Notes under the pieces: generated by a model
What the model was told of the DNA's origin: nothing
Databases searched by the model: none
Seen by the model: the letters and a program-made list of their open reading frames with translations, nothing else
Source: Candidatus Multivoradales bacterium
GTDB taxonomy: Bacteria; Acidobacteriota; Thermoanaerobaculia; Multivoradales; JAHEKO01
NCBI GenBank assembly: GCA_965223155.1
Contig: CBDCVR010000014.1
Span: 192,001 to 256,000, forward strand
DNA length: 64,000 nt
Reading direction: 5' to 3'
Program-made: the position numbers and the translations under genes
Shown here: positions 1 to 64,000 of the stretch, piece after piece
How the letters are laid out: every line of letters starts with the position of its first letter
Position numbering within the stretch: position 1 is the first letter of the stretch

Positions 1-1
1 A

Positions 2-574
2 AACACGCTGTCCCGGCGCCGGCATCCCCGGCTCGAGGTCGATGCCGACGCCGTCGGCGAGCCGGTTGTAGTACGAAAACAAGCCCACGACCTGGATGAT
101 GTCGAGGATGGCACCGTCGTCGAATCCCGCCCCGCGCAGCTCTTCGACGTCGGTCTCCTCCACTGTCGCCGGCCTCAGCGTCAGCTTCTCGACAAAGGCC
201 AGCATGGAGCGGTCCGCAGACGTCAGCGCGGCTGAGTCGCCGCCGTACTTGGCCGCGTCCACTAGCTCGCTCGCGCCTGCCTGATCCTGAACCTCGGCCC
301 GGAGGTCCTCGCCGTGCGCCTCGGTTCAGTAGTGGCAATGGTTATGCCGCGAGACCACGGTGGCGATCAACTCGCGCCGCGCCCGAGACAGAGCGCTGTC
401 CTTCGAATGCATGACTTCCAGATAGAGCTGAGTCGATACCTTCAAGGCCCGCGGACGCAGGCTTTGCACCCGGATAATCTGGAACACCTTGCCGGCTCTG
501 CGCACCGCCGCGCCGTACAGACGGCCGAGCAGTCCGGTGGCCTCTTCGGGAGCCACGGTCCGTATCCACGCCAT
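2..574 (-). CDS. AhpD/CMD-family peroxidase-related protein, probable selenoprotein (CxxU); 3' end runs off the window edge
   Basis: Track ORF 326..574 stops at TGA (326-328) right after ELIATVVSRHNHCHY, where the second Cys of the AhpD CxxC is expected. The same frame stays open to base 2 and reads TEAHGEDLR...MLAFVEKLTLRP...LRGAGFDDGAILDIIQVVGLFSYYNRLADGVG, the typical C-terminal half of the family. Confidence 0.85.
289..308 (-). promoter_or_regulatory. Putative bacterial SECIS hairpin
   Basis: Minus strand reads GGACCTC-CGGGCC-GAGGTTC: 7-bp stem with one G-U pair, 6-nt loop with G at position 2, 24 nt between the UGA and the loop. Confidence 0.7.
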
Positions 575-695
575 GGTACCGGCATCGAACTACAACAGGT
601 CGAACCTGTCAAGGACGGGCTCCGCCATGCCAAGGATTGGCCGAGACACGACACCCGCTTGGCGCCGGAGCCGCGACGAGAGACAATCCGCGGCA

Positions 696-2000
696 ATGCG
701 CGAAGTCTTGGACGGGTACTTCGGCATCAGCCGAAGCGGCTCGACGTTCGGCACCGAGGTCCGGGCCGGCATCGTCACCTTCCTGACGATGGCCTACATC
801 CTTTTCGTCAATCCCCAGATCCTGTCCGAAGCGGGCATGCCCGCGACCGACGTGGCAGCAGCCACGGCACTGGCCGCCGCCTGCGCCTGCCTGGTCATGG
901 GGCTCGTTGCCCGCTACCCGTTCGCTCTGGCTCCGGGCATGGGCCTCAACGCCTACTTCACCTACGGCGTCGTCCACGGGCTGGGCGTCTCTTGGCAACT
1001 GGCTCTGACGGCCGTGTTCGTCGAGGGCCTGCTGTTTCTGGCCTTGGCGGTCACAGGCGCGCGTACCGCTCTCATGAACGCCGTGCCCCGAGCGATCCGA
1101 ATCGCCGCGATGGCCGGCATCGGTCTCTTCCTGGCCACCATCGGCCTGAGCGGCGCGGGCATCGTGGTCGATGACCCGGCGACTCTGGTCGCCTTGGGCG
1201 ACGTCTCACAGCCGGAGGTCTGGTTGGCGCTGGCGGGACTGGTGCTAATGACGGCGCTTCTGGCCTCGGGCTTCCGGGGCGCGCTCCTGGTGGGCATCGC
1301 CGCGGTGACCATCGCCTCCTGGCTCGGCGGGTGGGCGCCGGCGCCGGAGGCCCTTCTGAGCTGGCCCCGACTCCCGACCGAGACCTTCGCCGCCTTCGAT
1401 TGGTCCCATCTGCTGACCGGCAAGCTGGCACTCGTGGTCCTCGCGTTCCTTTTCGTCGATATCTTCGACACCGCCGGCACCCTGTTGGGCCTGGGCCGCT
1501 TGGGCGGCTTCCTGGACTCGGCCGGCGAGCTGCCCCGAGCCAATCGGGCCTTCGCCGCCGACGCCACGGGCACGGCGGTCGGAGCGCTCTTCGGTACCAG
1601 CACGGTGACGAGCTACGTTGAAAGCGCCAGTGGCATCGAGGAAGGCGGTAGGACCGGTCTCACCGCGGTGGTCGTGGGCCTTGCCTTCCTGGCCTCGATG
1701 TTCGCCACGCCGCTGGCGACGGCGGTGCCGGTGGCGGCCACCGCCCCGGCCCTGATCCTGGTCGGCGCGATGATGATGCGCGGTACCAACGCGATCGACT
1801 GGGACCGCTACGACGAAGCGATCCCGGCCTTCATTACCATGATCGTGATGCCGCTGACCTACTCGATCGCCAACGGCATTTGCTTTGGAATCGTCACGTA
1901 TGTGGTTCTCAAGATCCTGCGCGGCCGCTTCGGCGAACTTCGGCCGATGCTGGTGCTTCTCGCTCTCGCCATCGCCGCCTACTACGGACTCAGGGCGTAA
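696..2000 (+). CDS. NCS2/AzgA-family purine (adenine/guanine/hypoxanthine) permease
   Basis: TEVRAGIVTFLTMAYILFVNP, LAPGMGLNAYF, DIFDTAGT and TSYVESASGIEEGGRTGLT motifs; many TM helices. Start placed at ATG 696 (track ORF begins at 489). Confidence 0.93.
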   Translation: MREVLDGYFGISRSGSTFGTEVRAGIVTFLTMAYILFVNPQILSEAGMPATDVAAATALAAACACLVMGLVARYPFALAPGMGLNAYFTYGVVHGLGVSWQLALTAVFVEGLLFLALAVTGARTALMNAVPRAIRIAAMAGIGLFLATIGLSGAGIVVDDPATLVALGDVSQPEVWLALAGLVLMTALLASGFRGALLVGIAAVTIASWLGGWAPAPEALLSWPRLPTETFAAFDWSHLLTGKLALVVLAFLFVDIFDTAGTLLGLGRLGGFLDSAGELPRANRAFAADATGTAVGALFGTSTVTSYVESASGIEEGGRTGLTAVVVGLAFLASMFATPLATAVPVAATAPALILVGAMMMRGTNAIDWDRYDEAIPAFITMIVMPLTYSIANGICFGIVTYVVLKILRGRFGELRPMLVLLALAIAAYYGLRA

Positions 2001-2062
2001 GACTCGGGCAGATAGAATGCGCTGCAATATGCGTCTCCTGACCCGAACCCGAAGAAGCGATC

Positions 2063-3766
2063 GTGGACGTCCCTGAGCTCATCCGGCACGCCCGCGGCGA
2101 CGAGCCCGCCGACCTCCTCTTGGCCAACGGCCGGGTGGTCAACGTCCTGAGCGGCGAGGTCCACGAGACGGACATCGCCGTCGTCCGTACCCGCATCGTG
2201 GGCTTGGGAGGCTACCGCGCCAAGCGCACCGTAGATCTCGACGGCGCCTACGTCGCGCCCGGACTGATCGACGCCCACGTCCACGTCGAGAGCAGCCTCG
2301 TGCCGCCGGCCGAATTCGCCCGGGCGGTCGTGCCCAGCGGCACCACGACCGTGGTCACGGACCCGCACGAAATCGCCAACGTGCTGGGCCTCGACGGCAT
2401 TCGGTTCATGTTCGAGAGTGCCAAGCGGGGCCCCCTCAGCATGTACGTCATGGCCTCGTCCTGCGTGCCCGCCACCGACATGGAAACCAACGGCGCGACT
2501 CTCCGCTCCTACGATCTCGCATCCTTCCGAGCCGATCCCTGGGTGCTGGGCCTGGCCGAGGTGATGAACTTCCCGGGCGTCATCCACGGCGATCCGGAGG
2601 TCATGGAAAAGATTCGGGGGTTTTCGGATCTCGTCATCGACGGCCACTGCCCCGGACTCTCGGGCAAGGAGCTCGCCGCCTACGTCACGGCCGGTTGCGA
2701 GTCGGACCACGAGTGCACCTCCGTCGAAGAAGCCCTCGAAAAGCTCCGCTTGGGGTTGACCATCTTCATTCGGGAGGCCACCAACGCCCGCAACTTGAAG
2801 ACCCTGCTGCCGATGGTCACGGCCGAGAATCACCATCGCATCTGCTTCTGCACGGACGACCGGCAACCTGCCGATCTCCTCGACGAAGGCCACATCGACT
2901 TCATGGTGCGGACCGCCATCCAGGAGGGCATCGATCCGATCCAAGCCCTACGCATGGCGACCTGGAACACGGCGCAGTACTTCCGGCTTCGAGACCGGGG
3001 CGCCATCACCCCCGGACGGCGGGCCGACCTCATCGTCTTCGACGACTTGGAGGCGCCGCGGGCGAAGGCCGTCTATCGGGGCGGCCAGCTCGTGGCCGAG
3101 AACGGGGCGATGGCGGTGCCGACGCCCGAACGGCCGCCCTATCCGCTCCGCAACACCATGAACGTCAACTGGGAACGGGTCGATTTCGCGATCCCGGCCG
3201 AGGGCGAGGAAGTCCGGGTGATCGGCGTCGTCCCGGACCAACTGGTGACCAAGGCGTTGTCGGCGCGGCCGCCGATCCACGACGGCTGGGCGCTGGCCGA
3301 CCCGGAGCGGAATCTTCTCAAGATCGCGGTCATCGAACGCCACCGGTCCACTGGCGGCGTCGGCAAGGGTTTCGTCCAGGGCTTGGGTCTCCGCCGCGGC
3401 GCTCTGGCCACCTCGGTTGCGCACGACCACCACAATCTGATCGTGGTCGGCGCCGACGACTCTTCGATGTGGACGGCGGCGCGACGTACCGCTGATCTGG
3501 GTGGCGGCATGGTGGTCGCGGAGGGCGGCGAGGTACTGGCCGAGGTACCACTGCCTTATGCCGGCCTGATGAGCGACGAGCCCATCCAGGTCGTGCGGGA
3601 CCAACTGGACCGGGCCATCTCGGCAGCCCGCGGCCTGGGGTCGGAGCTTCACGATCCCTTCATGGCCCTGAGCTTCCTGGGCCTCGAAGTGATCCCGTCG
3701 CTCAAGCTGACCGATCACGGCCTGGTCGACGTCGACCGGTTCGAGATCGTGCCGCTTTGGGCATGA
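2063..3766 (+). CDS. ade: Adenine deaminase
   Basis: PGLIDAHVHVESS, DPHEIANV, LAEVMNFPG, SDHEC, IREAT, CTDD and SVAHDHHNL motifs. Confidence 0.95.
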   Translation: MDVPELIRHARGDEPADLLLANGRVVNVLSGEVHETDIAVVRTRIVGLGGYRAKRTVDLDGAYVAPGLIDAHVHVESSLVPPAEFARAVVPSGTTTVVTDPHEIANVLGLDGIRFMFESAKRGPLSMYVMASSCVPATDMETNGATLRSYDLASFRADPWVLGLAEVMNFPGVIHGDPEVMEKIRGFSDLVIDGHCPGLSGKELAAYVTAGCESDHECTSVEEALEKLRLGLTIFIREATNARNLKTLLPMVTAENHHRICFCTDDRQPADLLDEGHIDFMVRTAIQEGIDPIQALRMATWNTAQYFRLRDRGAITPGRRADLIVFDDLEAPRAKAVYRGGQLVAENGAMAVPTPERPPYPLRNTMNVNWERVDFAIPAEGEEVRVIGVVPDQLVTKALSARPPIHDGWALADPERNLLKIAVIERHRSTGGVGKGFVQGLGLRRGALATSVAHDHHNLIVVGADDSSMWTAARRTADLGGGMVVAEGGEVLAEVPLPYAGLMSDEPIQVVRDQLDRAISAARGLGSELHDPFMALSFLGLEVIPSLKLTDHGLVDVDRFEIVPLWA

Positions 3767-3833
3767 CCGACGAGCACGCGGTCTCAACGCCCGTGCCGCC
3801 CGCGCGCGGACCCGCACCCCGGCCCGGGCAGAC

Positions 3834-5852
3834 ATGACCAACCCGCCGCGCCTGATCGTGCGGGGCGAGCGCGTCCTGGTCGAGGACCGACTCCAGCCGG
3901 CCGCGATCGTCATCCAGGACGGCCGGATCGTCGGCGTCGAAGCCGGCAGCGAGAGCGCCGGGAGCTCAGGGAAGACCGAGGGACCGACCTGGCTCGACGC
4001 CGGGGATCTGGTCGTCTTCCCGGGCTTGGTCGATGCCCACGTCCACTGCAACGAACCGGGACGTACCGACTGGGAAGGGTTCGCCACCGCCACCCGAGCC
4101 GCGGCCGCCGGCGGCATCACGGCCCTGGTGGACATGCCTCTTAACGCCGTCCCCGCCACCACGACGGCAGCCGCGCTCCGCGCCAAGCTGGAAGCGGCGG
4201 CGAGTTCGGGCCTAACCGTCGACGTCGGGTTCTGGGGCGGCATCGTGCCCGGCAACCTCGAGCACCTCGGTCCCCTGGCCGCGGGCGGCGTCTTGGGGTT
4301 CAAGGCCTTCCTGGTGGACTCCGGCGTGCCCGAGTTTCCGGCCACCGGCTGGAGGGAGCTCGAGCGGGCCGCTCGGCGGCTTGCCGAGTTGGATCTGCCG
4401 CTCCTGGTCCACGCCGAGGATCCAGACGAGCTCCTGGATCCGCCGGCGGCCGTCGCCGACAGCACGGGCCGGGCCGACTACCGCGCCTATCTCGACTCCC
4501 GGCCGGCCTTCTCCGAGATCTCGGCCATCCGCGGTCTCCTGGCCCTGGCCGAGCGCACCGGGGTGAGGCTTCACGTCGTCCACCTGGCGGCACCCGAGGC
4601 CTTGAAGGAAGTTCAGGCGGCACAGCGGCGCGACGTCGCGGTCACGGTCGAGACTTGTCCGCACTACCTCACCTTCGCTGCCGAGGACGTTCCGGACGGC
4701 GGGGTCGTCTGGAAATGCGCGCCGCCGATTCGAGAGCGCAGCCACCGCGATGCCCTGCGTCGCGGACTTCTTGCCGACGCCATCGGTCTCGTCGGCAGCG
4801 ACCACTCGCCCGCCCCACCTGGCCGCAAGCGCATTGAAGAAGGAGACTTTTTCGCCGCCTGGGGCGGCATCGCCTCTCTTCAGCTCCTCCTGCCGGCGAC
4901 CTGGACGGCGATGCGTCCTCTCGGCTGTCCGCCCGAAGCCCTCGGTCGATGGCTCGCGGCCCGACCCGCGAGTCTGGCCGGTCTCGCCGACCGAAAGGGA
5001 ACGATCGCCGAGGGCCGTGACGCCGATCTCGTTTTCTGGAATCCGGACCGCAGCTTCGTGGTCGATGGCCAGCGGCTGGAGCATCGCCATCCGGCGACGC
5101 CCTACGAAGGCACCACCCTGTACGGGGTGGTCGAGCGAACCCTGGTGCGGGGCCGTACCGTCTTCGGAGACGGATCGCCGCGGCCTGCGACGGAGCCCGG
5201 GATCGAACCCACCCGTCACGGACGCGTCCTCCTCGGCAGGACGGCGCTCGAAGACCCGGCTGGCCCCGCCGAGACCGCCACCGGAGCTCCCGGGCCGAGT
5301 CTCCAACGTGCCTCTGAACACGAGTCCGAGCCCCGAGACGCATCGAGTTCCGTGCCAGCCTGTATCGATCTCGCCGTCTTCAACCGGCTCGATCCGGAGA
5401 CGGCGAAAGCCGGCCTCCTATTCTGCTGCGGCAGCACCCGCTGGGCACAAGCAATGAGTGACCGCCGTCCCTATGCCGACCTTCAAGACCTGCGGGATGC
5501 GGCCGATACCGTGTGGCGATCGCTCGATCCAGCTGACTGGCTGGAGGCCTTCGCCGCCCACCCCCGCATCGGCGAGCGGCCGTCCGGCGGCGCCGGTTGG
5601 TCTCGGGCCGAGCAGGCCGGAGCGCTGACGGCGGGCGAAGTCGTCCGGCAGCGCCTGGAGAGCGTCAACCGCGAATACGAGGACCACTTCGGCCACGTCT
5701 TTCTCATCTGCGCGACCGGCCGGAGCGGCAAGGAAATGCTGGCAGAGGCCGAGCGCAGGCTGGCGAACCCACCCGAAGAAGAGCTTGCCGCCGCCGCTCG
5801 AGAACAAAGTAAGATCACGGCCCTGAGACTCGAGAAGTGGATTCGGAAATGA
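3834..5852 (+). CDS. allB: Allantoinase fused to C-terminal OHCU decarboxylase (AllB-UraD)
   Basis: N-part: DAHVHCNEPGRTDWEGF, DMPLN, GFKAFL, ETCPHYL, KCAPPIR, SDHSP, AWGGIASLQ. C-part from about 5360: CCGSTRW, EAFAAHPRIG, SRAEQ, FGHVFLICATG, EQSKITALRL. Confidence 0.9.
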   Translation: MTNPPRLIVRGERVLVEDRLQPAAIVIQDGRIVGVEAGSESAGSSGKTEGPTWLDAGDLVVFPGLVDAHVHCNEPGRTDWEGFATATRAAAAGGITALVDMPLNAVPATTTAAALRAKLEAAASSGLTVDVGFWGGIVPGNLEHLGPLAAGGVLGFKAFLVDSGVPEFPATGWRELERAARRLAELDLPLLVHAEDPDELLDPPAAVADSTGRADYRAYLDSRPAFSEISAIRGLLALAERTGVRLHVVHLAAPEALKEVQAAQRRDVAVTVETCPHYLTFAAEDVPDGGVVWKCAPPIRERSHRDALRRGLLADAIGLVGSDHSPAPPGRKRIEEGDFFAAWGGIASLQLLLPATWTAMRPLGCPPEALGRWLAARPASLAGLADRKGTIAEGRDADLVFWNPDRSFVVDGQRLEHRHPATPYEGTTLYGVVERTLVRGRTVFGDGSPRPATEPGIEPTRHGRVLLGRTALEDPAGPAETATGAPGPSLQRASEHESEPRDASSSVPACIDLAVFNRLDPETAKAGLLFCCGSTRWAQAMSDRRPYADLQDLRDAADTVWRSLDPADWLEAFAAHPRIGERPSGGAGWSRAEQAGALTAGEVVRQRLESVNREYEDHFGHVFLICATGRSGKEMLAEAERRLANPPEEELAAAAREQSKITALRLEKWIRK

Positions 5853-6193
5853 GCGCAATCACCACCCACGTTCTGGACACACAAGCGGGACGTCCCGCCG
5901 AGGGCATCGGCGTCGTTCTCGAGCTGCGCTCCAAGGATGAGCAGTGGCGCATCTTGGGGCGGGGCCGGACCGACGAGGACGGCCGCGTCGGCGATCTTCT
6001 GGCGCCGGACACTCCATTGCGTCCGGCCATCTACCGGCTGACCTTTGCCGTCTCCACGTACTTCGAGGAGCGGCAGGTTCCCGCCTTCTACCCTCAGATC
6101 GTCATCACCTTCCGGGTCCAGCAGCCGACCGAGCACTACCATGTGCCGGTCTTGCTGAGCCCGTTCGGCTACACGACCTATCGCGGTTCCTAG
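5849..6193 (+). CDS. uraH: 5-hydroxyisourate hydrolase (transthyretin-like)
   Basis: ITTHVLDT..GRPA, HYHVPVLLSP and C-terminal YRGS signature; ATGA overlap with the upstream gene. Confidence 0.96.
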   Translation: MSAITTHVLDTQAGRPAEGIGVVLELRSKDEQWRILGRGRTDEDGRVGDLLAPDTPLRPAIYRLTFAVSTYFEERQVPAFYPQIVITFRVQQPTEHYHVPVLLSPFGYTTYRGS

Positions 6194-7065
6194 GAGCTTG
6201 GCGAAAGACCCGAGCCGGCGTCGGACGCGAACCCTTCTAAGGCCAGGCGCCGGACCACCCGTTCGAGCGCGAAGCGCCGGTACTCGGCCGTCGAGCGAAC
6301 GTCGTCGATGGGCGTCACCTGGGCCGCCGCTTGCCACCCCAGCCAGGTCGCGGTTTCCTTGGTAGCTGGGCGGCCTAGGGCTTCCTGACCGATCGCCCCG
6401 AACAGAACGGGCACCGGAGCCACGCTGCCCGCCGCCAGCCGAAGCTCGGCGACCCGGCCGTCCTCGACCCGGCTCACAAGCGCCACGACCACCTTGCTGA
6501 TGGCCTGGGCCAACCGTGTGCCGACCTTGCGGAAGAGCTGGCGCGAACCCTCGGCCTGGGCCGGCAAGTGGAAGGCTCGCACCAGCTCTCCCGGGCGCAA
6601 GGCGGTCTCTCGATACCCGACGTGAAAGTCGCTGTACTCGATCGCCCGCTCGCCGCCCGGGCCGGCAACCAGCACCCGCGCGCTCAGCGCCAGCAGTACC
6701 GGCAAGGAATCGCCCGCCGGCGAGGCGTTGACGACGTTGCCTCCCAGGGTCGCGCGGTTCTGGATCTGCCAGCCGCCAATCGAGGCCGCCGCTCGGGCCA
6801 AGGCCGGCGCGTGGCGCAGCACCGCTGCCGAGCCGCGAATCTCAGTGAACGTGGTGCCGGCCCCGATCTCGAGGCCCTCGCGGGACTCGGTGACGCCTCG
6901 CAGCTCGGCGATGCCGGAAAGATCCAACACCCCTCCCACGGTTCCGGAGCGGGCCGCCTCCTGCACCATCAGATCGGTGCAGCCGGCCAGCGGGGTCAGC
7001 TCGGGATCCGTGGCCAGCGCGCTCACGGCCTCGGCGAGCGTCCGCGGCGCAAGTGCGGTCCTCAA
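6190..7065 (-). CDS. Xanthine dehydrogenase-family FAD-binding subunit
   Basis: LAGCTDL, IGGWQIQNRATLGGNVVNASPAGD and PIDDVRSTAEYR motifs. TTG start at 7065 behind GGAGG, overlapping the stop of the 2Fe-2S gene. Confidence 0.9.
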   Translation of the reverse strand: MRTALAPRTLAEAVSALATDPELTPLAGCTDLMVQEAARSGTVGGVLDLSGIAELRGVTESREGLEIGAGTTFTEIRGSAAVLRHAPALARAAASIGGWQIQNRATLGGNVVNASPAGDSLPVLLALSARVLVAGPGGERAIEYSDFHVGYRETALRPGELVRAFHLPAQAEGSRQLFRKVGTRLAQAISKVVVALVSRVEDGRVAELRLAAGSVAPVPVLFGAIGQEALGRPATKETATWLGWQAAAQVTPIDDVRSTAEYRRFALERVVRRLALEGFASDAGSGLSPSS

Positions 7066-7517
7066 ACCTCCTCTTCCTCCTTCACGACCAGACATCGGTA
7101 GATCCCTTCGTAGCCCGTGCACCGGCACAGGTTGCCAGCGAGCTTGTCCTGGACCTCTTCGCGGCTGAGCCGGGGCTGGTCTTGGAGAAGAGCGTGAGCG
7201 GTGACCACGATCCCCGGCGTGCAGGCGCCGCACTGCACTCCGCCTGTCTCGACGAAGCGGCGCAGGAACTCGTCGGCCTCGGGACCCAGGCCCTCGACCG
7301 TGGTGATGCGGCGCCCGGCGCACTGCATCAGCGGAATCAGACAGGCCAGCTCCGGCCGACCGTCGACGAGCACAGTGCAGGCTCCGCATTCGCCCTCGCC
7401 ACACCCTTCTTTGGTGCCGGTAAGGCCCAGCTCTTCGCGTAGCACGTCCAGCAAACGCGCCAGGGGCTCGCCTTCGACCGAATGCGAACGGCCATTGACG
7501 TCCAGGGTGAGCTCCAT
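7062..7517 (-). CDS. Xanthine dehydrogenase-family 2x[2Fe-2S] subunit
   Basis: GTKEGCGEGECGACTV, QCGACTPG and NLCRCTGY motifs. Confidence 0.95.
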   Translation of the reverse strand: MELTLDVNGRSHSVEGEPLARLLDVLREELGLTGTKEGCGEGECGACTVLVDGRPELACLIPLMQCAGRRITTVEGLGPEADEFLRRFVETGGVQCGACTPGIVVTAHALLQDQPRLSREEVQDKLAGNLCRCTGYEGIYRCLVVKEEEEV

Positions 7518-9785
7518 CTAGCCGCCTCCCCGCGCCGCCGTCCAGGCGCTTTGAATCCTCTCGGGTGTTGCCGGAATCTCGTCCACGGAGACGCCGACAG
7601 CGTTCTGAATCGCCGCCACGGCCGCCGGGGCACCGCCGTCCATGGGTAGCTCGCCGACTCCTTTGGCACCGAAGGGCCCGTCCGGGTAGCCCAGCTCGAG
7701 CAGCTCGACGTCGATTCTGGGGCTGTCCTTGAAGGTCGGGATGATGTAGGTGGTCAGGCGGTCGTTGAGGTAGCGGCCAGACTCGAGCTTCATCTCTTCC
7801 AGCAGGCCATAGCCGAGGGCTTGCAGAGTACCGCCCTCGATCTGGCCCCGGCACAGGACGGGATGAATCGCCTTCCCGACCTCGGCCACCACGGTCGCCC
7901 GCTCCGGACGCACCTCGAAGGTGTCCTCGTCGACCTCGACCTCGACCACCGCCGCGGCCCAGGAGTAGGTCGGGTACGCGTCCCCCCGGTAGCTCTCCTC
8001 GTCAAACTGCTGCCACTCCGGAGGCTCGTAGCGCACCGTCGTCTCGAGGTCTCCACGGTCGGCGAAGCATCGCCGGGCGATTTCCTGAAAACTGGCATCC
8101 CCGTCCTCTCCGACCCGCACCCTGCCGTCCTCGATCCTGGCCTCTCCCCCACCGGCGCGCTCGCCGTGCCAGGCCAAAACCTTGCCGACGAGCTCGGCCG
8201 CCGCCTTGGCAATCGTGCCGCCCACGACCATGGTCGCGCGCGATGCCACCGTGGGGCCGGAGTCGGGAACCACCCCGGTGTCGGGCTCCACGAACTCGAA
8301 CTCCGCCGATCCCAGACCGGTCGCTTCCTGCGCGATCTGCGGGAAGATGGCCGCGCAGCCCTGGCCCATCTCGGTCATCGAAGTCAGCACCTGGATGCGG
8401 CCATCGGAACCGAGCCGAGCGATCACCGGTGAGCGCATGCGGCGTTCGCCGTTGCCGGTAAATCCGGCGCCGTGGAAAGAGAGTGACAGGCCGAGGCCCG
8501 ATCTCAGCGGATCGTCCTCCCCAGCGGAAGATCCGTCCCGGGCCGCCTCGTTGGCCTGCCACCGGCGGCGGAAATCCGTGGTCTCGGCGACCCGCTCCAG
8601 GCAATCGAGCGCGGCGGTAGTGTCGTCCAAGACCTGCCCGGTGGGCAACCGGTCTCCGGGCCGGAGCGCATTGCGCCGCCGCAGAGTCAGGGGATCGACT
8701 TCCACCGCCCGTGCGATCCGGTCCATGTGGCGCTCCATGGCGAACTGCACTTGCGGAGCACCGAAGCCTCGGAAGGCGCCGTTGGGCGCGGTGTTGGTCC
8801 GCACCACCCGCCCCCGCACGCGGACGTTGGCGCAGCGATACGCGCCGGTGGCGTGCAGAACCGCCCGCGACAACACCACCGGCGACAGCGTCAGGAAAGC
8901 TCCCCCATCCAGCTCGACGTCCACGTCGAGGGCCAGCAGCGTGCCGTCGGCTGCGACTCCCGAGCGATGCCGGATCCGCGCCGGATGGCGCTTGGTCGTC
9001 GCCACGATGTCCTCGTGCCGGTCGTAGGCGATCCGCACCGGCCGGCCGGCGGCGCGCGCCAGCAAGGCGGCGTGGAGCGCGACCATGCTGGGATAGTCCT
9101 CCTTGCCGCCGAAGCCCCCGCCGACCGCGGTGGCCCGGACGCGGACGCGCTCGGCAGGCAGGCCCAGAGCGTGCTTGAGGGATTTCTCGACGTAGTAGGG
9201 ACACTGCATCGAGCCCGCTACGTACAGGCTCTCGTCCTCCATCCAGGCGGTGACCACGTTGGGCTCGATGTAGATGTGCTCCTGGTGGCCGCAGCCGTAC
9301 GAGCCCTCGACCCGGCGGGGCGCGGCGGCAAGCGCCGCGTCGACGTCACCGCTGTCCAGCGACAGCTCGGACAGAAGATCGCCGGGATCGGCCTCGGCGA
9401 GCGTCGTCGCCGCCGGCAGCTCGCGGTAGGAAACCTCGACCCGCTCCGCCAGCTCCCGCGCCTCGGCCCGGCTGGGCGCCGCCACCAGTGCCACCGCCTG
9501 CCCGACGTGCTCGACCCGGTCCCGCGCCAGAATCGGCCAACTGTCGTCTAGAAGCTGCACGCCATTGGGGCCAGGGAGGTCCGCCTCGGTGAGCAGGTAC
9601 CGACCGTCCTCCAGATCGGGTCCGGCGATGCCCAGGATCTCGGCCCGAGCGTGGGCACTGCGGACCGTCGCCCCGTAGAGCATCCCGGGAACCACGAAAT
9701 CGTCTCCGTACCGGGCCCGGCCACGGACTTTCGGGTCCCCGTCCGGACGAGGTGGGCTGGTTCCGACGACGTGGGTTTCGAGCAT
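7518..9785 (-). CDS. Xanthine dehydrogenase-family molybdopterin-binding subunit
   Basis: GGGFGGKE, AFRGFGAPQ, EMGQG, GQIEGG and GAKGVGE (catalytic Glu). Start is ATG 9785 or 9815. Purine substrate inferred from context. Confidence 0.92.
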   Translation of the reverse strand: MLETHVVGTSPPRPDGDPKVRGRARYGDDFVVPGMLYGATVRSAHARAEILGIAGPDLEDGRYLLTEADLPGPNGVQLLDDSWPILARDRVEHVGQAVALVAAPSRAEARELAERVEVSYRELPAATTLAEADPGDLLSELSLDSGDVDAALAAAPRRVEGSYGCGHQEHIYIEPNVVTAWMEDESLYVAGSMQCPYYVEKSLKHALGLPAERVRVRATAVGGGFGGKEDYPSMVALHAALLARAAGRPVRIAYDRHEDIVATTKRHPARIRHRSGVAADGTLLALDVDVELDGGAFLTLSPVVLSRAVLHATGAYRCANVRVRGRVVRTNTAPNGAFRGFGAPQVQFAMERHMDRIARAVEVDPLTLRRRNALRPGDRLPTGQVLDDTTAALDCLERVAETTDFRRRWQANEAARDGSSAGEDDPLRSGLGLSLSFHGAGFTGNGERRMRSPVIARLGSDGRIQVLTSMTEMGQGCAAIFPQIAQEATGLGSAEFEFVEPDTGVVPDSGPTVASRATMVVGGTIAKAAAELVGKVLAWHGERAGGGEARIEDGRVRVGEDGDASFQEIARRCFADRGDLETTVRYEPPEWQQFDEESYRGDAYPTYSWAAAVVEVEVDEDTFEVRPERATVVAEVGKAIHPVLCRGQIEGGTLQALGYGLLEEMKLESGRYLNDRLTTYIIPTFKDSPRIDVELLELGYPDGPFGAKGVGELPMDGGAPAAVAAIQNAVGVSVDEIPATPERIQSAWTAARGGG

Positions 9786-9845
9786 CGGGCGTTCGCCGGG
9801 GATGATAACGCGCAAGGGACCGCTTCGCGGTAGACTCCGAGAAAC

Positions 9846-10832
9846 GTGAGTTCTTCAAAGATCGGAATCCTCGGACTCGGGGCTTACGTCCCGGAGCACG
9901 TCATGACCAACGACGACTGGGCGCAGTACGTCGATACCTCGGACGAGTGGATCACCACCCGGACCGGGATCAAGACCCGCCGGATCGCCGATCCGGGAGA
10001 GTCCACCGCCGACATGGCCGAGCACGCGGCCCGGGCGGCGATGGCCGACGCCGGGATCCAAGCCGCCGACATCGACGAGTTGATCGTGGCCACCGATACG
10101 CCCGAGGTCTACTGCCCGGACACCGCCGCCTTCTTGCAACACCGGCTAGGACTGGGCGAGATTCCCGGCTACGACCTGGGGGGCAGCGGCTGCGCCGGCT
10201 GGGTTCTCGCCCTGGAGCTGGCGCGTAGCCGCATCGCGACCTCCGGCGCCACCGTCCTGGTCGTAGGAGTCGAGCTCCTGACCCGCTTGATGGACTGGAG
10301 CGACCGCTCGACCTGTGTGCTCTTCGGCGATGCCGCCGGAGCCGCCGTGGTGACCGCCGGCGATGGGGTCGCCGAGATCCTCGCGACCACCGCCGGCACC
10401 GACGGCTCGAAGACCGACATCCTGCAGCGAGAGGCCGGCGGCACGCGCGTGCCGTTTGGCTCGGCGGCCGGCGACCGCGACCACCTGCGCATCGACTTCA
10501 ATGGCCGCGAAGTTTTCAAGGAGGCGGTGCGGCGCATGTCGGCGGCTTCGCGCAAGGTCGTCGAAGAGGCCGGCTACACCCTGGACGACGTCGATCTCCT
10601 GGTGCCGCACCAGGCCAATCTGCGCATCCTCCAGGCGGTGGGCAAGAAGCTGGGCCTGCCACCCGAAAAGGCCTACTGCAACGTAGACGAGTTCGGGAAT
10701 ACCGGATCGGCTTCGATCCCTCTGGCACTGGCGGGCGCCAAGAACAGCGGAATGCTCCATAGCGGACAGCTTGTTCTCTTGACAGCCTTCGGTGCTGGCT
10801 TTCACTGGGCCGCCGCGCTGCTTCGCTTCTAA
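9846..10832 (+). CDS. fabH: Beta-ketoacyl-ACP synthase III
   Basis: DTSDEWITTRTGI; Cys-His-Asn triad in GSGCAG, PHQAN and GNTGSAS; LFGDAAGA; AFGAG. Confidence 0.93.
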   Translation: MSSSKIGILGLGAYVPEHVMTNDDWAQYVDTSDEWITTRTGIKTRRIADPGESTADMAEHAARAAMADAGIQAADIDELIVATDTPEVYCPDTAAFLQHRLGLGEIPGYDLGGSGCAGWVLALELARSRIATSGATVLVVGVELLTRLMDWSDRSTCVLFGDAAGAAVVTAGDGVAEILATTAGTDGSKTDILQREAGGTRVPFGSAAGDRDHLRIDFNGREVFKEAVRRMSAASRKVVEEAGYTLDDVDLLVPHQANLRILQAVGKKLGLPPEKAYCNVDEFGNTGSASIPLALAGAKNSGMLHSGQLVLLTAFGAGFHWAAALLRF

Positions 10833-10862
10833 CGTGCCTCCGACGCCAAGAGAGCTCCTCGT

Positions 10863-12986
10863 TTGTCTGATCACGACCTGCCACCGCATCCGACCATCCG
10901 GCACGAGCTCTTAGAGCGCCAGATCCGGGAAACACTGGGTAGCCCGGCCGGTCTGGCGCCGGAGGTCCAGCGGCTCCTGGACCAGGTGAGCGAGGCGTAC
11001 GACAAGCTGGACGCGGAGCGCGCCCGAGCCGAGCGCGTGCTGCGGGACGAGCTCGAGCGCCTCAGCGAGCTCTTGAAGACCAGCTCCGAGACGCGGGGCG
11101 CACTGTACGAGAGTCGTCAACGCTACCAGGCACTGACCGACAACTCGCCCATCGGCATCTTCCATTCGGACACCGAGGGCAAGACGGTGTACGTCAACCG
11201 AGCCTGGTGCGAGCTGACGGGCCTGACCGAGGAGGAAGCCCTCGCCGATTCCTGGCGAACGGTACTGCATCCCGAAGACCGGGCGCGGAAGCTCTCCGAG
11301 TGGAGCGTGCTCATCGACCACCATCAGCCCATCGGCGGCGACCAGTACCGGCTGCTGCGCAGGGACGGGCGTACGGTCTGGGTCGAGGGCTACGCCGTGC
11401 CCTTGCGGGGCGACGACGGCAGGGTCGTCGGCTACATCGGATCCATCTACGACATCAGCGGTCACAAGGAGGCCGAGAGAATCCGCCGGACCTCCGAAGA
11501 GCGCTACCGCGCCCTCTTCGAGCAGTCCCATGACGTCATCTACACCAGCACCATCGAGGGCCGCTTCCTGGACGTCAACCAGGCGGGCGTCGAGCTTTTC
11601 GGCTACGGTTCCAAGGAGGAGCTCCTGGAAGCCGACCTGGGCACGACCATCTACCGGGATCCCGCAGACCGGGAGCTCCTCGTCCAGGAGCTGCTGGACT
11701 CCGGCATGGTTCGGGCTCACGAGCTACGCCTCAAGACCCGGGATAGCCGCCCCCTGACGGTGCTGGCGTCGATTCAGGCGGTCACCGACGACACCGGCAA
11801 TCCGGTCGAATTTCGCGGCATTCTCCACGACGTCACCGAGACCAAGCACCTCGAGCGGCAGCTCGGCCATAGCCAGAAAATGGAGGCCATCGGCCGCCTC
11901 GCCGGAGGCGTCGCCCACGACTTCAACAACCTGCTGACCGCGATCCTGGGCTACTCGGATCTCATCCGCCAGGATCATGCCGACGAGTCGGTCACCGCCC
12001 TTCATGCCGGCGAGATTCGGAGCGTGGCGAAGCGGGGCGCGGCCCTGACGCAGCAGCTGCTGGCCTTCAGCAAGCGCCAGCGCACCGAGCCGCGGGTGCT
12101 CGAGGTCAACCGCACCGTCGAAGACCTCCGAGAGCTCTTGGCGCGGCTCATTGGCGAAGACGTCGATCTCCGCACCGAGCTCGACTCGGAAGCTGGCACC
12201 ATCGAAGCCGATCCCAGCCAGATCGAGCAGATCCTGGTGAATCTGGCTGTCAACGCCCGCGACGCCATGCCCGGCGGCGGAATCCTGACCTTGACCAGCC
12301 AGCGGATCGAGCGGCTCGACGATCCCAAGTACGGCGACCTCGCCGGCGGACCCTGGGTTCGGCTGGCCGTGCGGGACACCGGCAGCGGCATTCCGGACGA
12401 GGCGCTCGACAAGATCTTCGAGCCGTTCTACACCACCAAGCCGGACGGCAGGGGCACCGGCTTGGGTCTGGCCACCGTCTACGGCGCGGTCCAGCAGAAC
12501 GGCGGTCGCATTCTGGTGGACAGCAGTCGCGGACAGGGCACGACCTTCGAGATCCTGTTGCCGGCCAGCAACGCGAGTGCCACCGACGAGGAGCCGGAAG
12601 TCCAGGAAGAGGCCCCGACCGCAGGGCACGAAACCGTGTTGCTCGCCGAGGACGAACCGGCCGTGCGCTCGCTCTTGAAGAACGCCCTGGTGCGCAACGG
12701 CTACCGGGTGCTTACCGCCGCCAACGGCGCCGAGGCGCTCGAGATCGCGCGGGCCGAGAACGGCAGTCTCAGGTTGCTGGTCTCGGACGTCGTCATGCCC
12801 AAGCTGAACGGCATCGACCTGGCCCGAGCCGTCCGCGCCGAGAACGGCGCCATCCGCATCGTGCTCTTGACCGGCTACGCCGAAGACCAGACCGCCCTCG
12901 AAGAAGTCTCCGACTCGCTGCTGATCAAGCCCTTTGCCCCGCAGGAGCTGGCGCGCAAGGCGCGCGAGCTCCTCGACGCCAGCTAG
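10863..12986 (+). CDS. Cytoplasmic PAS-PAS hybrid histidine kinase with receiver domain
   Basis: Two PAS domains, H-box GGVAHDFNNLL, NARDAM, DTGSGI, GTGLGLA, receiver AEDE...SDVVMP...KPF. Confidence 0.93.
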   Translation: MSDHDLPPHPTIRHELLERQIRETLGSPAGLAPEVQRLLDQVSEAYDKLDAERARAERVLRDELERLSELLKTSSETRGALYESRQRYQALTDNSPIGIFHSDTEGKTVYVNRAWCELTGLTEEEALADSWRTVLHPEDRARKLSEWSVLIDHHQPIGGDQYRLLRRDGRTVWVEGYAVPLRGDDGRVVGYIGSIYDISGHKEAERIRRTSEERYRALFEQSHDVIYTSTIEGRFLDVNQAGVELFGYGSKEELLEADLGTTIYRDPADRELLVQELLDSGMVRAHELRLKTRDSRPLTVLASIQAVTDDTGNPVEFRGILHDVTETKHLERQLGHSQKMEAIGRLAGGVAHDFNNLLTAILGYSDLIRQDHADESVTALHAGEIRSVAKRGAALTQQLLAFSKRQRTEPRVLEVNRTVEDLRELLARLIGEDVDLRTELDSEAGTIEADPSQIEQILVNLAVNARDAMPGGGILTLTSQRIERLDDPKYGDLAGGPWVRLAVRDTGSGIPDEALDKIFEPFYTTKPDGRGTGLGLATVYGAVQQNGGRILVDSSRGQGTTFEILLPASNASATDEEPEVQEEAPTAGHETVLLAEDEPAVRSLLKNALVRNGYRVLTAANGAEALEIARAENGSLRLLVSDVVMPKLNGIDLARAVRAENGAIRIVLLTGYAEDQTALEEVSDSLLIKPFAPQELARKARELLDAS

Positions 12987-13041
12987 GATCCGTCCCGAAT
13001 TTCAGGTGCCGCGGAGGTCCGCGCCGGCTTCCGGCGCGAGA

Positions 13042-15060
13042 TCAGGCCAGCCGGGTCGCCAGGAGCTCGGCCACGGCCCGCAGCGTCGAGTGCTCCAGGA
13101 GATCGGTGATGTCTAGCACGTCCGGATAGCGTTCGTCGATACTCGCCACGATCTGCACCAGATCGAGGGAACTGATCCCGATCTCGAAGAAGCTCTGGTC
13201 CACGCCCAGCTCGCGATCCTCCAGAACCTCGGCGCAGATCGTCTTGAGCTCGGCCAGGAGCGCCGCGGCGTCCGGCGAGCCGGATGCCGGCGGCCCGGCC
13301 GCCGACCCGGTCTCCGCGGCCGCCACCAAAGCGGGCGCTTCGGAGCTCTCGGCACTGGTTTCGGGCGTCTCCAGCTCGCCCGCTAGCAGATCGGCCACCA
13401 AGCGATGGCGCTGAATCTTGCCGCTCGTGGTGCGCGGGATCCGGCGCACCGGGACGACTTGGTGGACCTCGATACCGATGCCTCGGTTGATGCGCCGCCG
13501 CACGGCCCGATCCGATTCTTCGAATCCCTCGATACTGCCCCGGTACTGGACGAACACGGTGACGTCGTCCCGTTCGGCGCCGGGCCGGCGCACGCCGGCG
13601 GCGACCACCTTGCCCAACTGCAGCCGGCCGCCGTCGATGGCCGCGGCCTCCAGGTCCTCGGGATAGTAATTCTGGCCGTGGACGAAGACCACGTCCTTGG
13701 CGCGGCCGGTCACGATCATCTGCCCATCCAGCAACAGCCCCAGGTCACCGGTGTCTACCCAGCCGTCACCGACCAGGGCTTCGCGGTTGGCTTCCGGGTC
13801 CTCCAGATACCCCCGGGTCACGTTCTCGCCCCGGATCTGGAGCCGGCCCACGACGCCTTCGCCCACCGGCTTGTCCCTGGCATCCACGGCGCGTAGCTGG
13901 ATCTGATCGAACGGCTCTCCGCACATCGCCAGGATCACGCCATCGGGATCGTCGTCGCCAACCTCGACCACATGGTCGCCGAGGCTCAGCCGGTCTCGGC
14001 GCAGGCTCACCCAGCGCAGGGGCTCGTCCGGCGCCTTGTAGCCGACACCGACGCTCGCCTCAGCCAGACCGTACGCCGGACAGACCGCGGTCGGCCGCAA
14101 GCCGAACGGCGCCAGGGCCTCGTTGAACTCTTGGCAGAGCGGAATCGACACCGGCTCGGCTCCGTCCAGCATGAGCTTGACGTGCGCCAGGTCGAGGTCC
14201 TCGGAAGCACCTCGCGAGCGCAGGGCGCGTAAGTAGTGCCGGTAGCCGAAATTGGGAGAGCCGAGCACGTTGGCTCCGACCTCGGCGGCCTTCTCCAGCC
14301 ACAGGCGCGGCCTGCGGGTGAAGAGATCGGTGGGCATGACGTAGTGATCCATGCCGTAGACCACCGGGCAGCAGTGGAAGCCGATGAGCCCCATGTCGTG
14401 GGTTAGCGGCATCCAGTTGAGCGCGACGTCGCCCTCGCCGTAGCCGCCGCGCGCTCCGATGTCGATCGAATTGACGACCACGTTGCGATGGCTGAGCTGA
14501 ATGCCCTTGGGCTCGCGGGTCGAGCCCGACGAGAACTGGAGAAACGCGAGGTCGTCGGGCTCGACGCTCGCGGGCTCGGCGGGCGCGGCCGCCGCGGCAA
14601 GATCGCCAAGCTCCTCCAGCGGCAGCATGCGCTCCCGCATCGCCCCCCACTCGGGCAACGACGCCTTGCCGGCGAACTTCTCCAGCCGCTCGGACCCGAC
14701 CGCGTCAACCAGCAGCCAGGGCTGGTCCAACTTTTCGAAGATGCGGCCGACCTTGGCCCGGTGCTCATCGGTGGCCCCGATCGAGATCGGCGCCACGACG
14801 ATGCCTCCATACTGGCAAGCCCAGAACGCCTCCAGAAAACGGCGATTGTCGGCGCTGGCCATGACCAGAAACTGGCCGCTCTCGACCCCGCGGTCGCGCA
14901 GCACGGACAGCAGCGCCAGAGCCTTCGCCCGGAGCTCGGCAAAGCCGAGCCTGGTCGTCGTTTCGGCGCTCTCGATGAAGTGCACGGCGCCCTCAGCGCG
15001 ATCGCTCAGAGCGAGCGCGTCTAGCGCGGCGGTCAAAGTCCTACCGGATACCTGCTGCAT
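13042..15060 (-). CDS. Fatty acyl-AMP ligase-like adenylation domain fused to a C-terminal carrier protein (FAAL-ACP)
   Basis: FLQFSSGSTREPKG, WMPLTHDMGLIG, AYGLAEAS, DTGDLG and PRTTSGKIQR; carrier domain FFEIGISSL. Start placed at ATG 15060. Confidence 0.88.
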   Translation of the reverse strand: MQQVSGRTLTAALDALALSDRAEGAVHFIESAETTTRLGFAELRAKALALLSVLRDRGVESGQFLVMASADNRRFLEAFWACQYGGIVVAPISIGATDEHRAKVGRIFEKLDQPWLLVDAVGSERLEKFAGKASLPEWGAMRERMLPLEELGDLAAAAAPAEPASVEPDDLAFLQFSSGSTREPKGIQLSHRNVVVNSIDIGARGGYGEGDVALNWMPLTHDMGLIGFHCCPVVYGMDHYVMPTDLFTRRPRLWLEKAAEVGANVLGSPNFGYRHYLRALRSRGASEDLDLAHVKLMLDGAEPVSIPLCQEFNEALAPFGLRPTAVCPAYGLAEASVGVGYKAPDEPLRWVSLRRDRLSLGDHVVEVGDDDPDGVILAMCGEPFDQIQLRAVDARDKPVGEGVVGRLQIRGENVTRGYLEDPEANREALVGDGWVDTGDLGLLLDGQMIVTGRAKDVVFVHGQNYYPEDLEAAAIDGGRLQLGKVVAAGVRRPGAERDDVTVFVQYRGSIEGFEESDRAVRRRINRGIGIEVHQVVPVRRIPRTTSGKIQRHRLVADLLAGELETPETSAESSEAPALVAAAETGSAAGPPASGSPDAAALLAELKTICAEVLEDRELGVDQSFFEIGISSLDLVQIVASIDERYPDVLDITDLLEHSTLRAVAELLATRLA

Positions 15061-15091
15061 CGAAGTTCTGGATCGGCGGCGCCGTTCGGCG

Positions 15092-16402
15092 TCAACGGCG
15101 CTCGGCCGCAAAGTGGAGATGCTCCCGACTGCGTAAGTTTATCGCCGGAGTGATGGCCGGAGGAACCGGCCCCAAGTAGCGCAGCCGCAATTTGCGGGCC
15201 ACCCAGCCCACCACCAATTGCATCTCGATCAGCGACATCTCGTCGCCGATGCAACGACGGGGTCCCGCCGAGAACGGGATGTAGGCGAACCGATGGCGCT
15301 CGGCCTCGGCCTCTGGCTCGAAGCGCGAAGGATCGAAACACTCGGAGTCGCGCCACTCTTCGAGCCGCCGGTGAAGAAAATACGGGGACAGGAAGATGTG
15401 GGTACCGGGATCCACCTCCACCTCGCCCAACCGGTCGGAACCGATCGCCGTCCGGGTAAAGAGCCACACCGGAGGATAGAGGCGTAGGGTCTCGCGCGCC
15501 GCGCGCCGGGCCAGGCCGAGCCCGGACAGGGCCGAAAAGCCCGGCCGCTCCTCGGCAAGCGCGTCCACCTCCTCGTGCAGGCGCCGCTCGATTTCGGGGT
15601 TCTGCGACACGAGGTACCAGAGCCAGTTGAGGGCCGAGGCCGTGGTCTCGTGGCCGGCCACGATCAGGGTCGTGATCTCGTCGATCAGCTCCCGGTCCGG
15701 CATGGGCTCGCCGGTCCGGGGATGGCGGGAAGCCATCATCAACGAGATCATGTCCAGCCTTTCGGCACCCTCCCGCCGGCCGTCGATGACCCTTTGGATC
15801 AGCTTGGTCAGGGCCCGGAACCGCACCACGGTACTGAGATCGCGAGCACGCTCCTCGCTCAGGAAGGCGAATGGGTTCTCACCGGTCTCCTCGACCATCC
15901 AGTCCAGGTCGGCGCCGAAGAGGGTTCGGGAGATCACCTCGAGCGACAGGTCGGAAACATCCTGGGTGAGGTTGACCGGGCGCCCCGCGTCGGCCGCCTC
16001 TTCCCACTCGGCCAGCAGGCGGCCGATGGACGCCGCGAAGACCGGTTCCAGGCCGCGCAGCACGTCCTTGTGAAAGGCGGGCTGGATCATGCGCCGGTGG
16101 TCCAGCCAGAAGTCCCCGTCGCTGACGATAATGCCGTTGCCCAGGAGCATCCTGACCTGGTCCACGCCCGGGCCCTTGCGATAGTTCTTGTAGTTCTTGG
16201 CGAGCACGTGCCCGACCAGGTCCGGATGGTTGACCACCAGCGACGGGTGCCGCCGGCGCACCGGCCGTACCCGAGCGAGGTCGGGGAAGGTGCCGAGCAG
16301 GCTACTCAGGTACTCGAACGAGTCCGGGGCGATGTGAATGTCGAACGGCTCTTCGGGACCCGGCACCTCGGCGGCAGCGTCGGCTGGTTTGGGATCAGGC
16401 AT
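15092..16402 (-). CDS. Cytochrome P450
   Basis: I-helix AGHETT, K-helix ETLR, heme-binding PFSAGPRRCIG. Confidence 0.96.
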   Translation of the reverse strand: MPDPKPADAAAEVPGPEEPFDIHIAPDSFEYLSSLLGTFPDLARVRPVRRRHPSLVVNHPDLVGHVLAKNYKNYRKGPGVDQVRMLLGNGIIVSDGDFWLDHRRMIQPAFHKDVLRGLEPVFAASIGRLLAEWEEAADAGRPVNLTQDVSDLSLEVISRTLFGADLDWMVEETGENPFAFLSEERARDLSTVVRFRALTKLIQRVIDGRREGAERLDMISLMMASRHPRTGEPMPDRELIDEITTLIVAGHETTASALNWLWYLVSQNPEIERRLHEEVDALAEERPGFSALSGLGLARRAARETLRLYPPVWLFTRTAIGSDRLGEVEVDPGTHIFLSPYFLHRRLEEWRDSECFDPSRFEPEAEAERHRFAYIPFSAGPRRCIGDEMSLIEMQLVVGWVARKLRLRYLGPVPPAITPAINLRSREHLHFAAERR

Positions 16403-16446
16403 GTAAGGAAGCTCGGCCAGCGGCCGAGCCTGGCTATCATAGCGCC

Positions 16447-17163
16447 GTGACCAAGCACCGCTTCGGCCGGCGCGCGGCCATCGTATTGCTGCCCGTCTCC
16501 CGGCTCCTGCTCCGCCTCTACTGGCGCACGCTCCGGCCGGCGGGCACCGCCGGCGCGGAGCACCTGGACGCCGTCGTCACCAGCGGCCAACCTTTCATCC
16601 TGTGCTCCTGGCACGAGATGCAACTGCTCTCCCTCCCCTACCTGGCCCGGATCCGGGACCGGGGCGTGGCCCTCGCCTCCCTGGTCAGCCCGTCGGAGGA
16701 TGGGGACATCGCCGCCCGCTTCGGCCGCGGCCTGGGCATCGGCATCGTGCGCGGATCGAGCTCCCGGACCGGTGCTCAAGCCCTGCGCAACCTCTATCTC
16801 GAGATCGCCCATCGGAAGACCTCGCTCGCCCTGACCGTGGACGGCCCGCGCGGCCCCCGGCGGCGTTTCAAGCCCGGAGCGGTGCTCCTGGCGCAGACCA
16901 CCGGCGCTCCCATTCTGCCCTTCGTCTTCGAAGCGACGAGCGCCTGGCGCCTGCGCTCCTGGGACCGCTTCGTCATCCCCAAGCCCGGCGCGCGGATCGC
17001 GTATGCCTTTGGCGAGCCGGTGCCGGTAGGCCGCGACATCGCAAGTACCAGCGGCGACGGCCTCGAAGAGACCGGCCGCCGGCTGGAGGCGGCGATGGCA
17101 GAGCTCTCGGAACAAGCCAGACGCCGGCTCGGCGAGGCGTCTTCAGACGCCGTTCAGGTTTGA
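16447..17163 (+). CDS. DUF374 / lysophospholipid acyltransferase-family protein
   Basis: WH, VSPSEDG, VRGSSSR, TVDGPRGP and SWDRFVIPKP motifs. Confidence 0.85.
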   Translation: MTKHRFGRRAAIVLLPVSRLLLRLYWRTLRPAGTAGAEHLDAVVTSGQPFILCSWHEMQLLSLPYLARIRDRGVALASLVSPSEDGDIAARFGRGLGIGIVRGSSSRTGAQALRNLYLEIAHRKTSLALTVDGPRGPRRRFKPGAVLLAQTTGAPILPFVFEATSAWRLRSWDRFVIPKPGARIAYAFGEPVPVGRDIASTSGDGLEETGRRLEAAMAELSEQARRRLGEASSDAVQV

Positions 17164-17277
17164 CTTCGACCCTCGGTCCGGTCGATGATGGGCGGCCGGC
17201 GAGCCCGCCCCAGGGCGCGGCGGTTCTCCGCCGAGCCTCCCGAAGCCCAACTCTCGAACGACTCCCGAACGAACCGC

Positions 17278-17733
17278 ATGATTGCCCGACCGCAGGACCT
17301 CGCGACTCTCTGGCTGGGAACCGGCTTCCGGTGCCTGGCCGCGGTCGTGCTCGTTCTGGCGGTTGCCGCCTGTGATTCGGGCAGTTCCACCGATCCGGGC
17401 AGCCAGACCGTGATTCTGCAAGGGGAGGTCGTCTCCGAGGGCTCCGAGTGGCATCCGCTCGTGGTCACCGATCCGGGCGTGTTTCACATCGAGGTCGTCA
17501 ACCTGCGCGCCAAACTCCTGGACGTCACCGGCGGCAACACCACCCTGCGCATTGGCGTCGGCCTGGGCCGTCCCGAGGGCGGGGAATGCAACGCCACCTT
17601 CCGTTCGGCCGCGACCATCGGCGACCGGTTTCCACTGGGCCTGGTCGAGGCCGAGTATTGCGTCTTGCTGTTCGATCCTGGGCTTCCCCCCGACAGCATC
17701 ATCGAGTACACCGTTTCGGCAGGGCCCGAATAG
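17278..17733 (+). CDS. Hypothetical lipoprotein (paralog of the downstream gene)
   Basis: Hydrophobic signal ending VAAC; beta-rich body with two Cys; ends YTVS. Start uncertain. Confidence 0.65.
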   Translation: MIARPQDLATLWLGTGFRCLAAVVLVLAVAACDSGSSTDPGSQTVILQGEVVSEGSEWHPLVVTDPGVFHIEVVNLRAKLLDVTGGNTTLRIGVGLGRPEGGECNATFRSAATIGDRFPLGLVEAEYCVLLFDPGLPPDSIIEYTVSAGPE

Positions 17734-17759
17734 AGGCCCCGTCCGCTCCGAGGGTTTTC

Positions 17760-18209
17760 ATGCACAAGCTCCTATCCAGATTCGGTCTCGTGTTTCTGAT
17801 CGCCATCCTGGCGATGGCCGGGTGCGATGACGACGACAGTCCCACCGCCCCGATCGTGGATCCAGTGGAACCGCCGACCGTCACCATCACCTTTGCCGGA
17901 TCCATCGCTCAGGGGACGACAGGCTGCCACGACTTCAACGTCCCGGCAGTCGGTGCCGTCCAGCTTTCGATCACCGAACTCCAACCGCTGGAGACGCTGA
18001 CGGTGGGCATGGGCGCCGGCTTCGTCGACGATACGGTCGAGACCGGCTGCGCGCTATTTGCCACCGACCGGAGCGTCAAGCTCAACGACGTGCTCCAGAC
18101 CACCGTGGGCGCGCCCGACAACTTCTGCGTCTGCGTCTTCGACGTGGGCAACATCTTCCCGGACCAGACGGTGACCTACACCGTCAGCGTCACCCATCCC
18201 ACGCTCTAG
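17760..18209 (+). CDS. Hypothetical lipoprotein
   Basis: MHKLL...AMAGC lipobox; TLTVGMGAG...C...FCVCVFDVG...YTVSVTHP. Confidence 0.75.
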   Translation: MHKLLSRFGLVFLIAILAMAGCDDDDSPTAPIVDPVEPPTVTITFAGSIAQGTTGCHDFNVPAVGAVQLSITELQPLETLTVGMGAGFVDDTVETGCALFATDRSVKLNDVLQTTVGAPDNFCVCVFDVGNIFPDQTVTYTVSVTHPTL

Positions 18210-18241
18210 CAGTCCAGAGCGGCGAGGGCGGCCGGCCGGCT

Positions 18242-20596
18242 TCAGTGAGAGCCGGCTTCGGTCCCGTGCCCGTCTCCCAACCGGAAGGTCGGGAGCTCGA
18301 GCGTCTCGAACGCGTCGGCGCCCTCGACCACCCGCAAGAACCGGTCGAGCGGCACCCGATCGAAGCTCTGCGTCGTGTCCGAGGTGGGCCAGTAGATCTC
18401 CAGCCGCTCGATCTTCGAGGCGGCACCCAGGCCGAGGTGCTGGCGCAGGGGGTTGGCGCCGAAGCTGCCGCCGCTGTTGACGAACTTGTAGATCGAGCGC
18501 GGCTCGCCATCCTCCCGCACGCGGACGTGGATGCGCGCGCCGATCGCTGAGCGGTTCGACGTCGTGCCGACCAGATCCAGCGCCAGCCACCGGTTGCCGA
18601 AGCCGGGGTTCTCGAAGAGGGCGTCGTTGAAGCGATCGCCCGGATAGATCCCCCCCATCTGCTCGAAGACGTCCTGGTCGCCGTCGTTGTCGAGATCGCC
18701 GAAGGCGATGGCATGCCCCTTCTGGAGGTGTCCGAAGCCGCCGTCGTAGGTGACGTCGCGAAAAGCGTCACCACGCCGGTTCGCCAGCATGACGTTCGGC
18801 GCCAGGGCCTCGTAGTCGGGATACCCGGTACCCAGATAGACGTCCGGAAAGCCGTCATTCTCCAGGTCACCAAAGTTGGCTCCCATCGGCAAGTGCAGCT
18901 TGGTCAAGCCGCGGCTCGAAGCCACGTCCTCGAAGCCGCCGGTTCCGTCGCCCCGGTAGAGCCTGGGCGGCTCGGCATTGTGCTCGAGGCCCAGATAGCT
19001 CGCCACCGTGGAGGCCAGAGCGTCCTTGTCGCCACGGTAGCTCGGCACGTAGAGATCCAGGGCGCCGTCGTTGTCGAAGTCCCAGAACCAGACCGGGAAC
19101 GAATAGACCGGCCCCTCGACCCCGGCCTCCCGGGCGACGTCGGTGAACGTGCCGTCCCGGTCGTTGCGATAGAGGCGATTCTCACCGCCGTTGACCGAGG
19201 TGTAGAGGTCCGGGTACCGGTCGCCGTCGAAGTCGCCCCAGACGACTCCCTTGACGAAGCGGAGATTCTGGACGCCGGCTTGGCGGGCGACGTCCTCGAA
19301 GGTGCCGTCGCCGTTGTTGCGAAAGAGCTGGCTCGGCGCCCACACATCCGGGGCGTGCTCGTTGCCGACGTAGAGATCCAGATCGCCGTCGTTGTCGTAG
19401 TCCGCCCAGGCCGCGGTCTGGGTCGGATAGTGCGCTTCGCCCAGGCCCGCTTGAAACGTCACGTCCGTGAAGGTGCCGTCCCCGTTGTTGCGGACCAGCG
19501 AGTTGGGGTGCCGGCCGGCGTTGCCCATCCAGGCTCCGCGCAGAATGTAGAGGTCCACGTCGCCGTCGTTGTCGTAGTCCGCTTGGACGGTGTTGATGCC
19601 GCCGTAGAGATCGCCCAGCCCGGCCGGCTCTGCCCGCTCCTCGAACGTGCCGTCGCCCCGGTTGGCGAACAAGTGAATCCGGCTCTCGGGGTCGAAGGTC
19701 GTGGTCAAGACGTCCAGCAAGCCATCGCCGTCGAGATCGTCCATCACGGCGCTGCCGTACAGGCTGTGGGTATCCATCCCCAGCTTGCCGGCGACGTTCG
19801 GGAACCGCGGGAAGGGCTCCTCCGAGCGGAAGGCCTCGACCGGGATCCGCCACGGCGCCGGTACCCCTTGCGGGTACTCGCCCACGGTCATGGCCGCCAG
19901 GTTGAGCAGCCAGTGAGCCTTGAGGTAAAGCGTTCGGTCCCGCCGGTCCTCGGGATCCAGGCGCCGCAGCGCCTCCTGGAAGTACTCCATCGCCCGGCGC
20001 GAGCCGGACTCGTCCACGTGCCGGCCGCCGCCGCGAATCGGCAAGATGCAGCTCTCGGGCGAGTGCCGGAGCCGGCAGTTCTGGGTCTCGGCCACGCGCA
20101 GATGGGCAACGCCCAGCTCGAAGAGGGACATGACCGCGAGTCCCGGCTCGAGGCCGGGCTCGACCTCTGCCAACATCTTCCGGGCCCGGGTCATCTGGCG
20201 AATGGCCTCGTCCTCCCGCCCCAGGCGCAGCTCGGCCACCCCCAGGGTCACGTGCAGGTACCAGCGCTCCCTGGGATCCGCCGCCGAGTCCAGGGCCTCC
20301 AAACGCCGGCGCCGGCGACGGGCGTCGAGATCCCCCAGCCAGACGTTCTCGTCCGCGGTGCGCTCCAGAATGGCCTGGAGCGCCCGGACCATCTCATGAT
20401 GGCTCGCGGCCGGTTCGAGACCGCGCTCGATGGCTGCCGGCGGCGACGGGCCGGCGGCGAGCGCGGCGGGTGGCCCAGCGGGGCCGCCGGCGGCCCCGCC
20501 GCCAGCCCCCCAGACACTCCAGGCAAGGATGAGGAGTCCGACCGCGATCCCCGCCTTGGCTCTTCCTGTCCGGGACGATCCGGCAGCTCCCGCCAT
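18242..20596 (-). CDS. Secreted CRTAC1/ASPIC-UnbV-family FG-GAP repeat protein
   Basis: Repeated DYDNDGDxDLY and NNGDGTFTDV units; C-terminal NRSAIGARI...GGSFG...HLGLG (ASPIC/UnbV). Confidence 0.9.
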   Translation of the reverse strand: MAGAAGSSRTGRAKAGIAVGLLILAWSVWGAGGGAAGGPAGPPAALAAGPSPPAAIERGLEPAASHHEMVRALQAILERTADENVWLGDLDARRRRRRLEALDSAADPRERWYLHVTLGVAELRLGREDEAIRQMTRARKMLAEVEPGLEPGLAVMSLFELGVAHLRVAETQNCRLRHSPESCILPIRGGGRHVDESGSRRAMEYFQEALRRLDPEDRRDRTLYLKAHWLLNLAAMTVGEYPQGVPAPWRIPVEAFRSEEPFPRFPNVAGKLGMDTHSLYGSAVMDDLDGDGLLDVLTTTFDPESRIHLFANRGDGTFEERAEPAGLGDLYGGINTVQADYDNDGDVDLYILRGAWMGNAGRHPNSLVRNNGDGTFTDVTFQAGLGEAHYPTQTAAWADYDNDGDLDLYVGNEHAPDVWAPSQLFRNNGDGTFEDVARQAGVQNLRFVKGVVWGDFDGDRYPDLYTSVNGGENRLYRNDRDGTFTDVAREAGVEGPVYSFPVWFWDFDNDGALDLYVPSYRGDKDALASTVASYLGLEHNAEPPRLYRGDGTGGFEDVASSRGLTKLHLPMGANFGDLENDGFPDVYLGTGYPDYEALAPNVMLANRRGDAFRDVTYDGGFGHLQKGHAIAFGDLDNDGDQDVFEQMGGIYPGDRFNDALFENPGFGNRWLALDLVGTTSNRSAIGARIHVRVREDGEPRSIYKFVNSGGSFGANPLRQHLGLGAASKIERLEIYWPTSDTTQSFDRVPLDRFLRVVEGADAFETLELPTFRLGDGHGTEAGSH

Positions 20597-20635
20597 CGGA
20601 CAAGGCTAGCAGCCTGCGGCGGGCCCGGCGTCATC

Positions 20636-20690
20636 CCAGACGGGGCCAGACGGGCTCAGACGGGGCCAATCGGGGCCGGACGGGGCCGCG
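20636..20690. repeat. Intergenic 10-bp degenerate tandem repeat (CGGGGCCAGA-like, about 5 copies)
   Basis: cggggccaga cgggctcaga cggggccaat cggggccgga cggggccgcg at 20641-20690. Confidence 0.75.
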
Positions 20691-20823
20691 GTCTCCAGCG
20701 TCCTCTGCATCCTCCAGCACGGGCGAGCGCGCCATCGAACGTCAGAAGGCACCAGAGACCGGGCCCACCCGATCGATTCGAACTCAGCCGGGTCGTCCGA
20801 TCCGGCCGACCTGGCCGATCGGG

Positions 20824-21579
20824 CTAGCGGTTGAGCTCCACCAGCTCCAGAATTTCGTCCAGAACGATGCCGACCCGAGGGCAGTAGAGCTTTAGGTCGC
20901 CACCCGCGTCCGGCTCGAAGGCGCTGCTGTCCAAGACGGCAACACAGTCTTCGAAGGTCCCGGCGTCGGTCTCGACCGTCAGTCCCATATCGACATTGCG
21001 GCCCCGGTCCAGGGCAACTCCAGGCGCGACTTCCTGGAAGTAGCGGGCTCCAAGGAGGAAGCGCCCCGGGAACAAGATCCCGGGCTGGGCGCCGTCCACG
21101 CCGGCCAGCCAGGCGCCCTCGTGGTCCACGATCTCGCCGTCCTCGTAGTCGTCAACGTCTTCACCGAAGTAGAAGACGTCGCCGGTCTCGCGGCAAATGG
21201 CGACGAAGTTCTTGGAGATCTCGACCAACTCGTCGTCCTCGAACTCGCGCTCCTCGAGAACCCGGGCCCGCAGTGTCACCGCGGCGCCATCCGGGCTCGT
21301 GAAACTGATCTTCCGGGTCTTGCGCAGGACCGTGATTTCGGCCCGGATCTCGATCAGCTCGCCGTCGTCTTCTTCCTCCCCAACCAGGATGTTCTGATGG
21401 CCGGGCTTCAGGGGAAAGTAGCGGTTCTGGTTGCCGCGCGAGCGCCAGGTGCAGTCCTCGGGCCGAAACTCGGTGGTGAACTGCGCGGGAGCCGGGCCCG
21501 CGAACAGTGCGAGGATCACGGCGGCTCCGAGGACTCCGACCAGCAGTCGGCGGGATTCAGGAATGGTTAGCGACTCCAT
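20824..21579 (-). CDS. Hypothetical secreted protein
   Basis: Signal peptide ending APA-Q; NRYFPLKPG...VFYFGEDVDDY...TDAGTFEDC; GGAG upstream of the start. Confidence 0.75.
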   Translation of the reverse strand: MESLTIPESRRLLVGVLGAAVILALFAGPAPAQFTTEFRPEDCTWRSRGNQNRYFPLKPGHQNILVGEEEDDGELIEIRAEITVLRKTRKISFTSPDGAAVTLRARVLEEREFEDDELVEISKNFVAICRETGDVFYFGEDVDDYEDGEIVDHEGAWLAGVDGAQPGILFPGRFLLGARYFQEVAPGVALDRGRNVDMGLTVETDAGTFEDCVAVLDSSAFEPDAGGDLKLYCPRVGIVLDEILELVELNR

Positions 21580-21671
21580 AACGTCTCCTTTCGAGGGCGG
21601 CCGCGGCGTGCTTGCCGCGTGCCGTCTGCTCTCTTGGATGCCGTCGCCGCCGGAATCCTTCGCCTGATCTC

Positions 21672-23339
21672 TTACATGCTGAGCAAACCGACCGGCTCGC
21701 CGTCCACCAGATCCATCTCCAGCGCCTGGGGCGAGGGCGGCAGGCCGGGCATGCGCATGATGTCGCCCAGAAGCGGCACCACGAAGCCGGCACCGGCCGA
21801 GATCACGAAGCCCCGCACCGTGATCTCAAAGTCCCGCGGCCGGCCGGCGCGCCTGGGATCGTCGGTGAGCGAGGTCGGCGTCTTGGCGACGCACAGAGGC
21901 AGCTCCCCGAAGCCCAGCTCCTGAATGCGCTTCATGTCGGCCTTCGCCTGTTTGGTGTAGACGATCGACTTGGCCCCGTACATGGTGCCGGCGATCTTCT
22001 GCATCTTGTCCTGGATCGGCTCGGACCAGTCATAGAGCGGCTGGAAGGGGTTCGAGGTGCGTTCGGCGTGCTCGAGGAGAGTCTGCGCAAGCTCGGTGGC
22101 GCCGGCACCGCCCCGGGCGAAGCCGTCGCAGACCGCGAACGGCGCGCCGTCCTCGGCACAGGCCGCTCGCACGACCTCGATTTCTTCGTCGGTGTCGGTG
22201 GCGAAGCGGTTGAGGGCCACCACCGGCACCTCGCCGAAGGCGCGAATGCTCTCGATGTGCTTGTGCAGGTTGTCGAGGCCGCGCTTGACCCCCTTGGGGT
22301 TGGGCTTGGCGATGTCCTTTCGCTTGACCCGGCCGTGCCGCTTGAGGGCGCGCACGGTCGCCACCAGGACGACCGCGGCGGTGTCCAAACCCGCGGAGGT
22401 GCACTTGATGTCGAAGAATTTCTCGGCTCCCAGGTCGAAGCCGAAACCGGCCTCGGTGACGACCCAATCGGCATGGGCAAGGGCCATCTTCGTGGCCAGC
22501 ACCGAGTTGCAGCCGTGGGCGATGTTGGCGAACGGCCCCCCGTGAATGAAGGTCGGCACGCCCTCGACGGTCTGAACCAGGTTCGGCATCAGGGCGTCCT
22601 TGAGGAGCACCATCATCGCGCCTACCGCGCCGATGTCGCCGGCGGTCACGGGCTCGTCGCGGAAGGTGAAGGCAACCAGCAACCGCGAGAGCCGCTCGCG
22701 CAGATCGGCCTCGCCCTCGGCCAGGCACAAGACCGCCATGATTTCCGAGGCCGCGGTGATGTCGAAGCCGGTCTCGCGCGGAACGCCCTGGAGCTTGCCG
22801 CCCAGGCCGATGACGATGTCGCGCAGCGCCCGGTCGTTTAGGTCCACGACCCGGCGCCACAGCACCCGCCGCGAATCGATGCGCAAGGCGTTGCCCTGGT
22901 AGATGTGGTTGTCGACCATCGCCGCCAGCAGGTTGTTGGCCGCGGTGATGGCGTGAAAGTCGCCGGTGAAATGGAGGTTGATGTCGCCGGCCGGCACCAC
23001 GATCGCCTTGCCGCCGCCGGTAGCGCCCCCCTTCTTGCCGAAAGTCGGGCCCAGGGACGGCTCGCGCAGGGCCAGGCAGACGCGCTCTCCGACCGCCGCC
23101 AGCCCTTGGGCCAGGCCGATCGAGGTCGTGGTCTTGCCTTCGCCGGCACTGGTTGGGGTAATGGCCGAGACCAGCACCAGATGGCCGTTGCCGCCGCGGG
23201 CCTCCAGCCCGGCCGAACATGCCGCCAGCCGGACCTTGGCCTTGTCCTCGCCATACGGCACCAGGTGCTCGGCCGCGATCCCCAGATCGGCCGCTACGTC
23301 TTGGATCGGGCGCGGTCCGGATGTGCTTGTCTCAGGCAT
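21672..23339 (-). CDS. fhs: Formate-tetrahydrofolate ligase
   Basis: TPTSAGEGKTT, LREPSLGP, INLHFTGDFHAI, HGGPFANIAHGCNS, TEAGFG and IMRMPGLP motifs. Confidence 0.97.
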   Translation of the reverse strand: MPETSTSGPRPIQDVAADLGIAAEHLVPYGEDKAKVRLAACSAGLEARGGNGHLVLVSAITPTSAGEGKTTTSIGLAQGLAAVGERVCLALREPSLGPTFGKKGGATGGGKAIVVPAGDINLHFTGDFHAITAANNLLAAMVDNHIYQGNALRIDSRRVLWRRVVDLNDRALRDIVIGLGGKLQGVPRETGFDITAASEIMAVLCLAEGEADLRERLSRLLVAFTFRDEPVTAGDIGAVGAMMVLLKDALMPNLVQTVEGVPTFIHGGPFANIAHGCNSVLATKMALAHADWVVTEAGFGFDLGAEKFFDIKCTSAGLDTAAVVLVATVRALKRHGRVKRKDIAKPNPKGVKRGLDNLHKHIESIRAFGEVPVVALNRFATDTDEEIEVVRAACAEDGAPFAVCDGFARGGAGATELAQTLLEHAERTSNPFQPLYDWSEPIQDKMQKIAGTMYGAKSIVYTKQAKADMKRIQELGFGELPLCVAKTPTSLTDDPRRAGRPRDFEITVRGFVISAGAGFVVPLLGDIMRMPGLPPSPQALEMDLVDGEPVGLLSM

Positions 23340-23490
23340 TCGACTCTCCCTTCGCGAAACCGGTCAACAGAGGTGCGTCGCGGCAAAGTCCCGGCCGCAA
23401 GACGCCAAGAGCGTCATTAGACGCCATTCGCGGCCGAGTTTTCAAGCAGGGAGCGCGGCCGCGCCGGTGGTAGCCTCGCGTGCCGCGACC

Positions 23491-24321
23491 ATGTGCCTGC
23501 TGATCGCCCTCCACCGTACTCATCCCGAGGCCGCGCTCATCATCGCCGCCAACCGTGACGAGTTGTTGGCTCGACCGGCGACTCCGATGACCGTCCTGCA
23601 GGAGAGCGGGCCCCGCATCCTGGGCGGTCGCGACCTCGTGGCCGGTGGAACCTGGCTGGCGGTCAACGAGCACGGCGTCGCGGCGGCCCTGACCAACCGC
23701 GCAGCGGCGGTCGGGAGGCAGGGCTTGCGCTCGCGGGGCGAATGGCCGATCTTTCTAGCCGGCCACTCGAGCGCGGCCAAAGCGGCGCGGGCGTTCTGCG
23801 CCACCTTCTCGCCGGCGGACTTCAGCCCCGGCTGGGTTCTGGTCGGCGACGGCACCGCCCTCTTCTACATCGCCATGGACCGGGAGCGAGAACCGGTCCC
23901 GGTCGAACTTGGAGCTGGCATGCACGTCCTCGAGAACCGTCCCTTGCACGTCCTCTCGCCCAAGGCCATGGCCGTACGCCGGCGGCTCCAGGGCATCCAG
24001 GACCTGGACGGCGCCGAGCTCGAGACGACCCTGATGACTCTTCTCGCCGGGCACGAAGCGCCGCGGGCCGCCCGCACCCTACGCTCGACCCGCCCGCCGG
24101 AAGCGCAGTGTCCCTGCGTCCACCTCGGCCCCTACGGCACCAGGTCCTCGGCCTTGGTCCGCATCGACGAAGGACGTTCGCCGCGGATCTCGTTTTCCGA
24201 GGGCCCCCCCTGCACTCACGACTTCCGCGACGCCACCGGCTTGTGGCGCCCGACGGACGGCGCCGGCCCGGACGGGGACCGAACCAGCAGCGTGTCTCGG
24301 GACGCCGCCGAAACACGATAG
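23491..24321 (+). CDS. NRDE/TANGO2-family protein
   Basis: N-terminal MC, AANRDE, GGTWL, SRG and YGTRSS motifs. Confidence 0.9.
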   Translation: MCLLIALHRTHPEAALIIAANRDELLARPATPMTVLQESGPRILGGRDLVAGGTWLAVNEHGVAAALTNRAAAVGRQGLRSRGEWPIFLAGHSSAAKAARAFCATFSPADFSPGWVLVGDGTALFYIAMDREREPVPVELGAGMHVLENRPLHVLSPKAMAVRRRLQGIQDLDGAELETTLMTLLAGHEAPRAARTLRSTRPPEAQCPCVHLGPYGTRSSALVRIDEGRSPRISFSEGPPCTHDFRDATGLWRPTDGAGPDGDRTSSVSRDAAETR

Positions 24322-24354
24322 ATTCCCGTCCCGGCCCCACTTCCTTCAGAAGCC

Positions 24355-24837
24355 ATGAAAGACAAACACGTTCGCATCCGTATCGAGCAGTGCCTGGCGC
24401 TCGCCAAGGCGTCCAACTGCCCGCGCCGGAAGTTCGGCGCCCTGCTCCTGGATCCCGAGCGCAACGTGGTCTTGATGGATGGGTACAACGGCGGCCCCCG
24501 GGCCGGCGGCGAGCTCTGCGGCGGCGACGTGTGCGTGCGCGATGAGCGCGGCATCCCTTCGGGACAGCGCATGGAGCTGGGCTGCCATCACGCCGAGATG
24601 AACGTGATCTGCAACTGCGCCGCCGCCGGCGTCGCCGCCAAGGGCGCCTGGCTCTTCGTCACCGGCGAGCCCTGTGTCCTGTGCGCCAAGCTGATCCACC
24701 ACGCCGGCATCACCAAGGTCATCATCGTGGGCGGGGGCTACGCCGGCGAGAACGGCGTCGGCTATCTCCTCGAGCACGGCGTTCTGGTCCAGGCCGTTGC
24801 CGGGCCTCAGGACGAGCGCCTGTCCGGCCTGGCCTAG
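24355..24837 (+). CDS. dCMP deaminase-like zinc-dependent deaminase
   Basis: GYNG, HAEMN and PCVLC motifs. Confidence 0.9.
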   Translation: MKDKHVRIRIEQCLALAKASNCPRRKFGALLLDPERNVVLMDGYNGGPRAGGELCGGDVCVRDERGIPSGQRMELGCHHAEMNVICNCAAAGVAAKGAWLFVTGEPCVLCAKLIHHAGITKVIIVGGGYAGENGVGYLLEHGVLVQAVAGPQDERLSGLA

Positions 24838-24986
24838 GCACCCGGCGCGGCCCGGTTCCCGGCCCAACCGGGCCTCAGCCAGGGCCGAGAAGCGCGCTTG
24901 GGTTCCAAGGGGCCGACGAGCAGACCAGGGTGGCACATTCCTGGCGGAACCCTTGCGCCGCCTTCCCGTAGTAGCTTGGAGCTCCG

Positions 24987-27035
24987 ATGAAGATCCGCAA
25001 CCAGCTCGTCGTCGCCTTTCTCCTGCTGGCGATCGTGCCCATGACCGCGATCGTGCTCTATAGCTACCTGGCGTCGGAACGAGCGGTGCGCGCCGCGGTC
25101 GAAGCCGAAGCGGCGGCCATGACCGAGGAGATGGAGCGCCAGGTAGGCAAGGTCCAGGGCGAGATTCGGAGACGGGTCGAGGGTATCTCCGCGTTCCGCT
25201 TCCGGCAGTTGACGGCAAGCGAGGAAGCCGAGCTGGAAGACACCGCTTCGGCCCGTACCCTGGTCTCCGAGCTGGGCGACAACGCGCCGCTGGTGCGTTC
25301 TTTCGAGTTCGTTCCCGCCCATCCCGAGCCCGCCGGTCCCGGCGGCAACGATGCCGCACTGGCTCCAACGGCTCCACTGGCTCCACTGGCTCAAGGGGCG
25401 CCACTGGTACCAGTGGTGATCGATTTTCAACAGCTCCGCGCCAGCGTCTCGGCCAGTTTCGAAGCCATCGCCGGCGCCAACCTGCCTGAGGGGGTGGACG
25501 GAGAGGCCTTGCGCTCGGCCGCCTTGGAGGGGCTGGAAGCGATCGAGATCGACCGTCGCGAGATCGAGACCCGCCTGGAAGAGATCGCCCGAGAGCGAGC
25601 CGCCAAGCACGAACGGAAGGCGCAGGCGCGAGAGCTTGCCACGGAGGCCGAAGCCGCCGCCGCGGAGGTCTCGGCGGAGACCGAATTCCTCGTGCATCTG
25701 GACTCGGAGCTCGAAGTGCCGGTCTTCGAAGGCACCGACCGCATCGGCGAGATCAAGACGCGGCTCCATAGCGAGGAGCTACTGCGCCGGATCTTCGCGA
25801 GCGCGGCGCGCCGGAAGGGCGAGATTCCCTTCGCCCTGGCCGAGGACGGCGGCGTGCTGACCTCCGGGGACGACGATCGCCAGGCACTCGCCTCGATCGG
25901 GCTGATCGAGCGCGCCGCGGCCGGCAGTCTGCCCCAGACCCTGGTCCTCGACAACTGGGTCGTGGTCACCAGCCGCGAGGGCGAGACCGGCGCTCGGCTG
26001 GGTATCGCCCGGCCCATTCGAGAGTCTCTGGCCCAGCTCCGCGTCACCGCGATGACCAACTTCGCCTTTGGTGCCGGCCTCATCGGCCTGGCGCTTCTGG
26101 GCGTCTTGCCCTTGGCGCACCGCCTCACCAAAGGCCTGCGCCGGGTTACCGCGGTCGCCGAGCGCCTGGCCACGGGCGACCTTGAAGCGCGCGTGGACGT
26201 CCGGTCGGGGAACGAGCTCGGCCAGCTCGCCCGCGCTTTCAACGACATGGCCTCCGATCTCCAGGACAACCAGGAACGCCTGGTGCATCAGGAGTTGCTC
26301 CAGGCCGAGTACGAGCGCAAGAGTCGCGAGCTCGAGGAGGCGCGGGCGTTCCAACTCTCCCTCCTGCCGCGCGAGCTGCCGTCCCATCCCTTCTTCGAGG
26401 TCGCCGCGGCGATGAAGACCGCCACCGAGGTCGGAGGCGACTACTACGACTTCCGGCTTTCCCCGGACGGCGAGCTCACCGCCGCGGTCGGAGACGCCAC
26501 CGGCCACGGCGCTCGAGCCGGCACCATGGTGACCGTGGTCAAGAGCCTCTTTACCACCTACCCTCCGGACCGCCGTCTGGCCGACTTCCATGCCCGCGCC
26601 GCCCGCGGCATCCGCCGCATGGAACTGGGCCGGATGTCGATGGCGCTGACCCTGGTACGGCTGACCCGTGAGCGCCTGACCGTCTCCTCCGCCGGCATGC
26701 CCCCGGTCCTGGTGCATCGGGCTCAGACCGGATCGATCGAGGAGATCGCGCTTCAGGGCATGCCCCTGGGCGGGCTGGATCTCGAGTACGACGAGGCCGG
26801 CGTCGAGCTGGCCGGCGGCGACACCGTGCTCCTGATGAGCGACGGTTTCCCGGAGCTGACCAACGCCGAAGACGAGGCCTTGGGCTACGACGGCGCCCGG
26901 GACCGGTTCGCCGCGGCCGCTTCGGCGGGCCCGGAAGGCGTCGTAGCCGAGCTCTTGCGCGAGGCGGACGCCTGGGCCGGCGGCCCGGACGCGCTCACCG
27001 ACGACATCACCTTCGTGGCGATTCGTCTGCGTTGA
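24987..27035 (+). CDS. Membrane sensor with HAMP and SpoIIE/PP2C phosphatase domains
   Basis: Two TM segments, HAMP (NELGQLARAFNDM), PP2C motifs GGDYYD, GDATGHG, SDG, DDIT. Confidence 0.9.
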   Translation: MKIRNQLVVAFLLLAIVPMTAIVLYSYLASERAVRAAVEAEAAAMTEEMERQVGKVQGEIRRRVEGISAFRFRQLTASEEAELEDTASARTLVSELGDNAPLVRSFEFVPAHPEPAGPGGNDAALAPTAPLAPLAQGAPLVPVVIDFQQLRASVSASFEAIAGANLPEGVDGEALRSAALEGLEAIEIDRREIETRLEEIARERAAKHERKAQARELATEAEAAAAEVSAETEFLVHLDSELEVPVFEGTDRIGEIKTRLHSEELLRRIFASAARRKGEIPFALAEDGGVLTSGDDDRQALASIGLIERAAAGSLPQTLVLDNWVVVTSREGETGARLGIARPIRESLAQLRVTAMTNFAFGAGLIGLALLGVLPLAHRLTKGLRRVTAVAERLATGDLEARVDVRSGNELGQLARAFNDMASDLQDNQERLVHQELLQAEYERKSRELEEARAFQLSLLPRELPSHPFFEVAAAMKTATEVGGDYYDFRLSPDGELTAAVGDATGHGARAGTMVTVVKSLFTTYPPDRRLADFHARAARGIRRMELGRMSMALTLVRLTRERLTVSSAGMPPVLVHRAQTGSIEEIALQGMPLGGLDLEYDEAGVELAGGDTVLLMSDGFPELTNAEDEALGYDGARDRFAAAASAGPEGVVAELLREADAWAGGPDALTDDITFVAIRLR

Positions 27036-27116
27036 ACCGCGGCCGGCTCGACCGATCCCCCGACAGGGATCGGAGAGAACAGCTCGAGTCTCGATACCTC
27101 GAAGTCGGCTGGCGGA

Positions 27117-28679
27117 TCACGGATACGTGTACGCCGCCTGCAAGCCCAGCGGGATTCCCAGCATCCAGTAGAGGACCAGGAAGATCGTCCAGAGCGCCAG
27201 GAGCGACACCGAGTACGGCAACATCAGCGAGGTCACCGTGCCGATGCCGGTCTTCTTGACCCAGCGCTGGCTGAAGGCCACCACCAGCGGGAAGTAGGGC
27301 ATGAGCGGCGTGATGATGTTGGTGGTCGAGTCCCCGACCCGGTAGGCCGCCTGGGTCAGCTCGGGCGAGAGCCCGACCTGCATCAGGATGGGCACGAAGA
27401 TCGGCGCCAGAAGCGCCCACTTACCCGAAGCCGAGCCCACCAGCAGATTGACCAGAGCGCTCAGCAGGATGATGCCTATGATGGTCACGGTGCCGGGCAG
27501 ACCCAGGGCCTTGAGTACGTCTGCTCCCTTCACCGCCAGAAGCGCACCCAGATTGGACCGTCCGAAGGCGGCCGTGAACTGGGCACAGAAGAAGATCATC
27601 GTCAGGTAGTAGCCCATGGTCGCCATGGTCTTGCTCATCCCCTGAATCAGGTCCCGGTGGCTCTTGACGGTGCCGGCGACGTAGCCGTACACCGCCCCGG
27701 GGATCAGAAAGAGCAAGAAGATCAGGGGCACGATGGATTGCATGATCGGAGCGCTGAACGAAGTGATCGAGCCATCGGCCGAGCGCAGCGGCGAGTTCTC
27801 CGGCCACACCCACCAGGCCAGCAACAGGACTCCGAGGACCATCGCCGCCATGCCTGCCCACAATCCCTTGCGCTCGCGCTTGGACAGGTCGTGCATCTTG
27901 GCGCTTTCGAGATCGTCGCCGTCGATCTCGGTGCCCTTGAGCCGGGGCTCGATGATCTTGTCCGTGATGTACCAGCCCACCAGGATCACCAGGATGCTGG
28001 ACGCGCTGGTGAAGAGCCAGTTGCAGAGCGGATTGACCTCGCGCACCGGATCCAGGATCTGTGCCGCCGACTGGGTGAAGCCCTGGAGCAGCGGATCGAT
28101 CCCCGACGGAATGAAGTTGGCGCTGAAGCCGCCGGAGACGCCGGCGAAGGCGCAGGCTATGCCGGCCAGCGGGTGGCGGCCGGCAGCGTAGAAGATCACT
28201 CCGCCCAGGGGGATGACCAGGACGTAGCCGGCGTCGGCGGCGGTGTGGCTCACGATCGCCACCAACAGCAGCATCGGCGACAGCAGCCAGCGCGGGGTCA
28301 GGTTGATGAGGCCCTTGAGGCCGGCGGTGATGAATCCCGCCTGCTCGGCAACGCCGACTCCGAGCAAGGCCACCAGCACCACCCCCAGGGGCGCGAACCC
28401 GGTGAAGGTCGTGACCATGCCCGACAGGAAGGCGGCCAGGGCGCCGCCGGTGAGCTGGTTCTGGACCGCGAGCTGCCGAACGCCGTCTTTGCCCGGCACG
28501 GAGAACTGATAGTCCGCCAGCAGCCAGGACAGGATCCAGACCGCGGCCAGCGCGATGACGAAGAGCATCGCCGGGTCCGGCAGCTTGTTGCCGACCCTTT
28601 CGACCCAAGCCAGCGCGCGCTCGACCCAACCTTTAGACGAGCTCTCCGGTGCCGGTACCGCCTTCTTGCCTTCACTCAT
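27117..28679 (-). CDS. AbgT-family transporter
   Basis: VERVGNKLPDP, GRHPLAG, GVSGGFSAN and AYRVGDSTTNIITPLMPYF motifs. Confidence 0.95.
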   Translation of the reverse strand: MSEGKKAVPAPESSSKGWVERALAWVERVGNKLPDPAMLFVIALAAVWILSWLLADYQFSVPGKDGVRQLAVQNQLTGGALAAFLSGMVTTFTGFAPLGVVLVALLGVGVAEQAGFITAGLKGLINLTPRWLLSPMLLLVAIVSHTAADAGYVLVIPLGGVIFYAAGRHPLAGIACAFAGVSGGFSANFIPSGIDPLLQGFTQSAAQILDPVREVNPLCNWLFTSASSILVILVGWYITDKIIEPRLKGTEIDGDDLESAKMHDLSKRERKGLWAGMAAMVLGVLLLAWWVWPENSPLRSADGSITSFSAPIMQSIVPLIFLLFLIPGAVYGYVAGTVKSHRDLIQGMSKTMATMGYYLTMIFFCAQFTAAFGRSNLGALLAVKGADVLKALGLPGTVTIIGIILLSALVNLLVGSASGKWALLAPIFVPILMQVGLSPELTQAAYRVGDSTTNIITPLMPYFPLVVAFSQRWVKKTGIGTVTSLMLPYSVSLLALWTIFLVLYWMLGIPLGLQAAYTYP

Positions 28680-28797
28680 GACCTACTCCTCGAGGAAAGG
28701 CCGAGTCTAACCCGCCGGAGCGGCGGAACGGCGCACTCGCGGCCCGTGGTGGAAGTCGCGATGGTCGCGCGACAAGGGTCGATGGTGGAGGCGCTGA

Positions 28798-30759
28798 CTA
28801 GGGCAGGCGCAGGGCCACCATCTCGTGAGCGTTCCGGACCAGGAGCACGTCGTCGATCAGCACCGGATGATTCCAGGTCTTGCCCTGAAGGACGTCCACC
28901 CGCGCCACCTCTTCGAAACCGTCGGGCTCCGCCCGGACCAGGGCCAGGTCGCCCTGCTCGCCTAGCACCAGCAGCAGGTCCTGGTCGGCCAGGAGCAGGA
29001 GCTGGCCGTGACCGTACCGTCCCCCTTTCCAGTTGCGCTCACCGGACTCCAGATCGACCGAAGCCAGGATGCTGCCGTCGAAACCGTAGACGTGGCCGCC
29101 GTGGAGGACGAAGTCGTTGTGGTATGGCCTCAACCGGATCGAGCTCCAGCTCTCCTCGACCACGGCGGAGCCCGCGTCCCCTCGCACCGCCAGGCGCCGG
29201 AGCCCCTTGCCCTCGCCCTCGCTCAGCAAGACGGCGCCGTTCCCGGCCACCGCCGGCTGAACGATGCGCACTCCGCCGCGCCAGTCGTACTGCCATAGCC
29301 GGACGCCGTCTCCAGGCCGGACGCTCAGAAGCCCTTCGATTCCGGCGTAAAGGATCTGCTCGGCTCCGTTCAGCACCGCCAGGTGGGGCGAGCTGTAGCT
29401 CGCTCCCCGGCTCTCTCCCCGCCAGCGCTCGTCGCCGGTCTCCCGATCGTAGGCGACCAACCGGCCGCCGGCGGCAACGATCACGTTGCCCGCGACCACC
29501 AGCGGCGACGAGGCGAATCCGTAGTAGGGGACCTTGGCTTCGACGTCGGCGGCAACGTCTCGCGACCAGATGCGGAAACCAGTGACGGCGTCGAGCGCGT
29601 TCAGGATGCCCGTCGCACCGAAGACGAAGAGCCTCGAACCATGGAGCGTGGGCGTGGCCCGGGGACCGGCTCCCGCGGTCGCTTCCCAGAACCGGGCCGG
29701 ATCGCGATGGCGCCAGGCCGGCTCACCGGTCTCGAGGTTGTAGGCGGTCACGACCTCGTCCTCACCACGCTGCTCCTGGGTAAAGGCGAGTCCGCCTCCG
29801 ACCGCGAACGACGACCAGCCCGGCCCTACCGCTCGGCGCCAGAGCTCGACCGGCGGGTCCGAGTCCCAATCGGTGCCGACGGAGGTCCCTGGCACCGTGC
29901 CCTCGCGACGCGGACCCCGGAATCCCGGCCAAGCCGCGGCGATCACCGGCGCTTCGATGGGCTCGGTGGCAACGGCCCCGTCCTGATCGGCCTGATCGGA
30001 AACTCCGGCAGCCGCCGTCGTGGCGTCGACTTGCGCGGTGACCTGTACGACCTGGGCTTCGCCGGCATCAGCACCGCCATCGCCGGCGGGCGCCGCGGCG
30101 GTGGCCGCCCGTCCCGGCTCTGGATCAACGGCCTCGGAAGGCGACCCGCTCTCGACTGAGACGTCGCCTGAGACGGCCTCCTCGGTCGCGGCGACAACCG
30201 GTGCCGGAGTCGATGGCTCGGGATCGGCACCGGCCTCTTCCAGGAGGCGGTCCTCATGCGACTTCGCCCAGCGCCAGGCGAAGTCGTTGTCGGCCGACCC
30301 GGTCATGCCCTCAGTACGCACCAGGGTCCAAGCCCCGCAGGCAACTGCCAGCATCGCCGCCAGCGCCAGCCAGCGCCGGCCGGAGGGAAGACCCTGCGTG
30401 ATCCAAGCCCAAACCACGAGCGCCAAGCACAGCACCGGCACCACGTAGATGACGTACATCCCGCCCATCATGGAGTCGGCGACGGACTGATGCAGCAGAG
30501 ACTTGAAGAGCAGCACGGCCGCGATCACGGCGGCCAGGACTCCAAGCCGCTCACCCCAGCCGGCTCGGCTCAGAAACAGCCACCACAGGATGACCAGCAG
30601 ACCAATACCCATCGCGGACATCAGAGCGACCGCCGTGGCGCCCGGAAAGAGCTCGGGCACCCCGAAACGGGCAAGCCACTGAACCAGGACGAGGACGACA
30701 CCCGGCCAGAGGCGCAAGATACGCTGGCGGCCGGTTCCGGAATCGGACGATGAGCTCAT
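28798..30759 (-). CDS. Membrane-anchored PQQ-binding-like beta-propeller protein
   Basis: N-terminal TM helices, low-complexity linker, WPGFRGP, GPRATP, SYSSP and KTWNHP motifs. Confidence 0.88.
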   Translation of the reverse strand: MSSSSDSGTGRQRILRLWPGVVLVLVQWLARFGVPELFPGATAVALMSAMGIGLLVILWWLFLSRAGWGERLGVLAAVIAAVLLFKSLLHQSVADSMMGGMYVIYVVPVLCLALVVWAWITQGLPSGRRWLALAAMLAVACGAWTLVRTEGMTGSADNDFAWRWAKSHEDRLLEEAGADPEPSTPAPVVAATEEAVSGDVSVESGSPSEAVDPEPGRAATAAAPAGDGGADAGEAQVVQVTAQVDATTAAAGVSDQADQDGAVATEPIEAPVIAAAWPGFRGPRREGTVPGTSVGTDWDSDPPVELWRRAVGPGWSSFAVGGGLAFTQEQRGEDEVVTAYNLETGEPAWRHRDPARFWEATAGAGPRATPTLHGSRLFVFGATGILNALDAVTGFRIWSRDVAADVEAKVPYYGFASSPLVVAGNVIVAAGGRLVAYDRETGDERWRGESRGASYSSPHLAVLNGAEQILYAGIEGLLSVRPGDGVRLWQYDWRGGVRIVQPAVAGNGAVLLSEGEGKGLRRLAVRGDAGSAVVEESWSSIRLRPYHNDFVLHGGHVYGFDGSILASVDLESGERNWKGGRYGHGQLLLLADQDLLLVLGEQGDLALVRAEPDGFEEVARVDVLQGKTWNHPVLIDDVLLVRNAHEMVALRLP

Positions 30760-30830
30760 GACACTCCTCCCTCGGTACCCGTGTCGCTAGGAGCCGAACG
30801 GGCGGTCCAATGTCGAAAACACCCTCGGGA

Positions 30831-30856
30831 TACGGCCTCGCTCGGGCGATGTTTCA
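30831..30856 (-). promoter_or_regulatory. SigW-type (ECF) promoter for the beta-propeller gene
   Basis: Minus strand reads TGAAAC-N16-CGTA, about 70 bp upstream of the ATG at 30759. Confidence 0.65.
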
Positions 30857-30937
30857 TCCAAGGGGGCAGTCCGATGCCACCTGGCGTCCGCGCCTCGACG
30901 GGACCCACCCGCCCGGCTCGACGTCGCACCCGCCGCC

Positions 30938-32128
30938 CTACTCCGACGGCCCACTTGCCGGCTCGAGCCCTCCCGACCCTGCCCCGCGTCCCAACCGCTC
31001 GAGGTAGTGCCGGTCGAAGGCGGCGAGCTGGCTCTCGAGCTCGGAATAGGGACCGGGCGAGTACGCGCGCGAGGCGATTCCCTCCTGGGAGATCCGGCAA
31101 AGCTCCCAGTCCTGGCGGTTGGTCATGTCCCAGAACTCGACCGCTCCCGAGGGATCGAAGCCCTCGGTCTCGACGGCCTCCGGATGGAAGTACCAGTCGC
31201 AGACGATGCGGGTGGACGACGGTCCCTCCGGCTCGCTGCGATGCACGAGAACGTAGTCCGGGTGGAGGCTCACGAAGAGGTTGGGGAACACAGTGTAGTA
31301 GTAGACCAGCTCCAGATCTGGGCCGGCGACCCCGCCCAGAGGCGCCGCGCACGCACGGCCATTCATGGTCATGCTGGCGCCGGCACCCGCCGCCAGCCGC
31401 ATGGGTCCGCCCAGAAAGGGCCCCTCCTCGAGGTCGTTGGTGCTATCCCGATAGGGCGTCAGCCGGTTCAGAATCGGATGCACGTTGGGACAGTGGTAGC
31501 ACTCGCTGTAGTTCTGGAACAGGAGCTTCCAGTTGGCCTCCACTCGGTACTCGGTGCGATGCGCCGACGCCAGCTCCGGCACCCGCCAGGCGGCGAACTT
31601 GCCCGCTAGCGGCGCGAATACCTCGGAGAATGGCTCCGGGGCGGTAGCCAGCGACACGAACAGGAAGCCGTCCAGGCTCTCGAGCGCCGCCTGCCGGAGC
31701 GGCCACTCGGCGCGGTCGAAGCCGGCAACCTCGTCCATCGTCGGAGCCGCCCGAAGCCGACCATCCAGCTCGTAGGTCCAGGCGTGGTACGGACACTGAA
31801 TGCCGCCGCCAAAGCGGCCCGAGTCCTCGGTGCAGAGACGGCTGCCCCGGTGCCGGCAGACGTTGTAGAAGGCCCGGATGCGTCCGTCCCGAGCCCGGGT
31901 CACGAGCAGGCTCTCGCCATCCACTCGTGCCGCGAAGAAGTCTCCGGCTTCGGCTACCTGCGAAACGTGTCCGACGTAGGTCCAGGCGCGGGAGAAGATG
32001 CGCTCGCGTTCGGTTCGGTAGATCTCGGCGGCCGTGTAGTACTCCCCGGGCAGAGTGCGCGCGCCGGCGGCGGTCCGAGCCTGGTCGGCCTCGAAGGATG
32101 TCGAATCCCGACTGTCCGGCGGCGCCAT
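30938..32128 (-). CDS. Rieske non-heme iron oxygenase alpha subunit (choline monooxygenase/GbcA-like)
   Basis: CRHRG and CPYHAW Rieske ligands; NWK..ECYHC..VH; QDW. TGATG coupling to the upstream gene. Confidence 0.92.
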   Translation of the reverse strand: MAPPDSRDSTSFEADQARTAAGARTLPGEYYTAAEIYRTERERIFSRAWTYVGHVSQVAEAGDFFAARVDGESLLVTRARDGRIRAFYNVCRHRGSRLCTEDSGRFGGGIQCPYHAWTYELDGRLRAAPTMDEVAGFDRAEWPLRQAALESLDGFLFVSLATAPEPFSEVFAPLAGKFAAWRVPELASAHRTEYRVEANWKLLFQNYSECYHCPNVHPILNRLTPYRDSTNDLEEGPFLGGPMRLAAGAGASMTMNGRACAAPLGGVAGPDLELVYYYTVFPNLFVSLHPDYVLVHRSEPEGPSSTRIVCDWYFHPEAVETEGFDPSGAVEFWDMTNRQDWELCRISQEGIASRAYSPGPYSELESQLAAFDRHYLERLGRGAGSGGLEPASGPSE

Positions 32129-33495
32129 CAGGCCACCCAGACCGTCTTGACGTTGACAAACTCGTACATGCCGAAGGTCCCCAGCTCGCGACCATATCCG
32201 GAGTCCCGGACGCCGCCAAAGGGCAAACGCGGATCGCTCCGGACGAAGGCGTTGACGAAGCAATTGCCGGCCTCGAGCCGGCTCCGGGCCAGAATCTCGG
32301 CCCGTTCGGAGTCACCCGAGAACACCGCCCCGCCCAGACCGAAGGACGAATCGTTGGCGATCTCGAGCGCCTCCTCCTCGTCCCGGGCCGGCAGGATCGC
32401 GGCCACCGGACCGAAGAGCTCCTCGTCGTAGGCCGGCATCCCCGGACCGACGTCCGCGAGCACCGTCGGCGGGTACCAAGCGCCCGGCCCTTCGGGAGGC
32501 TCGCCGCCGGCGAGAAGGCGAGCTCCCGCTCGGACACTTACTTCGACCTGGCGGTGGAGCTCATCCCGCAGATCGACCCGCGCCAGGGGACCGACCTGGG
32601 TGCTCTCTTCGAGTGGATCGCCGACCCGGCGAGCGGTCATCGCCTCAACGACCGCGCTCTCGAACTCCGGGCGCGGACCCGGGGTCACCACGAAGCGCTT
32701 GGCCGCGATACAGCTCTGCCCGCCGTTCAAGAGCCGGCCGGTAACGCACTGCTCCACCGCCAGCTCGACATCGGCGTCATCCAGGACGACATAGGGATCG
32801 CTGCCGCCCAGCTCGAGGACAGTTTTCTTGAGATGACGTCCCGCCGCCCCCGCCACCGCCCGGCCCGCCGGGGTGCTGCCGGTCAGGGTAACCCCGCGCA
32901 CGCGCTCATCGGCGATCAGCTCCGCGACGCGGCCGCTGCCGACGGCCAGCACTTCGAGAACTCCCTCCGGATACCCCGCCGCGGACATCACCTCGGCGAT
33001 TGCTTCGGCGCAGCCCTGGACGTTCGAGGCGTGCTTGAGCAACACCACGTTGCCGGCGGTCACGTGCGGCGCGATCACCCGGAACACCTGCCAGAAGGGA
33101 AAGTTCCAAGGCATGATCGCCAGCAGCGGACCCAGCGGCTCGAAGGCGACGTAGCTCCGCGAAGCGTCGGTGGCGATCGGCCGGTCGGCGAGCAGTCCGG
33201 GCGCGGCGTCCGCGTAGTGGCGGCAGACCCAGGCGCATTTCTCGATCTCCGCCCGCCCCTCCCGGACGGGTTTGCCCATCTCCCGGGCCATGAGCTCGGC
33301 GTAGCCGGCCTTGCCATCCTCGAGAGCCGCGGCCGCCGCCCGCAGAGGCTCGAGACGTGCCGCTAGCGGCTCGGCCCGCCACCGCCGGAACGTAGCGGCC
33401 GACCGGGCCAGCCGAAGGTCGACAGCGGCAGGGTCCGGCTCGTCATACGTCCGGACCAACCTGCCATCGACCGGATTGATGCTTACCAGGGCCAT
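32128..33495 (-). CDS. NAD(P)-dependent succinate-semialdehyde dehydrogenase-like aldehyde dehydrogenase
   Basis: MPWNFP, LKHASN, LTGS, ELGGSD, GQSCIAAKR and EELFGP motifs. Start at ATG 33495. Confidence 0.93.
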   Translation of the reverse strand: MALVSINPVDGRLVRTYDEPDPAAVDLRLARSAATFRRWRAEPLAARLEPLRAAAAALEDGKAGYAELMAREMGKPVREGRAEIEKCAWVCRHYADAAPGLLADRPIATDASRSYVAFEPLGPLLAIMPWNFPFWQVFRVIAPHVTAGNVVLLKHASNVQGCAEAIAEVMSAAGYPEGVLEVLAVGSGRVAELIADERVRGVTLTGSTPAGRAVAGAAGRHLKKTVLELGGSDPYVVLDDADVELAVEQCVTGRLLNGGQSCIAAKRFVVTPGPRPEFESAVVEAMTARRVGDPLEESTQVGPLARVDLRDELHRQVEVSVRAGARLLAGGEPPEGPGAWYPPTVLADVGPGMPAYDEELFGPVAAILPARDEEEALEIANDSSFGLGGAVFSGDSERAEILARSRLEAGNCFVNAFVRSDPRLPFGGVRDSGYGRELGTFGMYEFVNVKTVWVA

Positions 33496-33650
33496 CGATG
33501 GATAATGGTACTTCGTGTTCCCTACCCGAAGGGGTGTGTCGCTTCGATCGCCGCTACCATTAGATTGCCGGCACAACGCATACGACCTCACCCCGGAACT
33601 GGGGGAGAACCGGCGCAAAGCTTCTAGCAACCAAACGAGAGAGGAAGTCC

Positions 33651-34046
33651 ATGACAACAACGAACAAGACCCCACGGTTTCTGCTTGCCGCGAGTCTCGC
33701 CGTCTTCGCGGCGGTCGCGCTTCTGGCTGCCTGCGGTGGCAGCGGTGGCGGCGACGCCGGCGGTGGCGACGCGGTCGCCCAGGGCCACGACGAGTTCAAG
33801 AAGATTTGCGCGGTCTGCCACGGCCCGGACGGCGAAGGCATGCCGCGCCTAGGCAAAGACCTGCACAACAACGAGTTCGTCGAGTCCTCGTCCGACGACG
33901 AGTTGGTGGCCTTCATCATCGAAGGCCGGACGGCGACCCATCCGGACAACACTCGCGGTGTAGACATGCCTCCGCGGGGCGGCAACCCGAACCTGTCCGA
34001 GGCGCAGATCCGGCAAATCATCGCCTACATGCGAAGCCTGAACTGA
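33651..34046 (+). CDS. Monoheme cytochrome c lipoprotein
   Basis: LAAC lipobox, CAVCH and MPPRGGNP; GAGG RBS. Confidence 0.9.
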   Translation: MTTTNKTPRFLLAASLAVFAAVALLAACGGSGGGDAGGGDAVAQGHDEFKKICAVCHGPDGEGMPRLGKDLHNNEFVESSSDDELVAFIIEGRTATHPDNTRGVDMPPRGGNPNLSEAQIRQIIAYMRSLN

Positions 34047-34079
34047 CGGCGTGGCTTCGAGCCGCGACGCCCAGACTCG

Positions 34080-34358
34080 ATGGAGAAGGCTCCCGAACCG
34101 CGGGCGCACGCTGCCCGTGTCCACGTCGCGACCCTGGCCTTGTTCCTGGTCCTCGGCATCCCGATGGTCGCCTACCTCTGGGAGACCGTGCATCCGGTCC
34201 TGGCCTGGAGGGCGAGTCCGATGCGCCTGGCGGTCCCGGTCCTGGTCATGGCAGTGCTCCTCTCAGTCGGTCGGAGACCATGTCGCCGCCGGCGACCACG
34301 GGCTTCGCGCCCCGGCTGGACAAGCTGGGCTGGTGGGTTGTCGCCACGGTGGTGCTGA
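34080..34358 (+). CDS. Small two-TM membrane protein, probably truncated at its 3' end
   Basis: LFLVLGIPMVAYLWETV plus a second hydrophobic helix, then a junk-like Arg-rich tail after about 34270. Confidence 0.5.
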   Translation: MEKAPEPRAHAARVHVATLALFLVLGIPMVAYLWETVHPVLAWRASPMRLAVPVLVMAVLLSVGRRPCRRRRPRASRPGWTSWAGGLSPRWC

Positions 34359-34432
34359 TCGCGATCGCCTACGGACCCTTCTTCATCGGGCGGTCGCTCC
34401 ACATGATCTCGCCCGGATATACGTTCTTCTAG
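34271..34432 (+). pseudogene. Remnant resembling the C-terminal helix of ba3-type cytochrome c oxidase subunit I
   Basis: SETMSPPATTGFAPRLDKLGWWVVATVVLIAIAYGPFF...SPGYTFF resembles the CbaA tail (DRIGFW...LAYGP...PGW) as I recall it; the rest of the gene is absent. Confidence 0.55.
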
Positions 34433-35301
34433 CCCAATAGGAGATCGGCGGTCGCGGTCAGGAAGAGCCAGGTGGCCAGCAGTCCGTTGGCCAGGAAGAA
34501 GGCCGCATTGAGGCGGCTCAGATCCCCGGGCCGCACCACCCAGTGCTGGTAGGCAAGGAGGACGGCGCAACCCGCGACTCCGAGCCAGTAGAGACCGCCG
34601 AGACCCGGGTACACCCTCGGCAGCAGGCCCAAGAGAACGATCATGCCGGCGTGGAGCGCCGCCGAGATCCACAGCGCTCCGCGCTCGCCGAAACGGGCCG
34701 GAATCGAGTGGAGGCCCCGGCCACGGTCGAACTCGAGATCCTGGAGAGCGTAGAGAACGTCGAAGCCGGCCACCCAGAGCAAGACGGCCGCGGCCAGAAC
34801 CAGCGGCGGCGCGCTCACCTCCCCGCGCACCGCGATCCAGGCTCCGAGCGGAGCGCCGGCCAGCGCCAGGCCCAGCACCAGATGGGACGCGGCGGTGAAG
34901 CGTTTCGTGTACGAGTAGCCCAGGAGCACCACCAGGGCCACCGGCGCCAGAGCCAGGCAGAGAGGATTGAGCCTCCAGGCCGCCACCAGCAGCAGCCCGG
35001 CGCTGGCGGCGATGAAGGCCGCCACGAAACCGGGACCCACCTCGCCCGCGGGCAACGCCCGGCCGGCGGTGCGCTGATTGGCGGCGTCGATGTGCCGGTC
35101 GGCCAGCCGGTTGAACGCCATCGCGGCGCTCCGGGCCCCCACCATGGCCACCACGATCCAGCCCACCGTGCGCCACGGCGGCCAGCCCCCGGCGGCCAGC
35201 GTCATCCCCAAGAAGGCGAACGGCAAGGCGAAGACCGTGTGCTCGAACTTGATCATCCGGAGCACGGTGGCGAGGGGGTTCGCGCCGGACTGTGCGGTCA
35301 T
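34429..35301 (-). CDS. UbiA-family prenyltransferase (MqnP/4-hydroxybenzoate type)
   Basis: IKFEHTVFALPF, AMAFNRLADRHID, YSYTKR and GFDVLYALQD motifs. Confidence 0.92.
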   Translation of the reverse strand: MTAQSGANPLATVLRMIKFEHTVFALPFAFLGMTLAAGGWPPWRTVGWIVVAMVGARSAAMAFNRLADRHIDAANQRTAGRALPAGEVGPGFVAAFIAASAGLLLVAAWRLNPLCLALAPVALVVLLGYSYTKRFTAASHLVLGLALAGAPLGAWIAVRGEVSAPPLVLAAAVLLWVAGFDVLYALQDLEFDRGRGLHSIPARFGERGALWISAALHAGMIVLLGLLPRVYPGLGGLYWLGVAGCAVLLAYQHWVVRPGDLSRLNAAFFLANGLLATWLFLTATADLLLG

Positions 35302-35431
35302 ACGCCGCGCATCCTACGGCGAGAGCCGGCGCTTCGCCAGGCGGCGGTTGTCTCGTGGTTGCCCGGCCCATCGCCTTGCCGTCCAGTGCGGACGGACGGC
35401 CGAACGTCGGGAAAGATCCCGGAACAACTCC

Positions 35432-35459
35432 TTGACAATCCGGACAGGGAGGTTAGAAT
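35432..35459 (+). promoter_or_regulatory. Sigma70-type promoter of the GH16 gene
   Basis: TTGACA-N16-TAGAAT. Confidence 0.7.
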
Positions 35460-35466
35460 CACTGAG

Positions 35467-35480
35467 CTAAATCGTTTTAG
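35467..35480. promoter_or_regulatory. LacI-family-like operator
   Basis: CTAAATCGTTTTAG: palindrome with central CG and one mismatch, just downstream of the -10 box. Confidence 0.6.
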
Positions 35481-35537
35481 TCAATCATCTTGTCCGCCGA
35501 ACCCGGCAGGACCGGCGGGCGACACCGGAGGTACGAC

Positions 35538-36722
35538 ATGCGCCAACAGGCAAGGCTCTTTCTGGGTCCGGCAGTGATCTTCTCGTCCCTCGCGGTCCTC
35601 TTGCTCGCGCTCCCCTCGGCCGCGGACGCCCAACTCGTGTGGAGCGAGGAGTTCGACAGCGGTAGTGCGCCGGACCCGAGCGTCTGGTCCCACGACCTGG
35701 GAGGGGGCGGCTGGGGCAACAGCGAGCTGCAGGAGTACACCGACGACCCAGCCAACGTCCGGGTGGACGGCGGTCATCTGGTCATCACCGTCCAGGAAGA
35801 GATCCTGCGGGGCAATCGCCGCAGGTTCACCTCGGCCCGGATCAAGACCGAGGACCGGCTGACGGTCCAGTACGGAACCATCGAGGCGCGCATCATGGTT
35901 CCGGACCTGGCCGACGGCCTCTGGCCTGCCTTCTGGACCCTGGGCAACAATTTCAGCGAGGTCAGCTGGCCGGACTGCGGCGAGCTGGACGTCCTCGAGA
36001 TGGGCTCCGAAGCCGCCATCCAGGAGGGGGTCGTCAACCGCCGCGTCTCGTCGACCGCCCATTGGGAGCACGAAACCAGCCATGCCGCCTACGGCCTGAG
36101 CTACGACAGCCCGACGGATCTCGCCGGCAGCTTCCATACCTACCGCATGGAGTGGACCCCGACCCTGGTCTCGACCTACGTCGACAACAATTGGATCTGG
36201 TCGATCGACATCACGCCCGGCTCGTGCACGGATTGCACCGAGTTTCATCAGCCTCACTTCCTGATCCTGAACCTGGCGGTGGGCGGTACCTTTCCAGGTC
36301 TCTTTCGCGCCGCCGACATCACCGCGCCGATCCCGGCGGAGATGGTCGTGGACTGGGTCAGGATCTACGACAACGGCTTCACCATCCTGGGCGGCAGCTC
36401 GATCGGCGGCGGCAGCGAGTTCACTCACGTCGATGCGATCGTCCCGGGAACCTCGGGCGGCGGGCCCAACAAGCGGGCGACCGCCACGGTCACGGTTCTG
36501 GACGAGGACGGCGCTCCGGTCGGCGGGGCGAGCGTCACCGGCACCTTTACGGGCTCGCACAACGAGACCGTGACCGCCACGACCGACGCCGGCGGGGTCG
36601 CGTCTCTGGTCACCAACGGCCGCGATCGGAATCCTGCCTTCCAGGTCTGCGTTGACGACGTCGGCCACGCGACCATGACCTACGATCCGGCGGCCAACGT
36701 CGAGACCTGCGACAACTACTGA
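35538..36722 (+). CDS. Secreted glycoside hydrolase family 16 (beta-1,3-glucanase-like) with a C-terminal beta-sandwich domain
   Basis: WSEEFD, GWGNSELQEY, TSARI, WPAFW, catalytic ELDVLE, LNLAVGG; GGAGG RBS. Confidence 0.93.
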   Translation: MRQQARLFLGPAVIFSSLAVLLLALPSAADAQLVWSEEFDSGSAPDPSVWSHDLGGGGWGNSELQEYTDDPANVRVDGGHLVITVQEEILRGNRRRFTSARIKTEDRLTVQYGTIEARIMVPDLADGLWPAFWTLGNNFSEVSWPDCGELDVLEMGSEAAIQEGVVNRRVSSTAHWEHETSHAAYGLSYDSPTDLAGSFHTYRMEWTPTLVSTYVDNNWIWSIDITPGSCTDCTEFHQPHFLILNLAVGGTFPGLFRAADITAPIPAEMVVDWVRIYDNGFTILGGSSIGGGSEFTHVDAIVPGTSGGGPNKRATATVTVLDEDGAPVGGASVTGTFTGSHNETVTATTDAGGVASLVTNGRDRNPAFQVCVDDVGHATMTYDPAANVETCDNY

Positions 36723-36856
36723 GGGACCAGGGGTTTCGGATCTCGTGGCGCGGGCTCCCTAGCCGCGGTTAGAGCCTACGCACCCAGCGAGCCGGTGATA
36801 CCGTCACCCGCGCGCGGGAGCTTCCCTCTCGGCCCGCGCTTCCTTGGGAGGAAGCC

Positions 36857-37996
36857 ATGACCTCAGCCCTCTTTGCCCCTAGAACTTCGAGTACCTCGAG
36901 CACTTCGACCCGGGCCGCCGCGGCCGCTCTCGCCCTCGTCACGGCGCTGGCAGCGGCCGCGCCCGCGGCCTCTGAGGAACCCCAGGCCAACGCCGCCGGC
37001 GGCACCGCCCAGGCCGTTCCGGCCGTGGTCACCGGCGCCGGCTTCAAGTTCACCGAGGTCCGACCAGGCGTCTGGCACGTCCAGGGCCTGGGAGAGGTAG
37101 CCGCCGGCAGCAACGGCGCTCTGGTCGTGGGCGAGCGGGACTGCCTCTTGGTGGACTCCCATATGACGCCGGCCGCGGCGCGAGCGTTGCTGATTGACCT
37201 GCCCAAGGTCACCGACAAGTCCATCCGGTATGTCGTCAATACTCACTTTCATTTCGATCACGTTCAGGGCAACCAGGTCTTCGGTCCCGACGTGGAGCTC
37301 ATCGCTCACGAATGGACCGCCGAACGGATCCAGGCCGGAGCTTCCCGGCGCGGCAGGGCCTACGAGTTCTTCATCGGCGGCGGCCCATCCCGCATCGAGG
37401 CCATGAAGGACCGGCTCCAAGCGGACGCCGAACTGCCGGACGAAGAACGGGAGAGGATCGGCCAGGGCATCGCCCGCACCCAAGCGCTCCTCGACCAGGA
37501 CGCCGAAACGGTGCTCACCGCGCCGACCCTGACACTGGACAGCTCGGTCACGCTAACGCGTGGCGGCCGCGAGATCGAGCTTCACTTCTTCGGGCGCGGG
37601 CACACGGCGGGCGACATCGTCGTCTACCTGCCCGAGGAGCGCATCCTGATCTCCGGAGACTTGGTGGTGCAGCACCTCCCCTACCTGGGCGACGCCTATC
37701 TCGAGGAATGGGCCGACACCCTCGGCGTCGTCGGCGAGCTGCCTATCGAAGCCATCCTGCCGGGACACGGCAACGTGATCGAGGGCGCCGAGCGCATCGG
37801 GCACCTGGAAAGCTACCTGCGCGATCTCTGGAGCCAAGTCGTCGCCAGCCACGAGGCCGGCGTCTCGGCCGAAGAGGCGGCCCAGACGATCGACATGACC
37901 GCTCACGCCGTCCACTACCTCGAGATCGAAGGTCCGGGAGCCCCGCTCCACGGCGTCGAGCGCGCCTACGCGCTCCTGGACGGCAGCGAGCCCTAG
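36857..37996 (+). CDS. Secreted MBL-fold metallo-hydrolase
   Basis: NTHFHFDH, GHTAGD, SGDL and PGHG motifs. Confidence 0.9.
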   Translation: MTSALFAPRTSSTSSTSTRAAAAALALVTALAAAAPAASEEPQANAAGGTAQAVPAVVTGAGFKFTEVRPGVWHVQGLGEVAAGSNGALVVGERDCLLVDSHMTPAAARALLIDLPKVTDKSIRYVVNTHFHFDHVQGNQVFGPDVELIAHEWTAERIQAGASRRGRAYEFFIGGGPSRIEAMKDRLQADAELPDEERERIGQGIARTQALLDQDAETVLTAPTLTLDSSVTLTRGGREIELHFFGRGHTAGDIVVYLPEERILISGDLVVQHLPYLGDAYLEEWADTLGVVGELPIEAILPGHGNVIEGAERIGHLESYLRDLWSQVVASHEAGVSAEEAAQTIDMTAHAVHYLEIEGPGAPLHGVERAYALLDGSEP

Positions 37997-38257
37997 CCTC
38001 GCAGTTCGTACCAGCGCTTGGCCAGTAGGCCGCGGCTCCGGTTCGATTGGCCCGATTCGGGCCGATCGGGCCAGCCCGCCCCGACGGGCGGGAACCCGGT
38101 GCCGGCCGGGTGGTGTGCGAACGCGCCCGATTGCATAGCGTTCCAAGCAATGTCATACGCGAACGGTCCCGAGGGAGCTATCGCTCGCGCGCTGCCTGGC
38201 CGCGCAACTGCGCCGGCCGCCGGAACCGGCCCGAACCGAACCGAAAGGAGACTCGCC

Positions 38258-40177
38258 ATGCCCAGTTGTCCGAAACCCTCGATCCGCCTTCTCGCCACGG
38301 TCGCGCTGCTCCTCTTTGCGGTAGCCTGCGGCAAGGGCGAAGGCGACAAGAGCGCCGAGGTCGTAGCGGGTGAGGAGGTCTTTACCCGCAATTGCACGGC
38401 CTGTCACACGGTGGGCCAGGGCAAGCGCATCGGACCGGATCTCGCCGGCGTCACCGATCAGCGCGAGCACGACTGGCTGGTGCGCTGGTTGGATGACCCG
38501 ATCGGCATGGCCGAGACCGACCCGATCGGCAAGCGGCTGCTAGCCGAATGGGGCAACATCCCGATGTCCGACTCGAACCTGGATCCCGAGGAGATCGAGA
38601 ACGTCATCGCCTATCTGGCCTGGGCCAGCGCCCAGGGCGGCGCCGAGATCGTTGAGGAAGCTCCAATGGAGCTGACCGCCGAGCAATTCGAGCAGGCCAA
38701 GGACGTCTACTTCGACCGCTGCGCGGGTTGCCACGGGACCCTGCGGGCCGGAGCGACCGGACCCAACATCCAAGTTGCTCGGACCCAAGAGATCGGGACG
38801 ACGGCGATCAAGGCGACCCTGATGAACGGCCTTCCCGGCGGCATGCCTCCGTGGGGCCGGATGGGCATCTTGAGCGAAGAAGAGATCGCGATGATGGCGG
38901 CCTACATCCAGCAAGAGCCGCCGACGCCTCCGCAGCTTCCGTTGGAAGAGATTCAGGAGAGCTGGGATCTCCAGGTTCCCGTAGACGAGCGCCCGACCGA
39001 ACCGCAGACCGACCGCGATTGGGAGAACTACTTCGGCGTGATCCTGCGCGACGCCGGCCAGGTGGCGATCCTGGATGGCGACACCAAGGAGAAGCTCGCC
39101 ATCATCGAGACCGGCTTCGCGGTACACATCCTGCGCTCGTCGTCCACGGGCCGGTACTTCTACGCCATCGGCCGGGACGGCAAGGTCTCGATGATCGATC
39201 TGTGGACCGAGACACCGACCCTGGTGGCTCAGGTTCAGGGCTGCTTCGACGCCCGTAGCGTGGACGCGAGCAAGTTCAAGGGGTACGAGGATCAGCTCGT
39301 GATCGAGGGCTGTTACTGGCCGCCGCAGTACGTCATCTTCGACGGGCAGACCCTCGAGCCGCTCAAGGTCGAGAGTGTTCTTACGCCCACCTACGACACC
39401 AATGAGCCGCTGGACGAGGTTCGGGTCGCCTCTATCGTGGCCTCCCACTTCGATCCGCTCTGGGTCGTCAGCCTTAAGGAGTCCGGACACGTCGGCCTGG
39501 TCGACTACTCGCAGCCTGGATACCCGATGGTGGCCAAGATCCCGACCGAGCGCTTCCTCCATGACGGCGGTTTCGACAACAGCGGCCGGTACTTCCTGGT
39601 CGCCGCCAACATGCGCGACCAGATCGTGGTGGTGGATCTCAAGAAGAAGGAGATGGTCACCAAGTTCAAGACCGGCATCAAGCCGCATCCGGGCCGGGGC
39701 GCCAACTGGGAAGATCCCGAATTCGGATGGGTCAACGCCACCACCCACCTGGGCGAGGGCAAGATGACCGTCTACGGCGCCGACGCCGACAACGCCGAAC
39801 ATGCCTGGAAGGTAGTCCGTGAGGTCGAGCTCCCCGCCAGCGGCGGCCTCTTCCTCAAGACCCATCCCCAGTCGGATTGGGTGTGGTTCGACTCGCCGCT
39901 GGCTGCCGATGAGGAGATGACCCGCCAGATCTGCGCCTATTCGAAGTCCAAGGGCGAGATCGAAAAGTGCTGGCAGCCCACCGACCGCGGCCGCACGGTG
40001 CACTTCGAGTACAACCGTCAAGGCACCGAGGTCTGGGTCTCGGGCTGGGATCGGCGCGGCCAGATCGTGGTCTACGACGACGCCACGCTGGAGGAGATCG
40101 CCCGCCTCGACGAGGATTGGCTGGTCACCCCCACCGGCAAGTTCAACGTCTACAACACGGCGAACGACATCTACTAA
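38258..40177 (+). CDS. nirS: Cytochrome cd1 nitrite reductase with an additional N-terminal heme c domain, lipoprotein
   Basis: AVAC lipobox; CTACH and CAGCH; LRAGATGP, AVHILR, GCYWPPQY, RVASIVASH, FLHDGG, KPHPGRGAN, TPTGKFNVYNT; AAGGAG RBS. Confidence 0.9.
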   Translation: MPSCPKPSIRLLATVALLLFAVACGKGEGDKSAEVVAGEEVFTRNCTACHTVGQGKRIGPDLAGVTDQREHDWLVRWLDDPIGMAETDPIGKRLLAEWGNIPMSDSNLDPEEIENVIAYLAWASAQGGAEIVEEAPMELTAEQFEQAKDVYFDRCAGCHGTLRAGATGPNIQVARTQEIGTTAIKATLMNGLPGGMPPWGRMGILSEEEIAMMAAYIQQEPPTPPQLPLEEIQESWDLQVPVDERPTEPQTDRDWENYFGVILRDAGQVAILDGDTKEKLAIIETGFAVHILRSSSTGRYFYAIGRDGKVSMIDLWTETPTLVAQVQGCFDARSVDASKFKGYEDQLVIEGCYWPPQYVIFDGQTLEPLKVESVLTPTYDTNEPLDEVRVASIVASHFDPLWVVSLKESGHVGLVDYSQPGYPMVAKIPTERFLHDGGFDNSGRYFLVAANMRDQIVVVDLKKKEMVTKFKTGIKPHPGRGANWEDPEFGWVNATTHLGEGKMTVYGADADNAEHAWKVVREVELPASGGLFLKTHPQSDWVWFDSPLAADEEMTRQICAYSKSKGEIEKCWQPTDRGRTVHFEYNRQGTEVWVSGWDRRGQIVVYDDATLEEIARLDEDWLVTPTGKFNVYNTANDIY

Positions 40178-40192
40178 TCGATTCGAGTTTCG

Positions 40193-40234
40193 GGCGGGGG
40201 GCGTGGCCAAGCCGCGCTCCCCGCCTCGCTCTTT
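40193..40234 (+). terminator. Putative intrinsic terminator after nirS
   Basis: GGCGGGGGGCGTGGC-CAA-GCCGCGCTCCCCGCC hairpin followed by a weak pyrimidine tract. Confidence 0.55.
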
Positions 40235-40289
40235 CCCGCGCGCAGAGCCGCAGCCTCGGCCGGGACCCGGACGGTCCGATGACGACCGC

Positions 40290-40317
40290 GTCCCAACCGG
40301 GTCACGACCGTGCAACA
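40290..40317 (+). promoter_or_regulatory. Pho box upstream of phoB
   Basis: GTCCCA (40290), GTCACG (40301) and GCAACA (40312) at 11-bp period. Confidence 0.55.
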
Positions 40318-40377
40318 TAGCCGTCTCGGGCGCGCCAAAGGCACCGCTCGCACCAGGACCGCTGCTAAGCTCGCTGC

Positions 40378-41061
40378 ATGTCTCCGAGTCGCATCGTCGT
40401 CGTCGAGGACGAACCCGACATCGTCGACATCCTGCGCTACAACCTCGAAAAGGAAGGCTACCGGGTTGACGCCATTCCGCGCGGCGACGACGCCCTCGAT
40501 GCCATCCGCGAGGCACCGCCGGATCTCATCCTCCTGGACCTCATGCTGCCGGGCCTGGACGGCCTGGAGCTGATGCGGGTCCTGAAACGGGAGCCGGCCA
40601 CGGCCCGCGTCCCGGTCCTCATGCTCACCGCCAAGAGCGAGGAGATCGACCGCATCGTGGGCTTGGAGCTGGGCGCGGACGACTACCTGGCCAAGCCCTT
40701 CAGCCCGCGCGAGGTCGTTCTGCGGGTCAAGGCGGTGCTGCGGCGTACCGAAGCCACCGATCCGATTCTCGACGCGATCCGGATCGGAGGTCTCGAACTG
40801 GACGTCGAAGCCCACCGGCTGCGGGTTGCCGGCGAGCCCGTGGAGCTCACCGCTACGGAGTTCCGGCTCATGAGGGTCCTGATGGAGCGGTCGGGCCGCG
40901 TGCAGACGCGGGCGCAGCTTCTGTCCGACGTCTGGCACTACGCCGACAACGTGGACAGCCGTACCGTCGACACCCACATCCGCAGACTACGAAAGAAGCT
41001 GGGGGCCGAGGCAGGCCGCATCGAAACCGTCATCGGTGTCGGCTACCGGCTAGCCTCGTGA
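40378..41061 (+). CDS. phoB: PhoB-type response regulator
   Basis: Receiver VEDE...LDLMLP...KPF; winged helix SRTVDTHIRRLR...GVGY; pst context. Confidence 0.88.
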   Translation: MSPSRIVVVEDEPDIVDILRYNLEKEGYRVDAIPRGDDALDAIREAPPDLILLDLMLPGLDGLELMRVLKREPATARVPVLMLTAKSEEIDRIVGLELGADDYLAKPFSPREVVLRVKAVLRRTEATDPILDAIRIGGLELDVEAHRLRVAGEPVELTATEFRLMRVLMERSGRVQTRAQLLSDVWHYADNVDSRTVDTHIRRLRKKLGAEAGRIETVIGVGYRLAS

Positions 41062-41071
41062 TTGGGTCCTG

Positions 41072-42304
41072 GTGAAACTCCTTCGGCAGGCTCGCTGGAC
41101 GATCGCCCTTCCCGTTCTGCTGGCCATCGCCCTTCTGGCCATCGCTTCTCTAGACGGGCGGGCCCGGGCGATCCGAACCGGGGCGATCCTCGCCTGGACC
41201 GGTCTCACGATCGCGGGGCTCCAGATCGCCCGCCGCCGGCTGGCCGGCAACGGCAAGATCGCCTATCAAGACGACGGCGCCAAGGAGAACGAAGTCGACG
41301 AACGGGTCCTCACGAGCCTGTCGGAGGGTCTCCTGATCGTCGACTCCGAAGGCCGCCAGCGCTTCGCCAACCACCGCTGGCGAGCGCTCTTCGACGGAGA
41401 CGGAGACACCACAGTCGATGGCGTCGGCCGCCAGGCGGTTCTGGATCAAGTCCTGACCGCGACTCTCGAAACAGGCGCGCCCCAGCGCAGCCAGATGGAG
41501 CTGGCCGGACCCGGCGAGAGCAGGTACATCCTGACGGGCTCGCCGCTGCCGGACTCCGGCGGCGCCGTGGTGCTGGCAGTGGACACCAGCGCCTTCCACA
41601 GCCTGACCGAACACCGACGCGATTTCGTGGCCAACGTCTCGCACGAGCTCAAGACGCCTCTGTCGGCGATCCGCGGTTTCGCCGAGACCCTCCTGGACGG
41701 GGCCATGGAGGATCCCGAGGCCGGGAAGCCGTTCCTCCAGCGCATCGTCAAGCAATGCACCCGGCTGGACGCCCTCCTCTCGGATCTCCTCACTCTCTCG
41801 ACGCTCGAGCACGCCTCATCCCGGCGACCCAATGAGGCTGTCCGACTGGACGCCATCCTGCGCGAAGTGCTCGAGATGCTGGGCGCGCTGGCCACGGCTC
41901 GCAATATCCAGATCTCGACACGACTCGATCGGGTGTCCGAGCTCCACGGCGATCCGGTGGCCCTGGAGCGGCTCTGCGCCAACCTCTTCGAGAACGCGGT
42001 CAAGTACAACCGCGACGGCGGCCGGGTCGACGTGCGCCTCTTCGAAAAGGCCGGCGAAGTGATTCTCGAGATCTCCGATACTGGGATCGGCATTCCGGAA
42101 GCCGCCCTGGACCGGCTCTTCGAACGCTTTTACCGGGTCGACAAGGGACGCTCGCGCCGCGAAGGCGGCACCGGCCTGGGCCTCGCCATCGTCAAGCACG
42201 CGACTCAGATGCACGGCGGGCGGATCGACGTCCACAGCCAGCTCGGGCAAGGCACGACCTTTACGGTGCGCCTGCCGCTAGCGCCTGGGCCGCGCTCGAC
42301 CTAG
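41072..42304 (+). CDS. phoR: PhoR-type sensor histidine kinase
   Basis: RRDFVANVSHELKTPL, NAVKYN and FERFYRVDKGRSRREGGTGLGLAIVKH motifs. Confidence 0.88.
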   Translation: MKLLRQARWTIALPVLLAIALLAIASLDGRARAIRTGAILAWTGLTIAGLQIARRRLAGNGKIAYQDDGAKENEVDERVLTSLSEGLLIVDSEGRQRFANHRWRALFDGDGDTTVDGVGRQAVLDQVLTATLETGAPQRSQMELAGPGESRYILTGSPLPDSGGAVVLAVDTSAFHSLTEHRRDFVANVSHELKTPLSAIRGFAETLLDGAMEDPEAGKPFLQRIVKQCTRLDALLSDLLTLSTLEHASSRRPNEAVRLDAILREVLEMLGALATARNIQISTRLDRVSELHGDPVALERLCANLFENAVKYNRDGGRVDVRLFEKAGEVILEISDTGIGIPEAALDRLFERFYRVDKGRSRREGGTGLGLAIVKHATQMHGGRIDVHSQLGQGTTFTVRLPLAPGPRST

Positions 42305-42336
42305 CGGCCCAGCCTTGCAGAGGTCCGGCCGGGCCC

Positions 42337-42364
42337 GTCGCACGACTGTTACATCCGCGTCACC
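42337..42364 (+). promoter_or_regulatory. Pho box upstream of the porin
   Basis: GTCGCA (42337), GTTACA (42348) and GTCACC (42359) at 11-bp period. Confidence 0.65.
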
Positions 42365-42457
42365 GGCACGCACGATCCCGTCCCTAGGGTCCTGTCCGAG
42401 ACGGACGGCCCAGGCCGGCCGACCCTGCCGTTCAAGAACACTGAAGGAGCTCCTGCC

Positions 42458-43612
42458 GTGATCAGAAACTTCACCTGGCCTGCCCTTGTCCTCTTGCTGG
42501 TCCTTGCAGCACCGGCGAACGCCGGCGTCAAGGTCTACGAGGACGGCGACAAGTTCGTCGAGATCGGTGGCCGCATCCAGCTTCAGTACACGCGCTCGGA
42601 CCCGGATTCTGGGGAGTCCGAAGACGAGTGGTTCTTCCGCCGCCTGCGGCCTTACATCTCGGGCAGCGTTACCAAGAACTGGGTCGGCAAGTTCCAGTTC
42701 GATCTGGGCAAATCGAGCAATGACAACGAGGTCGCGGTCAAGGACGCCTACATGGCCTACAAGGGCTGGGGCAACAAGACCTTCTACATCGGCAACGTCA
42801 AGTCGGTCTTCTCCCGCGAATTCCTGACCTCGTCCAAGCGCCAGCAGATGATCGAGCGCAGCTTCGTCGGCGACCACAACTATGGCGCTCCCGACCGCCA
42901 GCTCGGCTTTCGGCTGGACGGCGCCAACGACACGGGCAAGGTCGAATGGAAGGTCAACCTCGGCAACGAGGCGATCGATCCCGACGCCAAGAAGCTGGAC
43001 TTCGACTCGCCGGCCAATCGCAACAGCGATTTCAACGACGGCACGGTTCTCGCCGCCCGGGTCGACTTCCACCCCCGGGGCAAGATGAAATTCGACCAGG
43101 GCGATTTCAACACCTCGGGATCCAAGTTCACCGTCGGTCTGGGAGCCTTCTCGTGGTCGAACGACGACGACAACAACACCTATACCGCGGCCGGGCTATC
43201 GACCTCGTCGTCCAGGGTGGACATCGACAGCGCTGAAGGCCTCGAGCTCTCAGCCGGATTTCGCGGCAACGGCCTTTCGGTCGACGCCCAATACAACTCG
43301 ATCTCGGCCGACACCGTGGATCCGAGCTTTACCGGCGGCCTCTACCGGCGCGGCACGACCGACATCGACGCCTACGCCCTCGAGGCCGGATACATGCTGC
43401 CCACGAACAAGGTAGAGCTCGTCCTGGGCGCCGAATCGCTAGACGCCGACAACTACGGCGCCGCCTGGGAACGCAAGTCGCTGGGAGCCAACTTCTTTCT
43501 CAACAAGCACAAGGCCAAGATCCAACTCACTTACCGCATGGGCGAGAACCTCAACGGCTCCCGCGGCGCCGACGAGGACGAGGCGTTCCTGCAGTTCCAA
43601 TTCGTCTTCTAG
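42458..43612 (+). CDS. Phosphate-selective porin (OprO/OprP-like)
   Basis: Signal peptide, GRIQ...FRRLR, amphipathic strands, C-terminal Phe; lies between phoR and pstS. Confidence 0.85.
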   Translation: MIRNFTWPALVLLLVLAAPANAGVKVYEDGDKFVEIGGRIQLQYTRSDPDSGESEDEWFFRRLRPYISGSVTKNWVGKFQFDLGKSSNDNEVAVKDAYMAYKGWGNKTFYIGNVKSVFSREFLTSSKRQQMIERSFVGDHNYGAPDRQLGFRLDGANDTGKVEWKVNLGNEAIDPDAKKLDFDSPANRNSDFNDGTVLAARVDFHPRGKMKFDQGDFNTSGSKFTVGLGAFSWSNDDDNNTYTAAGLSTSSSRVDIDSAEGLELSAGFRGNGLSVDAQYNSISADTVDPSFTGGLYRRGTTDIDAYALEAGYMLPTNKVELVLGAESLDADNYGAAWERKSLGANFFLNKHKAKIQLTYRMGENLNGSRGADEDEAFLQFQFVF

Positions 43613-43644
43613 CACTGGCCATCCAGAGCCCGCCCCCACCGTCT

Positions 43645-43683
43645 GTCACAGGCTCAACGGACGTCCGACACACAATCGTCACA
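43645..43683 (+). promoter_or_regulatory. Pho box upstream of pstS
   Basis: GTCACA (43645), GACACA (43667) and GTCACA (43678), all on an 11-bp register. Confidence 0.65.
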
Positions 43684-43769
43684 TCGACCGGCTAGCTTCG
43701 CCAGGCTACCAAGAGCCCACGCGCCCACTGGGCAGCTTCGGGAACGGGCCGAACAACAAGGAGACCGCA

Positions 43770-44684
43770 ATGCAACGTAGTTTCGGAATCTTCCCGGGCC
43801 GAACTTCCCCGGGCCGAATTTCCCTCCTGGCCGCCATCGCCCTGGTGGCTCTGGCGTGCGGCGGCGGCGATCGCCAAAACCGCACCGTCCTCCAGAATAA
43901 GGGCTCCGACACCCTGGTCAACGTCGCCCAGGCCTGGGCCGAGGCTTATCGCGAGGTCAATCCCAACATCGCCGTCGCCGTAACCGGCGGCGGCTCGGGC
44001 ACGGGCATCTCGGCGATGATCAACGGCACCGTCGACATCGCCAACTCCAGCCGCAAGATGAAGGATCGGGAGCTGGACCTGGCCCGCGACAACGGCATCG
44101 AGCCGATCGAGCACACGGTCGGGTTCGATGCCTTGGCCGTGTACGTCCACCCCGACAATCCGGTCGCCGGGTTCGATCTGGCCACGCTCGCCGCGATCTA
44201 CGGCGAGGGCGGCGAGCTCGACAGTTGGAGCCAGCTGGGCGTCGAAGTCCCGGGCTGTTCGAGCGACGAGATCATCCGCATCAGCCGGCAGAACAACTCC
44301 GGAACCTACGTCTACTTCAAGGATACGGTCCTGGGCAAGACCGGTGAGTACAAGCTAGGGTCCCGCGACATGCACGGCTCGAAGGACGTTGTGGATCTCG
44401 TGCAGAACACACCCTGCGCCATCGGCTACAGCGGCCTGGCCTACGCCACCGAGTCGGTCAAGATGCCTTGCGTCTCGTCCGAGCCCGAGGGCGAGTGCGT
44501 GACCCCGACGGTCGAAACCGCGATCGAAGGGAGCTATCCGATCGCCCGCCCGCTGTTCATGTACACGGCCGGCAGCCCCGAAGGCGCCGTCAAGGAGTAC
44601 CTCGATTGGGTCTACTCGGAAGCCGGCCAGTGCATCATCCTGGCCAAGGGCTACGCGCCGGCGCGTGCTGTAAGCTGCGAATAG
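43770..44684 (+). CDS. pstS: Phosphate ABC transporter substrate-binding lipoprotein
   Basis: ALAC lipobox; KGSDT, GGGSGTG, SSR, SRQNNSGT and YPIARPLFMY motifs. Confidence 0.93.
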   Translation: MQRSFGIFPGRTSPGRISLLAAIALVALACGGGDRQNRTVLQNKGSDTLVNVAQAWAEAYREVNPNIAVAVTGGGSGTGISAMINGTVDIANSSRKMKDRELDLARDNGIEPIEHTVGFDALAVYVHPDNPVAGFDLATLAAIYGEGGELDSWSQLGVEVPGCSSDEIIRISRQNNSGTYVYFKDTVLGKTGEYKLGSRDMHGSKDVVDLVQNTPCAIGYSGLAYATESVKMPCVSSEPEGECVTPTVETAIEGSYPIARPLFMYTAGSPEGAVKEYLDWVYSEAGQCIILAKGYAPARAVSCE

Positions 44685-44772
44685 ACCCCGAAGGAGTCGG
44701 CCCGGTGAGCCCGTGCGACGCGGGCCCCGCCACGGGTCCGCACGCCATCGTCCGGGGCCGGGAGGCCAAACC

Positions 44773-45864
44773 ATGAGTCACTACGAAGAGCGCCTTCAAG
44801 CAGACCTGGCCAAGATCCGAGGGCGGGTCGATGAAATCGGCAAGCGCGTTCAGGAGGCCATCGCGAGGGCCGTCGACGCCTTCGTCACCGACGATCGCAA
44901 TCTCGCCGGCGACGTGATCTTGGGCGACCGGCCGGTGAACCGCGATGTCCGCGACCTCGACCGCCTGTGCCACGCCTTCGTCGTCCGGCACCTGCCCAGC
45001 GCCGGACACCTGCGTTTCGTCTCCTCGGTACTGCGGCTCAACGTCGAGCTTGAGCGAATCGGCGACTATGCGGTGACCGTCGGGCGGGAAACCGTGCAGA
45101 TCTCGACGGCGCCGCCGCGATCGGTCATTCAGGACATCGAGCTCCTGGCCGGACAGTCCGTCGAGGCGCTGGGCCAGGCGCTCGAGGCCTTCCGTCAGGG
45201 CAACGCCGAACTCGCCCGCGGCACCTGGACCATGGCGGACCAGACCCGCGGCACCTTCCAGAAGGCGTTCAACGATCTCCTCCACGAAGGCAAGAAGGAG
45301 TCCAGGCCGATCAAGGACCTGCTGGCGTTTCTGGTGGTCCTGACCAGCATCGGGCGGGTCGCGGACCAAGCCAAGAACATCTGCGAACAGACCGTGTTCG
45401 CGGTTACCGGCGAGGTCAAGAGCGAGCGTGTGTACCGAATCCTCTTCGTGGACCGCGAGAACGCTTGCCTGAGCCAGATGGCCGCCGCCTTCGCCCGCAA
45501 GGCGTTTCCCGAGAGCGGCGAGTACGACAGCGCCGGCTGGGAGCCGGCGGAAGCGCTGGACGTCCAGTGCCGGCAATTCCTGGATCGCAGCGGCTTCGAC
45601 GTCGCGTCGGCCCAGATCTCGGCGGTGCCCACCCTGACCGAGCAACTGTCCCAGTACCACCTGGTCGTCGGTCTCGAGCCGGGCGTTCGCAAGCATCTGC
45701 CGGCGACGCCGTTCCGCACGGTGGTCTTGGAATGGGACATCGATTCGATCCCTCCGGATCTGGACGCGGAGCGCACGCAAGCGATGCTGGAGGCCTCGTT
45801 CAAGGACCTGGCGGGGCGCATCCGCGCCCTGATGGACACGCTCCGTGGGGACGAGGCCGATTAG
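44773..45864 (+). CDS. phoU: PhoU fused to a C-terminal degenerate ArsC/LMW-PTP-like domain
   Basis: PhoU repeats (ELERIGDYA, RVADQAKNICE), then RILFVDRENACLSQMA...SAG..P...W; GGAGG RBS. Confidence 0.88.
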   Translation: MSHYEERLQADLAKIRGRVDEIGKRVQEAIARAVDAFVTDDRNLAGDVILGDRPVNRDVRDLDRLCHAFVVRHLPSAGHLRFVSSVLRLNVELERIGDYAVTVGRETVQISTAPPRSVIQDIELLAGQSVEALGQALEAFRQGNAELARGTWTMADQTRGTFQKAFNDLLHEGKKESRPIKDLLAFLVVLTSIGRVADQAKNICEQTVFAVTGEVKSERVYRILFVDRENACLSQMAAAFARKAFPESGEYDSAGWEPAEALDVQCRQFLDRSGFDVASAQISAVPTLTEQLSQYHLVVGLEPGVRKHLPATPFRTVVLEWDIDSIPPDLDAERTQAMLEASFKDLAGRIRALMDTLRGDEAD

Positions 45865-45898
45865 TGGAGGCAGTGGAGGCAGTGGAGGCAGTGGAGGC
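45863..45898. repeat. Perfect 9-bp tandem repeat (AGTGGAGGC)x4 at the pstC start
   Basis: Read directly; encodes VEA x4. Confidence 0.9.
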
Positions 45899-46820
45899 CG
45901 TCGGCGACCGCCGGGCGCGACGCCATCTCGCCGACCGGCGTGATCGGCATTGGTACGTAGACAAGCTGGTCCAAGCGCTGGTCTTTGTTGGCGGCATCTC
46001 CGGCATCGTCTTCGTCATCGGCATCTTCGTCTTCATCACCAAGGAGGGCCTGGGCTTCGTGACCCAGGCGTTCGACGTGGCCGAGTTCTTCGGCTCGCCC
46101 AAGTGGCGCCCAACCTCGGAGGCCAACCCGACCTACGGCGCTCTCGCGCTCATCGCGGGCACGGCCAGCGTCACCGGCCTGGCGATGCTGGTGTCGGTGC
46201 CGTTCTCACTGGGCGCAGCGATCTACATCGGCGAGTTCGCCCGCGGCAAGACACGCGAGGCGCTCAAGATCCTGATCGAGCTGCTGGCGGCGATCCCGTC
46301 CGTGGTCTGGGGCTTCATCGGCTTGAGCATCATGAATCCCCTCATCATCAAGACCTTCGACGTGCCGATCGGCTTGAACGTCCTCAACTCGGGACTCATC
46401 CTGGGCCTCATGGCCGCGCCGATCATGACCACGATCGCCGAGGACGCGCTCAAGGCGGTGCCGGACGCCTACCGCGAAGCGGCCGAAGCCCTGGGTGCGA
46501 CCCGCTGGCAGGTCGTGTACAAGGTGGTGTTGCCGGCGGCCAAGAATGGGCTGGCCGCAGCCATTCTGCTGGGAGTCGGCCGGGGCTTCGGCGAGACCAT
46601 GGCCGTGCTCATGGCCAGCGGCCACTCGATCAACCTGCCCACGAGCGTCTTCGATTCGGTACGGGCGCTGACCGCGACCATCGCCGCCGAGCTGGGCGAG
46701 ACCGCGGTCGGCTCAGAGCACTACCAGGCGCTGTTCACCCTCGGCATCTTCCTGTTCGCCGTCACCTTCGCCATCAACCTGACCGCCGATCTCGTGGTCC
46801 GCGGCATTCGCAAGAAGTAG
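45864..46820 (+). CDS. pstC: Phosphate ABC transporter permease
   Basis: ELLAAIPSVVWG, EAAEALGATRWQ, GETMAV and TATIAAELGE. The start is probably one of the repeat GTGs. Confidence 0.93.
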   Translation: MEAVEAVEAVEAVGDRRARRHLADRRDRHWYVDKLVQALVFVGGISGIVFVIGIFVFITKEGLGFVTQAFDVAEFFGSPKWRPTSEANPTYGALALIAGTASVTGLAMLVSVPFSLGAAIYIGEFARGKTREALKILIELLAAIPSVVWGFIGLSIMNPLIIKTFDVPIGLNVLNSGLILGLMAAPIMTTIAEDALKAVPDAYREAAEALGATRWQVVYKVVLPAAKNGLAAAILLGVGRGFGETMAVLMASGHSINLPTSVFDSVRALTATIAAELGETAVGSEHYQALFTLGIFLFAVTFAINLTADLVVRGIRKK

Positions 46821-46822
46821 TC

Positions 46823-47692
46823 GTGTTCGCGGCCACCGAGCTCAACCGCAAGAACCAGCGCACCGAGCGGCTGGTCAGGCTCCTGTTTCTCTGGATGGCG
46901 GTCATGCTGATCGTCCCGGTGGTGCTCATCCTGGGGATCCTCGTCCACGAGGGTGGCGAGGTCGTTTCCATCGATTTCCTCCTGACCGAGCCTAAGAACG
47001 GCATGACGGCGGGAGGCATCTTCCCGGCGCTCATCGGAACGGTCTGGCTGGTGGCGGTGGCGCTCCTGGCTTCCGTCCCGATCGGCGTGGCCGCGGCTCT
47101 CTATCTCAGCGAATACGCTCCGGACAACTGGCTCACGCGCGCCATCAACCTGGCCATCATCAATCTTGCCGGCGTGCCTTCGATCGTCCACGCCCTTTTC
47201 GGCGTGGGTGCTTTCGTCCTTTTCTTCGGCTTTGGCACCAGCATCCTGGCGGCCAGCCTGACGCTGGCGGTGATGACTCTGCCGGTGGTCATCGTCTCGA
47301 CCCGGGAGGCGCTCCAGGCTGTGCCTCAGGAGTTTCGCGAAGCCTGCTGGAACATGGGCGCAACCCGCTGGCAGACGATCCGGCGCGTGGTGCTCCCCAA
47401 CTCCATCAGCGGCATCCTGACCGGCGTCATCCTCGAGGTCTCGCGCACCGCCGGCGAGACCGCACCGATCATGTTCACCGGCGCGGCCTTCTTCCTGCCC
47501 TTCCTGCCCCAGAGCGTCTTCGACCAGACGATGGCGATGTCCCTGCACCTGTTCGTGGTCTCGACCCAAGTGCCGGGAGTGCCCGAAGCCCTGCCCTTCG
47601 GAGTCGCCCTGGTTTTGATCTCGATCGTCCTGGTCATGAACGCCATCTCCATCGCCTTCCGCATGATCCTGAGGAGCCGCAAGAAGTGGTAG
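46823..47692 (+). CDS. pstA: Phosphate ABC transporter permease
   Basis: GGIFPALIGT, YLSEYA, NLAGVPSIV and AGETAPI motifs. Confidence 0.93.
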   Translation: MFAATELNRKNQRTERLVRLLFLWMAVMLIVPVVLILGILVHEGGEVVSIDFLLTEPKNGMTAGGIFPALIGTVWLVAVALLASVPIGVAAALYLSEYAPDNWLTRAINLAIINLAGVPSIVHALFGVGAFVLFFGFGTSILAASLTLAVMTLPVVIVSTREALQAVPQEFREACWNMGATRWQTIRRVVLPNSISGILTGVILEVSRTAGETAPIMFTGAAFFLPFLPQSVFDQTMAMSLHLFVVSTQVPGVPEALPFGVALVLISIVLVMNAISIAFRMILRSRKKW

Positions 47693-48480
47693 CCGCGGAC
47701 GAAATCCGGCAGTCGGCTCCAGCCCGGGAGCCCATGCTGGAGGTCAAGGACCTGTCCATCTACTACGGCGACAAGCGGGTGCTCGACCGCGCTTCGTTCG
47801 AGGTGTACGAGCACGAGATCTTCGGCATCATCGGCCCCGCCAACAGCGGCAAGACCTCCTTCCTGCGAGCCCTCAACCGCATGGAGCTCTTCACGCCGCG
47901 AATGCGCATCGAGGGGACCATCCGGCTCGACGGACGCGACATCACGAGCTGGAGAAACGTCTACGCCTACCGGCGCCAGATCGGAGTGGTCTTTCCGCTG
48001 CCGGTTGGCCTCCCTCTGTCGGTCTACGACAACGTCGCCCTGGCTCCACGCCTGGCCGGCATCAAGAAACGGGCCGAGCTCGACGTCATCGTCGAGCGCT
48101 GCCTGACCCGGGCGGCTCTCTGGGACGAAGTCAAAGACCGGCTAGACGCCCTCGGCAGCCTGTTGTCCGGCGGCCAGCAGCAGCGCTTGACCATCGCGCG
48201 GGCTCTGTCCCAAGACCCGGATCTGTTGCTGCTGGATGAGTTCTCGATCGCGGTCGACCCGGTGACCACGATGCGTATCGAAGAGGTCCTGAAGGAGCTC
48301 CGTGACGAGATCACCATCGTCCTGGTCACCAATCTGGTCCAGCAAACCCGGCGGTTGGCAGACCGCACGGCCTTCTTCCTATCCGGGGACCTGGTCGAGG
48401 TCGGCGAGACCGCCGCCCTCTTCGAAGGCAAGGTGCGGGACCAGCGCACCAGCGACTACCTGGAGGGCAAGTTTGGCTGA
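47686..48480 (+). CDS. pstB: Phosphate ABC transporter ATPase with degenerate Q-loop and H-switch
   Basis: GPANSGKT, intact LSGGQQQRL, LLLDE; VFPLP instead of VFQxP and VTNL instead of VTHN; ends YLEGKFG. Confidence 0.88.
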   Translation: MVAADEIRQSAPAREPMLEVKDLSIYYGDKRVLDRASFEVYEHEIFGIIGPANSGKTSFLRALNRMELFTPRMRIEGTIRLDGRDITSWRNVYAYRRQIGVVFPLPVGLPLSVYDNVALAPRLAGIKKRAELDVIVERCLTRAALWDEVKDRLDALGSLLSGGQQQRLTIARALSQDPDLLLLDEFSIAVDPVTTMRIEEVLKELRDEITIVLVTNLVQQTRRLADRTAFFLSGDLVEVGETAALFEGKVRDQRTSDYLEGKFG

Positions 48481-49279
48481 CGCCCTCCAGACCGCCGCCG
48501 CCGAGACGGATTCCGTGCCCGCCATCCGCACCGAGGAGCTGAACCTCTGGTACGGCACGTTCCAGGCGCTGTTCGATCTCGACCTCGAGATCAAGCAGGG
48601 CCTCATCACCTCCCTCATCGGTCCCTCCGGCTGCGGCAAGTCCACCTTCCTGCGCAGCGTCAACCGCATCACCGAGCGACTCGGCTACGTGCGTACGACC
48701 GGCCGTATCGAGGTGCTGGGGCACGACATCGTCGGTGCCGACGCTGAGCTGGTCCAGGTTCGCAAGGAGGTAGGCATGGTCTTTCAAAGACCCAATCCCC
48801 TGCCCCTTTCGATCCGCGACAACGTGCTCTTCGGGTACCGCCTGCACGAGCCGGCGGCCCGGCGCTTGTCGGCCAGGCAAGCCGACGAGATCGTCGAGAA
48901 GGCCCTGCGCGAGGTGCTGCTCTGGGACGAGGTCAAGGACCGGCTGGGCCGCAACGCCATCGAACTGTCTCTCGAAGCCCAGCAGAAGCTCTGCATCGCC
49001 CGGCTGCTGCCGGTCAAGCCCGAGGTGCTGCTGATGGACGAGCCCTGCTCCGCTCTCGATCCCGCCGGCACCGAAGCGGTCGAGGAGCTCCTCTGGCGCC
49101 TGGCCGGCAAGTACACCATCCTGATCGTGACCCACAACATGGCTCAGGCTCGGAGAGCCAGCCACGAGTGTATCTTCATGCTCCTGGGCCGGGTCATCGA
49201 GCACGGCCTGACCGAAGACGTCTTTCTGGCGCCGGAAAGTCAGAAGACCGCGGACTACATCGAAGGCCGGTACGGCTAG
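48473..49279 (+). CDS. pstB: Phosphate ABC transporter ATPase with degenerate signature motif
   Basis: GPSGCGKST, VFQRPNP, MDEPCSALDP and VTHNM intact; signature reads LSLEAQQKL; ends YIEGRYG. TTG start assumed. Confidence 0.9.
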   Translation: MADALQTAAAETDSVPAIRTEELNLWYGTFQALFDLDLEIKQGLITSLIGPSGCGKSTFLRSVNRITERLGYVRTTGRIEVLGHDIVGADAELVQVRKEVGMVFQRPNPLPLSIRDNVLFGYRLHEPAARRLSARQADEIVEKALREVLLWDEVKDRLGRNAIELSLEAQQKLCIARLLPVKPEVLLMDEPCSALDPAGTEAVEELLWRLAGKYTILIVTHNMAQARRASHECIFMLLGRVIEHGLTEDVFLAPESQKTADYIEGRYG

Positions 49280-49995
49280 CCGGCTTTTCTCACGGCCGTT
49301 GCCAGCTCGCGTCGCCGCGCCACGACGAATGGCAGATACCAGGCCGCGAAGAACAGCCAGGCGACGCCCAAGCCGATCACCAGATACCAGGGCCAGGGAC
49401 CCAGATAGTCCAGGAGCGACGCTCCGGCGGGCTTCCTGACCAGGTACATGTGATTCGTGCCCAGGAGAAGATTCAGCGGCAAGAGCAGCGCCGCGTAGCC
49501 GGCGGTGGCCAGCCAGGCCTTGCCGACCGAGCCCCACCGGGGCCGGAAACCGAAGACAAAGGTCGCGTAGAGCACCGCCAGGATCAGGGCGGCGTGCCCA
49601 AGGATGAAGTTCAGAAACTCGGGATGAGGGAACCCGAAGCGGATGTCCGGCGTGAGCAGCGCCTGAAGCGTACCCGCCATGCACCAAAAGTACGCCACCT
49701 CGTAGACGGCGTAGCTCCGCCGCCAGAGCATCCAGCCGCAGAGGTAGTACAGGAGGCCGCAGAGATGAAACGGCAGGACTTCGAGCAGCGGGCGCCCGGC
49801 GACGAGCCATTGGTGGACCATCCAGACGGTTCGATAGGCGACCAGGGCCACCGCCAGGACGAGCGCGCTTCGACGGGCGGCCGCCGGCGACTGGGACCGC
49901 GCCGCCCAGGCAAGTCCGATGCAGGCAGCCAGGGCAACCGCCACCGTCCCCAGGTGCCCCGATCCAAAGAGGACAAAGGGAGGGTGCTGGGGCAT
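49276..49995 (-). CDS. YwaF/TIGR02206-family membrane protein
   Basis: FVLFGSGH, LPFHLC, QALLTPD, NHMYL and SLLDYLGPWPWY motifs. Confidence 0.85.
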   Translation of the reverse strand: MPQHPPFVLFGSGHLGTVAVALAACIGLAWAARSQSPAAARRSALVLAVALVAYRTVWMVHQWLVAGRPLLEVLPFHLCGLLYYLCGWMLWRRSYAVYEVAYFWCMAGTLQALLTPDIRFGFPHPEFLNFILGHAALILAVLYATFVFGFRPRWGSVGKAWLATAGYAALLLPLNLLLGTNHMYLVRKPAGASLLDYLGPWPWYLVIGLGVAWLFFAAWYLPFVVARRRELATAVRKAG

Positions 49996-50006
49996 TTCCG
50001 GATCGC

Positions 50007-50534
50007 CTAGTCGAGCACGACCGAGGCCGCGGGATCCCGTTCGTAGATCGTCTCGGGACGCGTCTCCCAGATCCCGTCCCGCAGCATCCGCGTTCGCACC
50101 CGCAGACGGCCGTCGGCGAGGACCTCCTGGGTCGCCTCGACCTCGGTAACGCCGCCGGCGTGTCCCTGCACCGCTTCCCGGCTGGTCAACTTGCCGTTGT
50201 CGAACTCCATGGTGCCCTCGGTGAAAAATCCCGCGTTGGTGAAGTAGTAGTACACCAGACTCTCGCGCGCCGGGCTCCACACCACGAAGGTCTCGCCGCC
50301 ATAGGCTCCATCGCCAACCGAATGCCGGATGCGGACGGCGTGGCCGGAGAGCGTCCAGTCCCAGCGGGCGACGTCGTAGGTCCCCTTTTCGGGATCCACG
50401 AGGGCCTTCCAGGTCGCGCCGACGAACGGCTCGAAACCGTCCAGGGACGAATGGGGCTCGGCGGCGAGCACGGTGCCCGCGCCACCCGCGCTCAGGAGCA
50501 GAGCCGCGGCGAGAGTCCCCAGGACACGACGCAT
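50007..50534 (-). CDS. Hypothetical secreted protein
   Basis: Signal peptide followed by a beta-strand-rich body. Confidence 0.7.
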   Translation of the reverse strand: MRRVLGTLAAALLLSAGGAGTVLAAEPHSSLDGFEPFVGATWKALVDPEKGTYDVARWDWTLSGHAVRIRHSVGDGAYGGETFVVWSPARESLVYYYFTNAGFFTEGTMEFDNGKLTSREAVQGHAGGVTEVEATQEVLADGRLRVRTRMLRDGIWETRPETIYERDPAASVVLD

Positions 50535-50650
50535 GGCTGCATTCTAGCCGTCCGGCCCCATGCCCTCGCCAGGCTCCCTGCGCCAGCGCTCCGCGGACCC
50601 GGCCCGTAGGTTGCCGGCAAACCACCCGAGGACTCCGACCGTATGATGAA

Positions 50651-50682
50651 ATGAACGGCCGTTGATATGAACGCGCAGTCAT
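50651..50682. promoter_or_regulatory. ArsR/SmtB-type operator(s) at the arsR start
   Basis: ATGAA-CGGCCG-TTGAT (50651-50666) matches ATCAA-N6-TTGAT at 9 of 10 positions. A weaker copy ATGAA-N6-GTCAT overlaps the ATG. TATGAT at 50642. Confidence 0.65.
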
Positions 50683-51026
50683 CCAAGAACGCTTCCCCTT
50701 CCGGCCCTTCCGGCCCTTCCGGCCCTTCCGGCCCGTCCTGCGCCTCCCGGCTCAAGGTTCTCTCGGACCCGACGCGGCTCAAGGTGGTTCAGACGCTCCT
50801 GGAGGAGACCCTGCACGTCGGCGAGCTCCAGCAACGCCTCGAGATCGAGCAGAGCCTCCTCTCCCACCACTTGCGGGTCTTGCGCGAGGCGGGTCTCGTC
50901 CACGCCGAGCGCGACGGCAAGGCGGTCCTCTACCGGGTCGCGCCTGAAGCCGTGGTCGAGTCCCGGGGCGCCGCGATCGACCTGGGTTGTTGCGTCTTGT
51001 CCTTCGACGAGGAGGCAGGCTCGTGA
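50667..51026 (+). CDS. ArsR/SmtB-family repressor with an N-terminal Cys and a C-terminal Cys-Cys pair
   Basis: LKVLSDPTRL, QSLLSHHLRVLREAGLV...DGKAVLY; SCAS and DLGCC. Confidence 0.9.
   Translation: MNAQSSKNASPSGPSGPSGPSGPSCASRLKVLSDPTRLKVVQTLLEETLHVGELQQRLEIEQSLLSHHLRVLREAGLVHAERDGKAVLYRVAPEAVVESRGAAIDLGCCVLSFDEEAGS
50697..50732. repeat. Perfect 9-bp tandem repeat (CCTTCCGGC)x4 in the arsR 5' end
   Basis: Read directly; encodes PSG x4. Confidence 0.9.
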
Positions 51027-51904
51027 TCGGCTCGCGACTGCGCCGGTCCCTGGCGGCCGCCGCTCTTACGGTAGCCGGAGCCGGAACCTGGGCCTGCGCG
51101 CCCCGCGGCGGCGAAGCGTCGGCGGGCGAGCTTGCGGGCAAGCTGGTCCTGACCGGATCGAGCACGGTGGCGCCGCTCGCCGCCGAGATCGGTAAGCGCT
51201 TCGAGCAGCGCTACCCGGGCACGCGCGTCGAAGTGCAGACCGGGGGATCGTCCCGAGGGATCGCCGACACCAGGAACGGCATCGCGGACTTCGGCATGGC
51301 GTCGCGGGCGCTCGCCGACAGCGAACGCGACCTCGAGGCCTACACCATCGCCCGGGACGGCATCGCGGTCATCGTCCACGCTTCGAACCCCGCCGCAGAA
51401 CTGGACCGGGAACAACTCGCCGCGATCTATCGCGGCTCGATCACCAACTGGTCCACTCTCGGAGGCGCGTCCGAGCCGGTCACGGTCGTCACCAAGGCTT
51501 CGGGTCGCGCGACCCTGGACGTGTTCCTGAGCTACCTCGGGATGACCGAGCCCGAGATCGAGGCCGAGGTCGTGATCGGCGACAACCAGCAGGGCATCAA
51601 GACCGTGGCCGCGGTGCCGGGCGCCATCGGCTACGTCTCGATCGGGGTCTCCGAGGCGGCGATCGCTGCCGGCGAGCCCATCCGCATGCTGGCAACGGGA
51701 CCGGTTTCGCCAACCGCCGCCAACGTCGCCGCGGGCAGCTTTCCCATCACCCGGCCACTCAATTTGCTCCACCGCAACGACGATCCGCTGAGTCCCCTCG
51801 AGCTGGCCTTTCTGGACTTCGCCACCTCGGGGGAGGTCGACGACCTGGTGACCTCCCTGGGCTTCGTACCCCCGATGCCTCCGGCGACTCTGGTGCCTCT
51901 CTGA
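51023..51904 (+). CDS. pstS: Second PstS-family substrate-binding lipoprotein
   Basis: TGSSTV, TGGSSRG, MASR, AIGYVS and FPITRPL motifs; GTGA overlap with arsR. Confidence 0.85.
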   Translation: MIGSRLRRSLAAAALTVAGAGTWACAPRGGEASAGELAGKLVLTGSSTVAPLAAEIGKRFEQRYPGTRVEVQTGGSSRGIADTRNGIADFGMASRALADSERDLEAYTIARDGIAVIVHASNPAAELDREQLAAIYRGSITNWSTLGGASEPVTVVTKASGRATLDVFLSYLGMTEPEIEAEVVIGDNQQGIKTVAAVPGAIGYVSIGVSEAAIAAGEPIRMLATGPVSPTAANVAAGSFPITRPLNLLHRNDDPLSPLELAFLDFATSGEVDDLVTSLGFVPPMPPATLVPL

Positions 51905-51906
51905 GC

Positions 51907-52761
51907 TTGCCGGCACGCGGCGACCGGATTCTGAGCGGGGTCTTGGGCCTCGCGGCGGCGGCGACCGGCTCGATCGTCTGCCTCATCCTGCTCTTTCTGG
52001 CGGCGGGCTCCTGGGATGCGCTGGTGACCGTCGGTCCCTGGCGCTTTCTTGCCGATGACGGCTGGTTCCCCGCCGCCGCCTCGGCACGCTTCGGGCTGGT
52101 CCCGATGCTGGTCGCCACCGCTCTGCTCGCAGTCGGCGCGATCGCGATTGCCGCTCCCGCCGGTGTCGCGGTGGCGGTCTACGGCCACTTCTTGGCGCCG
52201 CGGCCACTCGCCACCGTCATCCGGCGCACCGTCGAGATCCTGGCCGGCGTTCCCTCGGTCGTCTTCGGCTTCTGGGGCCTGGTGACCGTCGTCCCGATCC
52301 TGCAGCGAATTCAGCCGCCGGGACAGAGCCTGGCCGCCGGCGTTCTGATCCTGGCCCTCATGATCCTGCCCACGGTCGCCCTCATGACCGAGGCGGCCTT
52401 CCGAGCGCAGCCTCCGGAGCTGGCCGCGGCCGGGGAGGCCCTGGGCCTCGGCCGGTGGACGCAGATCCGGGGAGTCGCTTTGCCGGTGGCAGTGCCGGGC
52501 ATCGCCAGCGCCCTGCTCCTCGCCACGGCGCGCGCCCTCGGGGAGACCATGGCGGTCCTGATGGTCTGCGGCAACGTCGTCCAGCTCCCCTCGAGCCTCT
52601 TTGATCCCGTCCGGTCGCTCACCGCCAACATCGCGCTCGAGATGGCCTACGCCACCACCCATCATCGCTCGGCTCTGTTCGTCTGCGGACTGGCCTTGCT
52701 GGGCGCGGTGGCGGCACTATTGGCCACCGCCGAACGCTTCGGAGGGACCCGCCACGCCTGA
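51907..52761 (+). CDS. pstC: Second phosphate ABC permease
   Basis: EILAGVPSVVFG, RALGETMAV and LTANIALEM motifs. Confidence 0.9.
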   Translation: MPARGDRILSGVLGLAAAATGSIVCLILLFLAAGSWDALVTVGPWRFLADDGWFPAAASARFGLVPMLVATALLAVGAIAIAAPAGVAVAVYGHFLAPRPLATVIRRTVEILAGVPSVVFGFWGLVTVVPILQRIQPPGQSLAAGVLILALMILPTVALMTEAAFRAQPPELAAAGEALGLGRWTQIRGVALPVAVPGIASALLLATARALGETMAVLMVCGNVVQLPSSLFDPVRSLTANIALEMAYATTHHRSALFVCGLALLGAVAALLATAERFGGTRHA

Positions 52762-53635
52762 TCGCACCCTGCCCCGCTCGGCTGGCAGAGGCATCGAGCC
52801 CTGGATTGTCGCCGCCCTCGGCGCGGTTGCGTTCCTGGTGGTGGCGACCTTCGGCTGGATCCTCGTGGACTTGATCCTGGCCGGTGCGGCGCAGCTTGAC
52901 TGGAACTACTTGACCGGCGAGCCTCTCGACGCCGGCCGCCGCGGCGGCATCGGTCCGATCATCGTGTCCACCCTGGCGATCCTAGCCGTCTGCCTGGCCG
53001 TCGCCGTCCCGCTCGGCCTGGGCTCGGCGGCTTTCCTGGCCGAGGTGGCGCGCCGCGACGGTTCGCTGGGGCGCTGGATCCGGCGCGCGCTGGACCTATT
53101 GGCCGCCGTTCCCTCGATCGTATTCGGCCTCTTCGGCAGCATCTTCTTCTGCGACTTCCTGGGGCTGGGTTTTTCCATCCTGGCGGGCGGACTGACCCTG
53201 GCCTGCATGGTCCTTCCGATCTTGGTCCGCACCCTGGAGACCGGATTCCGGTCGGCGCCCGACGAGCTGCGCCTCGCGGCGAGCGCCTTGGGGTTGTCAC
53301 GCGCGGCAACGCTCCGGCATCTCCTCATGCCCGCCGCCCGACCGAGCTTGATCGTCGGGCTGGTGTTGGGCATCGGACGGGCCCTGGCCGAGACCGCGGC
53401 TCTTCTCTTTACTAGCGGCTATGTCCCGCGAATGCCGTCCTCGGTCCTCGACTCCGGCCGCTCGCTCTCGGTGCACATCTACGACCTTGCCATGAACGTC
53501 CCGGGGGGCGAGCCCAGGGCCTACGCCGCGGCATTGGTCCTCATCGTCCTGGTGGCGGCCGTCAACTCGCTGGCGTCAGCCCTGACGGTCCGTTGGGTCG
53601 GCTCGAGCCAGAGCCGAGCAGAGGCCGTCAGGTGA
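52754..53635 (+). CDS. pstA: Second phosphate ABC permease (start codon appears to be ACG)
   Basis: GGIGPIIVST, LAAVPSIVFG and RALAETAAL motifs. GGAGG lies 8 nt before an in-frame ACG; next in-frame GTG is at 52838. Confidence 0.85.
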   Translation, partial: TPDRTLPRSAGRGIEPWIVAALGAVAFLVVATFGWILVDLILAGAAQLDWNYLTGEPLDAGRRGGIGPIIVSTLAILAVCLAVAVPLGLGSAAFLAEVARRDGSLGRWIRRALDLLAAVPSIVFGLFGSIFFCDFLGLGFSILAGGLTLACMVLPILVRTLETGFRSAPDELRLAASALGLSRAATLRHLLMPAARPSLIVGLVLGIGRALAETAALLFTSGYVPRMPSSVLDSGRSLSVHIYDLAMNVPGGEPRAYAAALVLIVLVAAVNSLASALTVRWVGSSQSRAEAVR

Positions 53636-54438
53636 CCGGCAGTCCGGCCGAGCCCGGCCGCGACCAGAGCGGCGGCTGCGCCCTAGAGGTCCGCGACCTC
53701 GCGGTCTCTTACGGCGCACAGCGGGCACTCGAGGGCATCGACCTGGACGCTGCGCCGGGCTCGATCACCGCTCTCGTCGGCCCGTCGGGCTGCGGCAAGA
53801 GCTCATTTCTCCAGGCTCTGAATCGACTCACGGATCTCATCCCGGGATGCACGGTCGAGGGCTCGGTGCGCGTCGACGGCACCGAGATCCTGACCGAATC
53901 CTGCGACCTGCGGACCCTGCGCCGCAGGATCGGCATGATCTTCCAGAGGCCCAACCCGTTTCCGCTCTCGATTCGAAAGAACTTCACCCTCCCCTTGCGG
54001 GAGCACGGGGTCCGAGATCCGGTCCAGATCCAGGAGCGCATCCAGGACGCGCTTCGAGCCGTGGGCCTCTGGGATGAGGTCTCGGATCGCCTGGACAGCC
54101 GTGCCGACACCCTCTCGGGAGGCCAGCAGCAGCGTCTGTGCCTGGCCCGGGCGCTGGTGCTGGAACCTGAGATGGTTCTCCTGGACGAGCCCTGCTCGGC
54201 TCTGGATCCGCTCGCGGCCGGCGTCGTCGAGGACCTGATCGCTTCGCTCCGAGGGCGGTACACCGTGGTGATCGTCACCCACAATCTGTCGCAGGCCCGG
54301 CGTCTGGCCGACCGCGCCGCGCTCTTCTGGCTGGTTGAGGGCGCCGGACGCCTGGTGGAAGAACGCGACACCGAAACCTTCTTCAGCCAGCCACGGCACC
54401 GGCTCACCCGGGACTACGTCGCCGGCGTCCGCGGCTGA
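53632..54438 (+). CDS. pstB: Third PstB ATPase, all motifs canonical
   Basis: GPSGCGKS, IFQRPNPF, LSGGQQQRL, LDEPCSALDP, VTHN. Confidence 0.92.
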   Translation: MTGSPAEPGRDQSGGCALEVRDLAVSYGAQRALEGIDLDAAPGSITALVGPSGCGKSSFLQALNRLTDLIPGCTVEGSVRVDGTEILTESCDLRTLRRRIGMIFQRPNPFPLSIRKNFTLPLREHGVRDPVQIQERIQDALRAVGLWDEVSDRLDSRADTLSGGQQQRLCLARALVLEPEMVLLDEPCSALDPLAAGVVEDLIASLRGRYTVVIVTHNLSQARRLADRAALFWLVEGAGRLVEERDTETFFSQPRHRLTRDYVAGVRG

Positions 54439-54487
54439 GACCGGCGTCCGGAACGTCGAGACCCAGACTCGGCTGTAGACTTCGAAC

Positions 54488-55171
54488 GTGCTGCGACGCT
54501 TTGCCGTGCTGGTGGCGCTGGGCGCCCTTGGACTCCTGACCTGGCAGATCCTGACCTGGCCCGACGTGGCCAAGCTGGCGCGGGAGAATCCCGAAACGAG
54601 CGCCTTCCTTGAGCGGCATCGCCGCGCCTCGGGCTCCGAGCCGGACTGGAAGTGGACGTCCTACGACGCCATCGCCAACCCGCTCAAGCATGCGGTCCTG
54701 GTGGCCGAGGACATCAATTTCTTCAGCCACGACGGCTTCGACCTGGACGAGATGGAAACCGCTGTGCGCCAGGCTCTCGAAGAGGGCAAGTCGCTCCGGG
54801 GTGCCTCGACCATCACCCAGCAGCTCGCCAAGAACCTGTGGCTGTCGCCCTCGCGCAATCCCTGGCGGAAGATCAAGGAAGTCCTGCTGACGCGCCAGCT
54901 CGAGCGGCACCTGCCGAAGCGCCGGATCCTGGAGCTCTATCTCAACCTGGCCCAGTTCGGCCCGGACGTGTTCGGCGCCGAGGCGGCGTCGCGGCGCTTC
55001 TTCAAGCGGCCTGCCTCGCGGCTCTCCGAACACCAGGCCGCGATGCTCGCCGCCGGCCTGTCCCGGCCCAGCCGCTGGAACCCCCCCAGCACGAGCAGCG
55101 GCTACCAGCGCAGGGTCGAGCTCATCCGGCGACGGATGCAGCGCTCCGGCTGGATCCAGGGCGAGCTCTAG
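54488..55171 (+). CDS. mtgA: Monofunctional peptidoglycan transglycosylase
   Basis: AEDINFFSHDGFD, RGASTITQQLAKNL, RKIKE and ILELYLN motifs. Confidence 0.93.
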   Translation: MLRRFAVLVALGALGLLTWQILTWPDVAKLARENPETSAFLERHRRASGSEPDWKWTSYDAIANPLKHAVLVAEDINFFSHDGFDLDEMETAVRQALEEGKSLRGASTITQQLAKNLWLSPSRNPWRKIKEVLLTRQLERHLPKRRILELYLNLAQFGPDVFGAEAASRRFFKRPASRLSEHQAAMLAAGLSRPSRWNPPSTSSGYQRRVELIRRRMQRSGWIQGEL

Positions 55172-55305
55172 GCAGTCTCGGAACCGGGAACGCGCAAGCT
55201 GGGAGAAGCCCCGCGTCTTGAGCGGCGCTAGCTTCGGTGCAAGCAACAACTCGGTCCTAGCGGGCGGGCCCGCTCGCAGCCCACTGCAACCAGAGGAGCC
55301 ATGTC

Positions 55306-56163
55306 ATGAGGCAACCCAGCGCAGCAATCATCGCCACGGCTATCGCCGGCTTTCTCGTGATCTGCCCGGCCGGCACCACCCAGGCTGCCGAGGACGATCA
55401 TCTCAAGGCAGCAATCGAAGTCATCGACGAGTTCCAGACGCCGGGGCTCGAGGCGGAGCTTTCCGGCATCTATCCGCACCCGACCGACGAGAATCTCTAC
55501 TATGTCGTCGCCAACCTGAAGCCGCCGTATCGATACGGCCAGGAGCCCAAGTTGCCCGAGGAGTACCGGGGTAAGCTGCTGACCGTGGACCGGGATGGCA
55601 CGGTCCTGCGCGCGGTCCCGATCGCCGACGACGACTTCGGCGGGCTGGCCTTCGCCGAGGGGCGCCTCTATGTCGCTCTTACCAACGGCGCCGAGATCCG
55701 GCGGATCGATCCCGAGACCGGCGCCACCGACCAAAGGATTCCGCTACCTTCGCCGGCGGGCGGCCTCGGCTACGACGCCGAGCGCGGCGTGATGATCGCC
55801 CAGCTCTACGTCGGCCACCCGAATCTGGCCGTCATCAACCTCGAGACGGGCTCCGTTGTCGAAACGCTCTGGTCGGACGAGAGTGCCATGGGCCTGGCCA
55901 AGATCGACGGCGACTGGCTCTGCACCTGGGCCAGCGGCTGGGATCCCGGGTCCTTCAGCGAGTTGCGCGTACTGGACCAGTCCACGGGCAAAGTGCGGTC
56001 CCGCGTCAAGCTGGACGGGGTCCACTCCTCGCTCGCGCCCGCCCGGCTGGAATCCGGCCGCGCCGCCTTCATGAGCCTGGTGACGACGGACAGCTATACC
56101 GGTGAGACCGTGATCCGCCGGTACGGCTACGTCGGCGAAACGCGGACGGCGGCACTCAACTAG
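55306..56163 (+). CDS. Secreted beta-propeller-like hypothetical protein
   Basis: Signal peptide; repeated blade-like units (GGLAF, IDPETG, GGLGYD, INLETG, LDQSTG); GAGGAG RBS. Confidence 0.7.
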   Translation: MRQPSAAIIATAIAGFLVICPAGTTQAAEDDHLKAAIEVIDEFQTPGLEAELSGIYPHPTDENLYYVVANLKPPYRYGQEPKLPEEYRGKLLTVDRDGTVLRAVPIADDDFGGLAFAEGRLYVALTNGAEIRRIDPETGATDQRIPLPSPAGGLGYDAERGVMIAQLYVGHPNLAVINLETGSVVETLWSDESAMGLAKIDGDWLCTWASGWDPGSFSELRVLDQSTGKVRSRVKLDGVHSSLAPARLESGRAAFMSLVTTDSYTGETVIRRYGYVGETRTAALN

Positions 56164-56172
56164 CACCGCTCC

Positions 56173-58023
56173 ATGGCGGCCGCCCCGGAACCTCGTCCCG
56201 ACCCTGGGCGCCGGGTGGCTCCGGCCCCGGCCATCGCCCTGGTCGCGCTCCTGGCCGCCGGGCCGGCGGTCACCCCGGCCGGCGCCGCCGAGCCGGCCCA
56301 GGGTGCTCTTCCCGCTCCCGAGCAGGCAGCGGTCGCCGCCCTGAACTTCGCACCGCAGCCCCTCGATCCGGCCTTCAACCGCGCCGAGCTCACGCGCCGC
56401 CTGCGCGAAGCGCACGCCCGTGGCGCCCGCTACCTGGTAACCCCCGAGCTCGGCCTCACCGGCGAGTTCGCCGAGGGGATGACAGCCGAAGCGCTCCGCG
56501 ATCTGGCCGAGCCGATTCCCGGACCGACGACCGAGCATTTCGCGCGACTGGCCCGCGAGCTCGGCGCCTGGATCGGCATCTCGCTACTGGAGACACGGCC
56601 CGACTCTCCCAACTCCTCGGACGTTTACATCACCGCGGTGCTGCTGGACGACTCCGGCCGAACCGCCGCCCTTCATCGCCGGATCATGGTCCGGCCGGAC
56701 GGACCCGAAGGCCTGGTAACGAGAGGGGACTACCGGGCGATTCTGGACACCGTGCCCGACGGCGACCTGCGCCTCGGCATTCTCTCGGGCAGCGACGTGC
56801 AAGTCGGCGTCGCCCGGCTGGCCGACCGCGGAGCGGACCTGATCCTCATCTGCTCGTCCCCGGGAGCCCTCGCCGGCGGTGACGGCCTGGCCCGCCGCTA
56901 CTCGGTCCAGCTTGCCAGCGCCGAGCGGACCGCGCCCGGTACAGGGGTCCGCGCCGGCGGAATCTTCTCCCGCAGCGGCGGCTACCGTCGCCCAAGCGAC
57001 GACGGGCTCGCCCTGGCACCCCTCGACATGGTCCCCCACCGCTGGCGTCCCGCTTCCGCGCTGGGCCTGCCGGCCTCGGTCCCGGTTCCCGCCCACGAGC
57101 CCGCGTCGGCTCTGCTCCGGGAGCTTGGCCGCAGGCTGTTCTTCGACCCCGGCATGTCACGTAGCGGCACGGTCTCGTGCGCGACCTGCCATGAGCCCGA
57201 GCGCGCCTTCACCAACGGTTCGGCCAAGGGCCAGGGAGTCTTCGGGCGGCATACGAAGCGCAACGTGCCGACGCTTCTCAACGTCGCCTTCAAGCCGCTG
57301 CTGCGCTGGGACGGCTACGCCTCCATGCTCGAGAACTTCGCCAAGTACCCCTTGAGCGGATACAACGAAATGAGCTTTCACTATCTGGACGAGGTGGTTG
57401 ACTACGTCAAGTCCCGGCCCGTCTACGTGCGGGCACTGCTCGAGACCATGGACCTGGCTCGAGCCGACGAGATCGAGTTCGAGCACGTCGCCCGCGCTCT
57501 GGCTACCTTCCAGCGCAGCCTCGTTTCCGGCAACTCGGCCTTTGACCGGTACCAGTACGGCGGCGACCACGCGGCCCTGTCGCCCAGCGCCGCGCGCGGA
57601 CTCGCACTCTTCCGCGGCAAGGCCGACTGCGAGCGCTGCCACCAAATCGGTCCGAACTACGCGCTCTTCATGGATCTCGACTACCACTTCCTGGGCATCG
57701 GCTATGAAGAGAGTCCAGGCGCCAGCCCCGACATCGGGCTGGGCTCGATCAGCACCAATGACCTCGCCGGTCTGTTCCAGACCCCATCCCTACGCGACGT
57801 CGCCCGCACGGCGCCGTACATGCACGACGGCAGCATCGGCACACTCGAAGACGTGATCGAGTTCTTCGACCGGGGCGGCACTCCCGCACCCGGCAGGCCG
57901 GTCGAGCTCAAGCCGCTCGGGCTGAGCGCGGCCGAGAAGCGGGATCTCGTGGAGTTCCTTCGCTCGCTCGACGGCGACTGGGACTACGGAGCGTCCGCGG
58001 GATCCCGGACCGCCGCCCGCTAG
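56173..58023 (+). CDS. Degenerate nitrilase/CN-hydrolase domain fused to a di-heme cytochrome c peroxidase (bCcP/MauG superfamily) domain
   Basis: N-part: LVTPELGLTG, LAEPIPGPT, YITAVLLD. C-part: LGRRLFFDP, CATCH, RNVPTLLN, WDG, CERCH, TPSLR, TAPYMHDG. Confidence 0.85.
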   Translation: MAAAPEPRPDPGRRVAPAPAIALVALLAAGPAVTPAGAAEPAQGALPAPEQAAVAALNFAPQPLDPAFNRAELTRRLREAHARGARYLVTPELGLTGEFAEGMTAEALRDLAEPIPGPTTEHFARLARELGAWIGISLLETRPDSPNSSDVYITAVLLDDSGRTAALHRRIMVRPDGPEGLVTRGDYRAILDTVPDGDLRLGILSGSDVQVGVARLADRGADLILICSSPGALAGGDGLARRYSVQLASAERTAPGTGVRAGGIFSRSGGYRRPSDDGLALAPLDMVPHRWRPASALGLPASVPVPAHEPASALLRELGRRLFFDPGMSRSGTVSCATCHEPERAFTNGSAKGQGVFGRHTKRNVPTLLNVAFKPLLRWDGYASMLENFAKYPLSGYNEMSFHYLDEVVDYVKSRPVYVRALLETMDLARADEIEFEHVARALATFQRSLVSGNSAFDRYQYGGDHAALSPSAARGLALFRGKADCERCHQIGPNYALFMDLDYHFLGIGYEESPGASPDIGLGSISTNDLAGLFQTPSLRDVARTAPYMHDGSIGTLEDVIEFFDRGGTPAPGRPVELKPLGLSAAEKRDLVEFLRSLDGDWDYGASAGSRTAAR

Positions 58024-58085
58024 CCCGGCCATCTCCTGCCGTCCCGCCAGCTCGGGCAGCTCGGCGTGCGCCCCGCTGCGTCCCG

Positions 58086-58125
58086 CCGATTCGATCCGAT
58101 TCGGGCCGATTCGATCCGATTCGGG
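58086..58125. repeat. Intergenic tandem repeat (CCGATTCGAT CCGATTCGGG)x2
   Basis: Read directly, between convergent genes. Confidence 0.85.
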
Positions 58126-58146
58126 CTCCCTGGAGCCGGGGGCCGT

Positions 58147-58545
58147 CTATCCGACAGGGTCCGTCCGAGAGGTGAAGAGGCCGCGGTAGGCGTCCCGCCA
58201 GTGCCAGAGGAGTGCCAGCTCTAGAACGGCCAGAACCAAAGCGAGTACCAGGCCATTCGGATCCAGCAGCACGTGGTAGAGGACGATGTTGAGAAGAATC
58301 GGCAGCAGCACGAGGAGCGCCACCGGAACCCAGAAACCGGCCAACAACATCAGTCCCGCGACGGCCTCGAGGGTCTTGAGCACCGGGAAGAAGTAGCCGG
58401 TGGCGAAGAGCGCTTCCAGAAACGCCATCCCCTCCGCGCTGGGCTCGCCCATCGGCGGCAGGAAATGCAGGAAGAAGTCGATGCCGAAGACGGTAAAGCC
58501 CAACCCCAGAAGCAGCCGGCAAAGCAAAGCGATCGTGCGATTCAC
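58147..58545 (-). CDS. DoxX-family membrane protein
   Basis: RLLLGLGF.VFG, ATGYFFP.LK.LE and PILLNIVLYH motifs; GGAGGT RBS. Confidence 0.82.
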   Translation of the reverse strand: MNRTIALLCRLLLGLGFTVFGIDFFLHFLPPMGEPSAEGMAFLEALFATGYFFPVLKTLEAVAGLMLLAGFWVPVALLVLLPILLNIVLYHVLLDPNGLVLALVLAVLELALLWHWRDAYRGLFTSRTDPVG

Positions 58546-58692
58546 AAGAAACCTCCCCGGGCCGGTGGCGCCCAGTGTCCGGAAGAGCCGAAGCGCCCTT
58601 CAGGTTGTTGCGGTGGCCGCAGCCTAGGCCGGACGCCGATCCGCCCGCTTCTCCCAAATTGGCTCGAAGGCGATCGGCGGTCGGAAGCGCAG

Positions 58693-59538
58693 CTAGTCCC
58701 GGGCCCGAAGGCCCCGTAGCCAGAGGTACGCCAGCTCTTCGTCCCGAAACGCCGCTTCGTAGACGGAGCCGACCTCCAGCCAGCCCGCCACGTCGTCTAC
58801 CGCTTCGTCTCCGTCGCGCCGCCGGTCCAAGCCGGCCAAGACTCCGGCCAAGCGTTCGGAGAACTCGACCGCCACACCGGTCAAGTCCTCGCTCCTGACG
58901 TTCGAGAAACCCGCCTCGGCCAGCAGCTCGAGGTACCGCCGGGCCGGCAGCAAGCTCGCCATCCCGTCGGTCTCCCACGCGTAGCGAAGCATGCGGTCGG
59001 TTGCCGCCTCGCCGGCTGCGATGACGACGATTTCCAGCCGGCCGCCCGGGAGAAGAGCCCGCCACGCGGCGTCCAGAACCGCCTCCGGGTCGGCGGCGAG
59101 CATCAGCGTGTCGATCGATAGCACCACCTGGTACCGGTTCTCGGTCCTGTAGCTCTCCATGTCCCCCAGCTCGAAGCTCAGCCTGCCGCGCGGGGCCTCG
59201 GGGACTCGCTCCCGCATCGCCAGGGCCATCTCGTGCTGGTTCCGGTTGATCTCGACGCCGGTCGCCCGGCAGCCGTAGGTCTCGGCCAGGTAGCGACACG
59301 CCGCGCCGCGGCCGCTACCCAGCTCCAGGACCGAGGTCTGCGGCCCGATCCGAGCCGCCCGGGCAATCCGGTCGAGCAGTCGCCTGCCGCCCATATTGAG
59401 AAACTCCCAGCCCTCGTGGGTTCCCTCGTAGACGCCTTGGCGCCACACCGGCGACGAGGTGTCGTCGTAGACCTCCCGGTTCTTGCGCCGCGTCTCGATG
59501 CGGGCTCGTGGAACGGCGTCGAGCGCGCTCGTCGTCAC
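58693..59538 (-). CDS. Class I SAM-dependent methyltransferase
   Basis: VLELGSGRG, GVEIN, GDME and LLPGG motifs; GTGA overlap with the upstream gene. Confidence 0.88.
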   Translation of the reverse strand: MTTSALDAVPRARIETRRKNREVYDDTSSPVWRQGVYEGTHEGWEFLNMGGRRLLDRIARAARIGPQTSVLELGSGRGAACRYLAETYGCRATGVEINRNQHEMALAMRERVPEAPRGRLSFELGDMESYRTENRYQVVLSIDTLMLAADPEAVLDAAWRALLPGGRLEIVVIAAGEAATDRMLRYAWETDGMASLLPARRYLELLAEAGFSNVRSEDLTGVAVEFSERLAGVLAGLDRRRDGDEAVDDVAGWLEVGSVYEAAFRDEELAYLWLRGLRARD

Positions 59539-60131
59539 TTCGGAGATTCCGAATCGTAGGCGTGACGCGGCTCCCAGCCGTCGGCGCCGGCGTCGAGCAG
59601 ATCCAGAAGATGCCAGACCCCGCAGAAGTCGTCCCCGGGGCCGAAGCTAGCGCCCCCGACTCGCAGGATCCGTCCATCGTCCCTGGCCAGCGTGGTCACT
59701 CCGGGAAGCGGCGCGCCGTTGTCCTCCTCGAAGCCCAGATCGCGGGTGAAACTGGATCCACGAGCCGAAGCCAGCTCGAAGCCCCAGCCCCGGGACTCGG
59801 CGAAGGCTTCCTGCGCCTCGGCGTCGTCGGGGGAGACCAGGACCACCGCCGAGCGGTTCTCGAGATGCTCCAGCACACCATTGAGGCCGTCCGCCCACAA
59901 GGTGCAATAGGAACAGCCCTTGCCCATGTTGTGAATCACGATCAAGTCCCGCCGCCCACCGAAAAGGTCCGACAAGCGGACCTGCCGCCCGCCCGAACGC
60001 TCCAGCACGTAGTCCTCGATCTCGTAGGGCTCGCGCTCGCGACGGAGCGCGGCTAGCCGCTCCTTGACTTCGACCAGCTCGTCTTCGGCCGCGACGATGT
60101 GTCGTTCCAGATCCTGGTTTCGTTCGCTCAT
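59535..60131 (-). CDS. DUF899 thioredoxin-like protein
   Basis: LSDLFGG, HNMGKGCSYCTLWADG and FGPGDDFC..W motifs. Start at ATG 60131. Confidence 0.85.
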   Translation of the reverse strand: MSERNQDLERHIVAAEDELVEVKERLAALRREREPYEIEDYVLERSGGRQVRLSDLFGGRRDLIVIHNMGKGCSYCTLWADGLNGVLEHLENRSAVVLVSPDDAEAQEAFAESRGWGFELASARGSSFTRDLGFEEDNGAPLPGVTTLARDDGRILRVGGASFGPGDDFCGVWHLLDLLDAGADGWEPRHAYDSESPK

Positions 60132-60162
60132 GTCTTCCTCCGAACTTCGAAGTACCGATTCT

Positions 60163-61485
60163 TCACGACGCCTTCGCCATCCCGGCACGCCGGTATCTGG
60201 CCGTGATCAGAAAAGGCCGGGCCTCCGCCTGGAAATCGCATCCAGGATACAACTGCTTGCAGATGCCGTCGAAAACCACCATCGCCAACACAGTCATGAT
60301 GAACTTGGTCGAGCCGCGAACTCCAAAGCGCCGCTGGGTGTCCATCAGCTGGAAGACGAAACGCGTGATCTCGAAATCTCGCGATCTGAGGCTCGCGTAC
60401 TCAGCGACCAGCTCGCCGATGGCCCGGTCGAAGGCGGCGCGGCGGTGATCCGGCGGACGCGTGCTGGCGGTCTCCCAGACGATCCGGGCGCATTCCCGCC
60501 CCTGGTTGTTGACCAGACCGAAGAAGAAGTCCACGAAGTCGTCCTGGTCTTCCTCGGTGAGCTCGGCCACGAGGCCGGCGTCGAGCAAGACCAGCTCGCC
60601 ACCGGCCCGAAGAAAGACATTGCCCGGATGGAGGTCGGCGTGAACCAGCCCGTCCAGGAAGATCATCTTGTAGAGCGCGCGCAGCCCGGCCAGGGCGATG
60701 TCGCGGCGACGTTCGGAGGAAAGACCGGCAGCGCCGACCGGCTCCAGATCCTCCATGTACTCCATGACCAGCACGGAGCCGGTACACAAACCCTCGATCG
60801 GAGCGGGCACGCAGATCCGGTCGGCCAGCTCGAAGCTGGCACGGAGCCGGCTCAAGCTCTTCCGCTCCCGCTCGAAATCGAGCTGGTGGCGGATGGGACC
60901 CTCCAGCTCGCGCACCAGTTCGGCCAGGGGCAGGGCGCCGAGACCGGGCAGCCGTCCAGCAACCGCCGCCATCCGGCGCAGGAGGCGGAAGTCCCGATCC
61001 ACGGTGCGACGGATTCCGGGCCGGCGGATCTTGATCGCCACCGGGCGACCGTCCTCCAGCCAGCCGCGATGGACCTGAGCCACGCTCGCGCTCGCCACCG
61101 GCGAGCGTTCGACCCGCGAAACGCGGGCGGCGGCGGCTCCCAGCCCGGCATGCATCGCGGCCAGGATCGGCGCCGCCTCGACCGGCGCCACGTCTTGGCG
61201 CAGCCGGCCGAGGGGCTCGACCAGATCCGGCGGCAAGAGATCCGGCCGCGAGCTCAAGATCTGGCCGATCTTGATGTAGGTGGGTCCAAGGCGCTCACAC
61301 AGCCGGCTCAGAGCCTCACCTGCCAGACGCCTTCGGTTCACGCGGGTACCGCTCAGACGCGCCCTGGCCAAGGAAGCCAGCAGGCGCGCGGCCGTGCCTG
61401 CCGATGCAATCCAGATCTCGAGCGCGCGCGCCGCCTCGGCTCCGATACCGATTTTCCGCCGCTTCAAGATTGCCTCGTCATGCAA
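60163..61485 (-). CDS. ABC1/UbiB (AarF) atypical kinase
   Basis: LGPTYIKIGQ, ASASVAQVH, VAIKI, HADLHPGN and LDAG motifs. Start uncertain. Confidence 0.9.
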   Translation of the reverse strand: MHDEAILKRRKIGIGAEAARALEIWIASAGTAARLLASLARARLSGTRVNRRRLAGEALSRLCERLGPTYIKIGQILSSRPDLLPPDLVEPLGRLRQDVAPVEAAPILAAMHAGLGAAAARVSRVERSPVASASVAQVHRGWLEDGRPVAIKIRRPGIRRTVDRDFRLLRRMAAVAGRLPGLGALPLAELVRELEGPIRHQLDFERERKSLSRLRASFELADRICVPAPIEGLCTGSVLVMEYMEDLEPVGAAGLSSERRRDIALAGLRALYKMIFLDGLVHADLHPGNVFLRAGGELVLLDAGLVAELTEEDQDDFVDFFFGLVNNQGRECARIVWETASTRPPDHRRAAFDRAIGELVAEYASLRSRDFEITRFVFQLMDTQRRFGVRGSTKFIMTVLAMVVFDGICKQLYPGCDFQAEARPFLITARYRRAGMAKAS

Positions 61486-61523
61486 GCTGTCAGGCGCCCG
61501 TCCCGCGGGCGCATTCAGAGAAT

Positions 61524-63380
61524 TCAGCGCCTCCCCAGATCCACCGGACTCGTCGTCGGGCCGTCCGAGATCCCTCCGGAAGCGGCTACGGTGACCGCTG
61601 GCCCAGCCGGCAGCGCCAGGCCGGCAAGGCGTGGAGACTCGACCGCCGGCCGGCGCAGGGGCGAGCCGCGGCCGAACACGTTCTCGGCCAGCCAGTACTC
61701 GACCGAGTGCTCGATCACCGTGTAGACCACGCGCTCACCATCGCGCGACACCGAGGGCCAGAGCGCGTCGTCCCCGGCGGCGCTCAGATACTGGATCGCC
61801 CCGGACGGCTGCCGCTCTACGACGCGCCGGTTGCCGGCCTCGTCCCGGACGCTCCAGACCACCGTGCCGCCGCGTCCCTCGCGCGGAAAGTTCTTCTCGA
61901 TCCAGTCCGGACCCGCCAGCGTCGTCATTGACGAGTCGGCAAGGTTCATCTTGAGGACGGACCAGGTCCAGTCGCCGCCGCGGGTCGACATGAAGAGCAC
62001 CGAGCGCCCGCCGTCGGCCCAGGACGGCGACTCGTCGAACCAGCCGCCGCCGGTGATCCGCGTGACCTCCCGGGTCTCGACGTCGACCGTGTACAAGCTG
62101 GCCTCGTGCGCCTCGGTGTCGGCCTGAAACAGAATCCGCCGGCCGTCCGGTGCCCAATCGATGGGGCCGTCCATGCCCCGCAGCCCGTCCGTTCCGGCCG
62201 TCAACTGGAGGAGGCCCGAGCCGTCGGCTTCCATGAGCCCGATCTCCCACCGCGCATGGGTCTTTCCGGCAAAGGCGAGGTGATCGCCGCTCGGAGACCA
62301 TCGCGGGAAACAGGCCTGGCCGGCGCCGGTGTTCAGATCCCGGGTCGCCCCGCTTTCGAGATCGAGCCACCGCAGAACCTTGCGATCCCCCTCGACGGCA
62401 CAGTAGACAAGCTCTTCCCGGCTCGGATGCAAAGTGGCCTGCAAGGGCCAGCGCTCGCCCTCGACCAACGTCCGGGTCTCGCCGGTGGTGCGGTCGAACT
62501 CCTTCACAGCCACGCCGCGTTCCACGAACCGGTGAAACAGCAGCGTGTGGCCCGAGCCCGTCCAGGTCGGCCAGCGGTCGCTGTGAGGTGACTCGGTCAA
62601 CATCCGGACCCGGCCCCCGGTAGCGGGCATGATGGCGATCCCGGACGGCCCCTCGGTGCTTCGCGAGAACGCCGCCCAGTGGCCATCGGACGAGGGAGTC
62701 GGCTTGTAGTCCCAGGCCGAGCCCAGGGTGAGCGGCGCCATCTCGCCGTCCAGCCACACCCGCAGAACGTCGCCCGACCCGAGGTCGTAGCGGTGGCACA
62801 GGAGCGACTCTCCACTGGGATCGAAGGCACAGGCGCCGGCACGGCCGGACTCGCGGGTGATCCTGCGCGGTTGGCCGCCGCCCGCCGGCACCACGAAGTA
62901 GTCGCGCTGGCCCCAAGGCCCGCCTGTAAAGACGACCTCGCGGCCGTCGGGCGACCAGGCCGGGTACTCGTCCTCGAATTCCGAGTCGGTGAGCTGCGAC
63001 AGCTCATCCGAGGCCAGGTTGAGGATCCAGACGTTCTTGCCGCCGTCCCGGGTCGAGGTAAAGACCAAGCGTTCGCCGTCCGGCGACCAGCGCGCCTCGA
63101 AATCGTCGGCCGGGTGGTCGGTGACCTGCTCCCAGCTAGACGTTTCGAGATCGAAAACCCAGAGATCCCAGTGACCCGCCCGGCGCGAGGTGGTCACGAA
63201 CCGCCGCCCGTCGGGCGCGATGGTGGCATCACCGCCACCGTGCCGGTCCACGGCCACCCGCGACAGCCGGAACTCATCCGTGCCCTTTGCGCACGCACCC
63301 AAGACGGCCCAGCCGGAGACCAGAGAGACCAGAGCGGTTCCGGCCGAGAGCCTCGCCAGGACCTGCCGCCACCTCCTCAT
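61524..63380 (-). CDS. Lipoprotein with TolB-like (PD40) beta-propeller repeats
   Basis: LGAC lipobox; repeated WSPDG/PAWSP/PSW units spanning about two propellers; ATGA overlap with the MFS gene. Confidence 0.85.
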   Translation of the reverse strand: MRRWRQVLARLSAGTALVSLVSGWAVLGACAKGTDEFRLSRVAVDRHGGGDATIAPDGRRFVTTSRRAGHWDLWVFDLETSSWEQVTDHPADDFEARWSPDGERLVFTSTRDGGKNVWILNLASDELSQLTDSEFEDEYPAWSPDGREVVFTGGPWGQRDYFVVPAGGGQPRRITRESGRAGACAFDPSGESLLCHRYDLGSGDVLRVWLDGEMAPLTLGSAWDYKPTPSSDGHWAAFSRSTEGPSGIAIMPATGGRVRMLTESPHSDRWPTWTGSGHTLLFHRFVERGVAVKEFDRTTGETRTLVEGERWPLQATLHPSREELVYCAVEGDRKVLRWLDLESGATRDLNTGAGQACFPRWSPSGDHLAFAGKTHARWEIGLMEADGSGLLQLTAGTDGLRGMDGPIDWAPDGRRILFQADTEAHEASLYTVDVETREVTRITGGGWFDESPSWADGGRSVLFMSTRGGDWTWSVLKMNLADSSMTTLAGPDWIEKNFPREGRGGTVVWSVRDEAGNRRVVERQPSGAIQYLSAAGDDALWPSVSRDGERVVYTVIEHSVEYWLAENVFGRGSPLRRPAVESPRLAGLALPAGPAVTVAASGGISDGPTTSPVDLGRR

Positions 63381-64000
63381 CGCGTCGCCCTCAGCAGGCG
63401 GCCGCCTGAAGTGAAAAAGGAGGCGCCGGTTACAGCCACGTAGGCCAGACCGGCGGCAAGAAAGATGGTCTCGACCGCGACCGCGCCGCGCAGCAGCACG
63501 GCAACCGCCGTTGCCAGGGCCACCGCCAGGCCCTCGCTCTGGGTAACGACCGAGAAGACCCGCCCCAGGAACTGCCCTTCGACCAGGGTCTGCAGGAGCG
63601 AGTAGAAGGGCACGACGATCGCGGAGACGCTGATGCCCCACACGAACATGAGGGCGGTCGAGATCCACGGACTCCCCAGAAGAGCGTAAACCACCATGAC
63701 CAAACCCTCGGAGAGCAGCGCGAAGAGCAGGGTCGGTCCAGCCCCGAGCCGCCGCATCCAGGCCGGGACCACGAAGGCGCCGAGGGCGGCGCCGGCGCCG
63801 GTCGCCCCGATCTGCCAGGAGAGCAGATGCTCGGAGGACCCCAGCACCTCGCGAATGAAGAAGGGCGCCAGTGGCAGCCAAAGCCCCGCGCATAGCAGGC
63901 TGACGAAGAACAGGAACGCTACCTGGCGCACCAGCCGATCGCCGCCGACGTAGGACCAGCCGGCCACCAGCGACCGCACCGGAGAGCTCTCGCGGGCACT
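63377..64000 (-). CDS. MFS transporter (C-terminal half; 5' end outside the window)
   Basis: About six TM helices; GWSYV and LLQT..EGQFLGRVFS motifs; frame open to the window edge. Confidence 0.82.
   Translation of the reverse strand, partial: SARESSPVRSLVAGWSYVGGDRLVRQVAFLFFVSLLCAGLWLPLAPFFIREVLGSSEHLLSWQIGATGAGAALGAFVVPAWMRRLGAGPTLLFALLSEGLVMVVYALLGSPWISTALMFVWGISVSAIVVPFYSLLQTLVEGQFLGRVFSVVTQSEGLAVALATAVAVLLRGAVAVETIFLAAGLAYVAVTGASFFTSGGRLLRATR

Follow-up and report, generated by a model that had tools for sequence, protein, structure and literature searches.

A conserved tandem PstB pair whose complementary motif substitutions fall in one predicted ATP site

The pst locus and its PstB-family ATPases

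The window, by which we mean the whole 64,000-nucleotide stretch of the Candidatus Multivoradales contig that was analyzed, carries a pst cluster with two neighboring PstB-family ATPase genes, in the order pstS, phoU fusion, pstC, pstA, pstB1, pstB2. PhoB-like and PhoR-like genes lie upstream of this cluster, and a second pst cluster, which includes a third pstB gene, follows it.

40378-41061, + strand: PhoB-like response regulator (Pfam Response_reg and Trans_reg_C)
41072-42304, + strand: PhoR-like histidine kinase (Pfam HisKA and HATPase_c)
42458-43612, + strand: phosphate-selective porin O/P family protein (Pfam PF07396, E 1.1e-14)
43770-44684, + strand: pstS, phosphate-binding protein (TIGR02136, 218.8 bits, cut-off 206.6; PBP_like_2)
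44773-45864, + strand: fusion of PhoU with an LMW-phosphatase/ArsC-like domain (TIGR02135, 131.3 bits, cut-off 130.25; alternative start GTG 44713)
45864-46820, + strand: pstC permease (BPD_transp_1; start uncertain)
46823-47692, + strand: pstA permease (BPD_transp_1; 7-nt overlap between its stop and the start of pstB1)
47686-48480, + strand: pstB1 (best NCBIfam match TIGR00972 PstB, 282.5 bits, cut-off 343.2)
48473-49279, + strand: pstB2 (TIGR00972, 311.4 bits, under the cut-off)
50667-51026: arsR, second pst cluster
50987-51904: pstS, second pst cluster
51907-52761: pstC, second pst cluster
about 52601-53635: pstA, second pst cluster
53593-54438, + strand: pstB3 (TIGR00972, 315.4 bits; all five motifs canonical)

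Both pstB1 and pstB2 share their operon with pstS, pstC and pstA, the setting that characterizes the broad PstB family, and TIGR00972 is the top match, at full length, for all three PstB proteins, although its equivalog cut-off of 343.2 bits is missed by PstB1 and PstB2 and also by the canonical PstB3. Residues 17 to 264 of PstB1 align with residues 10 to 257 of the solved Escherichia coli PstB (9k3x) over the full length, with an E value of 1.2e-59. The start of pstB2 is likely TTG 48473, which has a GGAGG 6 nt upstream and gives an 8-nt overlap with the pstB1 stop; GTG 48515 is an alternative, and an open reading frame from 48302 was rejected as too long. For pstC, the candidates GTG 45864, 45873, 45882 and 45891 fall within a 9-nt repeat. 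The second domain of the PhoU fusion matches LMWPc and arsC_pI258 weakly, under their cut-offs, and lacks the catalytic Cys and Arg; among 65 such fusions taken from related loci, Cys is replaced by Asp in 58, Gly in 5, Glu in 1 and Ala in 1, and Arg is found at its own position in a single fusion.

The motifs of the two adjacent ATPases are as follows.

47833-47859, + strand: PstB1 Walker A, GPANSGKTS
47989-48003, + strand: PstB1 Q-loop, VFPLP, with Gln replaced by Pro104 (47995-47997)
48163-48177, + strand: PstB1 signature, LSGGQ, intact
48223-48261, + strand: PstB1 Walker B and D-loop, LLLLDEFSIAVDP, with Asp184 and Glu185 retained
48325-48336, + strand: PstB1 H-loop, VTNL, with His replaced by Asn216 (48331-48333)
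48965-48979, + strand: PstB2 signature, LSLEA, replacing LSGGQ

The remaining PstB2 motifs are all canonical: Walker A GPSGCGKST, Q-loop VFQRP, Walker B VLLMDEPCSALDP and H-loop VTHN. A sequence-only reading of the window had held that PstB1 keeps LSGGQ but has lost the Q-loop Gln and the switch His, that PstB2 departs from the canon only in its signature, and that the third PstB is fully canonical and can serve as an internal control. Translations, a three-way alignment and motif coordinates bear out each of these points. The same reading described the PstB1 Walker A as altered; its sequence does differ, but it fits the P-loop pattern GxxxxGK[ST] and is no defect by itself. Without Gln and His, PstB1 does not carry the full motif set of a canonical, homodimer-competent PstB, and, without the signature Gly-Gly, neither does PstB2. 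In an ABC dimer, each ATP site is made up of the Walker A and B motifs, Q-loop and H-loop from one subunit and the signature from its partner.

Conservation, co-occurrence and descent of the pair

Among 120 close homologs of PstB1, the stretch VVFPLPVGLP, the Asn in place of the H-loop His, LSGGQQQ and Asp-Glu-Phe are each present in 120/120, and 66 aligned sequences show no variation at the Walker A Lys56, Asp184 or the catalytic Glu185 and almost none at the A-loop Tyr27. PstB2 homologs retain Walker A, the Q-loop Gln, Asp-Glu-Pro and VTHN (120/120 each), and Leu167, Glu168 and Lys172 do not vary in a 62-row alignment; the substitutions on which the sequence-only reading relied are conserved in orthologs of both proteins. 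When 68 PstB1 and 68 PstB2 sequences were compared with 27 canonical PstB, the Q-loop position was Pro in 68/68 PstB1 as against Gln in 27/27 canonical proteins, and the signature read Leu-Glu in 68/68 PstB2 as against Gly-Gly in 27/27. Nearly all fixed changes of PstB1 fall within or next to Walker A, the Q- and H-loops, the D-loop and the residue that follows Walker B, and the fixed motif changes of PstB2 are confined to the signature (G167L, G168E and R172K). The P-loop side of PstB2 and the signature of PstB1 are both consensus, and the deviations are limited to one composite site, in agreement with the original proposal that all defects fall together.

A genome scan keyed on PstB1, in which pairing is consequently counted from the PstB1 side, gave at least 116 matches in Pseudomonadota, Gemmatimonadota, Planctomycetota, Acidobacteriota, Myxococcota and other phyla. 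The PstB1/PstB2 module is found in at least ten phyla, including the polyphosphate accumulators Accumulibacter and Dechloromonas. Eighty loci from other species were chosen solely by the exact PstB1 Q-loop peptide, with more divergent members falling outside the sample; the H-loop Asn is present in 76 of 76 readable loci (the other four ended at contig edges) and LSGGQQQ in 79 of 79. Wherever at least 1,300 nt of downstream sequence was available, a PstB2-type gene directly follows PstB1 (70/70 loci), its conserved core beginning a median of 41 nt past the PstB1 stop (75 loci). The PstB2 signature takes the form L[S/A/Q/R]LE in 70 of 72 readable loci; the remaining two comprise a masked stretch and a frameshifted gene (L041). 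At one locus (L054), Ala takes the place of the PstB2 Walker B Glu, which, if real rather than an assembly error, would disable the supposed active site in that organism. An apparent PstB1-PstB2 fusion at another locus (L074) was discarded as an artifact, the two genes being separated there by a masked stretch of N.

The invariance among homologs and the recurrence in 80 independent loci place the defect pattern far above chance. The expected co-occurrence of the VTN and LSLE variants was seen in all 70 loci long enough to show it. The further suggestion that the pair tracks the PhoU-pseudophosphatase fusion was borne out in 64 of 74 loci but not in the other 10 (six Acidobacteriota, three Longimicrobiales and one Binatia), so that the fusion is usual, not obligatory. 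The gene order of the window is repeated in related loci wherever upstream sequence exists, and many related loci have PhoB/PhoR homologs no more than 10 kb away. A tblastn search of 72,556 plasmids with PstB1 and P0272 as queries yielded no plasmid-borne PstB1 copy; the matches, 149 records per query, were canonical pstB only, all below 60% identity.

Both genes are under purifying selection. Over 67 loci, pairwise identity averages 73.5% among PstB1 proteins and 71.9% among PstB2 proteins, PstB1 shows the stronger conservation in 70% of pairs, and the divergences of the two proteins are correlated (r = 0.74). Median Nei-Gojobori dN/dS is 0.25 for PstB1 and 0.26 for PstB2 in the 824 of 2,211 pairs with usable dS, values well under 1 from a simple method that is biased for GC-rich genes and with dS saturated in most pairs. 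PstB1 and PstB2 form separate, nonsister clades (SH-aLRT support of 100 and 99, respectively) and share 32 to 40% identity within a locus; hence, theirs is an old, stable pairing and no recent duplicate.

These data bear on the explanation that PstB1 and PstB2 form alternative homodimers under different conditions or that pstB1 is a decaying duplicate, which we regard as highly improbable. There is a precedent of sorts in Enterococcus faecalis, where tandem pstB genes are partly redundant and excess PstB2 replaces PstB1 according to PMC12096839; in that paper, however, both E. faecalis PstB proteins have canonical motifs, hence a different case, and neither homodimer would hold a complete site here. 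We reject decay of pstB1 in view of its conservation, since PstB1 is no less conserved than PstB2 and dN/dS is about 0.25 for both.

Separately, we noticed a sister subfamily in which Gln is replaced by Ala and His by Asn (VFA[T/V]P and VTNN), a hint that asymmetry among Pst ATPases reaches still further. Other PstB-like proteins with degenerate signatures (LSAE, LTEE and LSLG) were also found, whereas a protein-atlas look-up gave only generic PstB clusters.

A predicted heterodimer with unequal ATP sites

We consider it likely, from the arrangement of the motifs, that PstB1 and PstB2 form an obligate heterodimer in which one ATP site is consensus and the other degenerate, being the two different ATPase subunits of a single PstS-PstC-PstA-PstB1-PstB2 phosphate importer. 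The heterodimer would be obligate because neither homodimer would have a complete site. In this proposal, site 2, built from the P-loop side of PstB2 and the LSGGQ of PstB1, would be fully consensus and would most likely hydrolyze the ATP that powers transport. Site 1, built from the P-loop side of PstB1 and the LSLE of PstB2, would hold every family-specific defect: neither the Q-loop Gln nor the H-loop His would be present, and a bulky Leu and an acidic Glu would stand in place of two glycines. It is these two signature glycines that normally close over the gamma-phosphate. Given its retained Lys, Asp, Glu and aromatic residue, site 1 probably still binds nucleotide; its ATP hydrolysis is probably poor or absent. 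The site may serve as a hinge or regulatory site, with about one ATP spent per cycle.

The sequence-only reading had gone further and predicted one active and one dead site. The complementary defects agree with two unequal sites, but "dead" is too strong a word for site 1: the Walker A Lys, the A-loop Tyr and Glu185 are all still there in PstB1, so that residual hydrolysis may occur at this site. Many classical degenerate sites have lost the catalytic glutamate. Retention of Glu185 means that the loss of the Walker B Glu, a frequent though not universal trait of degenerate sites in exporters, is not found in PstB1, and its invariance, unlike the situation in many classical degenerate sites, implies that site 1 may keep some activity. 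A complex prediction for PstB1, PstB2, two ATP and two Mg scored 0.65, compared with 0.46 for a control with an unrelated chain 1, and counts neither way.

The same retained residues lead to another explanation, in which the heterodimer is functional and both sites hydrolyze ATP, with Pro, Asn and Leu-Glu tuning rate or specificity. Lys56, Asp184 and Glu185 are invariant, Tyr27 is nearly so, and the variant residues themselves are invariant with no drift, which suggests a selected, working site. Nevertheless, three separate catalytic elements of site 1 have changed together. In ABC proteins, substitution of the H-loop His or of the second signature Gly each severely lowers ATP-dependent function, and such harm in other ABC proteins speaks against mere tuning; on balance, we find this explanation unlikely.

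PstB1 might instead be a catalytically silent regulator outside the transporter, such as a PhoU or PhoR partner, with a PstB2 homodimer driving transport. E. coli PhoU reportedly interacts with PstB and PhoR (a work cited by PMC12976172), and the PhoU fusion accompanies the pair at the 64 loci mentioned above. A PstB2 homodimer, however, would have LSLE in both sites and so no consensus site, the invariant, intact PstB1 stretch LSGGQQQRLTIARALS would have no evident purpose unless it completed the ATP site of a partner, and the pair is retained in the 10 loci without the fusion. We judge such an arrangement quite improbable.

If PstB1 and PstB2 do form the asymmetric heterodimer that we favor, one can picture site 1 as a selected, non-turnover nucleotide sensor or latch, reporting transporter or energy/phosphate status to PhoR via PstB1 and the PhoU-pseudophosphatase fusion, with import at half the ATP cost. 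We offer this only tentatively, as a rather doubtful extension, and any regulatory or signaling role of the degenerate site is speculation. Were it true, a distinct and ecologically important mode of phosphate-uptake control would be possible, the module having spread as a unit.

Significance and comparison with known systems

Degenerate ATP sites have been studied almost solely in exporters. There, combinations in which a degenerate site accompanies a consensus one are frequent, as stated in part of PMC3971661. Our literature search, with most subscription journals outside its scope, found no description of a degenerate or asymmetric PstB pair; the design with one crippled site, well known in drug exporters, is apparently undescribed for phosphate importers. 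The asymmetry is masked by current annotation, under which both genes are called "phosphate ABC transporter ATP-binding protein". A naturally asymmetric binding-protein-dependent importer would allow a direct test of whether high-affinity uptake can run on one ATP per cycle and would also reveal the contribution of the silent site. Among the carriers of the module, Accumulibacter and Dechloromonas are important for biological phosphorus removal from wastewater; their module adjoins phoB/phoR genes, which one study calls laterally acquired (PMC11361876).

A close part-by-part counterpart is the E. coli PstSCAB transporter (9k3x, 9k3y and 9k3s), which is likewise made of PstS, PstC, PstA and PstB-family ATPases. 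In that complex, one PstB lies beneath PstA and the other beneath PstC, according to a section of PMC12976172. The E. coli PstB copies are identical and form two consensus sites, whereas the subunits described here differ and would form one degenerate site; the window cluster also differs from that of E. coli in having PhoU between pstS and pstC, fused to a pseudophosphatase domain.

Tandem pstB1/pstB2 genes of Firmicutes (E. faecalis, and Bacillus subtilis PstBA/PstBB) are likewise adjacent in one pst operon, and PstBA/PstBB has been modeled as a heterodimer (excerpt of PMC11466899). E. faecalis PstB1 and PstB2 are about 60% identical, in contrast to the 32 to 40% identity and complementary defects here, and, given those defects, our pair does not belong with the Firmicutes type as known from E. 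faecalis, in which both paralogs are canonical and partly interchangeable. RbsA and NupO are importers too, and analysis of their sequences suggests that one ATP site is non-competent; yet they carry two ATPase domains per polypeptide, belong to another importer class and have loss of the Walker A Lys among their defects (both statements from parts of PMC11466899).

In its logic, the pair resembles the heterodimeric ABC exporters (TM287/288, TAP1/2, CFTR, BmrCD, PatAB and MsRv1273c/72c), whose deviations also lie in one composite site while the other is complete and for which hydrolysis of one ATP per cycle has been proposed (a passage of PMC3971661). The ATPase domains of these exporters are fused to membrane domains, whereas PstB1 and PstB2 are separate subunits of a binding-protein-dependent importer. 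The defects differ as well: TM287/288 has Asp for the Walker B Glu (also from that passage of PMC3971661), whereas PstB1 keeps this Glu and has lost Gln from its Q-loop and His from its H-loop.

The PstB proteins of the window and their genes

Our alignment of the three PstB proteins encoded in the window bore out the motif description of the sequence-only reading, including its positions (VTNL at 48325, LSLEA at 48965). In PstB1, the first of two adjacent but different ATPases of the first pst cluster, Walker A reads GPANSGKTS, the Q-loop VFPLP, with Pro replacing Gln, and the H-loop VTNL, with Asn replacing His, while LSGGQ is intact and Asp-Glu is retained in the Walker B and D-loop stretch LLLLDEFSIAVDP. 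The "altered" Walker A stands only in part: it departs from the PstB-typical GPSGCGKST but fits GxxxxGK[ST] all the same. The signature LSLEA is the sole noncanonical motif of the neighboring PstB2, and PstB3, from the second cluster, is canonical in every motif and holds as the internal control proposed for it. TIGR00972 (PstB) is the best, full-length match for PstB1, PstB2, and PstB3 (282.5, 311.4, and 315.4 bits, respectively, all below the curated cutoff of 343.2), and PstB1 aligns end to end with the solved E. coli PstB (9k3x; E 1.2e-59).

Genes of the Pho cluster and the second pst cluster
40378-41061, + strand, PhoB-like regulator
41072-42304, + strand, PhoR-like kinase
42458-43612, + strand, O/P family porin
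43770-44684, + strand, pstS
44773-45864, + strand, PhoU fused to a low-molecular-weight-phosphatase-like domain
about 45864-46820, + strand, pstC
46823-47692, + strand, pstA
47686-48480, + strand, pstB1, GTG start
48473-49279, + strand, pstB2, TTG start
50667-54438, second pst cluster (arsR, pstS, pstC, pstA, pstB3), 1.4 kb downstream of the first

The pstA stop is overlapped by the GTG of pstB1 and the pstB1 stop, by 8 nt, by the TTG of pstB2; since GGAGG also precedes both starts, the genes look translationally coupled. At the junction of the phoU stop and the pstC start (45864-45899), the 9-nt unit GTGGAGGCA stands in 4 tandem copies, read in the pstC frame as four repeats of Val-Glu-Ala, with a possible GTG start in every copy. 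The second cluster, which opens with an ArsR-family regulator and is followed by a transglycosylase gene, has no phoU; its PstS scores 167.3 bits against TIGR02136, below the cutoff of 206.6, and the system may import phosphate or a phosphate analogue, for example arsenate. Convergent to pstB2, with the stop codons overlapping by 4 nt, the minus strand (49276-50682) encodes a TMEM164-related integral membrane acyltransferase (TIGR02206, 162 bits), whose true start probably lies well inside this long reading frame, as the match spans only the C-terminal 220 residues. Just 5' of the Pho regulator genes, 38018-40177 encodes a cytochrome cd1 (NirS-like) with two N-terminal c-type cytochrome domains.

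Distribution, conservation, and history of the pair

A scan of 185,579 species, each represented by a single genome, for DNA encoding GVVFPLPVGLP yielded at least 116 stretches, two of them from one genome bin. By organism name, these fall into Pseudomonadota (38), Gemmatimonadota (19), Planctomycetota (16), Acidobacteriota (14), Myxococcota (7), Rhodothermota (5), and six more phyla with one each, 11 being without phylum assignment; Accumulibacter, Dechloromonas, Thiodiazotropha, and the cultured Saltatorellus ferox Poly30 are among the named carriers. Flanks were taken for 80 loci, in each of which the match falls within a reading frame of the PstB1 type. Because these loci were selected on the Q-loop only, the other features of PstB1 and PstB2 provide independent tests. 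The H-loop Asn is present in 76 of 76 readable loci (contig ends cut 4 more) and LSGGQQQ in 79 of 79. A PstB2-type gene directly follows pstB1 on the 3' side in all 70 loci whose downstream flank reaches 1300 nt or more; of the other ten, six show the PstB2 start and four end within pstB1. In 70 of 72 readable cases, its signature has the form L[S/A/Q/R]LE; the exceptions are one masked stretch and a frameshifted gene (L041). The conserved PstB2 core starts at a median distance of 41 nt downstream of the PstB1 stop (4 to 301 nt in 74 of 75 loci, with one locus masked). In these loci, selected through PstB1, the expected co-occurrence of the VTN and LSLE variants is thus upheld. In one genome bin (L054), the PstB2 Walker B reads Asp-Ala-Pro in place of Asp-Glu-Pro, so that the supposed active site would be without its catalytic Glu; this change may be an assembly error. 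Three Gammaproteobacteria/Lysobacterales loci (L019, about 10704-16202; L048, about 11432-16910; L033, about 11350-15795) carry, directly after the PstB1/PstB2 operon, a second set with a long PstC and PstA and a canonical PstB, followed by a plain PhoU in L019 and L048, L033 stopping at the contig edge; like the window, these loci thus combine an asymmetric system with a neighboring canonical one.

The suggestion that the pair tracks with the PhoU fusion was correct for most loci only. Of 74 loci whose upstream flank spans 3400 nt or more, 64 have the fusion between pstS and pstC, not at the operon end; the other 10 (six Acidobacteriota, three Longimicrobiales, and one Binatia) have the pair without it. 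Pair and fusion are thus strongly but not strictly associated. The pseudo-ArsC character ascribed to the fused domain was corroborated: at the catalytic Cys position, 65 fusions have Asp (58), Gly (5), Glu (1), or Ala (1) and never Cys, and the catalytic Arg is kept in just 1 of 65, so that the phosphatase/ArsC-like domain is a conserved pseudo-enzyme throughout.

The unusual residues are equally constant in the database. Among the best 120 PstB1 homologs (72 to 100% identity, the window's own protein included), VVFPLPVGLP, LSGGQQQ, Asp-Glu-Phe after Walker B, and Asn at the H-loop His position each occur in 120 of 120. The best 120 PstB2 homologs all retain Walker A, the Q-loop Gln, Asp-Glu-Pro, and VTHN, and the ten commonest signature variants, covering 100 of them, all read L(S/A)LE(E/Q/A)QQKL. 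Alignments show Gly100-Pro110, Leu160-Ser175, Asp184-Ser187, and Val214-Gln220 of PstB1 (66 rows) and Leu165, Leu167, Glu168, Gln170, Gln171, and Lys172 of PstB2 (62 rows) to be invariant. The substitutions are thus conserved in orthologs, and their invariance argues for selection and against drift.

Both genes appear similarly constrained. Compared pairwise across 67 complete locus pairs, PstB1 proteins are on average 73.5% and PstB2 proteins 71.9% identical, PstB1 being the more conserved in 70% of pairs; their divergences are correlated (r = 0.74), and the two proteins of one locus share only 32 to 40% identity. Simple Nei-Gojobori estimates, a method crude for GC-rich genes, gave median dN/dS values of 0.25 and 0.26 for PstB1 and PstB2, respectively, from the 824 of 2211 pairs in which dS was 0.05 to 1.5 for both genes, and no indication that constraint on PstB1 has loosened. 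In a quick IQ-TREE search of 86 PstB-family proteins, PstB1 and PstB2 form separate, nonsister clades (SH-aLRT support of 100 and 99). Subgroups such as Accumulibacter with Dechloromonas, or two Myxococcota loci, recur in both clades, which is consistent with the two genes being inherited and transferred together. Near-identical PstB1 and PstB2 proteins in Binatia (L008) and Longimicrobiales (L022), with end branches of 0.04 to 0.08 across different phyla, reflect either recent transfer or a binning error.

Among 1.84 billion cluster representatives, a second, sister subfamily of PstB-like proteins (P0252, P0272, P0281, and P0297) has the Q-loop VFA(T/V)P (Gln to Ala) and the H-loop VTNN (His to Asn) with intact LSGGQ, Asp-Glu-Pro, and the D-loop SGLD; it groups with PstB1 (support of 97), and each substitution recurs in 119 of 120 homologs of P0272. 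Six further PstB-like representatives (P0294, P0325, P0305, P0372, P0365, and P0390) have signatures such as LSAEQ, LTEEQ, LSLGQ, LAPEQ, and LTADA and mostly normal P-loop sides, and are possible partners of other asymmetric pairs.

The predicted asymmetric dimer and known systems

We compared 68 PstB1 and 68 PstB2 proteins with 27 canonical PstB proteins. Besides a few other positions, PstB1 is differently fixed in Walker A (Ser52Ala; Lys-Ser-Thr to Lys-Thr-Ser), within and after the Q-loop (Gln104Pro, Pro108Gly), after Walker B (Pro186Phe), in the D-loop (Ser188Ile, Leu190Val), and in the H-loop (His216Asn, Asn217Leu); PstB2 differs in its signature (Gly167Leu, Gly168Glu, Arg172Lys) and at a few nonmotif positions. 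ABC dimers are arranged head to tail, each site combining the P-loop side of one subunit with the signature of the other. The P-loop side of PstB1 and the signature of PstB2 would thus build the same site, as had been claimed for all the defects, and the other site, from the P-loop side of PstB2 and the signature of PstB1, is predicted to be fully consensus. Pairing PstB1 with itself would leave both sites without Gln and His, and pairing PstB2 with itself would put Leu-Glu into both.

The motif pattern is real and strongly conserved, and its best-supported reading, which we consider likely, is a PstB1/PstB2 heterodimer in which one site is consensus and the other degenerate. In this heterodimer, predicted to be obligate and to sit beneath PstC and PstA, ATP would be hydrolyzed at the consensus site. 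Nucleotide probably still binds at the degenerate site, as Lys56, Asp184, and Glu185 of PstB1 are invariant and Tyr27 nearly so (66 rows), with turnover that would be slow or nil. That this site is fully dead, or has a signaling role, as the sequence-only reading proposed, is a possibility. In other ABC ATPases, replacement of the H-loop His almost abolishes hydrolysis, and the ATP-dependent function of a site is blocked when its second signature Gly gives way to an acidic residue, the change made by the CFTR mutation G551D. If one ATP is spent per cycle, a halved ATP cost of phosphate uptake would be a plausible advantage; according to a review, whether one or two ATP are used per substrate affects both the gradient that can be reached and the energetic cost (PMC3971661).

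A full-text literature search, with most subscription journals outside its scope, found no description of an asymmetric PstB pair, and the accessible portions of a 2026 E. coli PstSCAB structure paper (PMC12976172) and an Accumulibacter Pho-regulon paper (PMC11361876) do not mention one. Among exporters, degenerate sites are common according to PMC3971661. For importers, the portion available of PMC11466899 describes them in the double ATPases RbsA and NupO, where, unlike here, the two ATPase domains are fused in one polypeptide. Tandem pstB genes are already known from Firmicutes. As far as the available sections of PMC12096839 go, its authors state that tandem pstB paralogs had never been compared in an earlier study and report that excess PstB2 substitutes for PstB1 in E. 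faecalis; both PstB proteins of that pair have canonical motifs, whereas those of the window carry complementary changes.
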